This document shows positions 1-40,946 of a DNA stretch of 40,946 nt, piece after piece (within the stretch, counting starts at the first letter, position 1; the number at the start of each line of letters is the position of its first letter). The position numbers and the translations under genes were made by a program. Origin of the DNA: Enterococcus phage vB_EfaS_785CS. The DNA lies in the sequence record MZ182246.1; one strand, 5' to 3'. The notes under the pieces were generated by a model. The model saw only the letters and a program-made list of their open reading frames with translations. It searched no databases and was not told the DNA's origin.

Positions 1-110
1 ATTAGTTCCACCAAAAAATCGAGGGGGGGTCTAAAAAAATTTAGCTCTCCCTCCCATTTTATTTTGGTAGTCCCTCCCACTTTTTAAAATCTGATAGCCC
101 CAACCTACCT
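1..110. repeat. left-end part of the candidate cos region (C-rich inverted copies of the right-end G-rich repeats)
   Basis: See the 40780-40946 entry. Confidence 0.35.
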
Positions 111-114
111 GCAA

Positions 115-498
115 TCACCCCTTGCGGTTGCGGAAGCTGGCTGAATGCTCTTCTTTATTGTGACACTCTTGACAGATGCTTTCTAGGTTATCTATATCCA
201 ACCTATGTTCCCAACCCATTGTGGTCCGTACCTCTTGCCTATGATGCACTATGGTTGCTATGCTTGCATTACATACTTCACACATTGGATTCATTGATAG
301 CTTTCTTGCTCTAACGTTTCGCCACTGTGTTGATGCATAGAAGTCCGCATACTTCTTGTTATCTGGTGAATGTCTTACTTGCTTGTTGTATGTCTTTGCT
401 TGTTGTCCTCTGTGTTGTTCACAGTATACTTCTGGTATGTCTACATACTCCCTGCAGTGTGCAACCTTACACCGTCGCTTAGGCATTAGAAGCCCCAC
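115..498 (-). CDS. HNH endonuclease, zinc-finger type (terminase-associated gp74-like)
   Basis: 127 aa ORF with paired Cys motifs (CxxC, CEVCN, CQEC) and an HH/N/H arrangement typical of HNH nucleases. It lies next to the putative cos region, across the window junction from the terS/terL genes. Confidence 0.7.
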   Translation of the reverse strand: MGLLMPKRRCKVAHCREYVDIPEVYCEQHRGQQAKTYNKQVRHSPDNKKYADFYASTQWRNVRARKLSMNPMCEVCNASIATIVHHRQEVRTTMGWEHRLDIDNLESICQECHNKEEHSASFRNRKG

Positions 499-689
499 AT
501 ATCTTTGTTAGTATTACTATTAAAGATGTCATAAGATACTTTCTTATTCGTTGTTGGTTCTGTTGTTGGTTGTTCTGTTGTGTCTGATGTGTTGGTAACC
601 ATTGCTTGCTCTAGCTCTCTGATGTATGATACTAAGTCTAGCTTAGTATGTGATAGTAGTTGCTTGTCTGTCATGCCCTCCATGGTCAT
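486..689 (-). CDS. hypothetical protein
   Basis: 67 aa ORF collinear with and upstream (minus sense) of the HNH gene, overlapping it by 13 nt. No recognisable motif. Confidence 0.4.
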   Translation of the reverse strand: MTMEGMTDKQLLSHTKLDLVSYIRELEQAMVTNTSDTTEQPTTEPTTNKKVSYDIFNSNTNKDMWGF

Positions 690-769
690 ATATGATACCC
701 TCCTGTTTATATTAGTAAGGGTACAGTATTAAACTATACCCTCCATTTTTTATTACATATGGTGGTTAC

Positions 770-961
770 TTATTTGTTGTAGCCCTCTAGTGTGGACTTC
801 ATACCTGTTAGTAGCATACGTCCAAATACATTCCATAAGATATAGACAATAGCTAAACCAGTGTTACCTGATGTCCACAATACATAGGGTAGATACACAT
901 ACATTAGTCCTGCCATTCCTACTGTAAATACTAAGATGATTAGTGCTACTACTAATTGCAT
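770..961 (-). CDS. small membrane protein (2 predicted TM helices)
   Basis: 63 aa, strongly hydrophobic. AGGAGGA lies 8 nt upstream of the ATG on the minus strand (forward tcctcct at about 971-977). Confidence 0.5.
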   Translation of the reverse strand: MQLVVALIILVFTVGMAGLMYVYLPYVLWTSGNTGLAIVYILWNVFGRMLLTGMKSTLEGYNK

Positions 962-1010
962 TCCTTTATTAATAATTGATTCCTCCTATTTGTTTTTGCT
1001 TTACTTCTAT

Positions 1011-1039
1011 ATTATAGCATACTTATTTGTAGTTTAGGG
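1011..1039 (-). promoter_or_regulatory. candidate leftward promoter with extended -10 (TGcTATAAT) and a weak -35
   Basis: The minus-strand sequence reads ...ccctaaactacaaataagtaTGCTATAAT... upstream of the RBS of the 770-961 ORF. Confidence 0.3.
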
Positions 1040-1116
1040 AATAGATTAACCATTAATTTTAATCTACTATTTTTATTAAATAACAAACCATTGTTGTACT
1101 TTTACTCTTGTTTAAC

Positions 1117-1520
1117 TTGAAGTGTAACGCTTTGTAACACTTAGTATTTTCAACTAAAACATAGTGATACCAATTGATACAGATTGTAGAAACCAATAAG
1201 TGTAACACTTATGTAACGCTTATACATAACCATGTTGGTCTAAGTGTTACACCTATAAACGTTGATAAACCAATGTTTATACTATGTTATCTTATAAGTG
1301 TAACACTTGTAACGCTTTAAAACAACTCTATAGAGATATAATTAATAAAAATAATATAATATATAGGTGTGGGGTATAGAACTTGAAAAAAAGCGTTACA
1401 AGCGTTACAAGTGTTACACTTGGTTTGAAACGTTGATATATCAATGTTTATATAGGTTTTTTTCGTAACACTTAAGCGTTACAAAGCGTTACAATAAGTG
1501 TTACAAAGCGTTACATTAAA
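1117..1520. repeat. iteron array of about 16 copies of GTAAC(G/A)CTT / AAG(C/T)GTTAC, plus two near-identical palindromes (AACGTTGATA..TATCAATGTT) and an AT-rich stretch; candidate origin or regulatory switch
   Basis: Direct reading of the sequence. Copies sit at 1124-1143, 1202-1222, 1242-1250, 1300-1318, 1391-1417, 1465-1514. Palindromes sit at about 1257-1281 and 1426-1455. An AT-rich block sits at 1320-1380. The region lies between divergent promoters. Confidence 0.8.
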
Positions 1521-1548
1521 CAAATTTCAATAAATTTAAACAAAACTA

Positions 1549-1580
1549 TTGACAAATTACCCAACATGGTTTAATATAAT
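1549..1580 (+). promoter_or_regulatory. early rightward promoter (TTGACA-N17-TAATAT)
   Basis: ttgaca at 1549-1554, a 17-nt spacer, taatat/tataat at 1572-1580. It sits directly upstream of the first rightward gene. Confidence 0.5.
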
Positions 1581-1623
1581 AAATGTACCACACAACAAAC
1601 AAAACATTTAGGAGGAAACAAAC

Positions 1624-1827
1624 ATGATTAAATTATTAAACGAAAGAGAAGCAGCATTAATTTACGAACAAAAGGAAGCTTGCGAACGACTATCAGCAGA
1701 ACTATGTAATGCACAAGTAGACCAATCAATTGTGGCAAACATTACACAACGTATTCAACGTATCAGTGGACGTATTACAGAAGTACAAAGCATGAAACGC
1801 TATTATAAAAATAGAGAGGTAAAGTAA
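1624..1827 (+). CDS. hypothetical protein
   Basis: ORF with an aggagga RBS 8 nt upstream. Confidence 0.6.
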   Translation: MIKLLNEREAALIYEQKEACERLSAELCNAQVDQSIVANITQRIQRISGRITEVQSMKRYYKNREVK

Positions 1828-1829
1828 TA

Positions 1830-2042
1830 ATGCAATACACATGGACGGAAAAAGGAACATGCTTCAAAAACAATGACTATCAGTTTACTATGTACAAACT
1901 AGTGGACTATGACGCGGTAGTGGTTAGGTGTACGTATGGTTCATATGTAACTAGACTTATATTCTCACCAGATGAAGAAAGATTTATTTACGAATCACTT
2001 GACGAAATGAAAGAACTACTATATAATAAGTCATATATTTAA
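1830..2042 (+). CDS. hypothetical protein
   Basis: ORF tightly packed after the previous gene (taataATG). Confidence 0.55.
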   Translation: MQYTWTEKGTCFKNNDYQFTMYKLVDYDAVVVRCTYGSYVTRLIFSPDEERFIYESLDEMKELLYNKSYI

Positions 2043-2054
2043 GGAGGAAACAAC

Positions 2055-2276
2055 ATGAAATTAAGAGAAATGATTAACATTATCAACAATGACCTAACAA
2101 TCACACTGGTTTTTCAAGACAGAACACCATTACGTTTTGAATATGAAGCACGTGGACGATACATTGAATATGGACCAGCATATAAAACATTAGTCAAATA
2201 TCTTGACAATGAAGTCATTGGGATGTATATTATAGACAACAAACATATTAAACTACTAATTAAGGAGGAAGCATAA
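2055..2276 (+). CDS. hypothetical protein
   Basis: aaggaggaaacaacATG RBS. Confidence 0.6.
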   Translation: MKLREMINIINNDLTITLVFQDRTPLRFEYEARGRYIEYGPAYKTLVKYLDNEVIGMYIIDNKHIKLLIKEEA

Positions 2277-2669
2277 ATGAAATACACAATGAAATGCACA
2301 AAAGCAGACCCACAAGAACCATTTTTCACAGAAGGTAAAGAATATGACATTATTAAAAATGCGGGTGGCTATGCTATTATTGACAATGATGGTGAAGTAC
2401 CAGAATATGCACCAAACCTATTTAACTTAGAAAAAACCCTAAATGAATTTTGGGATTCAAAATTTAAGCTGGTTAATATTGATGAACAAACTACGATTAG
2501 AGGTGTATTCAAACGAACACTTGTTCAATACAATAAGGATATTGCATATCTTGAAAATTCTATAAGACGAAACAAAAGTAATATATCAGAAGCACAACTG
2601 GCAGTAATAAAAGTACAACGTGAAGCAATCCAAGAATTATACAATGAAGTATTTAAGGAGGAAGAATAA
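2277..2669 (+). CDS. hypothetical protein
   Basis: 130 aa ORF with an aaggagga RBS. Confidence 0.6.
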   Translation: MKYTMKCTKADPQEPFFTEGKEYDIIKNAGGYAIIDNDGEVPEYAPNLFNLEKTLNEFWDSKFKLVNIDEQTTIRGVFKRTLVQYNKDIAYLENSIRRNKSNISEAQLAVIKVQREAIQELYNEVFKEEE

Positions 2670-2881
2670 TGATTAAATTAGGATTATTATTACAACATAT
2701 TGAATTTGGGCGCACTGTTGTATTAGTAGAACACATGACAGAAAAAGATATTGTAACATTCACATTGACAGAAGAACTAGAATATACCAAAGAATATGAA
2801 AAAGTTGAACCACACCTAGGACGTGAGATAATGAATATTTCAACAACACCAGTTGGTGGACTATATATTGAAATTCTTTAA
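2669..2881 (+). CDS. hypothetical protein
   Basis: aaggaggaagaataATG, overlapping the stop of the previous gene. Confidence 0.55.
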   Translation: MIKLGLLLQHIEFGRTVVLVEHMTEKDIVTFTLTEELEYTKEYEKVEPHLGREIMNISTTPVGGLYIEIL

Positions 2882-2900
2882 AACTTTTTGAACAAAAGTG

Positions 2901-2929
2901 TTGACACCTACTATACCATGTGATATAGT
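2901..2929 (+). promoter_or_regulatory. sigma70-like promoter (TTGACA-N17-TATAGT) embedded in a palindrome
   Basis: ttgaca at 2901-2906, tatagt at 2924-2929. The spacer and -10 form the inverted repeat cacctactata / tatagtaggtg. Confidence 0.5.
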
Positions 2930-2958
2930 AGGTGTATAAGATAAAGGAGGAAAACAAA

Positions 2959-3036
2959 ATGGCACTATTTGGTTTAGTATTTGTAACAATTGGAATCTGG
3001 GGAACTTACAACATTATCAAGTATATTGAGGATTAG
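2959..3036 (+). CDS. small hydrophobic peptide (25 aa)
   Basis: aaaggaggaaaacaaaATG RBS. The peptide is MALFGLVFVTIGIWGTYNIIKYIED. It is below the ORF-track length cutoff. Confidence 0.3.
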   Translation: MALFGLVFVTIGIWGTYNIIKYIED

Positions 3037-3050
3037 GAGGTACAATAAAG

Positions 3051-3245
3051 ATGAGTAAGCTAAAAACATTTAAAGTAACATATGGAAATATAGAAAACAA
3101 GGTACAGCGTGCATATCTTAAAGCATATCACTATAATGAAGCGTTACGCAGAGCTAAGCGTATAAATGGTTTATATTGTATTATAAAATTGGAGGAAGTA
3201 GATAATGCCAGTAAAAACGAACTATTATATTTGTTTAACAAATAA
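3051..3245 (+). CDS. hypothetical protein
   Basis: ggaggtacaataaagATG RBS. Confidence 0.55.
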   Translation: MSKLKTFKVTYGNIENKVQRAYLKAYHYNEALRRAKRINGLYCIIKLEEVDNASKNELLYLFNK

Positions 3246-3429
3246 TGAACTATTCAGCTTATACACAGAAGAACCAATACTTGTAATGTATGAACAAGCG
3301 GTTGAAAATGATGAAAAATTATTGAAATTGGAAAAAGCAGAAGCAATTGAAATTGATGGTGAAATGCAATACACATTTATCACCATTCCATTAGATTCAA
3401 TATTATATGTATTGGAGGACGCAAAATGA
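3205..3429 (+). CDS. hypothetical protein
   Basis: ggagga at 3191-3196, 8 nt before the ATG at 3205. It overlaps the 3' end of the previous ORF in another frame. Confidence 0.5.
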   Translation: MPVKTNYYICLTNNELFSLYTEEPILVMYEQAVENDEKLLKLEKAEAIEIDGEMQYTFITIPLDSILYVLEDAK

Positions 3430-3584
3430 TTAAATTATTAAAAGCAATCGCATTCGCACTATTGGTAACATTAGGAATCGCACTACCACTAGCGTTTGTA
3501 TTTATTATCTATATGTCATATGTAACTGCTGGCTGGGCTGGTATTTGGTTAATGTTAATTGTTCTATATATTATGATTAAATAG
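3426..3584 (+). CDS. small membrane protein (52 aa)
   Basis: ggaggacgcaaaATG RBS, hydrophobic throughout. It is not in the ORF track because it is shorter than 60 aa. Confidence 0.4.
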   Translation: MIKLLKAIAFALLVTLGIALPLAFVFIIYMSYVTAGWAGIWLMLIVLYIMIK

Positions 3585-3595
3585 GAGGAATAGTA

Positions 3596-3817
3596 ATGAA
3601 GAAAGATGTAGGTACGTTTTGGAAATTTGAAAATGATTCATGGTACTTCTTTATTATTGGTAGTTTTGAAGATGAAGTTAGTGTATGTGCAATTGACACT
3701 TCAAACAATCAAATTAGTTTTATGATGATGAACCACGAACAAACAATTGACTTTATACCAAGTGATAATTTTGAAATGAATAACTACCTGATTGAGGTGA
3801 TGGGAAAATATGAGTGA
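3596..3817 (+). CDS. hypothetical protein
   Basis: taggaggaatagtaATG RBS. Confidence 0.55.
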   Translation: MKKDVGTFWKFENDSWYFFIIGSFEDEVSVCAIDTSNNQISFMMMNHEQTIDFIPSDNFEMNNYLIEVMGKYE

Positions 3818-4028
3818 TTCAGTGAAGGTTATTGGCTCAATTTGGGCTTCAACTGATGGTCTAAATATTTACAGAATTGACCAGATAGACACACGTGGTT
3901 ATTTTATCACATTGTTAGATAATGAAATAAACATGGTTTCTAAAGCATGGATACACAAGCAAGCTACAATGTGTGACACAAAAGCAACCAAAGCACAGAA
4001 ACAACAATTTAAGGAGGAAGCAAAATGA
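3810..4028 (+). CDS. hypothetical protein
   Basis: Translationally coupled ORF. Confidence 0.5.
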   Translation: MSDSVKVIGSIWASTDGLNIYRIDQIDTRGYFITLLDNEINMVSKAWIHKQATMCDTKATKAQKQQFKEEAK

Positions 4029-4222
4029 GTAAATTAGATGCATTATTAGTGGCACTTGTATTGGTAGGGACAGCAAGTGGAATAGTGATTTCAGCAATGA
4101 TTGTAATTTCAGTTCTAATGGTATTGAAGCCAATTACATGGGTTGTACTTGGATTAGGTGCATTACTAACTATCATGATTGGTATTGGTATATACCTATT
4201 TGAGAAACATTATCTAAATTAA
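4025..4222 (+). CDS. small membrane protein (2 TM)
   Basis: aaggaggaagcaaaATG RBS, hydrophobic 65 aa. Confidence 0.55.
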   Translation: MSKLDALLVALVLVGTASGIVISAMIVISVLMVLKPITWVVLGLGALLTIMIGIGIYLFEKHYLN

Positions 4223-4238
4223 ATATGTTATGATAAGG

Positions 4239-4287
4239 GAGAAAGTTAAATAAAACAGTTGACTTTCTCTTTTTTACATGGTATATT
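4239..4287 (+). promoter_or_regulatory. terminator hairpin (gagaaagt..actttctc + T7) overlapping a promoter (TTGACT-N17-TGgTATATT)
   Basis: Stem at 4239-4246 and 4262-4269 followed by a T-run at 4270-4276. ttgact at 4259-4264, tatatt at 4282-4287. Confidence 0.5.
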
Positions 4288-4316
4288 AATGTCATAAGAT
4301 ATTAGGAGGAATAATA

Positions 4317-4871
4317 ATGGTAAATGAATTACAAAAAGTTGAATATGACCAACCAGTTGAATTAAGCTTTATCAGCACGCTTGAAAAGACTTTGACACCA
4401 AGTAAGCAATATATCAAAGCATTGAAGGACTACGAAAAGGACCACAAAGAGTGGGAAGTGGACTTCAAAAATGGAGATGTGGCTAAGAATGCAGAACCAC
4501 AACGACCAGAACCAACATATGATGGCTTAAACGCAGAAGCCTTAGCTGTTCACATGGCTAAGGTGTTGCCAGTACACGCAAGTTCTACAATTGGTTTACC
4601 AGTGGTTTATAATCATGACACACAAATTTATGAGGTGTCAGAGGATAATTTAGAAGCCCGTTTATGGCAAAAGCTTTATAATGAGTTTATGATGGTATAC
4701 ACACCACATTATGCAGAAAATGCAAAGGTTGCTAACCAATTTAGAAATGCAGTCCAAAGAATGGCAAAAAATGCGCTTGCTTCTGGTGCTAACTTACCAT
4801 TAATGACAAAATGGACCCAAATAAGATTGCATTTAAAAATGGGACATATCGCTTTAAAGAGGACACATTAA
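4317..4871 (+). CDS. N-terminal portion of a P4/D5-type primase-helicase protein (reading frame a)
   Basis: Strong RBS (attaggaggaataataATG). It ends in a frame that overlaps the next ORF by 60 nt. Confidence 0.5.
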   Translation: MVNELQKVEYDQPVELSFISTLEKTLTPSKQYIKALKDYEKDHKEWEVDFKNGDVAKNAEPQRPEPTYDGLNAEALAVHMAKVLPVHASSTIGLPVVYNHDTQIYEVSEDNLEARLWQKLYNEFMMVYTPHYAENAKVANQFRNAVQRMAKNALASGANLPLMTKWTQIRLHLKMGHIALKRTH

Positions 4872-5902
4872 AACCAACGGTAAAAGAGGACTACCAAACA
4901 ACAAGAATTGAATATGATTATATTGATAATCCTAAACACAATATCGTTGCTGAATGGATTGAGTACATTTTAGAAGAGGACGCAAAAACACTATTTCAAT
5001 TGATTGGACGTATTTTCTACCGCAACCAAGACCCACAAGCAATGGTATTTGCAACTGGTGAAGGTAGTAACGGTAAATCGCATGTAATGAGCTTCATTGA
5101 GGACCTAGTAGGTAAATCAAATACAAGTCATGCAACACTAGCCAGCTTATCAGGTAATAATGACAAATTCGCAAGCTCTCAATTATTTGGTAAAATGGTA
5201 AATATTGAAACTGATATGCCAGCGCAACACATTAAGCAAACAGGTACACTGAAAACATTGTCAGGTAATGACGTAATGAGTGCAGAGTATAAAGGTATTA
5301 ACAAGTTCACATTTACGAACTACGCACTAATGATTTTCACAACTAATAACATGCCTACTTTTTCAGATACTTCACATGGTTTCTTGCGCCGTATTATCAC
5401 GCTTCCATTTAACAAGACCATGGGAAGAGATAACCCAACAGATTCAATGTGGCTAGAACGTTCAAAGAATTTCACATATGAAGAAAAGTCAGAGTTTATC
5501 AGCTACTGTCTGCAACAATATAGAAATGTATTGTTTGGGCTAAATGGAGAAACAAAAGGGCAGTTCTGGACCAGTGATAATGCAAATAAATTACGTGACG
5601 CATTTATCCAAGGAAATGACACAATGGCTAACTTTATTGAATTGAATGAACTTGAATTTACAAACAATATTGATGATGTAATTCCAAATACAGAATTATT
5701 AGAAGCATATAACACTATGTTACGTGAAGAGAATCTAATGGAAGTATCAGCCAAGAAGTTCATTCCAGAATTGAAACGTAAAGCACAATCAGAAAACATT
5801 ATTCTTAGTGTAATTACTAAGCGTGTTGATGGAAGAGTACAACGTTGTACAACTAACGTGAGATGGAAAACCAATACCTCTGAAACAGATAATATTTTTT
5901 AA
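4811..5902 (+). CDS. phage/plasmid primase P4-family C-terminal (D5-like) P-loop NTPase domain protein (reading frame b)
   Basis: IAFKNGTY...FATGEGSNGKSHVMSFIE (Walker A GxGxNGKS), DTD/TGTLKTLSGNDVMSAEYKG and FLRRIITLPF blocks are typical of primase_Cterm/D5 N-terminal plus P-loop proteins. There is no RBS before the ATG at 4811. Confidence 0.7.
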   Translation: MDPNKIAFKNGTYRFKEDTLKPTVKEDYQTTRIEYDYIDNPKHNIVAEWIEYILEEDAKTLFQLIGRIFYRNQDPQAMVFATGEGSNGKSHVMSFIEDLVGKSNTSHATLASLSGNNDKFASSQLFGKMVNIETDMPAQHIKQTGTLKTLSGNDVMSAEYKGINKFTFTNYALMIFTTNNMPTFSDTSHGFLRRIITLPFNKTMGRDNPTDSMWLERSKNFTYEEKSEFISYCLQQYRNVLFGLNGETKGQFWTSDNANKLRDAFIQGNDTMANFIELNELEFTNNIDDVIPNTELLEAYNTMLREENLMEVSAKKFIPELKRKAQSENIILSVITKRVDGRVQRCTTNVRWKTNTSETDNIF

Positions 5903-5911
5903 AATAATTTA

Positions 5912-5960
5912 AAGAAAGTTGACTAAAACAGTTGACTTTCTTTTTTTCGCATGGTATACT
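5912..5960 (+). promoter_or_regulatory. terminator hairpin (aagaaagt..actttctt + T-run) overlapping a promoter (TTGACT-N17-TATACT)
   Basis: Stem at 5912-5919 and 5935-5942, T-run at 5943-5947. ttgact at 5932-5937, tatact at 5955-5960. Confidence 0.5.
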
Positions 5961-5991
5961 TAGTTCATAAGTTAAGAGGAGGAATTAAACA

Positions 5992-6180
5992 ATGACAACT
6001 AAAGAAAAATACGAAAACAAATTACAAAAATTAAACGAAAGATATGACGAGTTAAAAGCGCAAATGATTGAAGCATACGACAACGGAAACAAAGAACTAG
6101 GACATGAACTAAACGATAGACTAGAAAACATGTTAGATGTGATTTTACTAACTGAAACAGTATTAGAAAACTTAAAATAA
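5992..6180 (+). CDS. hypothetical protein (coiled-coil)
   Basis: agaggaggaattaaacaATG RBS. Confidence 0.55.
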   Translation: MTTKEKYENKLQKLNERYDELKAQMIEAYDNGNKELGHELNDRLENMLDVILLTETVLENLK

Positions 6181-6194
6181 AATCAGAAAAGGGG

Positions 6195-6223
6195 TTGACA
6201 AGTTCAGCCCCAACTGATATACT
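6195..6223 (+). promoter_or_regulatory. promoter TTGACA-N17-TATACT
   Basis: ttgaca at 6195-6200 and tatact at 6218-6223, inside a gggg..cccc hairpin. Confidence 0.45.
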
Positions 6224-6252
6224 TAATTCATAAATTAAAAGGAGGATATGAG

Positions 6253-6714
6253 ATGGACTTTCAAATTGGAACAGTAAAGAAAACACAAGGACAAGTAAAG
6301 AAACACATTACGCAATGTACTCCACAAGAGAAAGAACAACTAAACAAAGCAAAAGACAGAGTGAAAGACTTGTGGTTAAAGCGTGGTATAAAAACAGGGT
6401 ATCACTTACAAGATAAAATAAGAAACGGTGAAACTAAATTTTCATATCTGCGAGCAATGGAAGCAATGATACATGGTGAAATTATTGAATATAACGAAAC
6501 AGGTGCAGATAAACGTGTTTTGATTCGTTCAGGAATTGGGTATGTAGGTGAATCTATTGATGATATAGTAGTACAATGTATAGTGGTTTCTCTATTTAGC
6601 GGTAAAGTAATTACAAGCTACTTAAACAAAGCAAGTGATAGACATAAGACACTTGACCCAAGGCGATATAATAAAAATTTAAAAATTAATTTACCAAAAC
6701 ACTTGACAAAATAA
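6253..6714 (+). CDS. hypothetical protein
   Basis: 153 aa ORF with an aaaaggaggatatgagATG RBS. Confidence 0.55.
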   Translation: MDFQIGTVKKTQGQVKKHITQCTPQEKEQLNKAKDRVKDLWLKRGIKTGYHLQDKIRNGETKFSYLRAMEAMIHGEIIEYNETGADKRVLIRSGIGYVGESIDDIVVQCIVVSLFSGKVITSYLNKASDRHKTLDPRRYNKNLKINLPKHLTK

Positions 6715-6762
6715 AAACAATCATTTATACTAAGTATATAATCAATTAGGAGGAATAAATAA

Positions 6763-7035
6763 ATGAAACATAAAGGATTAATCATTGGATTGGCAGTAGG
6801 ATTGAGTTTTTCAGGAAGTACAGCAATGTTGGCAAACAACTTAAACAAGCAGAAATTGAATGAAGCTAAACAGGAATTACACTTATACAAAGAATTGAAT
6901 GAACGTCAACAAGATATTATTTTAGAGTATAAAGTAGTATCAGGAATTGAAGTATCAAGTATCACAAAAACATTAGACAATAAAGAGTTAATCAAAGAAT
7001 TAGAAAAACGAATTAACAAATTGGAGGATAAATAA
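6763..7035 (+). CDS. membrane-anchored coiled-coil protein
   Basis: N-terminal hydrophobic segment followed by a K/E-rich coiled coil. aggaggaataaataaATG RBS. Confidence 0.55.
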   Translation: MKHKGLIIGLAVGLSFSGSTAMLANNLNKQKLNEAKQELHLYKELNERQQDIILEYKVVSGIEVSSITKTLDNKELIKELEKRINKLEDK

Positions 7036-7036
7036 A

Positions 7037-7198
7037 ATGAATGAAAATATGGAAGTTTTAACGGCAATTTTAGTGGCAAATTTAGTAGGTATTTTAACAA
7101 TTGTATTCACAACGTCAACTGACGCTGGTTTAGTATCTTGGTTAGTATCATTCGCATTAACATTCTTAGCAATTCAAACATTTACGGAGGTTGAATAA
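7037..7198 (+). CDS. small membrane protein (53 aa)
   Basis: ggagga at 7024-7029, 7 nt before the ATG. Two hydrophobic helices. It is not in the ORF track. Confidence 0.4.
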   Translation: MNENMEVLTAILVANLVGILTIVFTTSTDAGLVSWLVSFALTFLAIQTFTEVE

Positions 7199-7199
7199 C

Positions 7200-7409
7200 A
7201 TGAATTTATTACAAGCGTATGAAGTGGTTGACAGTCATTTTTTAGTAGTGAAAGAATCAAACGGTATGACTGCATTAGTAATTGATACAACAAGTGATAA
7301 GTCAGTGGCACGATTATTTAATAAATATAATGAGTTGACAAAGGTATTAAATATCAGTTACAATGAATCATGGGGCGGAATTGAATTAGTAATTGGAGAG
7401 GAAGAATAA
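7200..7409 (+). CDS. hypothetical protein
   Basis: ggagg at 7186-7190, 9 nt before the ATG at 7200. The track's start at 7191 is an upstream TTG. Confidence 0.5.
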   Translation: MNLLQAYEVVDSHFLVVKESNGMTALVIDTTSDKSVARLFNKYNELTKVLNISYNESWGGIELVIGEEE

Positions 7410-7412
7410 AAA

Positions 7413-7637
7413 ATGACAAACTTAGAACTTATTGAGAAACTAGACAAAGACACGTACAACATGACACAGGACTTTTTGAAAAAAGGTGTAACACAACATG
7501 AAATTGATTTATATGTTACAAAAGGTGTTACAATGTATTTAATGCTATTGAAAGAATATGGAGAAAACATTGACAAACACATTGAAAAAGGTAAAAATAC
7601 AATGGAACGACTAGAAGTTACAGGAGGTACTTTATAA
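7413..7637 (+). CDS. hypothetical protein
   Basis: ggagaggaagaataaaaaATG. Confidence 0.5.
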   Translation: MTNLELIEKLDKDTYNMTQDFLKKGVTQHEIDLYVTKGVTMYLMLLKEYGENIDKHIEKGKNTMERLEVTGGTL

Positions 7638-7828
7638 TGAAAACAGAACGTAATATTGCAATTGACAATATTTTGAATGAACTGGAAAATGATTTCAGAA
7701 GTAAAGGTGTTTCACAAGATGACATAGAAAAGTATGCAACATACACAGTATTAGCAATGTTAGGTGTATTTTCTCAAAATAATATTGATGTAGAAAAAGC
7801 CATTGAAGTATTGACAAATATGTTATAA
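7637..7828 (+). CDS. hypothetical protein
   Basis: Coupled ORF (ggaggtactttataATG). Confidence 0.5.
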   Translation: MKTERNIAIDNILNELENDFRSKGVSQDDIEKYATYTVLAMLGVFSQNNIDVEKAIEVLTNML

Positions 7829-7841
7829 GGTAATAAAAAAG

Positions 7842-8228
7842 GTGGTTCAAACCATGGGAAGAGAAGCTAACTTTAGTAGAGAAGTTGTAAAGTATTTGAA
7901 GAGTAGAGGTGCATTAGTAAACGTCAATACAGCAAACATATACGACCGCGTTGGTAGAAGTGACATTGAAGCATGCTACAGAGGGTATTGGATTAGTTTA
8001 GAATTAAAGGTAGGTAACTACCAACCAGACCAATTACAAATTAGATACTTGCAGGAGGTTAGAACGGCTGGTGGATATGGCATATTATTAAGAGATACAC
8101 TAGATGATTTAGAGGACCTATTACTTCACTTAGACCAGATGGATAATGGTGTGGAATATCCATACACATATGAACAACCAGATTTGCCAGAAATAAATTA
8201 TGAGGAGTTGAATATTGAATATGACTGA
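7842..8228 (+). CDS. VRR-NUC-like (PD-(D/E)xK) nuclease
   Basis: The block D..EACYRGYWISLELKVGNYQPDQLQIRYLQEVRTAGGYGILL resembles the VRR-NUC core (D..E.K plus Q motif). Confidence 0.45.
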   Translation: MVQTMGREANFSREVVKYLKSRGALVNVNTANIYDRVGRSDIEACYRGYWISLELKVGNYQPDQLQIRYLQEVRTAGGYGILLRDTLDDLEDLLLHLDQMDNGVEYPYTYEQPDLPEINYEELNIEYD

Positions 8229-8238
8229 AGAAAAGTAA

Positions 8239-8394
8239 GTGAAAGTTATAGATATTGCAACAGGTGAGTGTAATGTTTATGATTCAATAACGGAATGTGA
8301 AAGACAGACAGGAGTTAATAGAGGAACTATTTGGAATTGTCTAAAAGGTAGACGAAAACAAGCAGGAGGGTACGTATTCAAATATGCAAACTAA
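8239..8394 (+). pseudogene. decayed C-terminal remnant of a NUMOD4/HNH_3 homing endonuclease
   Basis: Open frame with no start codon. It translates to VKVIDIATGECNVYDSITECERQTGVNRGTIWNCLKGRRKQAGGYVFKYAN, which matches the C-terminal DNA-binding tail of the intact HNH genes at 19804-20334 and 39943-40455 (…IKAIDI.NGE.NEY.S..ECAR.L.L…I..CL.G.R...GGY.F.Y). Confidence 0.55.
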
Positions 8395-9682
8395 AATAGG
8401 AGAGGTAGAACTTCTACCTCATCAAATAGAAGCAATTAAATTATCTGATAAAAAGAATTTTGACCTATCATCTGCCGGAACTGGTAAGACTTTTTCAGCA
8501 CTTGGTGCTTACTTGAAAAGTGGTTGTACTAAATTACTAGTGGTTTGCTTAGCACCAAAAGTACAAGATTTTGCAGAAGACGGAGCATTAATGAATCTTA
8601 ACATTACGCCTTTAAATAATGGTACAAAGAAAAATAAAGAATTATTAGCCAGTTCAACCAGAGTAGCAATCAGTTTTGAGAGTAGTTGGCGTTTAACAGA
8701 ACTGGTAAAATGGGTTGATAAAGATACCTATATATTAATTGACGAAAGTCATAAAGTAGGAGTGAGTACCTCAAAAGTAACAAAATTTATGATGAGTTTA
8801 TGTAAAAAGACAACTCATGTTAGACTATTAACTGCAACACCTATCAGCAATGGCAAATTAGAGAACTATTATAGTCAGCTTTATATGTTAAACGTATTTC
8901 GCAAGCCTAAAAAAGAATTTGAGCAACTATTTGTTATTAAGCAAATGCGTCAGATGGGGTCACTAAGGTTTATGGATACGGTGGGTTATCAGAATGAACA
9001 TTTATTACAACAAATGATTGATGAATGTTCTGTAAAATTCAAACGTGACAAGCCATATCTTCCAGAAGACTATTACTACAAGACAAAAAAACCCGCAATG
9101 TATGCTAAATTGAAAAAGAACCGCATGTACAAAACCGATAGTGGTGAAGTGATTGAACTAGATAATAGTAGTAAACTATTTAACGCAATGCGCTGCGTGT
9201 CACATGGTTTCTTATTAGGAATCAATAAACAGGTAAGCAAAGAACCATTTGAACGCTTACAAGCTATTTTAGAAACACACAACAATGAACGAGTAGTTAT
9301 CTTTTACAACTACAATGTAGAGCTTGAAATGCTGAAACAATTACTAAGTAAGTTAAAACGCCCTACAAGCGAATATAATGGCACTAGAAAGGATTTAAAA
9401 GAGTTCAAAGGTAAATCTAACGCAGTAGTCCTAGCGCATTATAAGTCAGCTTCTACGGGCATAAATGACTTCGTCATAGCGAATATTATGGTGTTTAACA
9501 GTTTACCATTAAGTTCAGTTGAATTAATACAAGCTAAAGCACGTATAGACAGACATGGTCAAACAGAGAAACCCATTTACTATTTCATTGTTCCAGACAC
9601 ACCAGTAGAGAAAAAGATTTTTGAAACAGTAACAAATGGTCAAGACTTTACTAATGAAATGATGGAGGATATATTAAAATGA
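8384..9682 (+). CDS. SNF2/DEAD-like superfamily-2 DNA helicase
   Basis: Walker A SAGTGKT, DESH box (ILIDESHK), LLTATPISN, and the C-terminal helicase motifs STGINDF and ARIDRHGQ. Confidence 0.75.
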   Translation: MQTKIGEVELLPHQIEAIKLSDKKNFDLSSAGTGKTFSALGAYLKSGCTKLLVVCLAPKVQDFAEDGALMNLNITPLNNGTKKNKELLASSTRVAISFESSWRLTELVKWVDKDTYILIDESHKVGVSTSKVTKFMMSLCKKTTHVRLLTATPISNGKLENYYSQLYMLNVFRKPKKEFEQLFVIKQMRQMGSLRFMDTVGYQNEHLLQQMIDECSVKFKRDKPYLPEDYYYKTKKPAMYAKLKKNRMYKTDSGEVIELDNSSKLFNAMRCVSHGFLLGINKQVSKEPFERLQAILETHNNERVVIFYNYNVELEMLKQLLSKLKRPTSEYNGTRKDLKEFKGKSNAVVLAHYKSASTGINDFVIANIMVFNSLPLSSVELIQAKARIDRHGQTEKPIYYFIVPDTPVEKKIFETVTNGQDFTNEMMEDILK

Positions 9683-9855
9683 ATGAATTAAAATAAGTAA
9701 ACGTGAACTTTATGACTGGTAAAGATAATAGAAATTACTTAATTTCTAATGTTAAATATGTAAATATCACAGATGATTATTTAGAAATTAGTTTTGGTGA
9801 TTCAGAAATATTCGTATTAAAATTAGAGAACTTAGTGTTTTATTCAATTAAATAG

Positions 9856-9884
9856 TTGACAACTACTATACTACATGGTATAGT
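9856..9884 (+). promoter_or_regulatory. promoter TTGACA-N17-TGgTATAGT within a palindrome
   Basis: ttgaca at 9856-9861, tatagt at 9879-9884. Inverted repeat actactatac / gtatagtagg. Confidence 0.5.
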
Positions 9885-9917
9885 AGGTACATAAGATAAA
9901 GAGAGGAAGTTATAACA

Positions 9918-10115
9918 ATGTTTACAAATGAAGATAAATTACAAGAATGGTACAAACACACATATACAGACTATATTAAAAGCTGGTTCTGTCTATTATT
10001 AATCATGTTTCTAGGAGCTTGCTTTATATTCAAATTTATTGACACTACAGACACTTGGGGCGCGGAAGAGATTGACCACAATGGTCAAGTAGTAACTATC
10101 AGTAAAGACTTTTAA
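9918..10115 (+). CDS. small membrane protein
   Basis: One TM segment (WFCLLLIMFLGACFIF). Confidence 0.5.
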   Translation: MFTNEDKLQEWYKHTYTDYIKSWFCLLLIMFLGACFIFKFIDTTDTWGAEEIDHNGQVVTISKDF

Positions 10116-10128
10116 GGAGGAAATTAAG

Positions 10129-10317
10129 ATGTATATTGTAAATATTATTGATTTTGAAACCATGGTACTAGCTTACCAATCAGAGGTATTCACTACCAAA
10201 GAGTTAGCAGAAGATTATATGGGAGAAGTGATGGAGAATACACATGGACTTGATGGACTAATTATTGAAGTAAGTAGCACTAATTTAGAAACAGCTAAGA
10301 TTGTAGCACATTCATAG
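10129..10317 (+). CDS. hypothetical protein
   Basis: aaggaggaaattaagATG. Confidence 0.5.
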   Translation: MYIVNIIDFETMVLAYQSEVFTTKELAEDYMGEVMENTHGLDGLIIEVSSTNLETAKIVAHS

Positions 10318-10329
10318 GAGGAATAAATA

Positions 10330-11073
10330 ATGGAATTATTAAGACTTAAAAAGAATGGGAAAGCACCGTTAGTTGCTGGTTCATTTAATGGTGAAGATAA
10401 AGCAGAAGTTAAGAAGTGGGTTGCAGAAGGATACAACTATGGGATTCTCACAGGTAAGATTTCAGGTATTGCAGTAATTGATATTGATACTCACAACGGG
10501 GTTAGTGGTGCTGATAACCTCAAAGAGTTTTGCGAAAAGTATGATATTGAGTTACCAGACACTAAAACAGTTATGACACCAAGTGGTGGGCTTCATCTGT
10601 ATTACAACCTACCTGAAAAATATAATGATGTGCAATTCATTCAGAACCACAAGGAACTTGAAGGTGTTGACTTCCAAACACATGGACGCTACATTGTTGG
10701 GTGGGGTTCAACTATTGATGGTGTAAAATATGAAGTGATTGACAATTCACCAATTGCAGACCTACCTGTAAAATGGTTTGATATTTTCACAGATAAAACA
10801 ATTCAGAAAAAGAATAAAAAACGCCAAAGACTTTGGACTGCAAATTTATTAGGTGATATAATTGCGGGCTGTGATGAAGGAGGAAGAAATAACTGGATAA
10901 CCAAAATAATTGGTAAGTTGTTTGCCACTGGTTTAGAAAATGAAGAAATTTGGGTGTGGGCACAATATGTAAACCAAATTGGGTGCAACCCACCACTTGA
11001 CGGAACAGAGTTGAAACGCACCTATGATTCAGTTAAAAAACGAGAAGAACGGAGAATGGCAAAAGATGAATAA
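10330..11073 (+). CDS. bifunctional DNA primase/polymerase (Prim-Pol) N-terminal domain protein
   Basis: GILTGKISGIAVIDIDTHNG...TPSGGLHLYY matches the Prim-Pol catalytic core (DxD and SGG.H). Confidence 0.7.
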   Translation: MELLRLKKNGKAPLVAGSFNGEDKAEVKKWVAEGYNYGILTGKISGIAVIDIDTHNGVSGADNLKEFCEKYDIELPDTKTVMTPSGGLHLYYNLPEKYNDVQFIQNHKELEGVDFQTHGRYIVGWGSTIDGVKYEVIDNSPIADLPVKWFDIFTDKTIQKKNKKRQRLWTANLLGDIIAGCDEGGRNNWITKIIGKLFATGLENEEIWVWAQYVNQIGCNPPLDGTELKRTYDSVKKREERRMAKDE

Positions 11074-11275
11074 CATGCATATGTTTAGAAAATTGTTCCC
11101 AAACGGTTGGGTTGTTGATGTAAAGCACAACCCAGATGGATTTGGTGAGATGTATACTACAAACTACCCCTATTCAGTAATTACCTACAAACGTGACACT
11201 GGTTTCACGAAATTCGTAAACATTGAAAAACCAAGTGAAGTATTCCAATACATTGCAGAAGTACAAAAATGGTAA
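11066..11275 (+). CDS. hypothetical protein
   Basis: Start chosen at the ATG at 11066 (ggaga 10 nt upstream) rather than the track's 11024. Confidence 0.45.
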   Translation: MNNMHMFRKLFPNGWVVDVKHNPDGFGEMYTTNYPYSVITYKRDTGFTKFVNIEKPSEVFQYIAEVQKW

Positions 11276-11378
11276 ACAAAAAAAAAAGCCAACTCATAAG
11301 AGTTGACCTAAGATAGTTGAAGGTGGGAGGAATCACCTTTGCTATAAATATATTATAACATAAAATTAAAGTTTTGTG

Positions 11379-11407
11379 TTGACAAATAAACGTCAATATG
11401 ATAGAAT
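11379..11407 (+). promoter_or_regulatory. promoter TTGACA-N17-TGaTAGAAT
   Basis: ttgaca at 11379-11384, tagaat at 11402-11407. Confidence 0.45.
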
Positions 11408-11437
11408 AATATTATAAAACATTAGGAGGAATTAATT

Positions 11438-11944
11438 ATGAAAGTACAAGATGGAATGGTAGTAAAACGCAAAGACAACGGTTTAAAAGGTGTAGCACAT
11501 AAACTTCAAGGTGGTATGTTGAAAGTCAAATATCATGACGGAACACACACATATACTACAGAGAGTGCTTTTAAAAACCATTTTGTTATTCCTGAATTAG
11601 AAGTTAATTTTGAAGATTCAAAATGTGATGGTGTTGAACCTGAACAAGAAAAAAGTATGACATATGATGAGTACTTATACATGTCAGGTGGTGTTGAACC
11701 TGATGTAGAAGTTTATTTTGAATCAGATTTGATTGACAATCAAATTCATTACACAGTTAACGGTATTCAACCAATTCAAATAATGAAAGCTAACATGACA
11801 AAAGAAGAATTCCGTGGTTTCCTAGAAGGAAATATTCTAAAATACCCACTACGTTATAAACACAAAAATGGACTAGAGGACCTTAAAAAAGCAAAAACTT
11901 ACCTAACTTGGCTGATTGAAGATATTGAAGAAAGAGGGTTGTAA
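11438..11944 (+). CDS. hypothetical protein (C-terminus reminiscent of DUF3310/T7 gp1.7-like proteins)
   Basis: ttaggaggaattaattATG RBS. The C-terminal KYPLRYKHKNGLEDLKKAKTYLTWLIE block is reminiscent of DUF3310. Low certainty. Confidence 0.5.
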   Translation: MKVQDGMVVKRKDNGLKGVAHKLQGGMLKVKYHDGTHTYTTESAFKNHFVIPELEVNFEDSKCDGVEPEQEKSMTYDEYLYMSGGVEPDVEVYFESDLIDNQIHYTVNGIQPIQIMKANMTKEEFRGFLEGNILKYPLRYKHKNGLEDLKKAKTYLTWLIEDIEERGL

Positions 11945-12147
11945 TATGGAAAATGTGAGAGTGATTAATATACCATTGGAAAATATAAAACTATACATGT
12001 ACTATGTAATTTAAACAATGCTGATTATTTGGAGGTAACAAAATACCCAGATGGTGATATAGTGGTAAGTATGGATACTAATATCCCAGAAGGTGATATT
12101 ATTTTAACCATTGAGCAATTAGAAAAATTAGTAGAGGAGTTAAAGGA

Positions 12148-12627
12148 ATGATTGAAAAATTTGAACCATTGTTTGAACCGTACGACCGTTACGCAGTTTC
12201 AAACATGGGATATGTAATAGACCGTGACACTGGTTTAACGGTCTGGAACTCATATGAGGATAACGGCAAACCATACGTAGTCTTAGAAGGCTCACACAAT
12301 AAGACACGTAAGTTTTTTATTGCTAACTTAGTAGCTGAATCATTCGTACTAAATAAAGACAATCTAGGCTACCTATATTATAAAGATGGTGATGTTAACA
12401 ACACACACTGCAACAACCTTGGGTGGGCTATTAACCCACAAGAAGGCAAACAACGTGTTGCACGTCCACTGCGCAAAAAAGTAGAGGATAAACGTCATAA
12501 ATTAATTATTGAAATTAATAAAGCGATTGACAAGGATAAGTGGGATACTGCTAAACGACTTGGTAAAGAACTTTGGGAATTAGAGGGCTTTAGTTGGGAA
12601 GGGAGGAATACACCAGCTCAATATTAG
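12148..12627 (+). CDS. HNH/NUMOD-like homing endonuclease, possibly degenerate
   Basis: YAVSNMGYVID, ...FFIANLVAESFV... and VNNTHCNNLGW resemble the HNH_3 layout but with substitutions at catalytic positions. It lies in tandem with an intact HNH gene. Confidence 0.45.
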   Translation: MIEKFEPLFEPYDRYAVSNMGYVIDRDTGLTVWNSYEDNGKPYVVLEGSHNKTRKFFIANLVAESFVLNKDNLGYLYYKDGDVNNTHCNNLGWAINPQEGKQRVARPLRKKVEDKRHKLIIEINKAIDKDKWDTAKRLGKELWELEGFSWEGRNTPAQY

Positions 12628-12639
12628 GAGGGATATATT

Positions 12640-13158
12640 ATGAAAGAAGAATGGATAGATATTAAAGGATATGAGGGTTTATATCAGGTTAGTAACTTAG
12701 GTAGAGTTAAAAGTTTAAAAAGAACAACTAATAATTATTCATGTTATACTGACAAGATATTAAAACCCTCGTTTAATAAGAAAGGTTATTTACAGTTACA
12801 CTTATGTAAAGATAAATGTAATAAGACATGTAGAGTTCACCGCCTAGTAGCAGAAGCATTTATACCAAACCATGAAAATAAACAACAAGTAAACCATATT
12901 GATGAAGATAAAACAAATAACGTGGTTTCAAATCTTGAATGGGCTACAACCAAAGAGAATGTAAACCACGGTACAAGAACATCAAGGATGGTTATCACTA
13001 ATTCAATACCAATAGTAGCAATCAAAGATAATATAAAACTAGAATTTAAAAGTCAAAAACATTGTGCGATAGAACTTGGATTGTCAACAGGACATATCAG
13101 CCAATGTTTGAGTGGAAAAAGAAAAACACATGGAGGTTGGAAATTTGAGCGGATTTAA
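12640..13158 (+). CDS. HNH homing endonuclease (NUMOD4 + HNH_3)
   Basis: WIDIKGYEGLYQVSNLGRVKS (NUMOD4). VHRLVAEAFIPN...VNHIDEDKTNNVVSNLEWAT..EN (HNH_3). Confidence 0.85.
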   Translation: MKEEWIDIKGYEGLYQVSNLGRVKSLKRTTNNYSCYTDKILKPSFNKKGYLQLHLCKDKCNKTCRVHRLVAEAFIPNHENKQQVNHIDEDKTNNVVSNLEWATTKENVNHGTRTSRMVITNSIPIVAIKDNIKLEFKSQKHCAIELGLSTGHISQCLSGKRKTHGGWKFERI

Positions 13159-13927
13159 CTATGATATTCATTACACAGGTAGTAAAGGAAATTCAGTATC
13201 AATATATACTAATCAATTTAATATATTAGTTGATGCAGGTAAGCCTTACAAATTTATAGAGCCATTACTATATGAAAAACATTTTTTAATATTTACCCAT
13301 AGACACGGGGACCATTTCAAGCCAGCTGTTTATAAGAAGATTCGTGAAAACTTTCCAAACATTAAAATTTTAGCTAATGAAGAAGTAAGTAATCTAATGT
13401 TTGAAAAAACAAAAATTCCAGCTGATGTTGTTTTTAGTGATAACTTTCAGTTTCAAATTGGTACAATGAAATTCACAACTATCCAGAACTATCATGGTGC
13501 TGGTGAAGAATTAGTTGACTGTCATGGATTAATTATTGAAGATATTGAATCTTGTGAAGTATTATTATATGCAACTGATTTAAGTACTACAATTGATTAT
13601 CAGGAATATTTAGATAAAAACTCTTTACAAGTAGACTACTGTCTGTTAGAATCTAATTACAACCCTTTAGTAATTGAATTTTATGAATCAACAAAAGCAC
13701 ATACTGGCTTTGATATTTTTAGTAACGGTTCATATCGTCACTTAGCTTCAACTGAACATAAAGAATTTACAGAAAAGTATTGCAAACCAGGTTCAATTGT
13801 GGTACCATTACACCAAAGCGAAACATATTCAACTTTTGAAGGACTAATCAAACGTACTAAAAAAGATGAAAACAGATTGACAATGGAGGACGTAGAAGAA
13901 TGGAAACAGAAAAATCAATTAACCTAA
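13145..13927 (+). CDS. metallo-beta-lactamase-fold hydrolase
   Basis: HRHGDH (HxHxDH) motif. The start is uncertain: a TTG at 13145 lies 8 nt after ggagg, and alternative ATGs sit at 13112 and 13130. Confidence 0.6.
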   Translation: MSGFNYDIHYTGSKGNSVSIYTNQFNILVDAGKPYKFIEPLLYEKHFLIFTHRHGDHFKPAVYKKIRENFPNIKILANEEVSNLMFEKTKIPADVVFSDNFQFQIGTMKFTTIQNYHGAGEELVDCHGLIIEDIESCEVLLYATDLSTTIDYQEYLDKNSLQVDYCLLESNYNPLVIEFYESTKAHTGFDIFSNGSYRHLASTEHKEFTEKYCKPGSIVVPLHQSETYSTFEGLIKRTKKDENRLTMEDVEEWKQKNQLT

Positions 13928-14053
13928 CACAAACAGACTTTCTGAACATTATTGACATGATGAATAGTTACATTATTAAAGTTGGTTATGATAATGTAGG
14001 TGAACCATTTAAAGAAACAATCAAAAAGATTATTGAAGCGGAGGAAAATTTTT

Positions 14054-14236
14054 ATGAATAATGAACAAATGAGTTATAAAATGTTACTAATGTTAGACTA
14101 TGGTTTTACTGTAAATGACCTACTAAACACATTAGAGGAACGAACGGACCTAATTAAAATGGGGTTCACATTTAACGAGATTTTCAAAGCTAAGTGGTTA
14201 CGATTAAAGGCGGAGGACGAACGCAATGGAATTTGA
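14054..14236 (+). CDS. hypothetical protein
   Basis: ggagga at 14041-14046, 7 nt before the ATG at 14054. Confidence 0.45.
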   Translation: MNNEQMSYKMLLMLDYGFTVNDLLNTLEERTDLIKMGFTFNEIFKAKWLRLKAEDERNGI

Positions 14237-15044
14237 AATTGCAATTAAAACCAATGGTGTTCAGTCAATCGAATTTGCAGACTATGAAAAAATACTAAAT
14301 GACGCACAGAAGTTGGCTGATAAAATGAAAGAGCAAGACGTTACAGAAGAAACAATCAAAGAGAATAAAAAACTAGTAGCTACAATCAATAAACGAATCA
14401 GAGAGCTAGACACACAACGTAAACTAGTGAAAAGTGAAATCATGACACCTTATGAGGAACTAAACGAAAAAATACAGACATTAAAAGATGTATTGAAGGA
14501 AGGTATAGAACATGTTAATGTACAAATTAAAACGTTCAACGAGCAAGAACAAAAAGAACGTACATTACAAATTGAAGAACTTTTCAATAAGTACCACGCT
14601 TCATATAATGCGCCACAATGGCTATCTTTTGATAAGTTCATTGCCAAAAATAGAAGCTTAGTAACTAACAAAGCAACGTCACAAAAGACAATCACACAAG
14701 CGGTTGTAATGTATTTTGAACTGTTTAAACAAGACTATTCAGACTTGAAAGAAGAGGTAACAGATAAAGATGACCGTATGGCAATACTTATTGCATATTC
14801 AAGAAATGGTTTCAATATGAGTGAAGCTATTGAAGAGTTTAAAGAAATGAAGTCAGAACGTGAACGACTGGAAGCTGAACAACAACGAGTAAGAGAAACG
14901 AAAGTTCCTGAAATTGTAATTTTAACAGGAAATGAAGATAAAGTTGTTGACAAACCAGTTGAAGTGAGTTATACTTGTATTAAGGTTAAGACATCAGATT
15001 TAGCCAAACTTAAAAAATTAGGTATTGAATGGGAGGAAATGTAA
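14226..15044 (+). CDS. coiled-coil protein (possible recombination/replication accessory)
   Basis: 272 aa, E/K-rich heptad content. Confidence 0.5.
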   Translation: MEFEIAIKTNGVQSIEFADYEKILNDAQKLADKMKEQDVTEETIKENKKLVATINKRIRELDTQRKLVKSEIMTPYEELNEKIQTLKDVLKEGIEHVNVQIKTFNEQEQKERTLQIEELFNKYHASYNAPQWLSFDKFIAKNRSLVTNKATSQKTITQAVVMYFELFKQDYSDLKEEVTDKDDRMAILIAYSRNGFNMSEAIEEFKEMKSERERLEAEQQRVRETKVPEIVILTGNEDKVVDKPVEVSYTCIKVKTSDLAKLKKLGIEWEEM

Positions 15045-15299
15045 ATGAAAGAATTACCAATGTGGAGCTTGCATACCTTAGACGGAAAGTATGAGGTAGA
15101 GTTTATTAATGGTATTGCAACTTATGGAGAGAGTTTTGTAAAGATTGACGATATTGAACTTGGGTTATTAGAATTTAACATCACACAGAACAAAGATGAA
15201 TACACGTTAAAAGGTGTGGTATATTATTCATATGGAGATACGGAACCGATTAATATTTTCATTAATTACAAAAAACATTACATTATTTTAGGCGTTTAG
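15045..15299 (+). CDS. hypothetical protein
   Basis: Coupled (taaATG). Confidence 0.5.
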   Translation: MKELPMWSLHTLDGKYEVEFINGIATYGESFVKIDDIELGLLEFNITQNKDEYTLKGVVYYSYGDTEPINIFINYKKHYIILGV

Positions 15300-15309
15300 G
15301 GTTGCACAA

Positions 15310-15338
15310 ATTAGGGAAAGTATGTTATACTATTTAAG
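15310..15338 (+). promoter_or_regulatory. promoter TTGCAC-N17-TGtTATACT
   Basis: Read directly from the sequence. Confidence 0.35.
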
Positions 15339-15376
15339 TAGTAAAAAATAAAACAAATTATTGGAGGAATTTTATT

Positions 15377-16084
15377 ATGTCAGAATTACAAAAATTAGTT
15401 ATCGTGAGTGTAGAGGATTCAGAAATTTCAACTAAGTTACAAGTTGCAAAGGAAGATTATTCAGCAATGTTTGATGCAGTAGCATACAAACAGCAATACA
15501 ACAAAGATACTGAAAAATGGGAAGATTCAGAAGAAGCTATGAAAAAATATAATGAAGCACTAGAAGTTGCTGGTGGCTCATTTGAAGAAGATAACACTAT
15601 TGAGTTATACGTTGATGAACAAACAGGTAAAGCATACTTTACAGAAGGCTCCGGTTTTATCAAAATTGAGAAACCACTGGTTAGCTTAAAACGTATTAAG
15701 AAAGCACCTATTGTTGCAATTCAAGATTCACCTAAAGGACGTGCAGTAATTATTGAACATAAAGGTAAGCACTACGCATTCAACTTCAACACTGGTGTGT
15801 GGGTTGCTAAAAAAGAAATGTTCATTCCTAACATGGCTAAACTTGGAAAAGCAAAAGTGCGTTTCAATGAATTATTTGAAGATGTTGGTGTGGAATGGGA
15901 CACAGCAGAAAAAGCGGTTGGAATGGTTGTTGATGTTACAGTTAATAAAAATCAATTAGACCCAACAAGCAACGTTGGTTGGTTAGAAGCATTACCTCTT
16001 GACCCAGAGGACCAACCAGAACAAAAACCAGTTAAAGAAGTTTATCACTCAATTGACATTACAGCTGATGATTTACCATTCTAA
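15377..16084 (+). CDS. SSB-like protein with acidic C-terminal tail
   Basis: The C-terminus ...DPEDQPEQKPVKEVYHSIDITADDLPF mimics the DDDIPF-type acidic tail of SSBs. Confidence 0.4.
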   Translation: MSELQKLVIVSVEDSEISTKLQVAKEDYSAMFDAVAYKQQYNKDTEKWEDSEEAMKKYNEALEVAGGSFEEDNTIELYVDEQTGKAYFTEGSGFIKIEKPLVSLKRIKKAPIVAIQDSPKGRAVIIEHKGKHYAFNFNTGVWVAKKEMFIPNMAKLGKAKVRFNELFEDVGVEWDTAEKAVGMVVDVTVNKNQLDPTSNVGWLEALPLDPEDQPEQKPVKEVYHSIDITADDLPF

Positions 16085-16103
16085 AAATAAACAAACAAAA
16101 CCC

Positions 16104-16132
16104 TTGACTTATGTTAGGGGTTTTGTTATTAT
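16104..16132 (+). promoter_or_regulatory. terminator hairpin (aaaaccc..ggggtttt) overlapping a promoter (TTGACT-N17-TATTAT)
   Basis: Read directly from the sequence. Confidence 0.4.
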
Positions 16133-16154
16133 ATACATATAGGAGGGAATGACA

Positions 16155-16379
16155 ATGAAAAACACATTTAATGTAGGTAATTATGTAGAACTTAAAAATG
16201 ACAATCACAATGGTATTGGTAACAAAGGTGATAAAGTATATATCATAGCTAAGTTATTTAAACCAGTTGATGGTGTAGAACTTATCTGTAGATTTGCAAA
16301 TGGTGCCACAGAGGGTTTCTTACAACGTGAGTTGAAATTAGCAACAAAAACACTTGACAGAATTGTAATTGTAAAGTAA
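16155..16379 (+). CDS. hypothetical protein
   Basis: Start at the second ATG (ggaggg 7 nt upstream). Confidence 0.5.
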   Translation: MKNTFNVGNYVELKNDNHNGIGNKGDKVYIIAKLFKPVDGVELICRFANGATEGFLQRELKLATKTLDRIVIVK

Positions 16380-16413
16380 AATAATAGTATAAACAAATTG
16401 GAGGAATTAATAG

Positions 16414-17142
16414 ATGAAATATGTAGGAAGTAAAAATAGACTTAGTAAAGAGTTAGCACCAATCATTCAATCATATATCAACGATAATACAGTTGCATAT
16501 ATTGAGCCATTTGTAGGTGGAGCAAATATGATTGATAAAATTAAACACCATAATAAAATAGGTAGTGACTTACACAAGGAATTAATTGCATTGCATAGAT
16601 TCAATAGAGATTACAGTGATAAATTACCACACACAATCACAGAAGAACAATATCTAAGTGTTAAAAACAACAAGACTGCGTACCCTGATTATTACATTGG
16701 TTTAGTTGGTTTTTGTGCAACATTTGGTGCCAAATACTTTGGTGGATATGCTAGAGGATATAAACCAGATGGAGTAACACCACGTGACCTACCTAATGAA
16801 GCAATACGAAATTTACAAAAGCAATCACCAAGTATTCAAGGAATTACATTTGAATGTAAGTCATTTACTGATTACAAGCCATCTGAATATAAAAATTGTG
16901 TGTTCTACTTAGACCCACCATATAGAAAAACACTATCATATTCAACAGGTGGTTTTCCATATGAAGAATTTGATAAATGGGCTATAGAGTTAGCAAAAAA
17001 CAACACTGTATTAATAAGTGAATATGAACTACCTGAAGATAAATTTGAATGTATCTGGAGTAAAGATGTTAAGGTTGGTATTAGTGGTCAAGGGGATATA
17101 AAAAACAAAAAAAGAGTTGAAAAATTATTTAAAGTACGTTAA
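16414..17142 (+). CDS. dam: DNA N6-adenine methyltransferase (Dam-like, D12 class)
   Basis: IEPFVGGANM (motif I, FxGxG) and FYLDPPY (motif IV, DPPY). Confidence 0.85.
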   Translation: MKYVGSKNRLSKELAPIIQSYINDNTVAYIEPFVGGANMIDKIKHHNKIGSDLHKELIALHRFNRDYSDKLPHTITEEQYLSVKNNKTAYPDYYIGLVGFCATFGAKYFGGYARGYKPDGVTPRDLPNEAIRNLQKQSPSIQGITFECKSFTDYKPSEYKNCVFYLDPPYRKTLSYSTGGFPYEEFDKWAIELAKNNTVLISEYELPEDKFECIWSKDVKVGISGQGDIKNKKRVEKLFKVR

Positions 17143-17177
17143 GATAGTAGTATAAACAAATTGGAGGAATTAAACAT

Positions 17178-18137
17178 ATGAAGAACATTGCAGAATTTAA
17201 AAATGCACCAGAACTAGCTGAAAAACTATTGGAAGTATTCAGTAACTTAAAAGGTAATTCACGAAGTCTTGACCCTATGAGAGCTGGTCAACATGATGTG
17301 GTTGTGATTGAATCAACTGAAAAGTTATCAGCAAAAGGAAAAGAAATGAAAGTAGTTAAAATGCGCTCACTAGAAGATGGTAGGGACGTTACAAGCTACA
17401 TCATGAAGTTTCGCAAATATGACTGGGATAAATGGAAAAATGTTGAAGTTGGTGACCGTTTATTGATTGATTTGAAGTTCAGTAATGGTTTTGCTACAGT
17501 AAAACCAATCAGAAGTATTTCAAGTGGTAATGTTGTACCATTTAAACCAAGTGAACCATTAACAAAGCAAACCATTTTATTATTTGATATTGAGATTTTT
17601 AAACATGACAGTTTATTTGTATTTCGTGATTACTTTACCAAAGAATGGGTTATCATTAATAACAACCTTGACGAATTACGCAAGTTTTACCTTGAATACC
17701 GTGATTCAATGTTTATTGGGTATAATAATGCGTCATATGACAACAATGTAATGCGTGGGTATCTACAAGGCAAAAATGCTTATCAGATGTCTAAGGCAAT
17801 TATTGAATCAGATAATAGAGGTCTAGTTTACAAAATGTTTGATAGTCATAAAACACCACTTTTTGGTATGGACCTATATCAAGATAACAAAGGTTTTAGC
17901 TTAAAAGAACATTCAGCATTCTTAGGCATCAACATTAAAGAAACAGAAGTAGACTTTGATATGGATAGACCATTGACAGAGGAAGAAAAAGCGAAAAACA
18001 TTGCATACTGTAAAAATGATGTATTAGCAACTGAAAAACGTTTTGAACAAAACATAAGTATGTTGTTAGCTAAAGCAACTATTGCTTTAATGTTTGACAT
18101 GGATAAGACAGACTTATTACAACCAATGCTAACTTAA
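17178..18137 (+). CDS. family-B DNA polymerase, N-terminal and 3'-5' exonuclease part
   Basis: Exo I LLFDIEIF, Exo II GYNNASYDNNV, Exo III YCKNDVLATE. Confidence 0.7.
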   Translation: MKNIAEFKNAPELAEKLLEVFSNLKGNSRSLDPMRAGQHDVVVIESTEKLSAKGKEMKVVKMRSLEDGRDVTSYIMKFRKYDWDKWKNVEVGDRLLIDLKFSNGFATVKPIRSISSGNVVPFKPSEPLTKQTILLFDIEIFKHDSLFVFRDYFTKEWVIINNNLDELRKFYLEYRDSMFIGYNNASYDNNVMRGYLQGKNAYQMSKAIIESDNRGLVYKMFDSHKTPLFGMDLYQDNKGFSLKEHSAFLGINIKETEVDFDMDRPLTEEEKAKNIAYCKNDVLATEKRFEQNISMLLAKATIALMFDMDKTDLLQPMLT

Positions 18138-18181
18138 CAGCTAAGTTACTTGGTGCAACCAAACAAGAAGTTAGACCAGAC

Positions 18182-19468
18182 TTGACAGACCCATTAGAGT
18201 TAGATAAACGATTAAACATTAATACAAAAGAGATTGCAGACGCATATCTCAATCATGACTTTGAATTAAACGAAAAAGGCAAACTAAACGTGTCACTAAA
18301 CTACACTACTGAAGATGGTTATGAAATGGTCTATGGTAGTGGTGGTGTACACGGTGCGGTACCTAGCTATATTCATATTGGATTATTCCCAATGCGTGAC
18401 TGGGGTTCACTATATCCAAATACAATGGTTCAGTTCAACCTACTATCAAGAAACATTCCAAAAGATAAACTTCACCGCTATAGTGACTTACTTAAACAAC
18501 GCATGGATGCTAAGTATTCAGGTGAAGAAACAGCAGATATTAAAGGCGTAAAGGTACCAACTTGGGTAATGATTAACGGTATCAAGTTACCGCTTAACAC
18601 TAAGTTTGGTGCCAGTGGTGCGCAGTTTAATGGTTTATATGACCCAAGAAACCAATTCTTGGTTTGTGCAACTGGTCAGTTGATTATGACAAACATGTTT
18701 GAATTAATTAAAGGTAAAGCACAATTCATTCAATCAAATACGGACGCACACGCATATATTCCAAACAGTGAAGCAGATGATAAAGCAATTGATGAAGCTT
18801 TAGATGAGTTCGCCAACAAGATTGGTCTTACACTAGATAAAGATATGTTCCGTGAGATTTGGCAAAAAGATGTAAATAATTATATTGCAGTACAACCAAA
18901 TGGAAAAGTAAAAGTAAAAGGTGCTATAGGCTTAACTGGTGGTATGAAAGTGTCAAAAGCGATTGTATCAAATGCGTTCATTAATTATCTGGTAGCTGGT
19001 AAAGACTACAAAGAATTTATTGAAGAATGTGAAGATGTAAGACAGTTTCAAATTATTACCAAAACTGGCTGGAGTTACGATAAAACAATTAAAAGAGACA
19101 TTGAAGGTAATGAAACCAGTGCTCAAAAGGTTAACCGCGTATTCGCAGTAAAAGACAAAACTAATGCAGTAGAATTGTTTAAGGTCAAAGAAGGTCAATT
19201 ATTAGATATTGAAGCTGATGAATTTAAGGATAATATTTCATATACAAAAGGATTGGTAAACGCTCCAGAATACTACAGAATCAGTAATGAAGCAATTGGT
19301 GAAGGTATTACCATTGATGAAATTGACAAACAATACTATATTGACCAGGTAGAAGACACGTTAGTCCTTTGGTTTGGTGAAAACTACAAAGAAAGGGTTG
19401 AACAAGCACATCATGAAAGAGAATTACAAGGATTCAAACCAGTTGAAGTGAAAAATTATATTGACTAA
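18182..19468 (+). CDS. family-B DNA polymerase, polymerase part
   Basis: Motif A DWGSLYPNTM (Dx2SLYP), motif B-like KLPLNTKFG, motif C-like SNTDAHAY. The frame is open upstream to 18107. The track's start is a TTG. Confidence 0.7.
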   Translation: MTDPLELDKRLNINTKEIADAYLNHDFELNEKGKLNVSLNYTTEDGYEMVYGSGGVHGAVPSYIHIGLFPMRDWGSLYPNTMVQFNLLSRNIPKDKLHRYSDLLKQRMDAKYSGEETADIKGVKVPTWVMINGIKLPLNTKFGASGAQFNGLYDPRNQFLVCATGQLIMTNMFELIKGKAQFIQSNTDAHAYIPNSEADDKAIDEALDEFANKIGLTLDKDMFREIWQKDVNNYIAVQPNGKVKVKGAIGLTGGMKVSKAIVSNAFINYLVAGKDYKEFIEECEDVRQFQIITKTGWSYDKTIKRDIEGNETSAQKVNRVFAVKDKTNAVELFKVKEGQLLDIEADEFKDNISYTKGLVNAPEYYRISNEAIGEGITIDEIDKQYYIDQVEDTLVLWFGENYKERVEQAHHERELQGFKPVEVKNYID

Positions 19469-19472
19469 AGTG

Positions 19473-19501
19473 TTGACAAATGATAGGTAAGGTGTTATAC
19501 T
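19473..19501 (+). promoter_or_regulatory. promoter TTGACA-N17-TGtTATACT
   Basis: Inverted repeat gataggtaa / ttacctatc around the -10. Confidence 0.45.
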
Positions 19502-19531
19502 TTACCTATCAACTAATAGGAGGAATTAAGA

Positions 19532-19801
19532 ATGATTAAAGTATATACTAAAAATAATTGCATGGCTTGCAAAATTACCAAGCGCAAACTACAGGAGTTA
19601 GGTGTTAACTATAAAGAAATTAATGTAGATGAAGATTGGAAAGGATTAAACTATTTATTAGAGCGGGGGTTAACTTCTTTACCAGTGGTTTTCAAAGATG
19701 ATGAACCTATTGTAACTGGTGGATTTGCACCAAATATCTTAGAAACCTGTGTGTCAGAGGAGCATTCTAAGCACTTTTCAGATGAAAAGGTGGGTAATTA
19801 A
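19532..19801 (+). CDS. nrdH: NrdH/glutaredoxin-like redoxin
   Basis: IKVYTKNNCMACK with a CxxC active site. Size 89 aa. Confidence 0.75.
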   Translation: MIKVYTKNNCMACKITKRKLQELGVNYKEINVDEDWKGLNYLLERGLTSLPVVFKDDEPIVTGGFAPNILETCVSEEHSKHFSDEKVGN

Positions 19802-19803
19802 TC

Positions 19804-20334
19804 ATGAAAGAACACTGGAGAGATATTAAAGATTATGAAGGGTTATATCAGGTTAGTGACTTAGGTAGAGTGAAAAGATGTAAAGGTAGTTATTCGCGGT
19901 CAGAACGGATTTTGAAACCACAGTTTAATAACCATGGTTATCTGCGTGTACACTTATATAAAAATAATAAACCAACGCACATTAGAGTTCACCGTTTAGT
20001 AGCAGAAGCATTCATACCTAACCTAGAAAACAAACCAGAGGTAAACCATCTTGATGAAGATAAAACAAACAACATGGTCTCTAATCTTGAATGGTGTACA
20101 AGAAACGAGAATGTAAATCACGGAACACGTAATAAAAGAATTTCAAAGAAACTTAAAGTAATATCTAAGGGAACCAAAATCAAAGCTATAGATATAGCAA
20201 ACGGCGAATGGAATGAGTATTGCTCAATTAGAGAATGTGCGAGACAGTTAGAGCTTGATTCGTCCAATATCAGAAAGTGTTTAAACGGTGAACGCAGACA
20301 CACTGGTGGGTATATGTTTGAATATTTAGAATAA
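19804..20334 (+). CDS. HNH homing endonuclease (NUMOD4 + HNH_3)
   Basis: WRDIKDYEGLYQVSDLGRVKR. VHRLVAEAFIPN..VNHLDEDKTNNMVSNLEW. Confidence 0.85.
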   Translation: MKEHWRDIKDYEGLYQVSDLGRVKRCKGSYSRSERILKPQFNNHGYLRVHLYKNNKPTHIRVHRLVAEAFIPNLENKPEVNHLDEDKTNNMVSNLEWCTRNENVNHGTRNKRISKKLKVISKGTKIKAIDIANGEWNEYCSIRECARQLELDSSNIRKCLNGERRHTGGYMFEYLE

Positions 20335-20341
20335 ACATAAA

Positions 20342-20378
20342 TAAAACACCTCTTTTCAGAGGTGTTTTATTCTTTTTA
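20342..20378. terminator. bidirectional rho-independent terminator between the convergent early and late blocks
   Basis: aaaacacctct-tttc-agaggtgtttt followed by tattcttttt. Confidence 0.7.
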
Positions 20379-21371
20379 TTGATACATTAAGGCTTGTTTA
20401 CTATCTGTGAACAACCAAATGAACTCCTCAGGTAATTGTACATGAGATAATGTATAACCATTGTAAGGTGTTTGTTCTTGTACTACACCAGTACTATTTT
20501 CTTGGAAGTTGAAATAATCGCCAACTTTTAATACTTGGTCTTTAGTAGGTTGTCCTGTTGCTGGATTAACCTTGTCAACAACTTCCACTGGAATACCATT
20601 ATCAGTCCAATTAAAGTCAATTTTACCTAAATGTTCATTATAGATTTGCCACATTCCGTTTACATACTCTAATCCGTCTACGCGGTAATTGAAACGTTTT
20701 TTATCACTTGGTTTACTAGGTTGCGCTGGTTTAGGTTGTGTTGGTTTATTAGGTTTAGGAGTAGGTGTTGCTGTGTTACCACCAACCCCATTAGCTAAGT
20801 CTTTAGCAAGTTGCGCTTTACTGATTCCCATTTCTGCTAAGTAACCATATGGGTCTGTGTGGTCTCCCCAGACATAATCTGATACCCATTTATGAGATAT
20901 AACACCTTTTTCCCAAACAGAAGAACCTTGGTCAAGTGTCATAGGAATACCAAACTTTTTACCCATGTCCCTTGTATAATCAATGTATGCTTTATAGTTC
21001 TTTTTGAACAATTCCTTATCATGTGTATGTTGCAACTCAATTTGAATAGGTGCGTATGGGTTTGCATTACCAGCTCCCCATGAGATGTTACCTTCTGGTG
21101 CAATCTTATAAACAATACCACCATCACCAACGATAGCTGTTGTATGAGCATTAAACCAGTTGTTTTTCATGTACGTTGCTTCATTTCGTCCTGTGGCACG
21201 TTCGTTAGCAGTTTCATGTAAGATAATCTTATTAGGTACTGCAACCTGTCCTGAACCTTCCCAAGGGCTTAAATTAAACTCGTTATTAACTTCATATGCG
21301 TTAGCTGTTTGCATTCCAGCAAACAAACCAATGGTTGCTAATGCACCAAATAAAATACCTTTTAATTTCAT
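20376..21371 (-). CDS. endolysin: N-acetylmuramoyl-L-alanine amidase (Amidase_2/PGRP) with N-terminal signal peptide, Pro-rich linker and C-terminal binding domain
   Basis: MKLKGILFGALATIGLFAGMQTANA signal-like N-terminus. ILHETAN...WGAGNAN...IQIEL amidase_2 blocks. TPTPKPNKPTQPKPAQPSKP linker. Confidence 0.75.
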   Translation of the reverse strand: MKLKGILFGALATIGLFAGMQTANAYEVNNEFNLSPWEGSGQVAVPNKIILHETANERATGRNEATYMKNNWFNAHTTAIVGDGGIVYKIAPEGNISWGAGNANPYAPIQIELQHTHDKELFKKNYKAYIDYTRDMGKKFGIPMTLDQGSSVWEKGVISHKWVSDYVWGDHTDPYGYLAEMGISKAQLAKDLANGVGGNTATPTPKPNKPTQPKPAQPSKPSDKKRFNYRVDGLEYVNGMWQIYNEHLGKIDFNWTDNGIPVEVVDKVNPATGQPTKDQVLKVGDYFNFQENSTGVVQEQTPYNGYTLSHVQLPEEFIWLFTDSKQALMYQ

Positions 21372-21373
21372 AC

Positions 21374-21607
21374 TTATTTATCCTCCTTATTGTCTTTAAT
21401 ACCTTTTGTGGTTGGGTCTATAACTACTCCTAAAATACTTAACACAACGAATACCGCATTAACAACGTCAATTAGTTGTTGGCTCAAACCAGTTAGGTTT
21501 GATAAGTCCAATCCAAAAATGTTACCCACAACTTGAATCAGAACAATTACCGCTGGAATTAAAGCAATCCAGAAGGCTTTGTTTTTGATACGTGTTTTCC
21601 AATCCAT
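21374..21607 (-). CDS. holin (phiLC3-like family)
   Basis: 77 aa, two TM helices, conserved DPTTKGI.D motif. Confidence 0.7.
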   Translation of the reverse strand: MDWKTRIKNKAFWIALIPAVIVLIQVVGNIFGLDLSNLTGLSQQLIDVVNAVFVVLSILGVVIDPTTKGIKDNKEDK

Positions 21608-21621
21608 CTTTTACACTCTCC

Positions 21622-21867
21622 TTATAATAATGTAATAATCGCACTAATGACAGCTACAATAATTGCGCTACCTACAGTACGTGATAACCATTTCAAGCGG
21701 TCATTTATACTAGCAATGTCTTTCTCGTTTTGAATTGAACGGTGATGTGTTTCACTTAGTAAATGATTGTTAGCCTTTAACTCATTTTTCAATTCTGGAA
21801 TACCTTCTAAGCTTGATTCAATTCTTGCCAGTTGTACTTTTATTTCCATAAAGTCCTTTTCTTCCAT
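21622..21867 (-). CDS. XhlA-like lysis-associated membrane protein
   Basis: 81 aa, coiled coil plus a C-terminal TM helix, next to the holin. Confidence 0.45.
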   Translation of the reverse strand: MEEKDFMEIKVQLARIESSLEGIPELKNELKANNHLLSETHHRSIQNEKDIASINDRLKWLSRTVGSAIIVAVISAIITLL

Positions 21868-22012
21868 GTTAGCATCTCCTTATTTTATAGTAAACCACCG
21901 CCTTTCAGCTACTATTATAGTATATCACTTAAATAGGGGAAATGGTGTGCTTCATAGGAACATTCTAAGCGTTTTTCAGTCGCCAATGTGGGTGATTATC
22001 CATTTAAAAGCA

Positions 22013-22046
22013 AATAAAAACACCCCTGAAAAGAGGTGTTTTATAT
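22013..22046 (-). terminator. rho-independent terminator after the tail genes
   Basis: aaaacacccct-gaaaa-gaggtgtttt. The minus strand then shows a U-run. It is a near-identical inverted copy of the 20342 hairpin. Confidence 0.6.
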
Positions 22047-24400
22047 TATGCAACTGGGAATAATTCTTCTATCTGTACGTTTACTAAACGCATTGCAAAC
22101 AGATTATTTCTACTTGCTCGTAATTCTAGTACGCAACCAAACCATTGACCAGCTTTCACATCAATTACAACTGTTGCAGTACCAAGCCACTGAAGTTTGA
22201 TTGCGTCTTGTGTACCAGTACCAATTGCTGAAGATATCAAAACACCACCACTGGTTGACTTTAATTCATTGTAGGTATCTTTTACTTGCATTTTACAATA
22301 GGCATAGTCTGATGATGTGCTAGCATTATCACCTTGAAATAGAACTGTTGCTTGAAACTTAATTTTTGCGTCACGCTGTGCTTGGAATGCGTCATTAGCC
22401 TGATTCTTCTGAACTAGTCCGTTTAATGCTTTAATGTCAGTATTAAAACCAAGTGCAACCAGATTTCCAAACTTGAATAGATTACCACTCTTTGCGTTAG
22501 TAATGTTTGTACCTTCGCCCCATGCTGAAATGTTTGGGCTGTGACCATTAACCTTTATTAGACCGCCTGTAAGCTCTGTGGTTCCTGTCAATACTGCTGG
22601 GTTGCTACCTTCCTTGGTTGTTGTTACAAAGCTAAGACCTCTAGGTTCTAGTGTTACCTGTTGGTTTGTTTCAACGTTTGCCACAGTATAATCAAGTTCA
22701 TTTAGGTACACTCTGTTTGCTGATATTAACCCGTTGGCTTTTCTTTCTATCTTTGTACCTGTTGCGTTATCATACTTATTAATTGTATTAAGTATTTCAC
22801 CATACTTAATTAGTGTTGTTTCTTCTGACCGCAGTTTTTCAATTGTTGAACCAGTTGGTATAATATAGGTGTCATTATCTTGTAGTATCTCACCTTCACC
22901 AATGGTATTAACTCCTTGTCTGCGAACAATCCCACCATCTATATTTTCCTTAGTGTTCCAACTATTGATAAACTTAGACCCATTAATTGTTGAACTGTTG
23001 ATTTTAACAGCGTTCAGTGTTTCAATGTTTAGAATAGACTGGTCTATTGTCTGGTCTTGCCACTGACCATCTTTAAAGACCTTGTATGCTGATACCATTA
23101 CTTCACCTGTATCAACTCTTACTAGTTCACCTTCTGCTGTTAAATCTCTATATTCGATACTCTGTTGAACCCACCAAATATCGTTTTCTTTAGGTGCTTC
23201 TGGTTCTTCTGGCTGTACAAAAACTTGTGGTACACTATTAAACATCTTTTCTGTTTTATTGTTTAGATTAATTTGTATCTCTCTTAATTGTTCAGCAATT
23301 CCAGATTCTAAACGCACAAAATCAGATAATACGGCTTCACAAGTGTATGATTCATAGTTAAATGTCAATTCTTGAACACGTGAACTAAGATATAGTTTTT
23401 CGTTTTCATCAACTAATTCAACGGTATCGCCTACTTGCAATAACTCTGGAATATTGGCAATGTCAACAATATAATTTGTCACTGGTTGACTGTACTTTTT
23501 AAGATGTGAAACCACGTTGTTTATAAGTGTACTCTTGTTTGTGGTTTCCCACTGCTTGTGTTGTAAGAAGTAATGTGAGTTAGTGTTATCTCTTGACCAT
23601 TGTTTAATGTTCTGTGTATCACGTATGATACCATCTGTCTTATTCAACACAAAGCGACCTTCTGGGTCTTTCCAGTTATACCCTTTTAAGTTAATAGGTT
23701 GGTCCTTACCTTCTTCTGTACCACCTGTAGCATAGATAGCATTCACAAGTTGGTATATATCTTCTTCAACTACAATTGAATGAATGTCTTTATTCACAAA
23801 CATTCTGTGAAAATCAGTTGTACCACGTTTTTTCTTAATATCAATATAACGTTGACTTAGTTGGTTTCCAATAAATTCAAATCTAAACTCTATTTCTGCA
23901 TTGTCAAATTGTGTTGCAACTGATTGGATACGCTCTAATGCTGTTGCTTCACCTTCCCATTCAAGTTTGCGTGTTAGTTTTGAAATTTCATTTACACCAA
24001 TCTTGAAACCACTGTCATACGTAAACTTATTAATGTAATGCGCAACATTATATGCTTTGTCTGCTTTGTAGTCACTTACTGTTTCATTTAATAAGTCTAG
24101 TCCAGCATCTTCACATTCTAATGTTCTAATCTGTGTAAGTGGATTGTGTGTTGATTTTAAAATGGTCATCCACTCATGTTTACCATTAAGGTCAATGTAT
24201 AAAACGTAGTTACCTACCTTGAAAAAGTCTTTTGCCAATCCTGTTGTTTCTGGTGTGAAGCTAATATCCATTGACATTCTACGCGAGGACGTTTCAAGCG
24301 TGGAAACGTCCTGTGCAGAAATTACTTTGAATAATGTATCACCGTCTGTACTTATAACTGTTTCTAGTCTGAACTCACGGTCTGTAATATAAAAATCCAT
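22046..24400 (-). CDS. tail-associated protein (Tal-like minor structural protein / receptor-binding candidate)
   Basis: 784 aa, last gene of the tail operon. The N-terminal region resembles the phage minor structural protein N-terminal domain. The C-terminal region is Gly/Thr/Asn-rich. Confidence 0.5.
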   Translation of the reverse strand: MDFYITDREFRLETVISTDGDTLFKVISAQDVSTLETSSRRMSMDISFTPETTGLAKDFFKVGNYVLYIDLNGKHEWMTILKSTHNPLTQIRTLECEDAGLDLLNETVSDYKADKAYNVAHYINKFTYDSGFKIGVNEISKLTRKLEWEGEATALERIQSVATQFDNAEIEFRFEFIGNQLSQRYIDIKKKRGTTDFHRMFVNKDIHSIVVEEDIYQLVNAIYATGGTEEGKDQPINLKGYNWKDPEGRFVLNKTDGIIRDTQNIKQWSRDNTNSHYFLQHKQWETTNKSTLINNVVSHLKKYSQPVTNYIVDIANIPELLQVGDTVELVDENEKLYLSSRVQELTFNYESYTCEAVLSDFVRLESGIAEQLREIQINLNNKTEKMFNSVPQVFVQPEEPEAPKENDIWWVQQSIEYRDLTAEGELVRVDTGEVMVSAYKVFKDGQWQDQTIDQSILNIETLNAVKINSSTINGSKFINSWNTKENIDGGIVRRQGVNTIGEGEILQDNDTYIIPTGSTIEKLRSEETTLIKYGEILNTINKYDNATGTKIERKANGLISANRVYLNELDYTVANVETNQQVTLEPRGLSFVTTTKEGSNPAVLTGTTELTGGLIKVNGHSPNISAWGEGTNITNAKSGNLFKFGNLVALGFNTDIKALNGLVQKNQANDAFQAQRDAKIKFQATVLFQGDNASTSSDYAYCKMQVKDTYNELKSTSGGVLISSAIGTGTQDAIKLQWLGTATVVIDVKAGQWFGCVLELRASRNNLFAMRLVNVQIEELFPVA

Positions 24401-24411
24401 TTAAATTCCTC

Positions 24412-25977
24412 CTATAAATATCTTTCATTTACTGAAACATTAACTACTGGGGTCAATGCAAAATCAGAATAAACTGGTTTTATTACTGTTTCACCAATTG
24501 GTAATACAAATTTCTCCCAGTCGTTACCTAGTGTGTTTAGTGTTCCGTTTGGTGTTCCATTAACGTAAAGCGTACGTGTTGCTGTGTCAATTGTTACTTG
24601 GTCACCGTTTTGGAATACGTTTTTCACATCTTGTAGATATGGTGTATCTTTCCAACGCATTTTAGCATCTGAAATATCCATTAATATATGCAGATTTGAG
24701 CGCCATCTTTGAAACCAAGTTCCGAACTCGTAAATCTGTTGTGTGTTTTTTTCATTAAGCGTATACTTATATTCATCTTTCTTGACAACATTGTCAAACT
24801 GATTAATTGATTTGATTGAACACAAGCGCCATACTAGTTTATCACCTAAGCGTTCTAAGTTGATTTCTCGCCACCCATTGCCAAATTTCTTTTTATCAAA
24901 TGTTTGGGTGTGAATTACTTTACCTTGGTATACAATCTCAATCAAGATGTTATCGCTGGTTGTTGTTGAATCACGGAATACTGCACCCATTACATACTCA
25001 CCAGCTGTATCTACAAGGTTAAATTCAACACGTCCCATTGCTTGTGGTGAATATGAATACTTGAAGTTGAAACGTATGTTTGCTGTAAAGTTTAATGTTC
25101 TGTCATTGGTTGAACTTGGTGGTATAACTGCAACCATGCTTGGTCCATGCCAGTATTGGTCATTTGCGCTACCAAAAACAGGTGTGGCACTATTTGGGTC
25201 TAGTGTCATATCTATTGTACCATCAAATATGTTAGGTTTATTAATATCACCACCATAGTTTGGATAGCTTGAAACGAACCCCTCGTTAATTCTAAAGTCA
25301 TCTAATGGTTTGTTACCCCAAAAGTCCCACCACTTAACTGTTTCTACCTTTGTCTTTTCAATATAATCTTTTTCAGCTGGGTAACCAAACTGTAAAACAT
25401 TTCCTTTACCATCAACTAAACCACAGAATGCGTTATCACTATTCATTTTAAATGTGTATGTTGGATATGATTTGTAAGTTCCTTTGTTTTGAATTGTGAT
25501 GTTTTCAGTGTATTGGAATTCTGATGGAACGTACTGCCCTGTTGTTTCTGGGTTTAAATACATGTAAGGTCTAGCATATGCAACGCTAAACTCACTACCA
25601 AAAGCGGAATACTGGAAGTTAATTCCTTTTACATTAGGCGATTCAAGCTTAATGTCTAAATAGAAGTGGGTCCATTCTGTAGTCCCTTTAGGAATATCTC
25701 TAGTGTGTCGTTTCAAGATTCTAAGTGGTGCATCTCCCCATTCTTCTACTACAATTCTTCCAGCAATGTCTGCATCATCTGAATCAACAAAGCCTTTAAA
25801 TGTAATACCAGCAACAACCCTGTCACCTACTTTTAAATCAGGAATCATTCTTCTGGTATACTGGTTCATTTGAAACCACGCTTGACCTTCCGTTCCTGTC
25901 TTAAGATATTCAAAAGGTACACCACTTGTAAAGTCTGCACCAATAACTGTGCTTCCTAATCTTTTTTCTGGTAACAC
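24412..25977 (-). CDS. tail tip/baseplate component (Dit-like region)
   Basis: 521 aa. The internal ITIQNKGTYKSYPTYTFKMNSD...GNVLQFGYP block resembles the galectin-like part of siphovirus distal tail proteins. Confidence 0.45.
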   Translation of the reverse strand: MLPEKRLGSTVIGADFTSGVPFEYLKTGTEGQAWFQMNQYTRRMIPDLKVGDRVVAGITFKGFVDSDDADIAGRIVVEEWGDAPLRILKRHTRDIPKGTTEWTHFYLDIKLESPNVKGINFQYSAFGSEFSVAYARPYMYLNPETTGQYVPSEFQYTENITIQNKGTYKSYPTYTFKMNSDNAFCGLVDGKGNVLQFGYPAEKDYIEKTKVETVKWWDFWGNKPLDDFRINEGFVSSYPNYGGDINKPNIFDGTIDMTLDPNSATPVFGSANDQYWHGPSMVAVIPPSSTNDRTLNFTANIRFNFKYSYSPQAMGRVEFNLVDTAGEYVMGAVFRDSTTTSDNILIEIVYQGKVIHTQTFDKKKFGNGWREINLERLGDKLVWRLCSIKSINQFDNVVKKDEYKYTLNEKNTQQIYEFGTWFQRWRSNLHILMDISDAKMRWKDTPYLQDVKNVFQNGDQVTIDTATRTLYVNGTPNGTLNTLGNDWEKFVLPIGETVIKPVYSDFALTPVVNVSVNERYL

Positions 25978-26051
25978 TTTTACCCAAGGTTTTAAATACT
26001 GGTTAATCTTAGTGAACTCACTATCATAGATTAAATTAATATTACCACTTT

Positions 26052-26492
26052 TTACATTTGTAAACCCAGCTGGTTTATAGCATGCGCCAATCCATCAGGT
26101 ACATCAAACACTAATGTAAATGGTGTATACTTTGTGTCTGTTGCATCATACTCTTGTGTTCCACTGTAGATAGCATTGAAATACCTATCTGGAAATAAAT
26201 CTAAGATAAGTCTTTTTGGTTCATCACTGTTTATTATCTTGACTAATTCATCCTTTGTTTCTGAAACAGTCATACCACTATTGTCTGAAATGATGAAACC
26301 ATCAATGCTAATACTGTAGTCACCTAGTTTACTGTTTCTGAAATGTTTGCCATCAGTGTTGCCTACTGTGAAAAAGTCGTTATCTTTTGATAAAAAAGGT
26401 ATGTTCACTTTGGCTATTTGAAATAAGTGTGTTGTTTCCTTACCATCAAAGGTAAAGCTTCTTAAAAAATCATAATTTTCAGCCATTCTCAT
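26052..26492 (-). CDS. distal tail protein (Dit) N-terminal belt-domain-like protein
   Basis: 146 aa. LILDLFPDRYFNAIY and FTLVFDVPDGLAH are consistent with the Sipho_tail N-terminal domain. Confidence 0.4.
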   Translation of the reverse strand: MRMAENYDFLRSFTFDGKETTHLFQIAKVNIPFLSKDNDFFTVGNTDGKHFRNSKLGDYSISIDGFIISDNSGMTVSETKDELVKIINSDEPKRLILDLFPDRYFNAIYSGTQEYDATDTKYTPFTLVFDVPDGLAHAINQLGLQM

Positions 26493-26526
26493 TCTCCTTT
26501 ATAATTTACTATACTAGTATTATAAC

Positions 26527-26572
26527 ACAAAAGACAACCCTTGTAAAGGGGTTGTCTTAATGTTTTTTAAAT
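26527..26572. terminator. bidirectional hairpin terminator after the tape measure gene
   Basis: Perfect 10-bp stem aagacaaccc / gggttgtctt with U-rich flanks on both strands. Confidence 0.5.
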
Positions 26573-28978
26573 TATACCCATGTTACGTCTTGCGTTACGT
26601 TCGTTCACTGCCTGTATAGCGTTTAGTTCCTTGTTCATTTTCTTACCGTCCAATACAATATCTGTATTTTTAGCTAAGATAGCTTGTAACAATTCGTTCT
26701 GTTGTTGCATTAAACCAACTAGTAACGCTATATCTTGTGATTCACCACTTCCACCAACATGGTTGCGTTCATCCTTAACCCCTAGCATTTGTTTAGCTTG
26801 GTTAAGTAATGCCATTGCTCTACCTCGTTTAGATGGTTCAGTAGGTATGATAACTTCTGGATAGCCATTTTCAGCTAGTGTTGCAATCTGTGGTGTTCTT
26901 GCAATACCTCCATTGAAGTATCCTCTGATACGGTGACCACGTGGACCCCAACCAGACTTACCATACTGTAAGTCATTTTCCCAGTTACTATTGTTGAAGA
27001 ATGCTAACAATTGGTGATAACCATTGTTAATGTTACCATAGCCCGGAACTTTGTAGGCATCAAACGTTTGTGGAATATATTGCAATAGTCCTCGTGCTGG
27101 GTTACCACTTAGTGTGTTAATGTCAACCACATCTGGACTTTGAACAATCTTTTCATTACCACCTGATTCACGCATTATTTGAGCAACTAAACCAGCTACC
27201 TGTGAACTACTGATTGATTGACCCATGTATTTAGCCGCCTTGCGGATAACTGGCGCCCAGTCACCACCAGCACCAGCGGATTCTTCTTCCTCTTTTTTCT
27301 TGAATAATGCTTTTACTTTTTCAGCAAATGCATGTGTTGCTTTACCACCTAAACCTTTTGCCATGTCAAGTGGGATGTGTGATAGTCCACCTAAGTCCAT
27401 TGCACCCATAATTGCGTTGCGTGCTAGGTCTAATGGTTTACCTACCCAGTCCATTACATCACTGATTGTTTCTTTTACCTTGTTGATTCCATTACCTACA
27501 AATGACTTGGTATTAGACCACATGTCTTTTACCCCATCCATGAAACCAGTTCCTTTTTTGTAGAACGGAACTCGCCCACGTTTACCTAAGAATGCGGATG
27601 TTTCATGTTCGTTTAATACATGTGTACCTTTAGGTGCGTTCATCAGTACGTTACGTCCTTTAGGTATCATTGCATTACCATCTGGTGTAATGACCATTTC
27701 AGCACCACCACCGTCATTGACAACCATTGGTCCACCTACGTGACCACCTGAACCAGTTCCTTGTTCGTACTGTGGTACATCCCATTTAGCAACTGTTGGC
27801 GCACCAAACTTTTCTAGTACCCAGTTAGCACCGCCAATAATACCATTTACTGGACCGCCAATTGCTCGTAGTACACCGTTGAAAATACTCTTGAATGCAT
27901 TAGTAATTGCACCAGCACCGTTCTTCACTGCTCTTACCATTTGGTTTGGTAGGTCAGCAAACCAGCCTGAAACTGTTTTAATACCTGTACTAAATGTGTT
28001 CTTAATTCCATTCCAAAGGTTACGGATAGTGTTACTTACTAGGTTTTTCATAGTGTTAGCAATACCACTGATACCATTCTTGAATCCATCAAAGATGTTT
28101 TTAGCACCATTTGCGCCACTACTAAAGAAATTCTTGATACCATTCCACATGTTACTTACTGTGTTCTTGATTGCATTGTTGAAGTTATTTGCGATACCTT
28201 TGATACTTCCACCAAACTTGTCAAATAATGCACCCGCACTACTACCACCGCTTGTAAAGAAGTTCTTAACAGCATCCCACATTCCTTTGATTGTACCTTT
28301 TACTGATGTTCCTAGTCCTTTAACACCTTTGAAAATCTTACCAATGAACATGATGTTGAACCATTCCCAAACAGCTTTGATACCACCAAAGAAAATACGT
28401 TTGATAGCGTCCCACAGTCCAGTAAAGTCACCAGTTAGCACCATTGAGAATACATCAATAATACCTGTGATAGCGTCTACCATTCCATCAATGAAGCCCA
28501 CAACTGATTTTACAAATGATTTCAAAATCTCAATTGCAATAGCAAATATTGGTTTCAATAGTGTAAGTAGGTTCATAATTGCCTTACCAATACGGTCACC
28601 GTTCTGGTCCCACCAATTGCTTATTTTGTCAAATATCTTACCTAATGCTTCTGCTAACTCTTGAATAATTGGCATAATCATTGGTAGTAGTTCTTTTACA
28701 AAGAAGTCTAATACTATTTTGAAAATCTTTTGAGCGCCACCAAGTAACTTAGTGATTGCTTTTAAGGCTTTGTCAATTAATGGTATAATTGTTGGTATAA
28801 CCTCAACTGTGATAAAATCAACTACTTTTGTTAATGTTTCAAAGAAACCAGCTGGTGTACCGTCACCAGTACCAAAAGTAAACGCATTTTTGATGTAATC
28901 TTTAAATCTTCCAAGTGATTCTTTAATACCTACAATAGCATTAGATACAGTTTTCATTTTTTTTATCTGATAAACCAA
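26567..28978 (-). CDS. tail tape measure protein, C-terminal part with lytic transglycosylase (SLT) domain
   Basis: Gly-rich internal repeats (GIKNFFSSG..). SLT block ESGGN...GLLQY. No RBS before either candidate start. Confidence 0.7.
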   Translation of the reverse strand: MVYQIKKMKTVSNAIVGIKESLGRFKDYIKNAFTFGTGDGTPAGFFETLTKVVDFITVEVIPTIIPLIDKALKAITKLLGGAQKIFKIVLDFFVKELLPMIMPIIQELAEALGKIFDKISNWWDQNGDRIGKAIMNLLTLLKPIFAIAIEILKSFVKSVVGFIDGMVDAITGIIDVFSMVLTGDFTGLWDAIKRIFFGGIKAVWEWFNIMFIGKIFKGVKGLGTSVKGTIKGMWDAVKNFFTSGGSSAGALFDKFGGSIKGIANNFNNAIKNTVSNMWNGIKNFFSSGANGAKNIFDGFKNGISGIANTMKNLVSNTIRNLWNGIKNTFSTGIKTVSGWFADLPNQMVRAVKNGAGAITNAFKSIFNGVLRAIGGPVNGIIGGANWVLEKFGAPTVAKWDVPQYEQGTGSGGHVGGPMVVNDGGGAEMVITPDGNAMIPKGRNVLMNAPKGTHVLNEHETSAFLGKRGRVPFYKKGTGFMDGVKDMWSNTKSFVGNGINKVKETISDVMDWVGKPLDLARNAIMGAMDLGGLSHIPLDMAKGLGGKATHAFAEKVKALFKKKEEEESAGAGGDWAPVIRKAAKYMGQSISSSQVAGLVAQIMRESGGNEKIVQSPDVVDINTLSGNPARGLLQYIPQTFDAYKVPGYGNINNGYHQLLAFFNNSNWENDLQYGKSGWGPRGHRIRGYFNGGIARTPQIATLAENGYPEVIIPTEPSKRGRAMALLNQAKQMLGVKDERNHVGGSGESQDIALLVGLMQQQNELLQAILAKNTDIVLDGKKMNKELNAIQAVNERNARRNMGII

Positions 28979-30938
28979 GCATGTCTAGGTCAACTAATCC
29001 TTTGCCTTCCCATGCTGATTTAAAGTTATAACCCCATGATTTTAACCCACTAAATGCTGATTTGAATTGGTTTACTGCTGAATCAATTCTATTGATACCC
29101 TTAGCGTCTAAGCCAAGTGCGCCAACGTTGATAATACCTTCACCTTTCCAGATGCGTTTAATGTTTTCTGCCCACATGCCCACTTTTTTACCAAAGTCTG
29201 ATAAGTAACCCCACGCTTCACCTGTAACTTTTCCAAATACATCAAAGGTACCCTTGAATAGCTTACCAACCCATGAAAGGTTTTTGGCTAATTCAGGTAG
29301 GCTGTCACCTAATCCACCCAAGAAAGCTTCAAACCTTTTACCTGTGTTTGTTATCTGCTCTTGGAAAGATGGTAGACCCATTTTCTCTAGTGATTTGTTT
29401 AGTCCTTCAATCATCTTAGCTGTACCACGCGTAACAGCTGACTTCATGTTGGCTATTGCAGTACCAAAACCTTGTGTGCTATCTTTAGCTATCTTTTCTA
29501 ATGACTTAAGACCGCCACCACCTTCTTTATCCATTTTAACTAAGGCGTCTTGGAACTGTCTTACTGATATGCTACCTGATGACAATCCTTCTTTTAATGC
29601 CCCTGTTGTCATGCCCATTTCTTTAGCTAAGGCATTAAGGGTAGGTCCTAAACCACTGTTAATCATTGAGTTCCACGTTTGCGCATCTACCTTACCATTT
29701 GAGAACGATTGAGATAACTGAACAACCGCGCTGTCAACCATTTGGGCATCTCCGCCAAAACCTAGGATAGCATCATTCATTGCCTTAAATACGTCAACGG
29801 ACAATCCCATGTCGTCAGTTGAAGCTGTTAATAATTGCACGTTACTCACTGCACTGTCTAAGGCTGTTGGTAAACCACGTGTTGCCTCTTGTAACTTATC
29901 CATGTTCTTAGTGATGTCTTTTGTAGCTACACCCATGTTCTCAAATGCACGTGTACTATTGTTTAATGTATCAATCCTATTTAATGCACCATCAATAGAT
30001 GATTTAACAGTATCAAACGCTTTTGAACCAATGTTTGCAACTGCACCTAATGCGCCAGCACCTAAGAATATACCTACACCTTTTGTTGCTGAACCAATAG
30101 CAGAACCAATCTTGCCAAATCCTGACTTGATAGAACTACCTACACCAGAAGCTGTCTTTTTAAGTGATGAAAACACACCATCTAACTTACTAGCACTTGA
30201 ACTAGCTTCTTTTGATTCTGTACTTACACCCTTCATTGCTTTTTCTGTTTCTTTTAGTTCATCACCTAAAGCATCCACATTCTTTTCACTTTTGCGTGCT
30301 TCATTTGCGTATGCTTGTAGTTTTTGCTGTGCTTCTTTTACCTCTGTTGAGTTAGCACCATACTTCTTAGTTAACTGTGTGACCTCATTTGACTGTTCTC
30401 TGACAGCCTTGTTCATTATCTCTAGGTTGCGTCGTTGACCCTCTTGTTTTGCCTTAACAACGTCTATCTCTGTACCGTGTTTTTTGGCAATAGCAACTTC
30501 TTTTTCTGTTGCCTTGTTATTAGCTTCAACTTGTCTACCGTATTTACTTGAAGAAACCACTTGTTTCTCTAGTGCTGTTGTTGTTTTTGATAACTGTTGG
30601 TTGTATGCATTATACTTAGCTGTTGATTGATTAATTTTAGTGTTAAGATTGTCAACTTGCTTAGATTCAGCACCATATTTCTGAATGGCTTCATCTCTGC
30701 GCTTTTGTAAAATCTTAATCTTTTGTTCTTCTAACCCCATTACTGTGTTTAAGTCTTTTGTTTTTTGACTTAAACCTTGCATACTCTTACCACCGTCATC
30801 AAAAGCCTTTGCATTTGCACGCATAGCACTTTCAGCTTGTCGCATTTTACTTTGCAACTGGTCAAGTGTTTTAATGGTATTATCTACACCCTCAACACCT
30901 ATACCAAACTTCATGTTACCAATTGGTTTATCTGCCAT
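28941..30938 (-). CDS. tail tape measure protein, N-terminal part
   Basis: Coiled-coil Q/K/E-rich sequence typical of TMP N-termini. RBS aaaggagaacttgaataATG. Confidence 0.75.
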   Translation of the reverse strand: MADKPIGNMKFGIGVEGVDNTIKTLDQLQSKMRQAESAMRANAKAFDDGGKSMQGLSQKTKDLNTVMGLEEQKIKILQKRRDEAIQKYGAESKQVDNLNTKINQSTAKYNAYNQQLSKTTTALEKQVVSSSKYGRQVEANNKATEKEVAIAKKHGTEIDVVKAKQEGQRRNLEIMNKAVREQSNEVTQLTKKYGANSTEVKEAQQKLQAYANEARKSEKNVDALGDELKETEKAMKGVSTESKEASSSASKLDGVFSSLKKTASGVGSSIKSGFGKIGSAIGSATKGVGIFLGAGALGAVANIGSKAFDTVKSSIDGALNRIDTLNNSTRAFENMGVATKDITKNMDKLQEATRGLPTALDSAVSNVQLLTASTDDMGLSVDVFKAMNDAILGFGGDAQMVDSAVVQLSQSFSNGKVDAQTWNSMINSGLGPTLNALAKEMGMTTGALKEGLSSGSISVRQFQDALVKMDKEGGGGLKSLEKIAKDSTQGFGTAIANMKSAVTRGTAKMIEGLNKSLEKMGLPSFQEQITNTGKRFEAFLGGLGDSLPELAKNLSWVGKLFKGTFDVFGKVTGEAWGYLSDFGKKVGMWAENIKRIWKGEGIINVGALGLDAKGINRIDSAVNQFKSAFSGLKSWGYNFKSAWEGKGLVDLDMLGLSDKKNENCI

Positions 30939-31521
30939 TATTCAAGTTCTCCTTTCGCTCTAGCCATCTCTGCTGGTGATAATACTGAACCAAAGAATGA
31001 CATAGGGTCTTGCTTCTTCTCTTTTTTAGGGGCTTTCTGATTGTTAAATAAATCTAAAAGAAAGTAGTAATCAGAATTGTTTATCTCTGATAAACTCCAA
31101 TTACCACTTTCTAATAGTTGTCTATATAAGTCATCAAAGTTTTCTAACTGTTCTGTGAATGACGTATTTTCTAATTCTTTTAACTCATCAGCCCCTAGGC
31201 TTTTTTTCCTTCGTCATTGCTTCCCATTGCATTTGAGAAAATATCTTCAATCGTAGGCATTAGGTCATCAGCTGTAATTGAATCTTGAATTGCATCAAAT
31301 GTAACACGTGGGTCCATGAACATATCAGCTACTAATTGAATCATTTCATCAATCATTTGTAATTCTGACATTTCAACTTCACCAGCTTCAACTTTTTCAA
31401 CTGTTGCATGGAATTTAATTAGTTCACGCATTGAACGAGTTGAAATTGATTTTTGTTTGACTGTAAAACTTTTTCCTTCTTCATTTTGTAGTGTAATTTT
31501 AATCATAATTGATTCCTCCAA
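30938..31521 (-). CDS. tail assembly chaperone G-T fusion via programmed -1 frameshift
   Basis: The heptamer A AAA AAA (forward T7 at 31201-31207) sits 3 codons before the G stop. The -1 frame is open for 85 codons with no stop and ends at TAA overlapping the tape measure ATG (taATGg). Confidence 0.65.
31195..31521 (-). CDS. tail assembly chaperone (gpG-like)
   Basis: 108 aa acidic protein between the major tail and tape measure genes. It ends at the slippery run GGA AAA AAA GCC TAG. Confidence 0.7.
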   Translation of the reverse strand: MEESIMIKITLQNEEGKSFTVKQKSISTRSMRELIKFHATVEKVEAGEVEMSELQMIDEMIQLVADMFMDPRVTFDAIQDSITADDLMPTIEDIFSNAMGSNDEGKKA

Positions 31522-31592
31522 TAAAGTTATTTTTCTTACTAAAGATATTATAGCATAAACACTAGTGGTTGTGGGTGTTGGTGAAACCAGTG

Positions 31593-31622
31593 TAATAAAA
31601 AAGAAGAGCCGTTAAGCTCTTC
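31593..31622 (-). terminator. rho-independent terminator after the major tail gene
   Basis: gaagagc-cgttaa-gctcttc followed on the minus strand by a U-run. Confidence 0.55.
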
Positions 31623-31627
31623 TAAGT

Positions 31628-31691
31628 CAATTCAATTGTTGCTGATGTTTCAGCTGGTGTCACCTGTCCTACCACAGGTGGCGTACTAGGG
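31628..31691. repeat. 64-nt repeat element, copy A, at the 3' end of the major tail protein gene
   Basis: Identical except for one base to 34014-34077. It contains the hairpin cacctgt..acaggtg. Confidence 0.85.
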
Positions 31692-32252
31692 CAATGGATT
31701 AATATTGTTTACTTTGTCAACAAACTTATCAAGTGTTAATGTTTCGCTTGAAACAGCACTCATGTATGCGAAGCCACGTGAATCTGTTACAAATGAACCT
31801 TCAATTGTTTCTGTGTTTGGTTCTGTACCACCAGATTCTGTTGTATTCAATGCGATTTCTGGGTGGCTGAAACGTCCTTTAACTAAACCAAAGTACATTT
31901 CTTTACCATCTGCACCGTCTGCAACAAATACTGCTGAAACGTAAGGTGCTTCTGTATCTTCGCCAACGATTGCAATACCATCTTCACCACGTTCAATACC
32001 TAAAATTTTCTCATAAACGTTGTCTTTATACAAGTCAAATACGTTTAATGAAGCTGTTAACTCTCCAACCCCTTTAGCTGATACCCAAATTGGAACGTTT
32101 GACGCATAAACGGTTGTTTGTTCTGCTGAAATTCCTTGAATTGACGCTTCAATAGTACCGCCACCGCTTTTATCAATTGTGTATTTATCAACGCCAGAAC
32201 CTTCTGCTTTAGGTACGCTGATAATAGCTTTCTTAAAACCTACTACTGCCAT
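31686..32252 (-). CDS. major tail protein
   Basis: 188 aa, Gly/Val/Thr-rich, placed between the connector genes and the chaperone. Confidence 0.7.
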   Translation of the reverse strand: MAVVGFKKAIISVPKAEGSGVDKYTIDKSGGGTIEASIQGISAEQTTVYASNVPIWVSAKGVGELTASLNVFDLYKDNVYEKILGIERGEDGIAIVGEDTEAPYVSAVFVADGADGKEMYFGLVKGRFSHPEIALNTTESGGTEPNTETIEGSFVTDSRGFAYMSAVSSETLTLDKFVDKVNNINPLP

Positions 32253-32330
32253 AATTGTTTCTCTCCTTTAGTGTTTATATTTTCTTACTAGAATAATTAT
32301 ATCATTAATCAACGTGTTTTAGGGTGTCAC

Positions 32331-32696
32331 TTAGACAACTCTTTGACTGATTGTGTAACGTTTGATAACTCTACGTGCACCCTCCAGGTCTGGGTCATAC
32401 GATTGTTGTGATAATACGCACTGCACATTATCTGCACGCATGGTCTTGTCAATTTCAAAGTAATACTTTTCAACTTCTTTCAAGTCCTCACACCACAAAT
32501 CCACCTGAACATGTGTTACAAAATAATTAGGGTCTGCACTGGCATATTCTGTGTACCGTCCGTCAAGTTCTACAATTCTACCTACTGGTAATTGTGGTAA
32601 TGTTTGAAATTCAGTGGGTACTTCATTAGTAAACCAGTTGACTTCTGGGTGTGCTTGCTCTAAAGCTTCTGCTACTTGTAATATTGGTAATCTCAT
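32331..32696 (-). CDS. tail completion/tail-tube connector protein (gp17-like)
   Basis: Assigned by position and size in the conserved head-tail connector block. Confidence 0.45.
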   Translation of the reverse strand: MRLPILQVAEALEQAHPEVNWFTNEVPTEFQTLPQLPVGRIVELDGRYTEYASADPNYFVTHVQVDLWCEDLKEVEKYYFEIDKTMRADNVQCVLSQQSYDPDLEGARRVIKRYTISQRVV

Positions 32697-33100
32697 TTTA
32701 GAAACGCCTCCTGCAATGCTTTTTGAATGATTGATGCAACTTCACTCTCAATACTGTTTATTGTTTTTTGTATAAACCCTTGTGGTCGTTGTTTGATTGT
32801 TCCTAACTCTGGAAAGTGTGCCATCCATGCCACATCATCATCAAAGCCAACTTCTGCTATATGGTTATTCTTATTTGCTTTACTCATTACAACATGGTCA
32901 CGCATATGTTCTTTTTTGTAGTCCTGACCATCCCTACTATACTTTGTGCCGTTAAAACGTGGTGTATTTTGCTTTAGTTCATTCATTGCTTTTTCACCAG
33001 CTGTATTCACTGCCTTACTAACAATTAGGTCAGCCTTTTTACCGCTTTTTTCTAATCGCTTGTAGACTTGTGAAAAGTCAACGTAGTTTGGACTACTCAT
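32693..33100 (-). CDS. HK97 gp10-family protein (tail-attachment component)
   Basis: 135 aa. Position and composition fit this family. Confidence 0.5.
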   Translation of the reverse strand: MSSPNYVDFSQVYKRLEKSGKKADLIVSKAVNTAGEKAMNELKQNTPRFNGTKYSRDGQDYKKEHMRDHVVMSKANKNNHIAEVGFDDDVAWMAHFPELGTIKQRPQGFIQKTINSIESEVASIIQKALQEAFLK

Positions 33101-33432
33101 TCCTTCACCCTCTTACATACAAGCGTTGTAAAGTCACGTTGGAAGCTACCTTCTAATACTTGTATGATGTCATAGTTAACACCGTTGTATACAACACGCA
33201 TAGTATTGTCAATATGAATCTGTTGTTCGTATCTGATAATGAAGTTTGTTGTATCCTCTAAAACAGTACCTAATGATTCTTTATAGTCTTTGAAATACTG
33301 TTGTTTTACTGAACACCATATAGTACCCTTGGTTTCCCAATCAGTGACCCACTCATAATATTCGTTCTTATGAGTGGTTTTATGTTGGATACTTATCTTT
33401 CTGTCAAGTCGTTGTGTTGGTATCAGTGGCAT
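33097..33432 (-). CDS. head closure / head-tail adaptor protein
   Basis: 111 aa, coupled to neighbours. Confidence 0.5.
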   Translation of the reverse strand: MPLIPTQRLDRKISIQHKTTHKNEYYEWVTDWETKGTIWCSVKQQYFKDYKESLGTVLEDTTNFIIRYEQQIHIDNTMRVVYNGVNYDIIQVLEGSFQRDFTTLVCKRVKE

Positions 33433-33706
33433 CTTGTAACCCCCTTAATTGATGAATCATTGCTACGATTGTAAAGGGTACTTGTTGTTGTAATGCGCTT
33501 GTTGCTGGTACTCTGTTTTCATACCATAATGAAACCAACATGAACTGTAATGTCTTGAATCGTTTATCATCTGGTGCGGTCTTTAACTCAATAGCTCCTA
33601 AGATGAATAGTTCACTCGTATCAATCAGTCCTTGTAGGTAGGTATCATCAAAATCATAGTCTAATCTTAGATTGTTTTTTACTTCTGCTAATGTTAACAT
33701 TATCAT
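33404..33706 (-). CDS. gp6-like head-tail connector protein
   Basis: The N-terminus LTLAEVKNNLRLDYDFDDTYLQGLID is typical of Phage_connect_1. Confidence 0.65.
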   Translation of the reverse strand: MIMLTLAEVKNNLRLDYDFDDTYLQGLIDTSELFILGAIELKTAPDDKRFKTLQFMLVSLWYENRVPATSALQQQVPFTIVAMIHQLRGLQDATDTNTTT

Positions 33707-33743
33707 ACCTCCTTAGTTAAAAAGAGGGCTTAACCCTCTTTTA

Positions 33744-33944
33744 TTATCCAGCTGTTGCAGTTGTAGTGAATGCTGGTACATCTACTTTACTAGACTCGGG
33801 TTTTCCATCTTCAATAGCTGTTACTTGAAAATCACCTTTACTATATGGTGTTTCTGCTGTTAAACCAGTGATTGTTACTGGTGAGGGTTGTCCAGTCACA
33901 ATCTTTTCACCTGTTTTCTTGTATACGTTAAATACTTTAGCCAT
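33744..33944 (-). CDS. small Ig/FN3-like domain protein
   Basis: PVTITGLTAETPYSKGDFQVTAIEDGKPES resembles an FN3/Big strand pattern. It has its own RBS (aaaggagagtgtaaattATG). Confidence 0.4.
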   Translation of the reverse strand: MAKVFNVYKKTGEKIVTGQPSPVTITGLTAETPYSKGDFQVTAIEDGKPESSKVDVPAFTTTATAG

Positions 33945-33965
33945 AATTTACACTCTCCTTTTATA

Positions 33966-34000
33966 GTTTAAAAAGAGGTAAGGCGAATGCCCCACCTCTT
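33966..34000 (-). terminator. rho-independent terminator after the capsid gene
   Basis: aagaggt..acctctt hairpin followed by a U5 run on the minus strand. Confidence 0.5.
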
Positions 34001-34013
34001 AGTGTTTACGATA

Positions 34014-34077
34014 ATTCAATTGTTGCTGATGTTTCAGCTGGTGTCACCTGCCCTACCACAGGTGGCGTACTAGGGTG
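34014..34077. repeat. 64-nt repeat element, copy B, at the 3' end of the major capsid gene
   Basis: See copy A. Confidence 0.85.
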
Positions 34078-35323
34078 CTGGTGTTAAAGTGATATATTTA
34101 CCAGCGTTTTTATCAACGACTTCACAGTCAAAGCGCATAGCTACTGCTAATACTTGACCGAAGTATTGATGCTCAACCCAACGTACAGTTGTGTCTACGC
34201 GGTCGAAGAAGACTGCGAATGCATCAGGTTGTCCTAAGAATGCTACTTTGTCACCGTCTACTGTACCAATTAATTTATCAGCTAAAACAGTTACTTTACG
34301 TCCTAATAGAGATTTACCAGATGGTGCTTTGATGTCATCTTCTAGTAAGTAACGACCGTTAGCGTCTTTCATTTGGTCTAAAGCGTTAAAGAATGATTGA
34401 GAAACAATAAACTCTAAGTTGTAAGCTGGGTCAAAACCAGTGTTAACTTGTGTTTTCAAGTCATCAATTGATGTTGCTGCTACTGCTGTTGCTGTTTTTA
34501 ATTTAGTAACGATAGCTTTGTTAGCTGTGTTCAAACCTTGACGTTGAATGTGACGTGCAATGATTCCAGATAAGTCATCATCAGAATCTTGTAAAGCTTC
34601 TTCTGCTACTGCAATTTGACCACGGTAAGTTTCAACTTCATATTTGACTTCTTCGAAAGCTGGTCCTTCTAAATCAGGGTTCTTTTTAAGTTCTTCAACT
34701 GATGCCAACACGGCTTCATTAGCTTTCAAGATTGGATATTTACCCATAGCATTTGTTACTTTTTGACGTGTAACCATATTACGTAAGTCAACAACTGTTT
34801 CAGGTAACATTTTAGCTTTTGTGATGATTTCTTCTGGGATAATTGCTGATGCATCCGCAGACTTAACACCTTCAAATGATTCAGGCAATGCACGTGTTTC
34901 TTTTGAGCGTAAGTATTCTAAGAATCCACGCACTTCTTTATTTTCTACTTCTTTTCCATCTAAAATAACTTTCTCCATGTTTTCTTCTCCTTTTTGCTCT
35001 AGTGAGCGTTTTTCTGTTTTAGGTTCTTCCTTTGGTTCCTCTTTAGGTTCTTCAAAATCTTGTTCAGTTTTTGCTGAACGTTCTTCTTTTGTTTCTTCCT
35101 TATCTTCTTTAGGTTCTTCCTTTGGTTCGTCCTTAGCATCTTCTGCTTTAGGTTCTTCCTCTGGTTTCTCCTCTTCTTTATTATCAACTGCACGTTCTTC
35201 TTCTTTAGGTTTTTCCTCATCTAAAGCTTTAATTTGTTGCATTACTTTTTCAGCTTCATCAAGTTTACCTTCTGATAATAAAGTTTGTGCTTGTTCCATA
35301 AGTTCTTGCCGTGACATACGCAC
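34070..35323 (-). CDS. major capsid protein (HK97-like) with E/K/P-rich N-terminal region
   Basis: 417 aa, follows the prohead protease gene. Low-complexity EEPKEEPKE repeats at residues about 35-105, then a capsid-like body. Confidence 0.75.
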   Translation of the reverse strand: MRMSRQELMEQAQTLLSEGKLDEAEKVMQQIKALDEEKPKEEERAVDNKEEEKPEEEPKAEDAKDEPKEEPKEDKEETKEERSAKTEQDFEEPKEEPKEEPKTEKRSLEQKGEENMEKVILDGKEVENKEVRGFLEYLRSKETRALPESFEGVKSADASAIIPEEIITKAKMLPETVVDLRNMVTRQKVTNAMGKYPILKANEAVLASVEELKKNPDLEGPAFEEVKYEVETYRGQIAVAEEALQDSDDDLSGIIARHIQRQGLNTANKAIVTKLKTATAVAATSIDDLKTQVNTGFDPAYNLEFIVSQSFFNALDQMKDANGRYLLEDDIKAPSGKSLLGRKVTVLADKLIGTVDGDKVAFLGQPDAFAVFFDRVDTTVRWVEHQYFGQVLAVAMRFDCEVVDKNAGKYITLTPAP

Positions 35324-35386
35324 ACCCCTTTAATATTATTTTTCTTACTAAAGATAGTATATCACGAACAAGGGAACTTGTGGGTG

Positions 35387-35974
35387 TTACTTGTATAACC
35401 CTAATAGGTTTAATTCTAATTCTAGTTTACGCTTTTGAAATTGTTTTGCTTCCTCTTCCATTTGTTCTAATGAACGTTTAGCCACACTAACATCTGTGTC
35501 TGCATATGCTGGAATTGAAACCAGTGAGATTTCAAATAGTGACTTGATTTGTTTGATAGTTCTGTGATTTATTCCATCAGCTTTGCGCCATTCATCTTTA
35601 GCAACTGTGAATCCAAACGAACACTGACTAAGGTCACCGCGTTTAACTAGTTCCATTGCATCACGTCCTACTGATGTATCAGGAAGTAATGCTCTAAATT
35701 TTAACCCAATGTCGTCAACCTCTAATGTTAATGTTCCACTCTTTGTCCGTCCTAATAACTTACTTGAATCATGGTCAACGAACATACGAACGTCACTCAT
35801 ATCAACACCATCTAATGCACGCTTATCTATGAACTCAATGAATCCACCTAAGTTTTCACTAGGTGAATCAAACTTTAAAGCGTAGCCTTCAACAATATTG
35901 TCTGTTACTGTTTCAACCTGTTGTAGTTGTCTAATTTCAAGATTCTTCACTTGCTGACACTCCTTCTTTTTCAT
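35387..35974 (-). CDS. prohead protease (HK97/S78 family)
   Basis: FIEFIDKRALDGVD...VDHD...LGR...GLKF...SFGF blocks. Confidence 0.8.
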   Translation of the reverse strand: MKKKECQQVKNLEIRQLQQVETVTDNIVEGYALKFDSPSENLGGFIEFIDKRALDGVDMSDVRMFVDHDSSKLLGRTKSGTLTLEVDDIGLKFRALLPDTSVGRDAMELVKRGDLSQCSFGFTVAKDEWRKADGINHRTIKQIKSLFEISLVSIPAYADTDVSVAKRSLEQMEEEAKQFQKRKLELELNLLGLYK

Positions 35975-37088
35975 CTACTTTCATTAATTCTTCACCTTCT
36001 TCAACATCTGCATAACCTAAATAGTCACGAATTTCGTTAGTCTTAATTGCTTTTAGCAACTCTTTATTCTGTTTGCCTTCAAAAACTCGTTTACGTCTAT
36101 CTTCATAGGTATCATTTAATAATGTTGTGAGGTCTAATTCTAACTCGTTACCTGTTTTAATTTCAATTTCATCACAGATAGCTCTTTCATATTGGCTAAT
36201 AGTTGAAGCAATATAGATGTCATTTGCACCACTATCTGTAGAGTTTACTAATTCCATACCAAAGCGGTTCAATGGAATACCTAATACTTTTGCAATCTGT
36301 TGTGTACTAAACTTGTTACCTTGAATCAGTTTAAGAATATCAGTATTCATTTTGTATTCTTGGAATTCTGTTGATTCGTCTAAGACAATAACACCATTAC
36401 TGTTAGTGCTACCACCGTTTGCCTTTTCAAAGTCCTGTCTGATTTTTGCTTTTGTTTCGTTATCAACGTAACCGCCTTTTAGTTTCAAGATACCTCCACC
36501 AAATACACCGTTGGCAAAGAACTTGCTTAAAATCTTACTACCGTTTGATTGCATAGCTACTTCATCTTTCAATGATAGTAAAGGACTTCTACCAAGGAAA
36601 CCATCTACAGTTGTAATTCTAAAGTGCAAAATATCTTCTGGTTTACATTTGTACATGATGCTACCATAGTCCATTGTTACGTCATAGGTCCATTCACCTG
36701 TTGTAACGTTTTGGATTACATTTACTTGTTCAGGTTTTACAAACTCCAAGCTCTCAACTACTCCTAATTTATCTCTGTGGATTAATGCATATGAGTTACC
36801 GCTTAGAATCAAGTTTGCTACTGTTGCGTACATGAACATGTAATGACTTTGTTTATTGTTTGGTCGTTTGTTAATCATTTTTAGAAATTGTTCATCAGCT
36901 TCACTATTCTTAGTTGGTCTAAATTTTGACTGTCCTAAGTCACCACTAATAATGTTGATACCTGTGAAAATGTCTGAATTACGTAATGCCTTTTCACCTG
37001 TGATTTCTGTTGAATAAATGTCACTGCTTTCGATAAAGTCAATGAAGTTCTGCTTTGTTGTGCTTCTAGGTGCGACAAAAACTCCCAT
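35937..37088 (-). CDS. portal protein (HK97 family)
   Basis: 383 aa, placed between TerL and the protease. Typical portal composition. Confidence 0.75.
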   Translation of the reverse strand: MGVFVAPRSTTKQNFIDFIESSDIYSTEITGEKALRNSDIFTGINIISGDLGQSKFRPTKNSEADEQFLKMINKRPNNKQSHYMFMYATVANLILSGNSYALIHRDKLGVVESLEFVKPEQVNVIQNVTTGEWTYDVTMDYGSIMYKCKPEDILHFRITTVDGFLGRSPLLSLKDEVAMQSNGSKILSKFFANGVFGGGILKLKGGYVDNETKAKIRQDFEKANGGSTNSNGVIVLDESTEFQEYKMNTDILKLIQGNKFSTQQIAKVLGIPLNRFGMELVNSTDSGANDIYIASTISQYERAICDEIEIKTGNELELDLTTLLNDTYEDRRKRVFEGKQNKELLKAIKTNEIRDYLGYADVEEGEELMKVDEKEGVSASEES

Positions 37089-37092
37089 TTAA

Positions 37093-37296
37093 TTATTCAC
37101 CTTCTCCCAATTCTTTGTATAAGATTACTGATGGAATTAATAATGCTACTGCTAAGGCTACTAAACCAGCTACTAAACCAGTGAAAAACATTGCTGTGAC
37201 TAGTGATAGCATACCTAAAACGTAGAAAATTACTACTAACAATACCGGATTTTGCATATTTACCCCTCCTATATACCCCATTTTACCACAAAACAA
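37093..37296 (-). CDS. small membrane protein between TerL and portal
   Basis: 67 aa, two hydrophobic helices. Confidence 0.4.
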   Translation of the reverse strand: MFCGKMGYIGGVNMQNPVLLVVIFYVLGMLSLVTAMFFTGLVAGLVALAVALLIPSVILYKELGEGE

Positions 37297-37326
37297 TAGA
37301 AAAAAGAGTGCTAGTTAAAGCACTCT

Positions 37327-39048
37327 TTATACACCAAATCCAAATTTACCTTCTTCAATCAGTTCTTTAAAGCTAATATACTCATAATCAAAGTACATTG
37401 CTTCACTCATTGCATTAATTAAGGCATCTATAGGGTCAATTTTGTTACGATTCATAGCCTTTTCAATAGCTATATTGTCCGCAAACTCACGCATAATAGC
37501 ATTATATACCGCTCTAGTTAGTAGTGGGTTATCTGTTTGAATCACTTCACCCTTGATAATTGCATCACGTAAGTACTTTGTAGGTGCATTTAAATACTGG
37601 ATGCGCTGTGGTACTTCAATTAGTTTGTCTGGAAAGTCCTTGCTTAAGTTGATTACAGATGGTGTTGCTTGGTGTCCGTCATAGTAAATACCTTGTAGGT
37701 CTAAGTCATACTCTGTTATGAACTCTCTTATCCATTCGCACATATCTTCATGGTCTATCAAACCATCTGGTCGCTGACTGATGTTTACTAGTCCTAAGTT
37801 CTCATACTGTCTATACGGTATCTTATCTTTTATCTGTTTAGCTTCAATACCGCCCACAGAGGCTATAAAAGCGTGACTGTCAAGAAGTAGCTTGCGTTCC
37901 TCTGCAATAGGTATCACCCAACTAACAGCCGTCATATCGCCTGTACGTGCCAAATCCAGCCCTATATAAACTGGTCTACCTTTTATGTCATACGGTTGTG
38001 TTTGTTTAACAGCTTCCCAAGATTCTTTATCAATGAAACTGTCTTGTGATGATTGTACCCAGAAGTTCATCTCTTTAGTTAGCCAACCACTCATGTCACC
38101 CTTAGCCTTATACTCTGCTAATGAGTTAACCTTATGTTCGTACATTGTTTCATGTAACTGTGCATTCTCAAATAATGGGTTGCTCTTAATCCAGTTAGCT
38201 TCATCATCTACTTCACTTAGGCTATCCATTTCCCAACACAATGCAAGGTAAGCATCAGCTTCCACTTCCTCATTAAGTAGCTTAGTTATAAATGGGTATT
38301 CTATGCTGTGCATTGGTCCATTCAAGTTTTTGGTTGTTGTACTAATAATCAAAATTAAACCTTGTAATTGTTGTGACTGTGAACTTTCTAATACCTCAAT
38401 CATGGCTGTGCTTTTAGCTTCTCCATACTCATCAAGTACACCACATAGCACGTCTAGTCCGTCTAAGCTATCTGCATCACTTGATAGTGGCTTAACCGTT
38501 GATTCATCTTCTAAGTGTTCAATGTCTTTCTTATTAACTTTGGTTACTTTCCTTGTTCCATCACTTACTGCACGCAATGCCTTTAGCTGTGATTTTAACA
38601 TGTTGAATACAATACCTGCTTGGTCTTTGGTGTTGGCGGCGGCGACTATCTGACGGCTTGCCTGTGGATATTGACCTAATAGAAACTCGTATAGTGAGAT
38701 ACCAGCAACCAGAATAGATTTTCCGTTCTTACGTGCTAAACTGATATATACTTTTCTGAATCTGCGCATTCCGTTTTTCTTTTTGCGCCACCCATATATC
38801 ATTGCAATAATAAACTTCTGGAACTTAGCTAGCTTATTTGTTTTGCGTGTCTTTGGGTCTGGTAGCATTTCAATAAAAACCACTGGTTCATAGGTTTCTT
38901 TTGGGTCGTAATAATATGGATACTCTGGGTCTTTTGATTTTTCTAAGTCCTTTTCATGACGTCTAATTGCTTGCTTGATTTTATTACCTATTGGTATTTG
39001 ATTATCTCTTATATAATCAATATAATCTTTTACAAAATCTTGATTCAT
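37327..39048 (-). CDS. terL: terminase large subunit
   Basis: 573 aa with Terminase_1-like organisation (N-terminal ATPase, C-terminal nuclease). RBS gaggaggtatgcaaaATG. Confidence 0.85.
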   Translation of the reverse strand: MNQDFVKDYIDYIRDNQIPIGNKIKQAIRRHEKDLEKSKDPEYPYYYDPKETYEPVVFIEMLPDPKTRKTNKLAKFQKFIIAMIYGWRKKKNGMRRFRKVYISLARKNGKSILVAGISLYEFLLGQYPQASRQIVAAANTKDQAGIVFNMLKSQLKALRAVSDGTRKVTKVNKKDIEHLEDESTVKPLSSDADSLDGLDVLCGVLDEYGEAKSTAMIEVLESSQSQQLQGLILIISTTTKNLNGPMHSIEYPFITKLLNEEVEADAYLALCWEMDSLSEVDDEANWIKSNPLFENAQLHETMYEHKVNSLAEYKAKGDMSGWLTKEMNFWVQSSQDSFIDKESWEAVKQTQPYDIKGRPVYIGLDLARTGDMTAVSWVIPIAEERKLLLDSHAFIASVGGIEAKQIKDKIPYRQYENLGLVNISQRPDGLIDHEDMCEWIREFITEYDLDLQGIYYDGHQATPSVINLSKDFPDKLIEVPQRIQYLNAPTKYLRDAIIKGEVIQTDNPLLTRAVYNAIMREFADNIAIEKAMNRNKIDPIDALINAMSEAMYFDYEYISFKELIEEGKFGFGV

Positions 39049-39070
39049 TTTGCATACCTCCTCATTCCCT

Positions 39071-39101
39071 ATTATAGCACAAATAAAAAGACTTAGGTCA
39101 T
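39071..39101 (-). promoter_or_regulatory. candidate promoter for terL (TGcTATAAT extended -10)
   Basis: The minus strand reads ...catgacctaagtctttttatttgTGCTATAATagggaatgaggagg. Confidence 0.35.
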
Positions 39102-39139
39102 GAGTTTATCCAAAGGGGATAACAAACTTACCTAAGTCA
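39081..39139 (-). terminator. long hairpin terminator inside the terS-terL intergenic region
   Basis: gacttaggt ... acctaagtc outer stem with nested agttt/aaact and atcc/ggat stems, then a U5 run on the minus strand. Confidence 0.5.
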
Positions 39140-39468
39140 ATTGGTCGCACTGCAACCGTTCTTCAATGATTAAGTGTTGTTATGTGGTTGGCTGACCTTC
39201 CACATACGGACACCCCCACAACACTTAATAGAGTTTTGCTCACTTGGTTAAGGAGTTAAGAGCATTCCTTTTTGTTAGGTTTTCACACCTATGGTTGCGC
39301 TACTGTTAAGCATAGTAGTTGCTACTCCTAGTATTCTTTTTACTTATCTAAGCCCCTAGGCGGGAGCAAGCTACAACCCTAGCCCGCTAACATGTACGCA
39401 ACTATTGGAGTAGTTGCGACTGAATAACATAGAATATCTTTTACATAAATACATTATAACACAAAATG
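39140..39468 (-). ncRNA. candidate structured noncoding RNA (unclassified)
   Basis: No ORF. GC-enriched relative to the flanks. Multiple perfect helices (cgcaacta/tagttgcg, taagtgttgt/acaacactta enclosing atgtgg/ccacat, cggg/cccg, aggt/acct). Confidence 0.3.
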
Positions 39469-39942
39469 TTAACCTTGTGCGCGCATTTTAAGCAACTGAC
39501 CTAATGGGTCGTTTGATTCGTTCTCTATTTCTTTTGGCGCTACCAGTTTTAATCTTGAATTGATAGTTAAACCTAAATCGTTTGTTGCACTTTTGATTTG
39601 CTTACTATAACCCATCATTGCGGTTACTTTGGGGTTTAGCTTTCCGTCTGATGTCACTTCACCCTCAATAGAAACCTCTTCTGCTAATTTACTATATAAG
39701 TAAACGTAGTTACAGTAAGAAACCATGGTCTGCGAATCTAACTCACTTAATGGTAAATCTCCTACGAATGCACCTATACGTTCCCACTCTGCGTAGGCTC
39801 CTCTTAATAATCCCATTGGGAAGTATGAAAAATCTAATGGTTCGTAGTTGTATAGTTTTTCTTCTTCTTTTTGTTTTTTTAGTCGTTCTTCTTCAGTAAA
39901 ATGTTTGCTACTTGCGTTAAGGAGTTTTTTTGGGCGACTCAC
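39469..39942 (-). CDS. terS: terminase small subunit (P27-like)
   Basis: 157 aa. The N-terminus MSRPKK..SKHFTEEE is typical of P27-family TerS. It lies immediately upstream of the terL region. Confidence 0.65.
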   Translation of the reverse strand: MSRPKKLLNASSKHFTEEERLKKQKEEEKLYNYEPLDFSYFPMGLLRGAYAEWERIGAFVGDLPLSELDSQTMVSYCNYVYLYSKLAEEVSIEGEVTSDGKLNPKVTAMMGYSKQIKSATNDLGLTINSRLKLVAPKEIENESNDPLGQLLKMRAQG

Positions 39943-40455
39943 TTAATTCACCTCCTTATATTGGAATACGTACCCCCCAGTCTGTCTTAGTTTACCGTGT
40001 AAACAGTTACTGATATTACCTTGACTAAGACCTAACCTTCTTGCACATTCACCCATTGACGGATACTCATTGCACTCACCACTTGTAATATCTATTGCTT
40101 TGATTTTGGTACCTTGAGATATCATCATTCTTTCAGTACGTGTTCCGTGATTATTATTTTCTTTAGGTGTAACCCATTCCAGGTTAGAGACCATGTTGTT
40201 TACTTTGTCTTCATCAATATGATTCACTTGTGGTTTATTTTCAGGGTTTGGTATGAAAGCTTCTGCTACTAATCTGTGGATTTTAAAATGTTTAGGTTTG
40301 TTATGTTTACATAAACGAACATCCCTATAACCATCCTTATCTACACATGGCTTCAAAATCCGTTCTGACTTATATTTAAAGCTTTTAACCCTTCCTAAAT
40401 TACTAACCTGATAATCTCCTTCATACCCTTCAATATCTTTCCAAATTTCAATCAT
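39943..40455 (-). CDS. HNH homing endonuclease (NUMOD4 + HNH_3)
   Basis: WKDIEGYEGDYQVSNLGRVKS. IHRLVAEAFIPN..VNHIDEDKVNNMVSNLEW. Confidence 0.85.
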   Translation of the reverse strand: MIEIWKDIEGYEGDYQVSNLGRVKSFKYKSERILKPCVDKDGYRDVRLCKHNKPKHFKIHRLVAEAFIPNPENKPQVNHIDEDKVNNMVSNLEWVTPKENNNHGTRTERMMISQGTKIKAIDITSGECNEYPSMGECARRLGLSQGNISNCLHGKLRQTGGYVFQYKEVN

Positions 40456-40485
40456 AATTGAATACCTCCTATTTATTATATCAAT

Positions 40486-40514
40486 AGTATAACATATTAT
40501 ATAGGAGGTGTCAA
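40486..40514 (-). promoter_or_regulatory. consensus promoter TTGACA-N17-TATACT driving the HNH-terS-terL operon
   Basis: The minus strand reads ttgacacctcctatataatatgttatact. Confidence 0.5.
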
Positions 40515-40779
40515 CTATACAACTTCAATAATTTCATAATGGTGATTCTTGCCACCTAACTTTGTTTTGACGTCTTTAAAAATAGCCCGATTTTTTATTA
40601 TAAAATCTATCTGCCTCAGTCTGTGATTTAAATGCTCTGGTTTGTTGTGTGCGTAAATCTTTTACCATAATAGGTTTCGGAGCTGGCATAGGGCTTTGTC
40701 ACCTACCTTTCATTATATATTTTAGTTTAAAAGAAAAACTCCCCTACCAATATTGTACCACAAAACTGTTGTTTGAGAA

Positions 40780-40946
40780 ACCAGGTTTTGTGCTGTTTAT
40801 GAGGGAGGAAATTCGTATTAGTGAGATTATGAAACAATCTGTGAAACGGTTGATATTATTGAAAAGAAACCAGTTTTTAATCGTGTTTTACGAGGGAAAA
40901 AGGCTGTTTTGAAACTTCGTAAAGGGAGATTCGTTTAAGCGAAAGT
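40780..40946. repeat. G-rich direct repeats (GAGGGAGG, CGAGGGAAAAAGG, AAAGGGAGATTCG) near the right window end; candidate cos/terminase recognition region, continuing at 1-110
   Basis: Direct repeats gagggaggaaattcgtattagtgaga (40801-) and aaagggagattcgtttaagcgaaa (40921-). Inverted C-rich copies ctccctccca (47-56) and tccctccca (71-79), plus cgagggggggtc (20-31), at the left end. Confidence 0.4.

What the first reader, a model, noticed from the sequence alone, without database searches (positions are those of the whole stretch)
1117..1520. Dense iteron array of about 16 GTAAC-core 9-mers plus two 25-nt palindromes and an AT-rich block between divergent promoters; candidate replication origin or early genetic switch
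The units GTAACGCTT, GTAACACTT and their complements AAGCGTTAC, AAGTGTTAC recur in both orientations. They often appear as adjacent pairs with 10 to 12 nt phasing, about one helical turn. Two near-identical palindromes (aaacgttgata[aac/tat]caatgtttata at about 1257-1281 and about 1426-1455) and an AT-rich stretch (1320-1380) lie within the array. The whole region sits between a leftward promoter (about 1011-1039) and the first rightward early promoter (1549-1580). This is the classic architecture of iteron-type origins and of operator arrays. No repressor gene is evident, so an origin bound by one of the replication proteins (Prim-Pol, D5-like ATPase) is the favoured reading.
Basis: partly seen in the sequence, partly recalled or inferred. 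Interest (0 to 1): 0.6.

Follow-up and report, generated by a model that had tools for sequence, protein, structure and literature searches.

The report
Phage replication origin with iterons
The repeat-dense stretch is very probably the replication origin of a lytic Enterococcus phage, where the phage's own helicase docks on 15 short repeats flanking the easiest-to-melt DNA in the genome; this kind of origin is known, and one was recently predicted in a relative.

Summary
TGTAACRCTT occurs 15 times in window 1124-1514 and only twice in the other 40.5 kb (about 1.1 expected). Left-half copies mostly point right and right-half copies left. They flank a 90% A+T block (1316-1365), the least stable 50-bp duplex in the genome.

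The window is a complete Efquatrovirus genome (Enterococcus faecalis siphophage, AL3/LY0322 group). The array lies between the divergent late and early promoters.

Relatives keep the same intergenic frame, but the repeat sequence changes by class: GTAACRCTT, GTTATGCTT, GTKVCACTT or GTTCTY. A scan of all 89 ORFs found one protein segment that tracks the repeat class. It is the C-terminal predicted winged-helix domain of the D5-like helicase (4317-5902).

That protein is a homologue of the SaPI5 PriRep5 self-loading helicase, by sequence (E 7e-62) and by predicted fold. SaPI Rep helicases bind inverted iterons around an A+T-rich centre.

Best reading: a SaPI-type origin recognised by the phage's own helicase (confidence about 0.8, not tested experimentally). 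A 2026 paper predicted the same architecture in the relative Abitsa, so this is a new member of a known kind. What this analysis adds is the repeat/domain co-variation across at least four classes.

The parts
1124..1142 (+). Outer left iteron pair (GTAACGCTT, GTAACACTT); with 1120-1123 it forms a 13-nt palindrome
   Evidence: perfect inverted partner at 1495-1515 (I4)
1202..1221 (+). Left iteron pair (GTAACACTT, GTAACGCTT), 11-nt spacing
1242..1250 (-). Single iteron in reverse orientation
1257..1281 (.). 25-nt element P1 containing AAACGTTGATA. This is the class-independent conserved origin element; its binder is unknown
   Evidence: D5. It is the only part of the array that BLAST finds conserved in phages of other iteron classes. 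The 11-mer is present in all 14 arrays examined. All exact copies in the window lie here or in P2
1300..1317 (+). Inner left iteron pair abutting the A+T-rich block and pointing toward it
   Evidence: 22-nt perfect inverted repeat with 1400-1421 (I3)
1316..1390 (.). A+T-rich centre, the proposed DNA-unwinding element. Window 1316-1365 is 90% A+T
   Evidence: Least stable 50-bp duplex in the whole genome. Contains a promoter-like TAGAGA-18-TATAAT at 1331-1360
1391..1417 (-). Inner right iteron triplet (9-nt tandem), pointing toward the A+T-rich block
1428..1452 (.). 25-nt palindrome P2 (AAACGTTGATA-TAT-CAATGTTT)
1465..1514 (-). Outer right cluster: one + copy (1465-1473) and four - copies (1474, 1484, 1496, 1506)
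1011..1019 (-). Extended -10 (TGCTATAAT) of the leftward (late-operon) promoter
   Evidence: Read from the sequence. The flank is conserved in all relatives regardless of iteron class
1549..1577 (+). First rightward early promoter, TTGACA-17-TAATAT
   Evidence: conserved in all relatives
4317..5902 (+). D5-like / SaPI-Rep-like SF3 helicase gene, the proposed initiator. In this window it is split into ORFs 4317-4871 and 4811-5902 by a 1-nt deletion at about 4800
   Evidence: Pfam D5_N and DUF5906; profile match to PriRep5 7OLA, E 7e-62; Foldseek top hit 7OLA; indel shown
5621..5866 (+). Predicted C-terminal winged-helix domain (ORF residues about 271-352: recognition helix 314-327, wing strands 334-339 and 342-348). 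Proposed iteron reader
   Evidence: AF2 model, local pLDDT 82-93. The only segment that segregates with iteron class. Class-specific residues sit in the helix end and the wing

Best explanation
Window 1117-1520 is the origin of replication of this Efquatrovirus phage, built like the origins of staphylococcal pathogenicity islands (SaPIs).

Fifteen copies of TGTAACRCTT are arranged as two opposed sets around an extremely A+T-rich centre. They are the docking sites for the C-terminal winged-helix domain of the phage's own D5-like SF3 helicase (4317-5902).

By analogy with SaPI Rep, helicase hexamers would assemble on the inner iteron groups on each side (1300-1317 and 1391-1417). They would then melt the 1316-1390 block and load themselves for bidirectional unwinding. 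The separate Prim-Pol (10330-11073) and the phage DNA polymerase would then take over.

Shown here:
- the repeats, their enrichment and their orientation;
- the thermodynamic minimum at the centre;
- homology of the helicase to SaPI5 PriRep5;
- exclusive co-variation of the helicase C-terminal domain with the repeat sequence across relatives.

Inferred:
- physical binding of the domain to the repeats;
- melting of the centre and initiation at this site;
- the roles of the outer iteron clusters and of the two AAACGTTGATA palindromes. The palindromes are conserved across all classes and so are probably read by a conserved phage or host factor.
For: 1. Enrichment and architecture. Fifteen of 17 genomic sites fall within 391 bp, against 1.1 expected. 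The sets are opposed and have perfect 21- and 22-nt inverted arms. The centre is the least stable 50-mer of the genome.

2. The same intergenic frame exists in relatives, with conserved promoters and palindrome, but the repeat differs by class:
- GTAACRCTT, 11-15 copies: window, LY0322, EFRM31, Ef6.4, G01;
- GTTATGCTT, 9 copies: IME_EF3;
- GTKVCACTT, 10 copies: heks, VEsP-2;
- GTTCTY, 8-12 copies: SHEF2, AUEF3, LY0323, EF-M80, IME-EF4, KEN02.

3. Each class has its own helicase C-terminal sequence.

4. A 25-aa sliding scan of all 89 ORFs against 8 complete genomes gives one outlier: residues 333-357 of ORF 4811-5902. Same-class minimum identity is 0.96 and other-class maximum is 0.40. The next best difference is 0.08. 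An earlier scan of the early ORFs (window 115-13158) with 10 genomes agreed.

5. Natural recombinant. EF-M80 is window-like through helicase residue about 440 and in the small early proteins. It switches to the other C-terminal type and carries the matching GTTCTY repeats.

6. The IME_EF3 array is collinear with class-A arrays, yet GTAAC became GTTAT at nearly every site on both strands. Substitutions number 22 of 99 iteron columns against 41 of 391 elsewhere, p = 0.004. Four of its 7 C-terminal changes lie in wing strand 333-339.

7. Predictions made from the C-terminal search were then confirmed by inspection. Ef6.4 and G01 have class-A repeats. KEN02 does not, although its small early proteins are 99-100% identical to the window's.

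8. The 19 database records with a C-terminal domain at least 99% identical all appear among the records found to carry class-A arrays. Sixteen of them match the window's array closely; EFRM31 (two records) and Ef6.4 were confirmed by inspection. One of the 17 close array matches counted was not identified, so the overlap is not proven complete.

9. The helicase family profile hits SaPI5 PriRep5 at E 7e-62. The AF2 model's best fold matches are 7OLA chains A-C, the chains with the C-terminal domain built, over about 340 columns.

10. SaPI Reps recognise iterons through a C-terminal winged helix, with half the iterons on each side of an A+T-rich centre and in opposite orientation (PMC9371898).

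11. A 2026 paper independently predicted seven 10-bp iterons around an A+T-rich region at this locus in the Efquatrovirus Abitsa (PMC13517437).

12. Cumulative GC skew turns near position 1000.
Against: - There is no experimental evidence for binding or initiation in any Efquatrovirus.
- The GC-skew turn coincides with the switch of transcription direction, so it is not independent evidence.
- The array sits about 2.8 kb upstream of the helicase gene and between promoters, whereas SaPI origins lie immediately downstream of rep.
- IME-EF4 and KEN02 carry the GTTCTY-type C-terminal domain and 8 GTTCTY sites. They also carry a second, more prominent repeat (AAAAGTGTAGAC, 7-8 copies) that the one-domain, one-iteron model does not explain.
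- heks and VEsP-2 share an identical C-terminal domain but differ at iteron positions 3-4, so recognition is not strictly one-to-one.
- In some GTTCTY-class phages the central block is less A+T-rich.
- Related phages are not independent samples. The co-variation rests on a handful of recombination or divergence events.
Confidence: 0.8

Rival explanations
1. The array is an operator array for a dedicated small transcription factor that times the divergent early and late promoters (a genetic switch), and is not an origin.
For: The array lies exactly between the leftward extended -10 promoter and the rightward early promoter. Its outer clusters end about 35 bp from the early -35 element. A 73-aa PHROG 'transcriptional regulator' is encoded at 3596-3817.
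Against: That regulator, the 63-aa protein (7637-7828) and the 153-aa protein (6253-6714) are all 98-100% identical in phages with different repeats (EF-M80, KEN02, LY0323, IME-EF4). G01 has class-A repeats but lacks the regulator. No small protein segregates with repeat class in the proteome-wide scan. No HTH or repressor family is found in the flanking genes. A 90% A+T centre flanked by opposed repeats is origin-like rather than operator-like.
Confidence: 0.05
2. Dual function. The array is the origin, and helicase occupancy of the outer clusters also modulates the two flanking promoters. Alternatively, transcription from them activates the origin, as described for lambda and lactococcal phage c2 (from my own knowledge of those systems).
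For: There are 15 sites here, against the 6-12 shorter (5-6 bp) iterons quoted for SaPI origins (PMC9371898). Outer clusters at 1124-1142 and 1465-1514 lie next to the promoters. A promoter-like site sits inside the A+T block. The position between divergent promoters is conserved in all 14 relatives examined.
Against: This is purely positional. No transcript or binding data exist. The number and placement of outer clusters vary between relatives (11 sites in Ef6.4-type arrays), which argues against tight promoter coupling.
Confidence: 0.25
3. The array is a packaging-recognition site (small terminase) or a partition/centromere-like site.
For: Repeat arrays near a genome end can be terminase recognition sites. 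The array is about 1.1 kb from the window's left end.
Against: Three genes separate it from the end. The small terminase ORF shows no segregation with repeat class. No partition genes are annotated in this lytic phage group.
Confidence: 0.02

Closest known systems
SaPI origins with Rep / PriRep self-loading helicases (Staphylococcus aureus pathogenicity islands; PMC9371898)
   Same: The initiator is an SF3/D5-like helicase with a C-terminal winged helix. Short iterons are split into two oppositely oriented sets around an A+T-rich centre. Specificity is cognate between the helicase's C-terminal domain and the repeat. The window's helicase is a true homologue (E 7e-62; best fold match 7OLA).
   Different: The host element is a lytic phage, not a satellite. 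Iterons are 9-10 bp rather than 5-6 bp, and there are 15 rather than 6-12. The origin is not immediately downstream of rep: it lies about 2.8 kb upstream of the gene, between divergent promoters. There are extra class-independent palindromes. The primase is a separate Prim-Pol gene.
Predicted origin of Efquatrovirus phage Abitsa (Viruses 2026, 18:842; PMC13517437)
   Same: Same genus, same locus, same reasoning (a PriRep5-like helicase, and iterons around an A+T-rich region). Also a prediction only.
   Different: The paper reports seven 10-bp repeats. It gives no analysis of repeat classes or of co-variation with the helicase C-terminal domain. The window's array is about twice as large.
Phage P4 alpha protein with ori/crr (from my own knowledge, not checked in papers here)
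   Same: A D5-family primase-helicase whose C-terminal winged-helix domain binds short origin iterons.
   Different: P4 needs a second iteron cluster (crr) several kb away. This window has no second cluster, only two isolated sites elsewhere. P4 alpha carries its own primase domain.
Iteron plasmids (RepA/Rep_3-type, e.g. pPS10, F, P1; review PMC4980987 listed, content from my own knowledge)
   Same: Repeated initiator-binding sites next to an A+T-rich unwinding element.
   Different: Plasmid iterons are longer (about 17-22 bp), directly repeated on one side of the A+T-rich region, and bound by a WH1-WH2 Rep that recruits the host helicase.

Membership tests
SaPI-type Rep/iteron origin | The initiator is an SF3 (D5-like) helicase homologous to SaPI Rep/PriRep | tested here: met
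   Pfam D5_N and DUF5906. Family profile against PDB: 7OLA (PriRep5), E 7.1e-62, covering profile positions 239-604. Foldseek top hits are 7OLA/7OM0, TM(query) 0.66-0.68.
SaPI-type Rep/iteron origin | C-terminal winged-helix domain on the helicase | tested here: met
   The AF2 model shows helix-helix-wing topology at residues 293-352 with block pLDDT 82-93. The alignment to 7OLA is 60-80 columns longer for chains A-C, in which the C-terminal domain was built. This rests on a predicted structure only.
SaPI-type Rep/iteron origin | Short iterons in two sets of opposite orientation, at least two on each side of an A+T-rich centre | tested here: met
   Two + copies at 1300-1317 and three - copies at 1391-1417 flank the 90% A+T block. 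Overall 6 of 7 left copies are + and 7 of 8 right copies are -.
SaPI-type Rep/iteron origin | Cognate specificity between the helicase C-terminal domain and the iteron sequence | tested here: met
   Tested by co-variation only. Four C-terminal domain types pair with four repeat types in 13 phages (AUEF3's C-terminal sequence was not extracted). This domain is the only segregating segment in the proteome. EF-M80 is a recombinant that fits the rule, and IME_EF3 shows concerted iteron change.
SaPI-type Rep/iteron origin | Origin located immediately downstream of the rep ORF | tested here: not met
   The array ends at 1514 and the helicase gene starts at 4317, with about 14 small genes between them. 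This feature is typical of SaPIs rather than mechanistically required.
SaPI-type Rep/iteron origin | ATP-independent origin binding and melting; replication starts there | not testable with these tools
   Needs EMSA or footprinting, permanganate probing, and marker-frequency or 2D-gel mapping.
P4 alpha / ori-crr system | A second cis-acting iteron cluster (crr) distant from ori | tested here: not met
   Only two isolated GTAACRCTT sites lie outside the array (3139 and 25971), consistent with chance.
Iteron plasmid origin (Rep_3/RepA type) | Long direct repeats on one side of the A+T-rich region | tested here: not met
   The repeats are 9-10 bp, on both sides and in opposed orientation.
CI/Cro-type operator switch | A repressor/antirepressor pair encoded next to the operators, with specificity that follows the operators | tested here: not met
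   The flanking genes have no HTH or repressor family hits. The only annotated regulator (3596-3817) does not follow repeat class.

The most novel reading that the evidence does not exclude
Within this one genus the origin and its reader have diversified into at least four specificity classes. This happened by coupled changes in the helicase's winged-helix wing and in every iteron, and the pair is exchanged between phages by recombination (EF-M80). If the classes are functionally exclusive, they would act as replicon incompatibility groups. They could let co-infecting phages avoid competing for each other's initiator, or let phages escape origin-decoy defences or satellites. The IME_EF3 versus class-A pair would then offer a minimal natural recoding experiment: about 4 wing residues against GTAAC to GTTAT.
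Probability: 0.35. Interest if true: 0.6.

Novelty: new member of a known kind. Interest (0 to 1): 0.4.

Why it matters
Efquatroviruses are among the most commonly isolated candidate therapeutic phages for Enterococcus faecalis, yet their origin has only been predicted once, in a relative.

Fixing the origin and naming its reader gives a concrete handle for engineering: minimal replicons, and origin-decoy plasmids that should block phages class-specifically.

The natural series of repeat/winged-helix pairs is a ready-made data set for working out how SF3 self-loading helicases read DNA. Beyond that, the finding is ordinary. It extends a known origin type from satellites to a lytic phage genus.

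Tried and rejected
- 153-aa protein 6253-6714 (phrog_1905). In the first four-genome table it looked like the co-varying partner. It was rejected because LY0323 (GTGTTCTC repeats) and IME-EF4 carry it at 99-100% identity.

- 73-aa 'transcriptional regulator' 3596-3817 and 63-aa protein 7637-7828. Both fitted six genomes. Both were rejected because EF-M80 and KEN02 carry them at 98.6-100% identity with other repeat classes, and G01 lacks the regulator.

Its identity pattern does not follow repeat class: LY0322 76%, heks 95%.

No segregation in the proteome-wide scan.

- A structured RNA in the region. Rfam gives only a sub-threshold miRNA match (21 bits against a gathering score of 119, E 0.29).

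- GC skew as independent origin evidence. It turns near position 1000 and near 20,300, but both points coincide with the switch of transcription direction, so I did not count it.

- Ubeda et al. 2007 (PMC1964853) could not be read in the library. Facts about SaPI origins are taken from PMC9371898.

Full report
**What the window is.** The 40,946-bp window is a complete genome of an Enterococcus faecalis siphophage of the genus Efquatrovirus, AL3/LY0322 subgroup. The 900-1700 region is 96-98% identical to VP15, AL3, LY0322 and about a dozen others. The LY0322 annotation gives the gene map. Early and replication genes run rightward from 1624 to 20334. Late genes run leftward from 40455 to 20376, and from 961 to 115 across the genome ends. 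The finding therefore lies in the 660-bp gap between the two divergent transcription units.

**Checking the observation.**
- GTAACRCTT occurs 17 times in the window, against 1.1 expected from shuffles (maximum 5). Fifteen copies lie in 1124-1514.
- A T precedes the 9-mer in 14 of 15 copies, so the unit is TGTAACRCTT. R is G in 8 copies and A in 7.
- The copies form these groups: 1124/1134 (+,+), 1202/1213 (+,+), 1242 (-), 1300/1309 (+,+), 1391/1400/1409 (-,-,-), 1465 (+), and 1474/1484/1496/1506 (-,-,-,-). Spacing within groups is 9-12 nt.
- The two halves mirror each other, with perfect inverted arms at 1296-1317/1400-1421 and 1123-1143/1495-1515.
- Between the inner groups, 1316-1365 is 90% A+T. 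It is the least stable 50-bp duplex in the whole genome, about 4 sd below the mean.
- The two 25-mers at 1257-1281 and 1428-1452 are 92% identical.
- The rightward promoter at 1549-1577 is called by the scan.
- The leftward promoter is an extended -10 (TGCTATAAT, + strand 1011-1019) without a -35. I read this from the sequence.
- Rfam finds no RNA family here.

**Relatives carry the same frame with different repeats.** BLAST with the array alone finds 17 near-identical records. In most other Efquatroviruses it finds only a 53-bp piece around the first palindrome. I read the homologous intergenic regions directly. Both promoter flanks and the AAACGTTGATA element are conserved, but the dominant repeat differs:
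- GTAACRCTT, 11-15 copies: window, LY0322, EFRM31, Ef6.4, G01.
- GTTATGCTT, 9 copies: IME_EF3.
- GTKVCACTT, 10 copies: heks, VEsP-2.
- GTTCTY (as TGTTCTTCA or GTGTTCTC), 8-12 copies: SHEF2, AUEF3, LY0323, EF-M80, IME-EF4, KEN02.

This is the pattern expected when a binding protein and its sites evolve together, so I looked for the protein.

A first identity table pointed to a 153-aa protein. Later tables pointed to a 73-aa annotated regulator and a 63-aa protein. All three fail. LY0323 and IME-EF4 have the 153-aa protein at 99-100% identity with other repeats. EF-M80 and KEN02 have the 73-aa and 63-aa proteins at 98.6-100% identity with other repeats.

Aligning the D5-like helicase showed that the classes differ almost only in the last 90 or so residues. 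It also showed that EF-M80 is window-like up to about residue 440 and then switches to the other type, matching its GTTCTY repeats.

An unbiased 25-aa sliding scan confirmed this. Across the early ORFs (window 115-13158) and 10 genomes, the helicase C-terminus was the only segment with a positive separation. Across all 89 ORFs and 8 complete genomes it separates by 0.56 (0.96 against 0.40), while the next best segment reaches 0.08.

A database search with the last 100 aa gave 19 records at 99% identity or more. Sixteen of them are records whose array closely matches the window's. The other three are EFRM31 (two records) and Ef6.4. One of the 17 close array matches counted could not be identified, so I cannot say the two sets are identical.

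That search made three predictions, which I then checked:
- Ef6.4 (100% identity) carries class-A repeats.
- G01 (95% identity) carries class-A repeats.
- KEN02 (other C-terminal type, but window-like small proteins) does not carry class-A repeats.

IME_EF3 (86% identity) is the most telling case. Its array aligns collinearly with the Ef6.4/G01/EFRM31 arrays, but GTAAC has become GTTAT at nearly every site on both strands. Substitutions are enriched in the iterons: 22 of 99 columns against 41 of 391 elsewhere, p = 0.004. Four of its seven changes in the last 45 residues lie in one short strand, S333N, T336N, K337R and V339I.

**What the protein is.**
- Pfam finds D5_N and DUF5906 in the protein.
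- A profile of 38 homologues matches the SaPI5 primase-helicase PriRep5 (PDB 7OLA) at E 7e-62.
- The AF2 model has mean pLDDT 78.7, with the C-terminal blocks at 82-93. It ends in a helix (314-327) followed by a beta hairpin (334-339 and 342-348) around the invariant G341. This is a winged-helix topology.
- Foldseek ranks 7OLA chains A-C first, over about 340 columns. Those are the chains in which the C-terminal domain was built.
- The class-specific residues lie at the end of the recognition helix and in the wing.

**What is known about the family.** For SaPI Reps, the literature states the following (PMC9371898). The helicase is also the initiator. It recognises penta- or hexanucleotide iterons through a C-terminal winged helix. 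Six to twelve iterons form the origin, with an A+T-rich centre. At least two iterons on each side point in opposite directions. Binding and melting do not need ATP.

A 2026 paper on the Efquatrovirus Abitsa used the same analogy. It reported seven 10-bp iterons around an A+T-rich region at the expected locus, as a prediction only (PMC13517437).

**Mechanism proposed.** Helicase subunits bind the inner iteron groups through their winged helices. They assemble on both sides of 1316-1390, melt it and load themselves, so that replication proceeds in both directions. The separate Prim-Pol (10330-11073) would prime.

Shown: the site architecture, the homology and the co-variation. Inferred: binding, melting and initiation.

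**Unexplained.**
- The role of the outer clusters.
- The two palindromes. Their core AAACGTTGATA has all three of its exact (AAACRTTGATA) matches in the window inside the array, and it is present within one mismatch in all 14 arrays whatever the class. This suggests a conserved second factor.
- The extra AAAAGTGTAGAC repeat in IME-EF4 and KEN02.

**Differences from SaPIs.** The iterons are longer and more numerous. The origin lies between divergent promoters about 2.8 kb upstream of the helicase gene rather than just downstream of it. The element is a lytic phage.

**Rivals.**
- A dedicated operator array is disfavoured. No small protein follows the repeat class, and the neighbouring genes have no repressor-like families.
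- A secondary influence of helicase binding on the flanking promoters, or of transcription on origin firing, remains possible and is untested.
- Packaging or partition roles have no support.

**Verdict.** The kind of origin is known and was recently predicted in a relative. What is new is the evidence for cognate repeat/winged-helix classes. Confidence in the origin reading is about 0.8. Interest is moderate.

Noticed in passing
window 4800, 18121, 26072, 28957: Single-base homopolymer indels relative to the 99.7%-identical LY0322 split four large essential genes: the D5-like helicase, the DNA polymerase, Dit and the tape measure protein. So many interrupted essential genes point to sequencing or assembly errors rather than biology.
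   Followed up: partly
L010 (IME-EF4) 957-1581; L017 (KEN02) 2122-2748: These origins carry 8 GTTCTY sites and also a second, more prominent repeat, AAAAGTGTAGAC (7-8 copies, both orientations). That repeat resembles the class-A iteron with one inserted G. Its reader is unknown, and it does not fit the simple one-domain, one-iteron model.
   Followed up: partly
window 1257-1267, 1428-1449; all 14 related arrays: AAACGTTGATA (within one mismatch) is present in every array regardless of iteron class, and the window's only exact AAACRTTGATA matches lie inside the origin. It probably binds a conserved phage or host factor.
   Followed up: partly
window 1624-2881: The first genes after the early promoter are a hypervariable cassette. 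ORFs 1624-1827 and 2055-2276 have no counterpart even in phages with 97-99% identical flanks, and no PHROG or Pfam hit. This is typical of early host-takeover or anti-defence genes.
   Followed up: no
window 1331-1360 (+): A promoter-like TAGAGA-18-TATAAT lies inside the A+T-rich centre. It could be chance in A+T-rich DNA, or a source of origin transcription.
   Followed up: no
L008 (EFRM31, NC_015270.1): The 16.9-kb 'complete genome' joins the early region directly to the packaging and head genes, with the strand order changed. It looks like a misassembly. The Abitsa paper raises the same doubt.
   Followed up: no
L011 (EF-M80) helicase gene 34134-35721: There is a recombination breakpoint at about residue 440 of the helicase, exactly at the start of the C-terminal domain. 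The origin region is also of the other class, which suggests the domain and its origin travel together although they lie several kb apart.
   Followed up: yes
window 115-498, 12640-13158, 19804-20334, 39943-40455: There are several HNH-type endonuclease ORFs whose presence and position differ between close relatives. They are likely mobile homing endonucleases contributing to the mosaicism.
   Followed up: no

What the first reader, a model, noticed from the sequence alone, without database searches (positions are those of the whole stretch)
18100..18185. Family-B DNA polymerase split into an exonuclease ORF and a polymerase ORF by a frame change
The ORF at 17178-18137 carries Exo I, II and III (DIE, YNNASYD, YCKND). 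The ORF at 18182-19468 carries polymerase motifs A (DWGSLYPNT), B-like (KLPLNTKFG) and C-like (NTDAHAY). The second frame is open from 18107. The two frames therefore overlap at 18107-18137, and a single-nt insertion or a -1 shift would fuse them into one polymerase of about 750 aa. There is no obvious slippery heptamer and no RBS-ATG for the second part; the track start is a TTG. The split could be real, giving a two-subunit enzyme, or it could be programmed or an error. Together with the primase and TMP splits, this makes three essential genes interrupted in one genome.
Basis: seen in the sequence. Interest (0 to 1): 0.55.

Follow-up and report, generated by a model that had tools for sequence, protein, structure and literature searches.

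The report
One-base deletion breaks ordinary polymerase gene
The "split" DNA polymerase of this Enterococcus phage is an ordinary single-chain gene with one A missing from a short AAA run. The deletion is seen only in this record, next to similar one-base slips in other essential genes, so it is most likely a sequencing or assembly error.

Summary
Frames 17178-18137 and 18107-19468 overlap by 31 nt, and one added base fuses them. The window is Enterococcus phage vB_EfaS_785CS (genus Efquatrovirus). Its relatives carry a single 2292-nt, 763-aa polymerase gene: about 100 phage records, 115 of the 120 best protein hits, and 15 IMG/VR and metagenome contigs. The window lacks one A of the run TTAC-AAA-CC at 18121-18122. 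Restoring that A gives a protein identical, residue for residue, to the polymerase of LY0322 and ZXL. It is also identical to QVU02019.1, an accession I infer belongs to the co-deposited sibling phage 785CC. The deleted allele was found in no other public sequence.

There is no slippery heptamer, no long homopolymer, no stable downstream RNA structure, and no start codon with a ribosome-binding site for the second part. The same record has other one-base homopolymer-length changes that break the primase (4799), the tape measure gene (28957) and Dit (26071).

Best explanation (about 0.8): a sequencing or assembly error, or less likely a recent lesion in the sequenced stock. It is not a two-subunit enzyme and not recoding. 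The protein is a divergent family-B polymerase by motifs and predicted fold. Interest is low.

The parts
17178..19468 (+). Whole DNA polymerase gene (family-B type), 2291 nt here against 2292 nt in relatives. It is interrupted by a one-base deletion.
   Evidence: Relatives annotate one CDS of 2292 nt / 763 aa at the collinear position. Both halves match consecutive parts of one profile, phrog_1252: positions 13-242 and 246-662 of 663.
17178..18137 (+). 5' part. Codons 1-314 are the authentic polymerase (N-terminal extra domain plus the 3'-5' exonuclease motifs Exo I-III). They are followed by 5 out-of-frame codons (P M L T stop).
18121..18122 (+). The lesion. The run is AA here and AAA in every relative (TTAC-AAA-CC), so one A is missing.
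   Evidence: Alignments. All 60 listed phage records span 122 nt for the 121-nt query, and none reaches 100% identity. The deleted allele has 0 matches in IMG/VR and JGI metagenomes, against 10 and 5 matches for the intact allele.
18107..19468 (+). 3' part in the -1 frame. It holds authentic polymerase residues 315-763 from the lesion onward, with pol motifs A, B and C. The first in-frame start codon is TTG at 18182, and it has no Shine-Dalgarno sequence.
   Evidence: Anti-SD duplex energy is -1.4 kcal/mol, against -8.9 to -10.2 kcal/mol for five neighbouring genes.
4798..4799 (+). A lesion of the same kind in the primase gene: TT here and TTT in 5 relatives. It splits the 528-aa primase into frames 4290-4871 and 4793-5902.
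   Evidence: The repaired product is exactly QVU01992.1, inferred to be sibling 785CC's, and is also exact in other phage records such as vB_EfaS_AL3.
28957..28964 (-). A lesion of the same kind in the tape measure gene: a T8 run here (A8 on the gene strand), T7 in sibling 785CC and T6C in other relatives. It splits the 1456-aa TMP into frames 28941-30941 and 26567-28984.
   Evidence: QVU02028.1 of 785CC equals the window product with one T removed.
26070..26071 (-). A lesion of the same kind in the Dit / tail protein gene: GG here and GGG in 4 relatives. It splits the 691-aa protein into frames 26052-26498 and 24412-26094. Unlike the others, this one is shared with the sibling record 785CC.
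   Evidence: (the same 521-aa product is annotated in both records).

Best explanation
The window holds an ordinary single-chain family-B-type phage DNA polymerase gene of 763 aa in which the deposited sequence lacks one A of a three-A run (window 18121-18122). The deletion shifts the reading frame after codon 314 and creates two overlapping ORFs. Most likely it is a homopolymer-length error from sequencing or assembly of this record (Enterococcus phage vB_EfaS_785CS). In the real phage, the gene would then be read as one polypeptide carrying an N-terminal extra domain, the 3'-5' exonuclease and the polymerase. Shown here: the lesion, that it is found only in this record, the perfect restoration by one base, the lack of any recoding or re-start signals, and the clustering with other one-base homopolymer changes in essential genes. 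Inferred: that the cause is technical rather than a true mutation. That needs the reads.
For: (1) Relatives have one 2292-nt CDS: LY0322, DEfc27b, IME-EF4, FX417, KEN07, BUCT824, EF326P1, 2e. Three metagenome and SRA contigs that carry the identical prim-pol protein also have a 763-aa polymerase and a 528-aa primase. (2) The only indel in the gene is AAA>AA. All 60 listed of 100 matching phage records have the extra base. (3) Adding the A gives a protein with 0 differences from LY0322's polymerase. The only other nucleotide difference in 2.3 kb (18787) is synonymous, so the downstream frame shows no decay. (4) That exact 763-aa sequence is on record as QVU02019.1, with longest contig 40,956 bp. 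I assign this accession to the co-deposited sibling vB_EfaS_785CC by accession arithmetic: helicase and polymerase are 17 numbers apart in both series. The 319-aa fragment exists only in the 785CS record. (5) The deleted allele has 0 hits in IMG/VR and in JGI metagenomes. The intact allele has 10 and 5 hits. (6) 115 of the 120 best homologues of the C-terminal part are 756-769 aa and none is 428-453 aa. All 120 homologues of a 59%-identical relative are 756-811 aa. In the 50%-identity representative library, nearly all of the best 150 hits match query residues ~131-735 in one protein, spanning the break. (7) The same record has other one-base homopolymer-length changes absent from 4-5 relatives: primase 4799, Dit 26071, TMP 28957, intergenic 40765. 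The three coding ones each split a large essential gene. The repaired primase and TMP equal accessions of the sibling series. In the 27.8-kb stretch that is 99.7% identical to LY0322, I count four such one-base indels against about three isolated substitutions not seen in the five relatives compared (18787, 33325, 40543). That ratio is unlike natural divergence under selection. (8) There are no signals for a functional split or for recoding.
Against: No reads or quality values are available, so an error cannot be told apart from a true recent mutation in the sequenced stock. The runs affected in the polymerase, primase and Dit are short (2-3 nt), where homopolymer miscalls are rarer than in long runs. 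The Dit frameshift is shared by both sibling records, so at least one lesion is either real in this lineage or a systematic error. The sibling's DNA could not be retrieved, so the comparison with it rests on exact protein look-ups and on accession-number inference.
Confidence: 0.8

Rival explanations
1. The deletion is a genuine, very recent mutation in the sequenced stock. The polymerase gene would be a fresh pseudogene in a defective genome, or in a dominant sub-population propagated with help from co-infecting intact genomes such as the sibling 785CC.
For: The Dit frameshift is present in both sibling records, so not every lesion need be a one-off artefact. The deletions sit in short runs. 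The frame downstream is perfectly intact, which also fits a very recent event.
Against: An obligately lytic phage would have to carry simultaneous frameshifts in primase, polymerase and tape measure protein. The allele is absent from every other public sequence searched. Inference from general phage biology: such a genome should not form plaques on its own.
Confidence: 0.13
2. The split is real and functional. The enzyme would be made of two polypeptides, an exonuclease subunit and a polymerase subunit that reassemble, as in the split gene 43 (43A/43B) of Aeromonas T4-like phages 25 and 44RR.
For: There is precedent that split family-B polymerases can be active (PMC2988022). The break lies after Exo III and before pol motif A, between two functional regions.
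Against: There is no inserted intercistronic sequence or homing endonuclease; the two frames overlap. The downstream part has no ATG, and its first start is TTG 18182, 21 codons past the break, with an SD energy of -1.4 against about -9 kcal/mol for real genes. The split is not conserved in any relative. The product is identical to intact enzymes, so nothing has adapted to a split.
Confidence: 0.03
3. Recoding fuses the frames at some frequency, either by a programmed -1 ribosomal frameshift or by transcriptional slippage.
For: The second frame is -1 relative to the first, and the frames overlap by 31 nt.
Against: There is no X XXY YYZ heptamer and no homopolymer of 4 or more in 18080-18140. 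The 90 nt downstream fold no better than shuffles (z = -0.92). Relatives are in frame, so no frameshift site has been maintained in this family.
Confidence: 0.02

Closest known systems
DNA polymerase of Efquatrovirus phages, e.g. LY0322 YP_009624705.1 and IME-EF4 YP_009004351.1; PHROG family phrog_1252
   Same: The nucleotide sequence is 99.9% identical to LY0322 over the gene region. After adding one A the protein is 100% identical. The gene has the same neighbours: adenine methylase upstream and glutaredoxin/HNH downstream.
   Different: One A is missing at 18121-18122, which breaks the reading frame. One synonymous change lies at 18787.
Archaeal and eukaryotic family-B DNA polymerases (9°N, KOD, Tgo, Pfu, P. 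calidifontis PolB, yeast Pol alpha)
   Same: The predicted structure of a 97%-identical full-length relative matches them over the whole length (Foldseek E about 1e-16 to 1e-14, probability 1.00). Exo I-III and pol motifs A and B conform.
   Different: Only 11-14% identity. There is no Pfam or PDB sequence hit. Motif C reads NTD rather than DTD. About 130 extra N-terminal residues are absent from distant homologues. TM-scores of about 0.4 reflect the multidomain geometry.
Split gene 43 (43A/43B) of Aeromonas T4-like phages 25 and 44RR
   Same: A family-B replicative polymerase is encoded as two reading frames.
   Different: In those phages an intercistronic untranslated sequence or a seg homing endonuclease separates two cistrons, and the products co-purify and are active (PMC2988022). 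Here there is no insertion and no start signal, the frames overlap, and the break is seen in only one record.

Membership tests
Family-B DNA polymerase | Overall fold: N-terminal, exonuclease, palm, fingers and thumb domains | tested here: met
   AlphaFold2 model of P0001 (763 aa; its C-terminal part is 97% identical to the window) has pLDDT 83 and pTM 0.83. The top 50 Foldseek PDB hits are all family-B polymerases, E 7e-17 to 6e-14, probability 1.00, TM 0.31-0.44.
Family-B DNA polymerase | 3'-5' exonuclease motifs Exo I (DxE), Exo II (Nx2-3[FY]D) and Exo III (Yx3D) | tested here: met
   The motifs are FDIEIF (D137, E139), YNNASYD (N183, Y187, D188) and YCKND (Y277, D281). All these residues are invariant in 30 homologues. 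The motif definitions come from established knowledge.
Family-B DNA polymerase | Pol motif A, DxxSLYPS | tested here: met
   The sequence is D408-W-G-S-L-Y-P-N. D408, G410, S411, Y413, P414 and N415 are invariant.
Family-B DNA polymerase | Pol motif B, Kx3NSxYG | tested here: met
   The sequence is K470-LPL-N-T-K-F-G478, with T in place of S and F in place of Y. K470, N474, T475 and G478 are invariant.
Family-B DNA polymerase | Pol motif C, YxDTDS | tested here: inconclusive
   The sequence is Q-S-N521-T-D523-A-H. The second Asp is kept and the first position is Asn, and this is invariant in the family. No residue-level structural superposition was made.
Family-B DNA polymerase | Match to the curated sequence models (Pfam DNA_pol_B / DNA_pol_B_exo1) or to solved family-B sequences | tested here: not met
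   There are 0 Pfam families at E up to 10 for the halves and for the full-length protein, and 0 PDB sequences at E up to 10. This is a divergent branch, recognised only by PHROG profiles annotated 'DNA polymerase'.
Naturally split (two-cistron) polymerase, T4-like 43A/43B type | Intervening sequence, and independent translation signals for the downstream cistron | tested here: not met
   The frames overlap by 31 nt with no insertion. The first start is TTG 18182, with SD -1.4 kcal/mol against -8.9 to -10.2 for neighbouring genes.
Naturally split (two-cistron) polymerase, T4-like 43A/43B type | The split is conserved among related genomes | tested here: not met
   The gene is a single 763-aa CDS in all relatives inspected. 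The deleted allele has 0 matches elsewhere.
Programmed -1 ribosomal frameshift | Slippery heptamer X XXY YYZ in the overlap | tested here: not met
   None is present in 18080-18137 in the zero frame.
Programmed -1 ribosomal frameshift | Stimulatory downstream RNA structure | tested here: not met
   Window 18124-18213 has an MFE of -12.1 kcal/mol, z = -0.92, and 31 of 200 shuffles fold as well.
Programmed -1 ribosomal frameshift | Two-frame arrangement conserved in relatives | tested here: not met
   Relatives are in frame.

The most novel reading that the evidence does not exclude
The AA allele is real in a viable phage. The polymerase would then be produced either as two non-covalently associated polypeptides, with internal initiation at TTG 18182 or elsewhere without an SD, or by an unconventional low-level frame correction. 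The primase and tape measure genes of the same phage would be similarly interrupted. This would be a lytic phage that tolerates broken replication genes.
Probability: 0.03. Interest if true: 0.6.

Novelty: not a real feature. Interest (0 to 1): 0.06.

Why it matters
As biology it matters little, because the enzyme is the standard single-chain polymerase of Efquatrovirus phages. The practical value is curatorial. The public record of vB_EfaS_785CS carries truncated 'DNA polymerase B-like', primase and tape-measure proteins (for example QVU02085.1 and QVU02096.1). These propagate into protein databases and into BLAST-based annotation of other phages; the 785CS tape measure entry is already cited as best hit in PMC12033158. 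Enterococcus phages of this genus are therapy candidates, and several frameshifts in essential genes should be resolved by resequencing before the record is used as a reference.

Tried and rejected
1. Intron or homing-endonuclease insertion. Three relatives gave two-piece BLAST hits about 620 nt longer (H5, H7, H34). Inspection showed intact 2292-nt polymerase CDSs; the extra length came from chaining at the methylase end of the query.
2. Shorter homologues (496-594 aa) among the protein hits. The one inspected (P0010, a metagenome scaffold) is broken at a different place by an internal deletion, in a locus containing 115 Ns, so it is not a conserved split.
3. Retrieving the sibling 785CC DNA. 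Exact-product look-ups of the window's polymerase fragments and helicase found no gene positions. The prim-pol look-up returned only metagenome and SRA contigs. A 785-lineage-specific TMP pattern had no match in IMG/VR. The phage collection holds neither 785 record. The comparison with the sibling therefore rests on exact protein look-ups.
4. Literature. No primary paper on 785CS or 785CC is in the library, only a BLAST-hit mention, so the sequencing platform is unknown.
5. Pfam and PDB sequence searches gave nothing. Family assignment needed PHROGs and fold comparison.
6. My automated scan for window-only differences missed the homopolymer indels, because gap placement differs with strand. 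The indels were established by direct alignment.

Full report
**What is there.** An ATG ORF runs 17178-18137 (319 aa), preceded by a strong GGAGGA ribosome-binding site. A TTG ORF runs 18182-19468 (428 aa). The stop-to-stop open frames are 17151-18137 and 18107-19468, so they overlap by 31 nt, and the second frame is -1 relative to the first.

**Origin of the window.** The window is a complete genome of an Enterococcus faecalis siphophage of the genus Efquatrovirus.
- The polymerase region is 99.9% identical to phages LY0322, ZXL and FX417, and 108 phage records match it.
- Exact protein look-up identifies the record as Enterococcus phage vB_EfaS_785CS (40,946 bp). The 319-aa fragment is QVU02085.1 and occurs in that record only.

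**The lesion.** Every relative inspected annotates one polymerase CDS of 2292 nt / 763 aa at the collinear position, between the adenine methylase and the glutaredoxin-like gene. These are LY0322, DEfc27b, IME-EF4, FX417, KEN07, BUCT824, EF326P1 and 2e.
- The window's span 17178-19468 is 2291 nt. Alignment shows a single difference at the junction: relatives read TTAC-AAA-CC and the window reads TTAC-AA-CC, at 18121-18122.
- In a sensitive search with the 121-nt junction, 100 phage records matched. All 60 listed span 122 nt, so all have the extra base, and none reached 100% identity.
- Inserting one A after 18120 gives a 763-aa ORF with zero amino-acid differences from LY0322's polymerase. The only other nucleotide difference in the gene (18787) is synonymous. 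The downstream frame therefore shows no decay.

**Independent checks that the intact form is the norm.**
- 115 of the 120 best homologues of the C-terminal part are 756-769 aa, and none is 428-453 aa.
- All 120 best homologues of a 59%-identical relative are 756-811 aa.
- In the 50%-identity representative library (3119 hits at E up to 1e-3), nearly all of the best 150 match query residues ~131-735 within one protein, which spans the break at residue 315.
- The two window halves match consecutive, non-overlapping parts of one profile, phrog_1252: positions 13-242 and 246-662 of 663.
- A degenerate 40-nt pattern of the deleted allele has 0 matches in IMG/VR and 0 in the JGI metagenome collection. 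The intact allele has 10 and 5 matches.
- Three independent metagenome and SRA contigs that encode the identical prim-pol protein carry a 763-aa polymerase and a 528-aa primase.

**The sibling record.** The helicase and prim-pol proteins of the window are shared exactly with a co-deposited phage, vB_EfaS_785CC (40,956 bp).
- The repaired 763-aa polymerase sequence is on record as QVU02019.1, with longest contig 40,956 bp. In both accession series the polymerase lies 17 numbers after the helicase (02002 to 02019, and 02068 to 02085). I therefore assign QVU02019.1 to 785CC. This assignment is an inference from the accession numbers.
- On that assignment, the sibling has the intact gene with exactly the product the window would have if the A were present.

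**The lesion is not alone.** A whole-genome comparison with LY0322, followed by direct alignment to 4-5 relatives, shows further one-base homopolymer-length changes absent from those relatives:

| Position | Change | Gene |
|---|---|---|
| 4799 | TTT>TT | primase |
| 26071 | GGG>GG | Dit |
| 28957 | T8 against T6C | tape measure protein |
| 40765 | CC>C | intergenic |

- Each coding change splits a large essential gene into two overlapping frames.
- The repaired primase equals QVU01992.1, which falls in the 785CC accession series and is also exact in other phage records such as vB_EfaS_AL3.
- The tape measure protein with one T removed equals QVU02028.1, which is named as 785CC.
- The Dit frameshift differs from the others: the same 521-aa truncated product is annotated in both sibling records.
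- In the 27.8 kb that is 99.7% identical to LY0322, I count four such one-base indels. Only about three isolated substitutions there are absent from the five relatives compared (18787, 33325, 40543). That ratio, and its concentration in essential genes, is unlike natural divergence under selection.

**No signals for a functional alternative.**
- The overlap has no X XXY YYZ heptamer and no homopolymer of 4 or more.
- The 90 nt downstream fold no better than shuffled sequence (z = -0.92).
- The second frame has no in-frame ATG, GTG or TTG before TTG 18182. That codon has an anti-SD duplex energy of -1.4 kcal/mol, against -8.9 to -10.2 for five neighbouring genes.
- Genuinely split family-B polymerases exist: genes 43A/43B of Aeromonas phages 25 and 44RR are separated by an untranslated spacer or a seg endonuclease, and their products co-purify and are active (PMC2988022). 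None of that anatomy is present here.

**What the protein is.** Pfam and PDB sequence searches find nothing, so this is a divergent lineage.
- The AlphaFold2 model of a full-length relative (pLDDT 83) matches archaeal and eukaryotic family-B polymerases over its whole length (Foldseek E about 1e-16, probability 1.00).
- Exo I-III and pol motifs A and B are present and invariant. Motif C reads NTD instead of DTD.
- Residues 1-130 form an extra beta-rich domain that distant homologues lack.
- The label 'family-B-type polymerase' is supported by fold and motifs, although the curated sequence models do not recognise it.

**Verdict.**
- Best explanation: a sequencing or assembly error in this deposited genome (about 0.8).
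- A true recent lesion in the sequenced stock cannot be excluded without reads (about 0.13).
- A functional two-subunit enzyme (about 0.03) or recoding (about 0.02) is very unlikely.

Novelty: not a real feature. Interest: low.

Noticed in passing
window 24412-26498 (- strand), lesion at 26070-26071: The Dit / tail protein gene is frameshifted (GG against GGG in 4 relatives). Unlike the polymerase, primase and TMP lesions, the resulting 521-aa product is annotated identically in both sibling records, 785CS (QVU02093.1) and 785CC (QVU02026.1). It is either a real lineage-specific split of the 'evolved Dit' or a systematic error. The downstream part would start at GTG 25977 with a weak SD (-3.8 kcal/mol).
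   Followed up: partly
window 28957-28964 (- strand gene): The tape measure gene has a T8 run (A8 in the mRNA). Sibling 785CC has T7, which carries a Glu-to-Lys change relative to LY0322's T6C. A run of 8 A is long enough that transcriptional or translational slippage could make this frameshift leaky, unlike the one in the polymerase.
   Followed up: partly
window 4290-5902 (+), lesion at 4798-4799: The primase (D5_N/DUF5906 type, 528 aa in relatives) is split by TTT>TT. The repaired product equals QVU01992.1, inferred to be sibling 785CC's. The only in-frame start just downstream is ATG 4811, which has no SD (+0.7 kcal/mol).
   Followed up: yes
window 17178-17570 (polymerase residues 1-130): The N-terminal ~130 residues of the polymerase form a beta-rich extra domain in the model. 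Distant homologues lack it; their matches start at query residue ~131-135. Its function is unknown.
   Followed up: no
window 31629-31691 and 34013-34075: A 63-nt sequence occurs twice in the structural module, shown by reciprocal 98% cross-matches to the two LY0322 copies. It lies near the starts of the major tail protein and major capsid protein genes and may be a repeated regulatory element.
   Followed up: no
window 40872-40946; LY0322 (L004) 6-80 and 40840-40913: The last ~75 nt of the window match LY0322 both forward near its right end and reverse-complemented near its left end. This implies a ~75-nt inverted repeat flanking the arbitrary record ends, in an intergenic region between divergent modules. 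A further one-base change absent from relatives (CC>C) lies nearby at 40765.
   Followed up: no
L013 17804-18334, L014 18570-19100, L015 8845-9375; window 19804-20334: An HNH/I-HmuI-like endonuclease gene sits at different places around the polymerase in relatives. In some it overlaps the polymerase 3' end, ahead of the glutaredoxin gene; in the window it follows the glutaredoxin gene. This suggests homing-endonuclease mobility around the gene, but none interrupts it.
   Followed up: no
L012 (ENA ERZ28624671 scaffold_873) 1846-4009: A metagenome scaffold has the orthologous polymerase broken at a different site (217 aa + 502 aa) by an internal deletion, in a locus with 115 Ns. This shows that sporadic, non-conserved breaks of this gene occur in assemblies.
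   Followed up: partly

What the first reader, a model, noticed from the sequence alone, without database searches (positions are those of the whole stretch)
28941..28978. Tape measure protein encoded in two overlapping frames joined at an A8 homopolymer
The N-terminal TMP ORF (665 aa) and the C-terminal ORF carrying the Gly-rich repeats and the lytic transglycosylase domain (803 aa) overlap by 38 nt in different frames. The second ORF has no Shine-Dalgarno sequence, although most genes in this genome have a near-perfect one. The mRNA overlap reads ..CAG AUA AAA AAA AUG AAA ACU.. (forward T8 at 28958-28965). Removing one A, or a +1/-2 slip on this run, fuses the frames into a single TMP of about 1465 aa: ...LSDKK|MKTVSNAIVG... 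Possible explanations are a homopolymer sequencing or assembly error, a genuine inactivating mutation, transcriptional slippage on the A-run, or a real two-part TMP.
Basis: seen in the sequence. Interest (0 to 1): 0.55.

Follow-up and report, generated by a model that had tools for sequence, protein, structure and literature searches.

The report
Tape measure gene split by sequencing error
The two overlapping "tape measure" reading frames are one ordinary 1456-residue phage tail-length gene broken by a single extra A in this database record. This is almost certainly a sequencing or assembly error, because a near-clonal sister record and about 58 related phage records carry the gene intact.

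Summary
ORF1 (28941..30938, minus strand, 665 aa) and ORF2 (26567..28978, minus strand, 803 aa) overlap by 38 nt. ORF2 lies in the +1 frame, and the junction is an A8 run (T8 on the plus strand at 28957-28964, one base off the stated position).

It is not a biological split and not a recoding site. Exact protein look-ups identify the window as Enterococcus phage vB_EfaS_785CS (genus Efquatrovirus). Its sister record vB_EfaS_785CC is identical in all 9 intact proteins whose paired accessions could be seen. It encodes a single 1456-aa tape measure protein that equals the window's sequence with one A removed (...LSDKKMKTVS...).

All other aligned relatives read GAY GAA AAA ATG (G+A6, in frame). 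58 of 60 listed records have one base fewer than the window.

The same record carries three more frame-breaking 1-nt deletions in short runs, in the primase (4800), the DNA polymerase (18121) and Dit (26072). The primase and polymerase are intact in the sister record.

ORF2 has no Shine-Dalgarno sequence. No RNA structure follows the run. The run is not conserved.

A 96%-identical relative has a 156-kDa TMP and a 219-nm tail, and 1456 x 0.15 nm = 218 nm.

Verdict: a homopolymer indel artefact (about 0.88). A real recent A7-to-A8 mutation is a minor alternative. Interest is low.

The parts
26567..30938 (-). The whole tape measure protein gene. It reads as one 4371-nt ORF (1456 aa) once one A is removed from the run at 28957-28964.
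   Evidence: The repaired translation is identical to QVU02028.1 of sister phage vB_EfaS_785CC. With E660 instead of K660 it is identical to the LY0322/ZXL/EF326P1 TMP. Four 99.9%-identical phages annotate a single 4371-nt CDS here. The intact protein aligns to PHROG 167 (tail length tape measure, 1555 positions) in one stretch, residues 1-1218 to profile positions 4-1197, which crosses the junction.
28941..30938 (-). ORF1 as it stands in the record (665 aa). TMP residues 1-660 are followed by five out-of-frame residues (NENCI) and UAA.
   Evidence: Pfam TMP_3 E = 6e-28. tblastn with the LY0322 TMP: residues 1-660 at 99.85% in frame -1. Annotated as QVU02096.1 'tail tape measure'.
28957..28964 (-). 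A8 homopolymer (T8 on the + strand) and the site of the one-base excess. The sister record implies A7 (GAT AAA AAA ATG). All other relatives have G+A6 (GAY GAA AAA ATG).
   Evidence: The only differences between the window TMP and the LY0322 TMP are one substitution at 29136 (gene position 1803, a third codon position), G->A at 28963, and the extra A.
26567..28978 (-). ORF2 as listed (803 aa from TTG). The biologically meaningful part begins at Met661 (ATG 28955-28957) and forms the C-terminal 796 residues of the TMP, carrying the W/F-periodic repeats and the GH23-like lytic transglycosylase region.
   Evidence: tblastn with LY0322 TMP residues 659-1456 at 99.9% in frame -2. No SD upstream. 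Annotated as QVU02095.1, 796 aa. Matches PHROG 167 at E = 1.2e-185, with the best stretch ending at profile position 1538.
18121..18122 (+). Supporting evidence for an error-prone record: A2 where all relatives have A3. This splits the 763-aa DNA polymerase into 319 + 428 aa.
   Evidence: All 40 listed relatives span 201 nt for the window's 200. The repaired protein equals 785CC QVU02019.1 and the LY0322 polymerase.
4800..4801 (+). Supporting evidence: T2 where LY0322 has T3. This splits the 528-aa D5/P4-type primase into 184 + 363 aa.
   Evidence: The repaired protein equals 785CC QVU01992.1.
26072..26073 (-). Supporting evidence: G2 on the + strand (C2 in the sense strand) where relatives have 3. 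This splits the 693-aa distal tail protein Dit into 146 + 521 aa.
   Evidence: All 28 fully aligned relatives span 201 nt for the window's 200. The repaired protein equals LY0322 Dit. The 521-aa fragment is annotated in both 785CS and 785CC.

Best explanation
The window is the GenBank record of the virulent Enterococcus faecalis siphophage vB_EfaS_785CS (genus Efquatrovirus). Like all its relatives, it has one tape measure gene of 4371 nt (1456 aa, about 156 kDa). The gene lies between the tail assembly chaperone and Dit.

In the 785 lineage a real G-to-A change (E660K) lengthened an A6 run to A7. In the 785CS record this run was written with one A too many (A8). That shifts the frame, creates a stop 5 codons later, and leaves the C-terminal 796 residues as an apparent second ORF with no ribosome-binding site.

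The extra A is most likely a base-calling or assembly error at a homopolymer. The phage itself most likely makes a single full-length TMP that sets a tail length of about 218 nm.

Shown: the anatomy of the junction, the intact gene in the sister record and in relatives, and the other indels in this record.
Inferred: that the extra A is absent from the physical phage DNA.
For: 1. Identity of the record. Exact look-up gives QVU02096.1 and QVU02095.1 of vB_EfaS_785CS on a 40,946-bp contig.
2. Sister record. The window TMP minus one A is exactly QVU02028.1 (1456 aa) of vB_EfaS_785CC. The large terminase, portal, lysin, helicase, primase/polymerase, DUF1351 protein, a hypothetical protein, the methylase and Tal are identical in the two records, each with paired accessions.
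3. Relatives. 11 of 11 aligned relatives read GAY GAA AAA ATG in frame. 58 of 60 listed phage records are one base shorter than the window across the junction. All 7 IMG/VR matches carry the in-frame 7-nt insert. Four 99.9%-identical phages annotate one 4371-nt CDS.
4. Other errors in the record. A genome-wide tblastn scan finds exactly four frame-split genes (primase, DNA polymerase, Dit, TMP), each at a 1-nt indel in a base run. The polymerase and Dit indels are unique against 40 of 40 and 28 of 28 relatives. The polymerase and primase are intact in 785CC. A plaque-forming lytic phage cannot lack all of these.
5. Translation signals. ORF2 and the other three second halves have no SD, while most genes have 5-6/6 matches to AGGAGG.
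6. Single family profile. The intact TMP aligns to PHROG 167 in one stretch that crosses the junction (residues 1-1218 to profile positions 4-1197). More distant homologues (35-63% identity) are single chains of 1270-1350 aa, many carrying both TMP_3 and SLT.
7. Tail length. In vB_EfaS-271 (TMP DNA 96% identical, single 4371-nt CDS) the tail measures 219 nm. The 156-kDa TMP was detected with 44 peptides and 78.6% coverage (PMC7503890). 1456 x 0.15 nm = 218 nm.
Against: - No reads are available, so the extra A cannot be shown directly to be absent from the phage DNA.
- The Dit frameshift is annotated in both sister records. At least one frame-breaking indel is therefore reproducible. It is either a systematic error or real, and this slightly weakens the argument that frameshifts in this record must be errors.
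- Relative to most relatives the junction differs by two changes (G->A plus +A), not by a plain length miscall. This is explained only because the sister record shares K660.
- A second phage record, AUEF3, is frameshifted at the same run in the other direction. That could hint at a real mutational hotspot.
- The sequencing platform of 785CS is unknown. No paper was found.
Confidence: 0.88

Rival explanations
1. A real, recent frameshift mutation. Replication slippage on the lineage-specific A7 run produced A8 in the sequenced 785CS stock, either fixed or as the majority variant. Enough full-length TMP for plaque formation would be restored by RNA polymerase slippage (loss of one A in some transcripts) or by ribosomal +1/-2 slippage of tRNA-Lys on A AAA AAA A.
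For: - A7/A8 runs are intrinsically mutable, and both frames stay fully open and undecayed.
- tRNA-Lys can re-pair perfectly after a +1 or -2 shift on the run (sequence).
- Only a few TMP copies are needed per virion (general knowledge).
- AUEF3 carries an independent indel in the same run.
- The Dit frameshift shared by both sister records shows that not every indel here is a one-off miscall.
Against: - The same record has additional unique frame-breaking deletions in the DNA polymerase and primase at non-slippery sites (TTAC-AACC, CCA-TTAATG). These cannot be rescued by slippage and are absent from the near-clonal sister record. The record therefore demonstrably contains indel errors.
- A8 is below the run length (about 9 or more) at which bacterial RNA polymerase slips efficiently. 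This rests on my own knowledge of transcriptional slippage studies.
- There is no downstream structure (z = -0.15).
- Long A runs are otherwise avoided in this genome.
Confidence: 0.08
2. An evolved recoding site. The TMP is normally decoded through a programmed +1/-2 ribosomal frameshift or programmed transcriptional slippage at the A-run. This would give a short 665-aa product and a full-length product in a set ratio, by analogy with the G/GT chaperone.
For: Only the local anatomy: a homopolymer at the frame junction, an overlap of two long ORFs, and no SD for ORF2.
Against: - The site is not conserved. Every other relative examined has G+A6 with the two halves in one frame, and the near-clonal sister has an intact ORF.
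- There is no stimulatory RNA structure.
- By contrast, the genuine -1 slippery site of the chaperone gene 2 kb upstream is 100% conserved in 6 relatives.
Confidence: 0.01
3. A genuinely two-part tape measure. An N-terminal 665-aa protein and a C-terminal protein of about 796 aa are made separately and assemble non-covalently.
For: The record annotates two 'tail tape measure' proteins. AUEF3 is also annotated as two CDS with an ATGA stop/start overlap at the same place.
Against: - There is no SD before either possible ORF2 start.
- The split is absent from 58 of 60 related records and from the sister record.
- AUEF3 is a draft 'partial genome' with an assembly gap, and its split is a 1-nt loss from one of about six A6 runs in the gene.
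- The measured tail length in the genus fits the full 1456 aa.
Confidence: 0.01

Closest known systems
Homopolymer-length indel errors in phage genome assemblies (typical of flow-based and nanopore sequencing), which produce artificially split genes
   Same: - A one-base length change inside a base run.
- It is unique to one record while a near-clonal sister and relatives are intact.
- Several long essential genes in the same record are broken in the same way.
- The downstream halves have no translation signals and no sequence decay.
   Different: The platform and the reads for this record are unknown, so the error is inferred and not observed. One of the four indels (Dit) is shared with the sister record.
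Single-chain siphophage tape measure proteins with a C-terminal GH23 lytic transglycosylase, as in the TMPs of Efquatrovirus (LY0322, vB_EfaS-271, Abitsa) and PHROG 167
   Same: - The repaired gene is 99.9-100% identical to annotated TMPs.
- It has the same position between the chaperone and Dit.
- It has an N-terminal coiled coil plus the TMP_3 domain, and a C-terminal SLT-like RESGG...GLLQY region.
- Its length predicts the measured tail length.
   Different: Nothing beyond the E660K substitution shared with 785CC and the extra A in the record.
Programmed -1 frameshift of tail assembly chaperones (lambda gpG/gpGT type)
   Same: It lies in the same gene module and is also an A-run. The real example sits in this window at GGA AAA AAA GCC UAG (31201-31207).
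   Different: The chaperone site is conserved in all relatives checked, shifts -1, and lies at the 3' end of a short gene. The TMP run is unique to one record, needs +1/-2, and lies mid-gene.
Transcriptional slippage on A/T runs (for example bacterial IS elements, Thermus dnaX) and ribosome sliding on poly(A) lysine tracts
   Same: A run of A's at the junction of two overlapping frames. Loss of one A in the mRNA would restore the frame.
   Different: Known functional sites are conserved and usually 9 nt or longer. This one is 8 nt and absent from relatives, where the gene is simply in frame.

Membership tests
Single-chain siphophage tape measure protein (PHROG 167 / Pfam TMP_3 + SLT) | The two ORFs are co-linear, non-overlapping parts of one family profile | tested here: met
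   ORF1 matches PHROG 167 positions 4-669. ORF2 matches the same profile at E = 1.2e-185, with its best stretch at 1298-1538. The intact sister protein aligns 1-1218 to 4-1197 in one stretch across the junction.
Single-chain siphophage tape measure protein (PHROG 167 / Pfam TMP_3 + SLT) | Orthologues in close relatives are one uninterrupted ORF | tested here: met
   There is a single 4371-nt CDS in LY0322, EF326P1, ZXL, KEN07 and vB_EfaS-271. 58 of 60 records are in frame at the junction. The sister 785CC TMP is 1456 aa.
Single-chain siphophage tape measure protein (PHROG 167 / Pfam TMP_3 + SLT) | Gene position between the tail assembly chaperone and the distal tail protein | tested here: met
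   Phage_TAC_19 lies upstream at 31195-31521. Sipho_tail/Dit lies downstream at 24412-26492, followed by Prophage_tail/Tal.
Single-chain siphophage tape measure protein (PHROG 167 / Pfam TMP_3 + SLT) | Protein length proportional to tail length (about 0.15 nm per residue) | not testable with these tools
   No measurement exists for 785CS itself. In the relative vB_EfaS-271 the tail is 219 nm, against 218 nm predicted for 1456 aa (PMC7503890).
Programmed ribosomal frameshift / programmed transcriptional slippage site | Slippery run and out-of-frame arrangement conserved among relatives | tested here: not met
   All other relatives read GAY GAA AAA ATG with both halves in one frame. The sister record is in frame.
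Programmed ribosomal frameshift / programmed transcriptional slippage site | Stimulatory element downstream (stable hairpin or pseudoknot) or an upstream SD-like stimulator | tested here: not met
   The 107 nt downstream fold at -17.3 kcal/mol, z = -0.15 against shuffles. There is no SD-like motif within 20 nt upstream.
Programmed ribosomal frameshift / programmed transcriptional slippage site | Both the short and the long product are made and needed | not testable with these tools
   This needs proteomics of 785CS virions or infected cells.
Homopolymer sequencing/assembly indel artefact | The indel is a one-base length change inside a base run | tested here: met
   A8 against the inferred A7. 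The other record-specific indels are T3->T2, A3->A2, G3->G2 and C2->C1.
Homopolymer sequencing/assembly indel artefact | Absent from an independent sequence of the same or a near-clonal genome | tested here: met
   785CC shares identical proteins in 9 of 9 intact genes whose paired accessions could be seen, and it has an intact TMP, polymerase and primase.
Homopolymer sequencing/assembly indel artefact | Other frame-breaking indels in essential genes of the same record | tested here: met
   The primase, DNA polymerase and Dit are each split by a 1-nt deletion.
Homopolymer sequencing/assembly indel artefact | Read pileup shows length heterogeneity or supports the shorter run | not testable with these tools
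   No reads or platform information are available. No publication was found.

The most novel reading that the evidence does not exclude
The A-run at TMP codons 659-661 may be a genuine mutational hotspot in Efquatrovirus. On this reading, 785CS (+1) and AUEF3 (-1) are real length variants, kept viable by low-level transcriptional or ribosomal slippage. This would amount to phase-variable or hypomorphic control of tape measure supply.
Probability: 0.03. Interest if true: 0.5.

Novelty: not a real feature. Interest (0 to 1): 0.07.

Why it matters
If the reading here is right, the practical value is curation. The public record of vB_EfaS_785CS carries at least three or four artificial frameshifts (TMP, DNA polymerase, primase, probably Dit). 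These have already spread as fragment proteins in NCBI and UniRef, and the 785CS fragment has been used as an annotation source in another paper (PMC12033158).

The case also gives a clean rule of thumb: a slippery-looking homopolymer at an ORF junction should be checked for conservation before recoding is proposed. In this same tail module the genuine chaperone -1 site is perfectly conserved, and the TMP run is not.

If the extra A were real, it would be a rare natural example of an essential structural gene kept alive by slippage. The evidence does not point that way.

Tried and rejected
- I guessed that the window might be the type phage IME-EF4, which was sequenced on Ion Torrent. This is rejected: IME-EF4 is 40,713 bp (PMC4445525), and exact protein look-up gives vB_EfaS_785CS.
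- I tried to obtain 785CC DNA. It is not in the 'phages' collection (best hit for the left arm is 96.3%), and the look-up of encoding contigs has no record for the shared Tal protein. The comparison with 785CC therefore rests on exact protein matches only.
- A metagenome scan for any length variant of the junction found nothing. The viral-contig scan found only the in-frame form.
- Literature searches for 785CS/785CC found no describing paper and no platform information. The two Efquatrovirus papers searched for 'frameshift' (PMC10194240, PMC13517437) do not contain the word. A general search on TMP, homopolymer and frameshift gave nothing relevant.
- A PDB sequence search with the C-terminal lytic region gave no significant hit (E = 0.63 to another TMP). 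NCBIfam gave only the tape_meas_nterm domain and coiled-coil noise.
- I considered the AUEF3 coincidence as evidence for a hotspot. It is weak: the gene has about six A6 runs, so a second homopolymer error landing on the same run has a chance of about 1 in 6. AUEF3 is also a gapped draft.
- Dorscht et al. 2009 (PMC2786548), on Listeria phage frameshifts, is not held in the library.
Full report
**1. The observation.**
On the minus strand the window has an ORF of 665 aa (28941..30938, ATG start) and an ORF of 803 aa (26567..28978, TTG start). They overlap by 38 nt.

The overlap contains an A8 run in the mRNA sense. This is T8 on the plus strand at 28957-28964, one base lower than the finder stated.

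- ORF1 reads ...L S D K K N E N C I stop.
- ORF2 reads (L) V Y Q I K K M K T V S N....

ORF2 is therefore +1 relative to ORF1, and deleting one A gives ...LSDKKMKTVSNAIVG..., as the finder said. The repaired protein is 1456 aa, not about 1465.

Neither candidate start of ORF2 has a Shine-Dalgarno sequence. The best match to AGGAGG is 3 of 6, whereas most genes in the window have 5-6 of 6.

A8 runs are not frequent by chance. They are depleted: 2 loci, against about 20 matches expected in dinucleotide-preserving shuffles.

**2. What the region is.**
- ORF1 carries Pfam TMP_3 (E = 6e-28).
- Upstream lie the major tail protein and a Phage_TAC_19 chaperone.
- Downstream lie Dit (Sipho_tail, Dit-like CBM2, SPP1_Dit) and Tal (Prophage_tail).

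The window is an Enterococcus faecalis siphophage of the genus Efquatrovirus. The TMP region is 99.9% identical to LY0322, EF326P1, ZXL and vB_Efs19_KEN07.

Exact protein look-up identifies the record as vB_EfaS_785CS (40,946 bp). Its two 'tail tape measure' proteins are QVU02096.1 (665 aa) and QVU02095.1 (796 aa).

**3. The junction in relatives.**
- The four 99.9%-identical phages annotate one CDS of 4371 nt (1456 aa).
- In 11 of 11 aligned relatives the junction reads GA(T/C) GAA AAA ATG AAA ACT, that is D-E-K-M-K-T, a G followed by A6, with both halves in one frame.
- With a 200-nt query across the junction, 58 of the 60 listed phage records span 199 nt, one base fewer than the window. The other two are the GenBank and RefSeq copies of AUEF3.
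- All seven IMG/VR matches to a length-tolerant pattern carry the 7-nt in-frame form. A metagenome scan found none.
- Across the whole 4.37-kb gene the window differs from LY0322 by only three changes: one substitution at gene position 1803 (a third codon position), G-to-A at 28963, and the extra A.
- Substitutions flanking the junction in more distant relatives are mostly synonymous in the ORF1 frame upstream and in the ORF2 frame downstream. That is the pattern expected of one continuous protein.

**4. The sister record.**
The repaired window TMP with K660 is exactly QVU02028.1, the 1456-aa 'tail tape measure' of vB_EfaS_785CC (40,956 bp). The repaired TMP with E660 is exactly the LY0322/ZXL/EF326P1 protein.

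So G-to-A (E660K, A6 to A7) is a real change shared by the two 785 phages. Only the eighth A is peculiar to the 785CS record.

The two records are near-clonal. The large terminase, portal, lysin, helicase, primase/polymerase, DUF1351 protein, a 235-aa protein, the adenine methylase and Tal are identical, and each carries paired 785CC/785CS accessions.

**5. The record has other frame-breaking indels.**
A tblastn scan with all LY0322 proteins finds exactly four genes whose halves lie in different frames in the window.

| Gene | Intact length | Fragments in window | Site | Change |
|---|---|---|---|---|
| D5/P4-type primase | 528 aa | 184 + 363 aa | 4800 | T3 to T2 |
| DNA polymerase | 763 aa | 319 + 428 aa | 18121 | A3 to A2 |
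| Dit | 693 aa | 146 + 521 aa | 26072 | G3 to G2 |
| TMP | 1456 aa | 665 + 803 aa | 28957-28964 | extra A |

The run changes come, and the primase family assignment.

- At the polymerase site all 40 listed relatives have the extra base. At the Dit site all 28 fully aligned relatives have it.
- The repaired polymerase and primase are exactly the proteins annotated in 785CC.
- None of the second halves has an SD.

A lytic phage that forms plaques cannot lack its DNA polymerase, primase and tape measure at once. The record therefore contains indel errors, and the TMP run, the longest homopolymer in the gene, is the likeliest place for one.

One caveat: the 521-aa Dit fragment is annotated in both sister records. 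That indel is reproducible and could be either a systematic error or real.

**6. Tests of the recoding alternatives.**
- The run is not conserved.
- The 107 nt downstream have no unusual structure (z = -0.15).
- A8 is shorter than the runs on which bacterial RNA polymerase slips efficiently. This rests on my own knowledge.
- By contrast, the genuine -1 slippery site of the chaperone gene, GGA AAA AAA GCC UAG at 31201-31207, is 100% identical in six relatives, including the more distant AUEF3. Its -1 frame stays open up to the TMP start.
- Family-level evidence also points to a single chain. The intact protein aligns to PHROG 167 in one stretch across the junction. Homologues down to 35% identity are single proteins of 1270-1350 aa, many with both TMP_3 and SLT.
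- In vB_EfaS-271 (TMP DNA 96% identical, one 4371-nt CDS) the tail is 219 nm. The 156-kDa TMP was detected with 44 peptides at 78.6% coverage (PMC7503890). 1456 x 0.15 nm = 218 nm, whereas 660 aa would give about 99 nm.

**7. AUEF3.**
This 2014 draft ('partial genome', with an assembly gap) reads GAC GAA AAA TGA, that is G+A5. It is annotated as two CDS with an ATGA overlap at the same run. Its polymerase, primase and Dit are intact.

The TMP gene has about six A6 runs. A second homopolymer miscall at the same run is therefore only mildly surprising. I take it as a second artefact, but it keeps a small probability alive for a real hotspot.

**8. Verdict.**
The finding is an accurate reading of the sequence, but the split is almost certainly not biological. 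The best explanation is a one-base homopolymer over-call (A7 written as A8) in an error-prone record, with confidence about 0.88. A real recent A7-to-A8 mutation, partly rescued by slippage, stands at about 0.08. Programmed recoding and a true two-part TMP stand at about 0.01 each.

Novelty: not a real feature. Interest is low.

The most interesting things seen lie outside the finding. They are the shared CCC-UAG element after the capsid and tail-tube genes, and the Dit frameshift common to both sister records. Both are listed under things noticed in passing.

Noticed in passing
window 34013-34075 and 31629-31691 (minus strand): The major capsid gene and the major tail protein gene both end in CCC UAG, followed by the same roughly 57-nt sequence (63 nt, 1 mismatch). 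In the +1 frame it encodes STPPVVGQVTPAETSATIEL(T/S)-stop.

In diverged relatives (phiSHEF2, SANTOR1, phiSHEF5) the changes are largely synonymous in that +1 frame, including TCA>AGT (Ser>Ser). A hairpin (CACCUGU...ACAGGUG) lies 6 nt after the stop.

This looks like a 'CCC-stop' +1 programmed frameshift on both the capsid and the tail tube, as reported for Listeria phage PSA and the SPP1 tail tube (cited in PMC4759559; details from memory). It is not annotated in any relative I saw. The draft AUEF3 record has its assembly gap just downstream of the capsid-gene stop, and its record end just downstream of the tail-protein-gene stop, where these two copies are expected.
   Followed up: partly
window 31195-31521 and 30939-31207 (minus strand): This is the canonical tail assembly chaperone -1 frameshift. 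The slippery site is GGA AAA AAA GCC UAG (A7 at 31201-31207). The -1 frame continues ...KKSLGADELKELEN... for about 88 aa to the TMP start. The 90 nt around the site are 100% identical in six relatives. The frameshifted extension is not annotated in the relatives' records.
   Followed up: partly
window 26072-26073 (Dit, 24412-26492, minus strand): Dit is split into 146 + 521 aa by a 1-nt deletion (sense CCC to CC) that no other relative has. The 521-aa fragment is nevertheless annotated in both sister records, 785CS and 785CC. The indel is therefore either a reproducible systematic error or a real feature of this lineage.
   Followed up: partly
window 18121-18122 and 4800-4801 (plus strand): The DNA polymerase (763 aa) and the D5/P4-type primase (528 aa) are each split by a single-base deletion in a 3-nt run. 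Both are intact, and otherwise identical, in the sister record 785CC. The fragments are in NCBI and UniRef as separate proteins.
   Followed up: yes
L016/L018 (Enterococcus phage AUEF3, KJ127304.1) 2740-2750: The AUEF3 TMP is annotated as two CDS (767-2749 and 2746-5139) because the same run is one A shorter (GAC GAA AAA TGA). This gives an ATGA stop/start overlap exactly at Met661. The record is a gapped draft, and its other large genes are intact.
   Followed up: partly
window 12640-13158, 19804-20334, 39943-40455, and remnant 8239-8391: There are three paralogous HNH homing-endonuclease genes (55-63% identical to each other) plus a short remnant. The copy at 12640-13158 sits between two genes that are adjacent in LY0322, so endonuclease content is polymorphic between near-identical phages.
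   Followed up: no
window 33744-33944 (minus strand): A 66-aa ORF with its own SD lies just after the capsid-gene element. Its sequence (..SPVTITGLTAETPYSKGDFQVTA..) looks like a small Ig/FN3-like domain. Its orthologue in vB_EfaS-271 (7.0 kDa, called 'major tail protein') was detected by MS at 94% coverage. A possible relation to the 21-aa +1 extensions was not examined.
   Followed up: no
window 11278-11287: An A10 run, the only other homopolymer of 8 or more in the window, lies just after the ORF ending at 11275, in a stretch only about 90% identical to LY0322. Runs of 8 or more A/T are about fivefold rarer than in shuffled sequence.
   Followed up: no

What the first reader, a model, noticed from the sequence alone, without database searches (positions are those of the whole stretch)
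31536..31600. Distinctive conserved late-promoter architecture: ACACCC-N20-TATA(A/C)T followed by a shared leader ATCTTTAGTAAGAAAAATA
Upstream of the tail chaperone gene, the capsid gene, the major tail gene and, in looser form, the lysis cassette, the minus strand shows the same layout. The regions are at about 31536-31600, about 35338-35386, about 32262-32325 and about 21900-21950. Each has an ACACCC(A) box exactly 20 nt upstream of a TATAAT or TATACT -10. This gives a -35 hexamer of CCCACA or CCCTAA rather than TTGACA. Downstream lies a conserved leader; forward ttatttttcttactaaag is identical at 31536-31553 and 35338-35355. The early promoters on the other strand are canonical TTGAC(A/T)-N17-TATAnT. 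The contrast suggests the late genes depend on a phage-encoded activator or sigma-like factor that recognises the ACACCC box, and the shared leader may be a common translational or processing signal.
Basis: seen in the sequence. Interest (0 to 1): 0.55.

Follow-up and report, generated by a model that had tools for sequence, protein, structure and literature searches.

The report
Enterococcus phage delayed-gene promoter class
The repeated motif is real: it marks a family of host-polymerase promoters with attached short leaders, found only in this Enterococcus phage lineage, that carry an unusual CACAA box where the normal -35 signal would sit, but whether a phage protein reads that box is not shown.

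Summary
The window is an Efquatrovirus genome (Enterococcus phage LY0322-like). ACACCC-N17-TGnTATAMT-N5-TAGTAAGAAAA occurs three times on the minus strand, against 0.00 expected, upstream of the capsid, major tail and tape-measure chaperone genes. The lysis-cassette site is a loose relative with its own conserved box.

Every site has a TG-extended (TRTG-type) consensus -10, so this is a host sigma-A promoter. Also, ACACCC is only a lineage-specific flank. Across 111 unique related sites the conserved element is C-A-C-A-A at -33 to -29 (1.1-1.6 bits per position; never G at -33), while the spacer is unconstrained.

CACAA-N13-TGnTATAMT occurs five times in the window (0.01 expected). One site is on the early strand, before a probable SSB gene. 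Another drives a conserved small RNA with an anti-Shine-Dalgarno loop. The late strand also has canonical promoters.

No sigma-like, Ltr, MotA or AsiA homologue was found. An unrelated E. faecalis phage (SAP6) pairs its extended -10 with TTGACA.

Best reading: these are sigma-A extended -10 promoter-leader cassettes for abundant, delayed products. The CACAA box is probably the handle for a still unidentified phage-induced change in recognition. A factor-independent reading is nearly as likely.

The parts
31527..31578 (-). Class-L promoter-leader cassette before the tape-measure chaperone gene (ATG at 31506). ACACCC 31573-31578; CACAA 31569-31573; TG 31554-31555; TATAAT 31547-31552; predicted +1 A at 31540; leader TAGTAAGAAAAATAA 31527-31541.
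   Evidence: It follows the intrinsic terminator at 31602-31623. The ortholog in EfaCPT1 is annotated as the chaperone with a -1 frameshift.
35336..35387 (-). Class-L cassette before the major capsid gene (ATG at 35317). ACACCC 35382-35387; CACAA 35378-35382; TG 35363-35364; TATACT 35356-35361; predicted +1 A at 35349; leader identical to that of the chaperone site.
32275..32327 (-). Class-L cassette before the major tail protein gene (ATG at 32252). ACACCC 32322-32327; the -33..-29 element is the variant CTAAA (CCCTAAA); TG 32303-32304; TATAAT 32296-32301; predicted +1 A at 32289; leader TAGTAAGAAAATATAA.
   Evidence: The CCCTA variant is conserved at this position in heks, Q69 and EfaCPT1, and is replaced by AAACACAAA in IME-EFm1-type phages.
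21908..21950 (-). Lysis-cassette promoter, a loose relative: GCACACCATTTCC box, TGATATACT (-10 at 21919-21924), then N4 and TAGTAGC.
   Evidence: The same box sits in the same register in heks, Q69, EfaCPT1 and IME-EFm1.
15305..15354 (+). Class-L cassette on the early strand before ORF 15377-16084 (probable SSB). CACAA 15305-15309; TGTTATACT (-10 at 15326-15331); N7; leader TAGTAAAAAATAAAAC.
   Evidence: Present in all six genomes compared.
39453..39479 (-). CACAA-N13-TGTTATAAT promoter just after terS. It points into the 420-bp non-coding gap before terL and has no TAGTAA leader.
   Evidence: Orthologs: heks 6264 and IME-EFm1 938.
11352..11378 (-). CACAA-N13-TGTTATAAT promoter of the candidate small RNA, antisense within the early region.
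11278..11345 (-). Candidate small RNA of about 68 nt. It has a 5' hairpin with loop AUUCCUCC, followed by an intrinsic terminator.
1011..1039 (-). Leftward promoter of the control region: CCCTAAA at -35..-29 (same register as the tail-gene site), TGCTATAAT, and an AGTAAAGCAAAAAC leader one base out of register.
   Evidence: Orthologs have CCCTAAA in heks, Q69 and EfaCPT1, and CCAACACAAT in IME-EFm1.

Best explanation
The sites are promoter-plus-leader cassettes read by the host sigma-A RNA polymerase through a consensus, TG-extended (TRTG-type) -10. This is shown by sequence.

They belong to a lineage-specific class. Its hallmark is a five-base element, C-A-C-A-A (variant C-T-A-A-A), at exactly -33 to -29, where the early promoters have G-A-C-A-A of TTGACAA. 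ACACCC is the flank of that element in the LY0322 branch. This is shown by comparison with relatives.

The conserved 'leader' begins at the predicted start. T(-1) A(+1) G(+2) is a pyrimidine/purine start with G at +2. It continues as a purine-rich initial transcribed sequence and an unstructured A-rich 5' UTR of 32-37 nt ending in a strong Shine-Dalgarno sequence. I infer that this supports efficient promoter escape and translation.

The class sits before genes whose products are needed in bulk after the first minutes: capsid, tail tube, chaperone/tape measure, a probable SSB, and a small RNA.

I infer that the box, which replaces TTG with non-consensus bases and never carries G at -33, keeps these promoters from behaving like early ones. 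It most likely serves as the handle for a phage-induced change in polymerase recognition. That could be an early phage protein bound at the -35 position, or one that remodels sigma region 4, as in class II activation or T4-type sigma appropriation. The protein has not been identified.
For: Promoter identity: TGnTATAMT at all sites, with T at -17 and R at -16 in most of 111 unique sites. Each site lies 32-37 nt upstream of an SD and start codon. One site sits immediately after an intrinsic terminator.

Class element: information content is 1.30, 1.13, 1.21, 1.56 and 1.22 bits at -33..-29, against 0.06-0.24 bits at -28..-21. At -33 the counts are C 90, T 21, G 0, A 0.

Enrichment: CACAA-N13-TGnTATAMT occurs 5 times in the window against 0.01 expected. 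Each of six genomes has 3-8 such sites on the late strand and exactly one on the early strand, at orthologous positions.

Two discrete classes: about 14 early promoters have TTGAC(A/T).

Lineage specificity: none of the 10 TG-extended -10 sites in the 50 kb of the E. faecalis phage SAP6 that was scanned has CACAA, and 6 have TTGAC. In 2.9 million viral contigs the full layout gives 50 stretches. Three of 11 checked outliers are unrelated near-identical copies with TTCACAA, a near-consensus -35. About 10 stretches in all are unrelated, and the remainder come from 38-44 kb Enterococcus phage contigs of this lineage.

The CCCTAAA variant retains only A-30 of the TTGACA hexamer, yet it is conserved at two orthologous positions.

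Leader: 20/20 identity between the capsid and chaperone sites, beside a spacer with 5/13 identity. The predicted 5' UTRs are unstructured, with z-scores of -0.07 to +0.84.
Against: No transcription start sites or expression timing are known for this genus.

No candidate factor was found. There is no sigma70_r2/r4, ArpU/RinA, MotA or AsiA-like domain in the ORFs scanned. The only ORF that PHROGs calls a transcriptional regulator (3596-3817) is absent from heks and IME-EFm1, which both have the class.

A TG-extended consensus -10 can suffice in Firmicutes (my own knowledge), so an activator is not required. ACAA is shared with the early TTGACAA, so weak sigma region 4 contact could explain part of the conservation.

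The late strand also has canonical promoters. A related phage has a latent period of 8 min (PMC7503890), which leaves little time for a cascade.

The conservation figures come from related sequences, so the sites are not independent. The unconstrained spacer is the internal control.
Confidence: 0.45

Rival explanations
1. Factor-independent promoters. The same sigma-A extended -10 cassettes work without any phage protein. The CACAA box would be a deliberately weak partial -35 (ACA kept, TTG removed). Polymerase would then reach these promoters later or less competitively than the TTGACA early promoters. Output would rise with genome copy number and with the release of polymerase from host DNA. 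The leader would be there only for escape and translation.
For: The consensus TG/TRTG -10 is sufficient in Firmicutes (my own knowledge). No regulator is recognisable. ACAA is shared with the early TTGACAA. Canonical promoters also exist on the late strand. The latent period is very short. A probable SSB gene, usually not a strictly late gene, is in the class.
Against: It does not explain why -33 is C (90) or T (21) and never A or G. It does not explain why the CCCTAAA variant, which retains only A-30 of the TTGACA hexamer, is conserved. It also does not explain why another phage of the same host uses TTGACA with its extended -10.
Confidence: 0.35
2. Operator reading. The conserved box, or the conserved sequence around +1, is the binding site of a repressor (host or phage) that holds these promoters off until it is displaced or diluted.
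For: The conserved block spans the start site (-6 to +14) and is 20/20 identical between two sites. It has weak dyad symmetry, TCTT-N4-AAGA, seen directly in the sequence.
Against: The symmetry is trivial in T-rich/A-rich sequence and is not kept in relatives (TAACCTAGTAAG, AACTATAGTAAA). The early class has an equally conserved leader of its own. No DNA-binding protein was identified.
Confidence: 0.07
3. Not promoters. On this reading the three copies are a dispersed repeat or an RNA processing site within one long late transcript, and the TATAAT-like hexamers are incidental.
For: Two of the three sites have no terminator upstream, so read-through RNA would contain them. Similarity between copies extends upstream to about -55 in some relatives.
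Against: Divergence is concentrated in the spacer, while the box, TG, -10 and start region are kept in distant orthologs. The TG/-10/start spacing is fixed. One site follows an intrinsic terminator. There is no stable or covarying RNA structure and no Rfam match.
Confidence: 0.05
4. A phage-encoded alternative sigma factor recognises ACACCC as its -35.
For: The -35 position is non-canonical.
Against: The -10 is the sigma-A consensus with a TG extension. No ORF has a sigma domain. ACACCC is not conserved in relatives that keep the class.
Confidence: 0.03

Closest known systems
Gram-positive TG-extended -10 ('-16 region', TRTG) sigma-A promoters (my own knowledge: Voskuil and Chambliss; Sabelnikov et al. 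for Streptococcus pneumoniae)
   Same: Consensus TATAAT, TG at -15/-14, T at -17 and a purine at -16. The -35 hexamer is poor or absent, and the start is about 7 nt downstream.
   Different: Here the -35 position is not degenerate. It carries a specific conserved five-base element, with C in place of the consensus G, in a fixed register.
Phage T4 middle promoters with MotA/AsiA sigma appropriation (reviewed in PMC2988021, listed; details from my own knowledge)
   Same: Host primary-sigma -10, a class-specific box replacing the -35 hexamer at about -30, canonical -35/-10 early promoters, and a delayed class that includes replication genes such as the SSB.
   Different: The box sequence differs (CACAA against the MotA box TGCTTtA). 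No MotA or AsiA homologue is present. The host is a Firmicute. Dependence on a factor is not shown.
Thermus phage P23-45 middle/late promoters with gp39 and gp76 (PMC3950348 and PMC5758890, listed)
   Same: Delayed phage genes are read by the host polymerase from extended -10 promoters, while -35-dependent transcription is shut down by a small phage protein bound to the polymerase.
   Different: As far as I recall, those promoters have no conserved -35-position element. Their early genes use a phage polymerase. No homologue was looked for beyond the family libraries.
Ltr late activators of temperate Gram-positive phages (RinA, ArpU, LtrA-C; PMC3753634)
   Same: A phage-encoded activator switches on morphogenesis and lysis genes in phages of Firmicutes, including E. 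faecalis phages.
   Different: [quoted passage not shown] Here there are many short operons, a single box at -35, a canonical terS promoter and no Ltr homologue.
Phage T5 strong promoters with conserved transcribed 'downstream regions' (my own knowledge: Kammerer, Gentz and Bujard)
   Same: Class-specific sequence conservation from +1 to about +20 of host-polymerase promoters, purine-rich, affecting late steps of initiation.
   Different: Different host, different sequence, and untested here.

Membership tests
Sigma-A TG-extended -10 promoter | -10 hexamer close to TATAAT | tested here: met
   TATAAT, TATACT and TATAAT at the three sites. 111/111 related sites have T-12, A-11, A-9 and T-7, though these positions were fixed by the pattern used to collect the sites.
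Sigma-A TG-extended -10 promoter | TG at -15/-14, often with T at -17 and R at -16 (TRTG) | tested here: met
   TGC, TGA and TGA at the three sites. In 111 sites, -17 is T in 74 and -16 is A or G in 107.
Sigma-A TG-extended -10 promoter | Transcription starts 6-8 nt downstream and activity does not need a -35 hexamer | not testable with these tools
   Needs start-site mapping and in vitro transcription. No such data are in the literature searched.
T4-type sigma appropriation (MotA/AsiA middle promoters) | Class-specific box replacing the -35 hexamer, combined with a primary-sigma -10 | tested here: met
   CACAA at -33..-29 in a fixed register with TGnTATAAT. The sequence is unrelated to the MotA box.
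T4-type sigma appropriation (MotA/AsiA middle promoters) | MotA-like activator and AsiA-like anti-sigma encoded by the phage | tested here: not met
   No such Pfam, PHROG or NCBIfam family in the ORFs scanned. An unrelated functional analogue cannot be excluded.
Ltr (RinA/ArpU/LtrA-C) late activation | [quoted passage not shown] | tested here: not met
   No ArpU, RinA, sigma70_r4 or DUF1492 match in any ORF scanned. Defining features taken from PMC3753634.
Ltr (RinA/ArpU/LtrA-C) late activation | Three 7-nt direct repeats upstream of a single promoter before terS that drives one late operon | tested here: not met
   The terS/HNH promoter is TTGACA-N17-TATACT (40486-40517). The late strand is cut into about 8 units by terminators, each with its own promoter.
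Phage alternative sigma factor promoters (SPO1 gp28/gp34 type) | -10 element different from the sigma-A consensus, and a sigma-like gene | tested here: not met
   The -10 is TATAAT with TG. No sigma domain was found.
Structured cis-regulatory leader RNA | Conserved secondary structure or an Rfam family in the 5' UTR | tested here: not met
   No Rfam match at gathering threshold. Predicted 5' UTRs fold no better than shuffles.

The most novel reading that the evidence does not exclude
Efquatrovirus and the related E. faecium phages run a sigma-appropriation-like switch that has not been described in Firmicute siphophages. In this reading an unidentified early protein redirects sigma-A polymerase from TTGACA to a C-A-C-A-A element at -33..-29. 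That would turn on one regulon: capsid, tail tube, chaperone/tape measure, an SSB, and a 68-nt small RNA. The small RNA's invariant loop, AUUCCUCC, is the exact complement of the GGAGGAAU ribosome-binding sites of 11 early genes. Early translation would therefore be shut down as delayed transcription starts.
Probability: 0.25. Interest if true: 0.75.

Novelty: new variant of a known kind. Interest (0 to 1): 0.45.

Why it matters
Efquatroviruses are among the E. faecalis phages most often isolated for therapy, yet their transcription programme is unmapped. This analysis gives a defined, mutable promoter element: C-33 and CACAA, the TG extension, and a 20-nt start/leader block. It also gives a concrete regulon with which to test how a small virulent Firmicute phage times gene expression without any recognisable regulator.

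If the box is read by a phage factor, it would be a new route to redirecting a Gram-positive sigma-A polymerase. If it is not, the cassettes are still compact, strong, portable expression signals for Enterococcus, and a worked example of timing by promoter architecture alone.

The small RNA found in the same promoter class makes a phage-encoded translational shut-off directly testable.

Tried and rejected
(1) Inverted repeat or hairpin upstream of ACACCC, of the form GGGT(T)GTY-YAAGT-RACACCC centred near -42.5. It is strong in some tail-gene orthologs (z = -3.67). It is weak or absent at the window's three sites (z = -0.3, -0.8 and -1.6) and absent in a common capsid variant. I do not count it as part of the element.

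(2) Dyads inside the spacer. ACAAG-N4-CTTGT occurs at the capsid site and CACTAGTG at the chaperone site. They are centred differently and are broken in relatives.

(3) Link to the control-region iterons. The window has at least 15 copies of GTAAC(A/G)C at 1124-1514. IME-EFm1 has 8 copies of TKGG(G/T)ACACAAAA. The late boxes share GTAAC(A/G)C or ACACAA with them. A k-mer test gave no enrichment over the early promoters in Efquatrovirus. The IME-EFm1 excess is confounded by the way the class is defined. This remains a weak lead only.

(4) The PHROG 'transcriptional regulator' ORF 3596-3817 as the class factor. It is absent from heks and IME-EFm1.

(5) Pfam, PHROG, NCBIfam and PDB-sequence searches of the small conserved ORFs 14000-14236, 16149-16379 and 486-689 returned nothing informative.

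(6) Rfam search of the whole window gave no match.

(7) Searching the leader alone across viral contigs gave mostly chance hits outside this lineage.

(8) Literature search for Efquatrovirus promoters or transcriptomes found only predicted promoters.

(9) The first iteron script used the wrong offsets and was redone.

Full report
IDENTITY OF THE WINDOW. The 40,946-base window is a complete genome of the Efquatrovirus type. Bases 30000-36000 are 100% identical to Enterococcus phage LY0322, whose RefSeq annotation was used for gene names. Replication and early genes lie on the plus strand (about 1600-20300). Packaging, head, tail and lysis genes lie on the minus strand (40455 down to 20376). A short leftward gene set (961-115) lies beside a 600-bp control region.

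THE OBSERVATION. Read on the minus strand, the three main sites are as follows:
- Chaperone: ACACCCACAACCACTAGTGTTTATGCTATAATATCTTTAGTAAGAAAAATAA
- Capsid: ACACCCACAAGTTCCCTTGTTCGTGATATACTATCTTTAGTAAGAAAAATAA
- Tail tube: ACACCCTAAAACACGTTGATTAATGATATAATTATTCTAGTAAGAAAATATAA

ACACCC-N20-TATAMT is exact at all three. The composite including TG and TAGTAAGAAAA occurs 3 times against 0.00 in shuffles. TAGTAAGAAAA occurs without mismatch nowhere else.

Between the capsid and chaperone sites the box is 10/10 identical and the stretch from -6 to +14 is 20/20 identical. The spacer is only 5/13 identical. This is the pattern of selected elements, not of a recent duplication.

The lysis-cassette site is a looser relative. 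The early-strand contrast is real: about 14 intergenic TTGAC(A/T)-N17-TAtAnT promoters.

- Every site has TG at -15/-14, so these are extended -10 promoters. The window has 20 TGnTATAMT sites against 6.8 expected.
- The late strand is cut by intrinsic terminators after terL, capsid, tail tube, tape measure and Tal. Each is followed by a promoter. Two of these are canonical or nearly so: TTGACA-N17-TATACT before HNH/terS, and TTTACA-N17-TATAAT before Dit.
- ACACCC as such is not enriched.

COMPARISON WITH RELATIVES. I used 42 loci around the tail-tube gene from viral contigs and five further complete genomes: heks, Q69, TwoStep, EfaCPT1 and the E. faecium phage IME-EFm1.

The layout is kept at orthologous positions everywhere, but ACACCC is not. 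Variants include ACGCCC, AGGCAC and TCAAAC.

Anchoring 111 unique site sequences on the -10 shows where the constraint lies:
- Positions -33 to -29 carry 1.30, 1.13, 1.21, 1.56 and 1.22 bits, with consensus C-A-C-A-A.
- At -33 the counts are C 90, T 21, G 0 and A 0.
- Positions -28..-21 carry 0.06-0.24 bits.
- Positions -17/-16 read T and R, giving the TRTG motif.

The sites were selected on the -10 and the leader, not on the -35 region. The unconstrained spacer, which shares the same phylogeny, serves as the internal control.

The early promoters read TTGACAA at the same place. The two classes therefore differ at -35..-33 and share ACAA.

The tail-tube promoter and the leftward promoter at 1011-1039 carry the variant CCCTAAA in the same register in the Efquatrovirus genomes window, heks, Q69 and EfaCPT1. 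They carry CACAA in IME-EFm1.

THE CLASS IS WIDER THAN THE FINDING. CACAA-N13-TGnTATAMT occurs five times in the window against 0.01 expected:
- the capsid site;
- the chaperone site;
- a site just after terS;
- a site on the early strand before ORF 15377-16084, which also has the A-rich TAGTAA leader;
- a site antisense in the early region.

Each of six genomes has 3-8 such sites on the late strand and exactly one on the early strand.

The early-strand gene has no database match. All 22 aligned homologues end in an acidic linker followed by (D/E)(D/E)LPF. From my own knowledge, this resembles the C-terminal tip of bacterial SSB. The AlphaFold model (pLDDT 80) has two beta-barrel domains and a disordered tail. 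Its weak best fold matches are tandem-OB DNA binders, including a baculovirus SSB. I call it a probable SSB. The class therefore marks products needed in bulk after the first minutes, not simply the late strand.

SPECIFICITY. In the 50 kb of phage SAP6 that I scanned (same host, different genus), none of ten TG-extended -10 sites has CACAA and six have TTGAC.

A scan of 2.9 million viral contigs for CACAA-N13-TGnTATAAT-N5-TAGWAA found only 50 stretches. About ten stretches are unrelated, and several of those read TTCACAA, a near-consensus -35.

THE LEADER. With the -10 at -12..-7, the invariant T-A-G is -1, +1 and +2: a pyrimidine/purine start with G at +2. The RNA would start AGUAAGAAAAAUAA and reach the start codon after 32-37 nt. 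The predicted 5' UTRs fold no better than shuffles. Rfam has no match.

The early promoters share a different leader, nnGTnCATAAGnTAA-AGGAGGAA. Leader sharing is therefore a property of both promoter classes in this phage. I read the late leader as start site, purine-rich initial transcribed sequence and open A-rich UTR. This is an inference, with the conserved downstream regions of phage T5 promoters as the precedent (my own knowledge).

MECHANISM. What is shown: these are sigma-A-type extended -10 promoters with a class-specific, fixed-register element at the -35 position, conserved and specific to the lineage. What is inferred: the element either recruits or depends on a phage-induced change in polymerase recognition (0.45), or it is a tuned weak -35 that delays these promoters without any factor (0.35).

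For a factor:
- the absolute avoidance of G and A at -33;
- conservation of a variant (CCCTAAA) that retains only A-30 of the TTGACA hexamer;
- two discrete classes with no intermediates;
- the SAP6 control.

Against a factor:
- an extended -10 can suffice in Firmicutes;
- no regulator is recognisable;
- the one annotated regulator is not conserved in phages that have the class;
- canonical promoters exist on the late strand;
- a related phage has a latent period of 8 min.

A separate sigma factor is very unlikely, because the -10 is the sigma-A consensus and no sigma-like ORF exists.

COMPARISON WITH KNOWN SYSTEMS. In working principle the closest systems are Gram-positive TRTG extended -10 promoters and T4 middle promoters. 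Membership in the MotA/AsiA, Ltr (RinA/ArpU; PMC3753634) or phage-sigma systems fails on the protein features tested. No paper on promoters or transcriptomes of this genus was found. One genome paper lists only computer-predicted promoters (PMC7503890).

VERDICT. This is a new variant of a known kind: a phage temporal promoter class read by the host polymerase. It is of moderate interest in itself. The interest is raised by the coherent regulon and by the small RNA that shares the promoter class.

Noticed in passing
window 11278-11345 (-), promoter 11352-11378 (-): Candidate 68-nt small RNA in the early-region gap 11276-11437. It has a CACAA/extended -10 promoter, a 5' hairpin AAGGUG/CACCUU with the 8-nt loop AUUCCUCC, and an intrinsic terminator (MFE -20.3 kcal/mol, z = -4.28). 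It is conserved in LY0322, EfaCPT1, heks, Q69, TwoStep and IME-EFm1. The loop core UUCCUCC is kept in every phage compared (the full AUUCCUCC in all but IME-EFm1). TwoStep has two compensatory stem changes, and the terminator hairpins are unrelated between phages. The loop is the exact complement of GGAGGAAU. That octamer occurs 15 times in the window (0.45 expected), including the ribosome-binding sites of 11 early genes. No Rfam match.
   Followed up: partly
window 15377-16084 (+): An unannotated 235-aa protein found only in this phage lineage. It has an invariant C-terminal acidic tail ending in (D/E)(D/E)LPF. The model shows two beta-barrel domains, and the weak fold matches are to tandem-OB DNA binders. 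It is a probable SSB of a new sequence family.
   Followed up: partly
window 1100-1530: The control region between the divergent promoters holds at least 15 iterons with core GTAAC(A/G)C. Some are 13-bp palindromes (AAGTGTWACACTT) and some are direct repeats (AAGCGTTACAA). There are also two copies of a 25-nt palindromic unit, AAACGTTGATAWAYCAATGTTTATA. This is probably an origin or a regulator array. IME-EFm1 has a different iteron, TKGG(G/T)ACACAAAA, at the same place.
   Followed up: partly
window plus strand, e.g. 5955-5990, 6218-6250, 4282-4315, 9879-9915: The early promoters share their own conserved leader, nnGTnCATAAGnTAA, followed by (G)AGGAGGAAT. Both temporal classes are therefore built from promoter-leader cassettes.
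   Followed up: no
window 39049-39468: A 420-bp non-coding gap between terS and terL has several GC-rich hairpins. It is entered by a CACAA-class promoter at 39453-39479 and left through an extended -10 promoter at 39071-39079. It may be the cos region or a non-coding RNA.
   Followed up: no
window 4317-5902 (+): The primase is a single ORF of 528 codons in LY0322. In the window it is split into two overlapping ORFs (4317-4871 and 4811-5902). The early region also differs from LY0322 by about 345 bases of indels.
   Followed up: no
L004 about 592, L006 about 513, L166 (Q69) 4240: Some relatives carry a fourth ACACCC-type promoter directly after the terL stop codon (GGTGTTTAAGTAACACCCACAAGG...TGATATACT). 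At that position the window has a terminator plus TGGTAAAAT. The cassettes are therefore gained, lost or exchanged between sites.
   Followed up: partly

What the first reader, a model, noticed from the sequence alone, without database searches (positions are those of the whole stretch)
39049..39468. A 420-nt GC-enriched, hairpin-dense noncoding module between terS and terL, ending in its own terminator and promoter
Almost every other gene in this genome is separated from its neighbour by 0 to about 80 nt. Here, the two terminase genes, which are normally adjacent or overlapping, are separated by 420 nt with no ORF. The segment is visibly GC-richer than its flanks. It contains several perfect helices on the transcribed (minus) strand. 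These are cgcaacta-N6-tagttgcg; a 10-bp stem taagtgttgt/acaacactta enclosing a 6-bp atgtgg/ccacat stem; and cggg..cccg with ctagg/cctag partners in a crossing, pseudoknot-like order. It finishes with a long bulged hairpin plus a U-run, which is an intrinsic terminator. This is followed at once by a TGcTATAAT promoter and the terL RBS. Such a layout suggests a discrete, stable RNA of about 330 nt transcribed with HNH-terS and terminated before terL. It could be a regulatory or ribozyme-like RNA, an ORF-less intron remnant, or a packaging-related RNA or DNA recognition element. I cannot match it from memory to a known family; tRNA T-loop motifs are absent.
Basis: seen in the sequence. Interest (0 to 1): 0.8.

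Follow-up and report, generated by a model that had tools for sequence, protein, structure and literature searches.

The report
Modular noncoding RNA cassette before terL
The 420-base gap between the two terminase genes of this Enterococcus phage most likely holds its own small transcription unit (promoter, a string of conserved RNA hairpins, terminator), an optional, shuffled noncoding insert found only in this phage lineage and of unknown function.

Summary
Window 39049-39468 (minus strand is sense) has no ORF of 30 aa or more. It is GC-rich for this genome (0.39, core 0.43, genome 0.35). It holds stable hairpins and ends in an invariant terminator, an extended -10 promoter and the terL RBS.

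The region therefore reads as a self-contained unit of about 360 nt.

In 36 related Efquatrovirus spacers the local hairpins keep pairing through compensatory changes (21 pairs, against 9.8 in shuffles). G-U pairs outnumber A-C 135 to 30, which points to RNA of the sense strand. The noncoding modules are 89-98% conserved, against 73% at terL third codon positions.

It is not one compact fold. Long-range helices and the proposed pseudoknot are unsupported, and modules come and go (spacers of 172-712 nt, and about 95 nt in one sister-clade contig).

More distant terL relatives with a full-length terS upstream have overlapping terS/terL. The cos site lies at the window ends. No Rfam family matches, and I found no description in the literature I could search.

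Best reading: an accessory, promoter-to-terminator "RNA moron" in a clade-specific variable slot. Its function is untested.

The parts
39453..39461 (-). P1: extended -10 promoter TGTTATAAT (context TTTTGTGTTATAATGTATTTA), 7 nt after the terS stop. The predicted start of the noncoding transcript is near 39445.
   Evidence: pattern hit, 18 in the window against 8.1 expected. Most minus-strand hits in the late region lie just upstream of an ORF start; at least 90% conserved in 36 spacers. The same unit recurs in tandem in relatives and in the sister clade. Transcription itself is inferred.
39394..39420 (-). Module M1: hairpin GUCGCAACUA-CUCCAA-UAGUUGCG(U)AC.
   Evidence: -9.9 kcal/mol, z = -4.9. 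helix 3: 6 pairs with changes on both sides (for example CG:25/AU:7, CG:28/UA:7, AU:17/UA:16).
39342..39388 (-). Module M2: hairpin AGCGGGCUA-GGGUUG-UAGCUUGCU plus two small invariant hairpins.
   Evidence: z = -2.9. helix 4: CG to UA in 3 sequences, G-U to A-U or G-C in 8 cells at two pairs; the pseudoknot pairs break.
39232..39341 (-). The most sequence-conserved but weakly structured stretch. It comprises an A-rich linker, the hairpin CUACU-AUGCUUAAC-AGUAG, M3 (UAGG-UGUGAAAA-CCUA) and M4 (AAGGA..UCCUU / GCUC..GAGC). It is a candidate interaction surface.
   Evidence: 94% (M2-3) and 90% (M4) mean identity, against 73% at terL third codon positions; folding z only -0.7 to -0.9. helix 9: GC:21/AU:10; the A-U to C-G change in AAGGA/UCCUU.
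39169..39229 (-). Module M5: long hairpin, with a 12-bp outer stem enclosing the AUGUGG/CCACAU stem and an asymmetric internal loop.
   Evidence: -23.2 kcal/mol, z = -3.1. helices 12 and 14: 6 pairs with changes on both sides, 98-100% of cells paired.
39143..39157 (-). Module M6: small hairpin GGUUGC-AGU-GCGACC.
   Evidence: z = -2.9. helix 15: 93.5% of cells paired, with one-sided changes only.
39081..39138 (-). Intrinsic terminator: 9-bp + 6-bp bulged hairpin GACUUAGGU...ACCUAAGUC followed by UUUUUAUUU.
   Evidence: -19.1 kcal/mol, z = -5.3; the outer stem is invariant in 35-36 spacers even where the inner part is replaced (L018, L046). It is duplicated in many relatives.
39049..39079 (-). 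P2: extended -10 promoter TGCTATAAT (39071-39079) and the RBS GAGGAGG (39057-39063) of terL.
   Evidence: and (invariant columns). Promoter activity is inferred.

Best explanation
The spacer is an accessory noncoding transcription unit, an RNA-only "moron". It sits in a variable slot that exists between terS and terL only in this lineage of Enterococcus siphophages.

**Layout**
- A host-type extended -10 promoter (P1) fires just after the terS stop.
- It makes an RNA of about 360 nt that is a string of independently folding hairpins separated by A-rich linkers.
- A strong intrinsic terminator ends this RNA and any read-through from HNH-terS.
- A second extended -10 promoter (P2) then restarts transcription for terL and the head genes.

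**What is shown**
- The hairpins are maintained by selection on the sense-strand RNA.
- Sequence is conserved at the level of terL first and second codon positions.
- The scaffold (P1, terminator, P2) is near-invariant.
- The cargo is modular and dispensable.

**What is inferred**
- That P1 and the terminator are used in vivo.
- That the RNA acts in trans, as a regulatory or decoy RNA binding a host or phage protein or RNA through its highly conserved, weakly structured middle part (39232-39341).
- That its turnover reflects host-specific adaptation and recombination, helped by the homing endonucleases that populate this neighbourhood.
For: - **Identity.** The window is an LY0322-like Efquatrovirus.
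- **Clade-specific slot.** terS-terL gaps of about 95-720 nt occur in Efquatrovirus and in the sister E. faecium-type clade (terL N-terminus roughly 63-70% identical). One 66%-identical fragment shows a 28-nt gap. Among more distant terL relatives, every locus with a full-length (150 aa or more) ORF upstream overlaps terL or abuts it within 8 nt.
- **Scaffold.** P1, the terminator, P2 and the RBS are at least 90% conserved or invariant in 36 spacers. The promoter motif is enriched in the genome and mostly precedes late genes.
- **RNA structure.** 21 pairs change on both sides, against 9.8 +/- 1.7 in shuffles and 3-8 when slid. 90.8% of cells are paired. G-U 135 against A-C 30 marks the sense strand. 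Hairpin z-scores run from -2.9 to -5.3.
- **Selection.** Modules are 89-98% identical, against 73% at terL third positions and 93% at first and second positions.
- **Modularity and dispensability.** Spacers range from 172 to 712 nt with modules present or absent independently of terS type. Minimal versions are L001 and L046, and L053 in the sister clade.
- **The slot takes other inserts.** DELF1 carries an HNH gene there, and EF36P1 an 86-aa ORF with its own signals.
- **A second locus of the same design.** A short sRNA-like gene with the same promoter type lies at 11276-11437.
- **Noncoding.** No ORF of 30 aa or more.
Against: - There is no transcript data, so both promoters and the terminator are predictions.
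- No target or partner is known. Complementarity to the phage's own transcripts is no better than chance (longest 12 nt, against 11-18 nt in shuffles). Host targets could not be tested.
- High conservation could partly reflect recent spread by recombination or homing-endonuclease-driven gene conversion rather than selection. An I-HmuI-like HNH sits next to terS.
- Many compensatory changes are shared by related sequences, so independent events are fewer than the cell counts suggest.
- The invariant terminator stem has no explanation under a plain terminator model.
Confidence: 0.6

Rival explanations
1. Purely cis-acting insulator and stabiliser. The terminator plus P2 uncouple terL and head-gene transcription from HNH-terS. 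The hairpins merely protect the 3' end of the terS message (or the 5' ends of processed RNAs) from exonucleases, with no trans function.
For: - The minimal forms of the slot are just hairpin(s) + terminator + promoter (L001, L046, L053).
- The terminator-P2 block is the most conserved part (98.5%).
- The terminator would also stop read-through from terS (sequence).
Against: - A dedicated conserved promoter P1 directly in front of the hairpins is unnecessary for a 3'-UTR role.
- Exonuclease blocks need structure, not sequence. Yet the best-conserved part (94% and 90%) is the least structured (z -0.7 to -0.9).
Confidence: 0.2
2. DNA-level recombination or homing hot spot. The mosaic and the high identity are by-products of gene conversion by the neighbouring homing endonucleases, and the hairpins have no function of their own.
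For: - An I-HmuI-like HNH lies next to terS.
- Other HNH genes lie next to terS or inside the slot in relatives.
- terS alleles of 63%, 72% and 85-100% identity are combined with similar spacers.
Against: - Compensatory changes and the 135:30 excess of G-U over A-C pairs show selection on a single-stranded sense-strand molecule.
- Spacer modules are more conserved than both flanking genes.
Confidence: 0.1
3. One compact functional RNA (ribozyme, riboswitch-like leader of terL, or ORF-less intron remnant).
For: - Dense structure, with the whole-region fold at z = -2.6.
- A possible small pseudoknot in M4 (AAGGA/UCCUU crossing GCUC/GAGC).
- The sister clade has a loop-loop paired core in the same slot.
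Against: - No Rfam hit even at E = 10.
- Long-range helices are only 72% and 53% paired, and the proposed pseudoknot is broken.
- Modules are lost singly without loss of the phage.
- P2 lies downstream of the terminator, so terL does not depend on read-through.
Confidence: 0.05
4. Packaging element: a cos or pac recognition site, or a phi29-pRNA-like packaging RNA.
For: Its position next to the terminase genes.
Against: - The window starts ATTAGTT... and ends ...GAGATTCGTTTAAGCGAAAG(T). These match the experimentally mapped IME-EF4 termini with a 9-nt 3' overhang (PMC4445525). cosN is therefore about 1.5 kb upstream.
- Close relatives lack nearly all of the spacer.
- The phage has a canonical TerS/TerL system.
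Confidence: 0.03
5. It encodes micro-peptides, for example MLNSSATIGVKT from the ATG at about 39314 with AGGAG 11 nt upstream.
For: The 12-codon frame and its stop are conserved in all spacers that carry module M2-3.
Against: - The few changes there include a compensatory pair in the surrounding hairpin (UA to CG in L039, helix 7).
- The SD spacing is long.
- No ORF of 30 aa or more is present.
- ORFs annotated here in other records differ from phage to phage.
Confidence: 0.03

Closest known systems
Phage "morons" (promoter-gene-terminator inserts between late genes, as defined for lambdoid/HK97-like phages; from my own knowledge)
   Same: An insert between two otherwise adjacent or overlapping late genes. 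It is bracketed by its own promoter and terminator, present in some relatives and absent in others, and differs in composition from its flanks.
   Different: The cargo here is noncoding RNA hairpins rather than a protein gene. The host phage is strictly lytic. The slot also carries the promoter of the downstream essential gene.
Trans-acting small RNAs of Firmicutes and phage- or prophage-encoded sRNAs (for example DicF, and the anti-sRNAs of EHEC prophages; from my own knowledge)
   Same: A stand-alone sigma-A type promoter, several stem-loops, A/U-rich linkers and an intrinsic terminator. There is a conserved, weakly structured segment that could serve as a seed.
   Different: At about 360 nt it is long for an sRNA. 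No target is identified. The window's copy lacks the C-rich motif seen at the 5' end in many relatives and in the second sRNA-like gene at 11276-11437.
Large phage-associated RNAs of Lactobacillales (ROOL, GOLLD; Rfam RF03087, RF01998)
   Same: Phage-borne, several hundred nt, function unknown, found in phages of lactic-acid-type Gram-positives.
   Different: No match to either covariance model at E up to 10. There is no conserved long-range architecture. The element is much shorter and is built of exchangeable hairpins.
Candidate structured RNAs upstream of large-terminase genes catalogued by Fremin et al. 2023 (PMC10690425)
   Same: That survey reports 14 candidate structured RNAs consistently upstream of a putative large terminase.
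phi29 pRNA
   Same: A phage RNA encoded near packaging functions. The sister-clade core has complementary loops as pRNA does.
   Different: pRNA is essential and belongs to protein-primed phages that lack TerS. Here the RNA is dispensable and the phage packages from a cos site with TerS/TerL.

Membership tests
Intrinsic (Rho-independent) terminator | A stable G+C-containing hairpin immediately followed by a U-run on the transcribed strand. | tested here: met
   39090-39138 folds at -19.1 kcal/mol, z = -5.3, followed by UUUUUAUUU. It is invariant in relatives. The simple scan missed it because of the internal loops.
Intrinsic (Rho-independent) terminator | Transcripts end there in vivo. | not testable with these tools
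   No transcript data are available.
Sigma-70/sigma-A extended -10 promoter | TGnTATAAT upstream of the transcribed unit. | tested here: met
   TGTTATAAT at 39453-39461 and TGCTATAAT at 39071-39079. The motif is enriched (18 against 8.1 expected) and conserved.
Sigma-70/sigma-A extended -10 promoter | Mapped transcription start. | not testable with these tools
   No transcript data are available.
Any Rfam 15 family (including ROOL, GOLLD, HEARO, group I/II introns, self-cleaving ribozymes, riboswitches, 6S, tmRNA) | A score at or above the family's gathering threshold, or at least a low E-value, against its covariance model. | tested here: not met
   0 hits at gathering thresholds on the whole window. 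Only two chance-level hits (E = 1.6 and 9.9), both outside the spacer, at E up to 10. 0 hits at E up to 1 in 12 related loci. No tRNA or tmRNA.
Group I/II intron or intron remnant | Interrupts a gene whose exons join into one reading frame, with a conserved catalytic core. | tested here: not met
   terS and terL are complete, separately recognised genes with their own stop, RBS and start. In more distant relatives with a full-length terS upstream, the two genes overlap as separate ORFs. No intron model hit.
cos/pac packaging site | Coincides with the mature genome ends or the terminase cleavage site. | tested here: not met
   The window termini match the mapped IME-EF4 cohesive ends (PMC4445525). 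The finding lies about 1.5 kb away.
Phage moron | An insert with its own promoter and terminator between genes that are adjacent in relatives, with presence/absence polymorphism. | tested here: met
   Predicted P1 and terminator. terS/terL overlap in more distant relatives that have a full-length terS upstream. Near-empty slots in L001, L046 and L053.
Phage moron | Carries a protein-coding gene that benefits the host or phage. | tested here: not met
   No ORF of 30 aa or more. Constraint is on RNA pairing. It works like a moron but is not a classical one.
Structured RNA under selection | Base pairs kept through compensatory substitutions beyond controls, with strand-specific G-U tolerance. | tested here: met
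   Searches (21 against 9.8 in shuffles, 3-8 when slid; G-U 135, A-C 30), for local hairpins only.
Single compact (tertiary-folded) RNA | Conserved long-range helices or pseudoknots linking the modules. | tested here: not met
Helices 1 and 2 are 72% and 53% paired. Modules are lost independently.
Trans-acting base-pairing sRNA | An identifiable complementary target. | tested here: inconclusive
   Against the phage's own genome the longest complement is 12 nt, within the shuffle range of 11-18 nt. The host transcriptome was not available.

The most novel reading that the evidence does not exclude
The terS-terL slot of Enterococcus siphophages may be a hypervariable "RNA island". Phages would swap families of small structured RNAs there to counter host defences or to tune virion assembly. 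These families include the window's M2-M5 set and the sister clade's loop-loop (kissing or multimerising) core. That would make them a new class of phage accessory RNAs, the RNA counterpart of protein anti-defence or moron loci. My evidence shows selection, modularity and clade restriction. It does not exclude such a role, and it does not show it either.
Probability: 0.15. Interest if true: 0.8.

Novelty: new member of a known kind. Interest (0 to 1): 0.5.

Why it matters
- Efquatroviruses are among the E. faecalis phages most often isolated and characterised as antibacterial candidates. Most of the 40 best-matching deposited genomes leave this stretch unannotated, and about a quarter call short hypothetical ORFs in it.
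- Recognising it as a conserved, selected, probably transcribed RNA cassette corrects annotation.
- It gives a defined target for deletion or engineering. The slot naturally tolerates inserts with their own promoter and terminator.
- It adds an uncatalogued set of structured RNA motifs absent from Rfam.
- If the RNAs affect host range or defence evasion, they would bear on the choice of therapeutic phages.

Tried and rejected
- **Rfam searches.** Gathering and permissive thresholds on the window, the region and 12 related loci gave nothing. ARAGORN found no tRNA or tmRNA.
- **Origin in bacterial genomes.** The 24-nt M2 motif is absent from 185,579 species genomes. A 19-nt M4 motif gave 8 hits in unrelated taxa, about the number expected by chance by my estimate, and none in Enterococcus.
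- **Target search.** Complementarity within the phage genome is at chance level.
- **Paralogues of the modules elsewhere in the window.** Only the promoter unit recurs, at 11333-11380.
- **Whole-alignment RNAalifold.** The gappy mosaic alignment recovered only a few helices. I therefore projected the window's own local hairpins onto the alignment and counted pairs.
- **Literature.** Searches for a described RNA in Efquatrovirus or between terminase genes found nothing specific. The supplement of the viral structured-RNA survey is not held.
- **Rejected after testing.** A cos site, an intron remnant, the cggg/ctagg pseudoknot, and any Rfam-catalogued ribozyme or riboswitch.
- **Hammerhead.** By eye, an optional module in relatives contains CUGAUG but lacks the rest of the core. 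It is not present in the window.

Full report
**What the window is**

The region matches Enterococcus phage LY0322 and five other records at 99.5-100% identity. The surrounding 5 kb matches at 99.4-99.8%. The genus is Efquatrovirus.

The window starts with ATTAGTT... and ends with ...GAGATTCGTTTAAGCGAAAG(T). These match the experimentally mapped termini of the genus prototype IME-EF4, which has 9-nt 3' cohesive ends (PMC4445525). The window is therefore a whole genome opened at cos.

On the minus strand the order is:
- cos;
- an I-HmuI-like homing endonuclease (39943-40455; NUMOD4, HNH_3 and I-HmuI NUMOD-like domains);
- terS (39469-39942; Terminase_4);
- the 420-nt spacer;
- terL (37327-39048; TerL_ATPase + TerL_nuclease), then portal and the head genes.

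**Checking the observation**

- The spacer has no ORF of 30 aa or more on either strand.
- It is the longest spacer between co-directional genes in the LY0322 annotation.
- Its GC is 0.393 and its core is 0.43, against 0.348 for the genome. Most other long spacers are 0.25-0.37; one 125-nt spacer reaches 0.42.
- The sense strand folds at -119.3 kcal/mol, z = -2.6.
- Individual elements are individually significant:

| Element | Window coordinates | z-score |
|---|---|---|
| M1 (cgcaacta hairpin) | 39394-39420 | -4.9 |
| M2 hairpin | 39365-39388 | -2.9 |
| M5 (long nested hairpin) | 39169-39229 | -3.1 |
| M6 | 39143-39157 | -2.9 |
| Terminator (-19.1 kcal/mol, then UUUUUAUUU) | 39090-39138 | -5.3 |

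TGCTATAAT at 39071-39079 and the RBS follow the terminator.

TGnTAYAAT occurs 18 times in the genome against 8.1 +/- 2.8 expected. Most minus-strand copies in the late region lie just upstream of an ORF start.

**Relatives**

I collected 35 further Efquatrovirus spacers. I also collected 17 from a sister clade of E. faecium, E. hirae and E. gallinarum phages (IME-EFm1, IME-EFm5, 9184, dArtagnan and others). Their terL N-terminus is roughly 63-70% identical.

- Spacer length ranges from 172 to 712 nt in Efquatrovirus and from about 95 to 785 nt in the sister clade.
- One 66%-identical metagenome fragment shows a 28-nt gap after a short ORF.
- Among more distant terL relatives, every locus with a full-length (150 aa or more) ORF upstream overlaps terL by 4-17 nt or abuts it within 8 nt. 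These include a Listeria-labelled phage and many gut and food metagenome contigs.
- The spacer is therefore a derived feature of this Enterococcus phage lineage.

**Anatomy from the alignment**

The scaffold is near-invariant:
- P1 (TTGTGnTATAATrTATTTA) directly after terS;
- the terminator GACTTAGG...CCTAAGTC + T5ATTT;
- P2 and the RBS.

Between P1 and the terminator lies a variable string of hairpin modules.
- The window carries M1, M2-M3, M4, M5 and M6.
- It lacks two modules common in relatives: a hairpin before M1, and a GGGCUAUC...GGUAGC hairpin after M3.
- Other phages lack M2-M3 (for example L007, L017, L021), or carry another module in place of M4-M5 (L018, L022, L040).
- L001 (AL2-like) and L046 lack almost everything.
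- Many relatives carry a second terminator plus a third promoter. Some carry an extra promoter-plus-hairpin unit at the 5' end.
- Two of these small units are shared with the sister clade.
- Module content does not follow the terS allele. terS identity is 63%, 72% or 85-100% with similar spacers.

**Is it RNA structure?**

I projected the window's local hairpins onto the 36-sequence alignment.
- 90.8% of cells pair.
- 21 pairs change on both sides, against 9.8 +/- 1.7 in column shuffles and 3-8 when the partner is slid by 1-3 columns.
- Support is concentrated in M1 (6 pairs), the M2 hairpin, M3 (GC:21, AU:10) and M5 (6 pairs).
- The two long-range helices of the MFE fold are only 72% and 53% paired, so they are unsupported.
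- In the supported helices there are 135 G-U cells and 30 A-C cells. This asymmetry is expected only if the sense strand folds as a single strand.
The plain M2 hairpin absorbs them.

**Is it under selection?**

Identity to the window, averaged over relatives:

| Segment | Mean identity |
|---|---|
| M2-M3 | 94% |
| M4 | 90% |
| M5 | 89% |
| Terminator + P2 | 98.5% |
| terL third codon positions | 73% |
| terL first and second codon positions | 93% |

The best-conserved stretch (39232-39341) is thermodynamically unremarkable, with z from -0.7 to -0.9. That pattern fits a sequence-specific interaction surface rather than a structural block. Gene conversion driven by homing endonucleases could inflate identity. 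The compensatory changes and the strand bias argue for genuine constraint.

**What it is not**

- No Rfam family matches in the window, the region at E up to 10, or 12 related loci. There is no tRNA or tmRNA.
- The conserved M2 motif is absent from 185,579 bacterial and archaeal species genomes. It occurs only in these phages. A 19-mer from M4 gives only chance-level hits. The modules are therefore phage-specific rather than borrowed from the host.
- cos is at the window ends.
- Complementarity to the phage's own transcripts is at chance level.
- I found no description of this RNA in the searchable literature. A survey of viral structured RNAs mentions 14 unnamed candidates upstream of large-terminase genes (PMC10690425).

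**Interpretation**

The simplest account of all the facts is an RNA-only moron. It is a promoter-to-terminator noncoding cassette sitting in a lineage-specific variable slot. Its fixed scaffold also terminates HNH-terS transcription and re-initiates at terL.

The cargo is dispensable and exchangeable, yet each module is constrained. This suggests accessory, probably trans-acting RNAs, regulatory or decoy. A cis role in transcript insulation or stability is the main rival.

The slot accepts other inserts: an HNH gene in DELF1, and an 86-aa ORF with its own signals in EF36P1. The genome contains a second short sRNA-like gene with the same promoter type at 11276-11437. Both fit this picture.

**Shown:** noncoding status, scaffold conservation, local RNA structure under selection, strand, modularity, clade restriction, and distance from cos.

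**Inferred:** promoter and terminator use, a single primary transcript of about 360 nt, and action in trans.

**Verdict**

This is a real and previously unannotated feature. It is not in Rfam, and I found no description of it in the literature I could search. It belongs to a familiar kind, a phage-encoded noncoding RNA or moron, rather than being a new mechanism. Interest is moderate (0.5). It would be higher if the RNAs prove to be anti-defence or assembly factors.

Noticed in passing
window 11276-11437, minus strand: A second sRNA-like gene lies between two plus-strand replication-module genes. It has the same promoter type (TGTTATAAT at 11352-11360) and an RNA of about 75 nt beginning AGCAAAGGUGAUUCCUCCCACCUU. 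That RNA has a C-rich, anti-Shine-Dalgarno-like loop. It ends in the terminator CCAACUCUUAUGAGUUGG followed by ten U. Its 5' part resembles the small AGCAAAUGA... units found in the sister-clade spacers.
   Followed up: partly
L027 1908-2395, and L029-L038, L050-L054, L090 (the terS-terL spacers of E. faecium-type phages): The same slot in the sister clade holds a different conserved core of about 100 nt. It comprises a GCCA/UGGC hairpin, a GUGUG/CACAC hairpin and a 12-bp hairpin. The loops of the last two are complementary (CCCUAC/GUAGGG), giving a kissing-loop or pseudoknot topology. 10 pairs change on both sides, against 0-2 when slid. No Rfam hit. The core is duplicated in tandem in KEN21 (L030) and absent from L053.
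   Followed up: partly
window 39943-40455 (minus strand): The HNH gene next to terS is an I-HmuI-like free-standing homing endonuclease (NUMOD4 + HNH_3 + I-HmuI NUMOD-like). It is not the terminase-associated HNH. Another HNH-annotated gene, a candidate for that role, lies on the other side of cos (LY0322 232-603). Relatives carry different HNH genes next to terS or inside the spacer, which probably drives the mosaicism.
   Followed up: partly
window 1-30 and 40920-40946: The window is a complete genome opened exactly at the cohesive-end site. Both ends are homologous to the mapped IME-EF4 termini (PMC4445525).
   Followed up: yes
Family-A spacers, for example L005 2975-3580 and L013 1296-2007: The loop motif UGGGUAG occurs 20 times in 16 of 27 Efquatrovirus spacers, in the loops of three different modules. 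It occurs once in the rest of the 41-kb genome and not at all in the window's own spacer. It may be a shared recognition motif.
   Followed up: no
L027 1908-1940, L029 729-830 and other sister-clade spacers; weaker in window 39455-39480: A palindrome, ACACAAAA-N6-UUUUGUGU, overlaps the -17 to -10 part of the P1-type promoters. It could be an operator for a dimeric regulator or a weak hairpin at the end of terS.
   Followed up: no
window 39314-39352 and 39394-39420: The 9-nt string GCAACUACU occurs both in the 5' arm of M1 and in the 5' arm of the CUACU/AGUAG hairpin. The M1 3' arm could therefore pair alternatively with the downstream copy. Relatives with a different M1 sequence do not keep this option, so it is probably a duplication trace.
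   Followed up: partly
L033 1549-2088 (DELF1) and L038 1110-1370 (EF36P1): Protein-coding inserts lie inside the same slot: an HNH endonuclease directly upstream of terL, and an 86-aa ORF with its own promoter, RBS and terminator. The slot is therefore a general landing pad.
   Followed up: no
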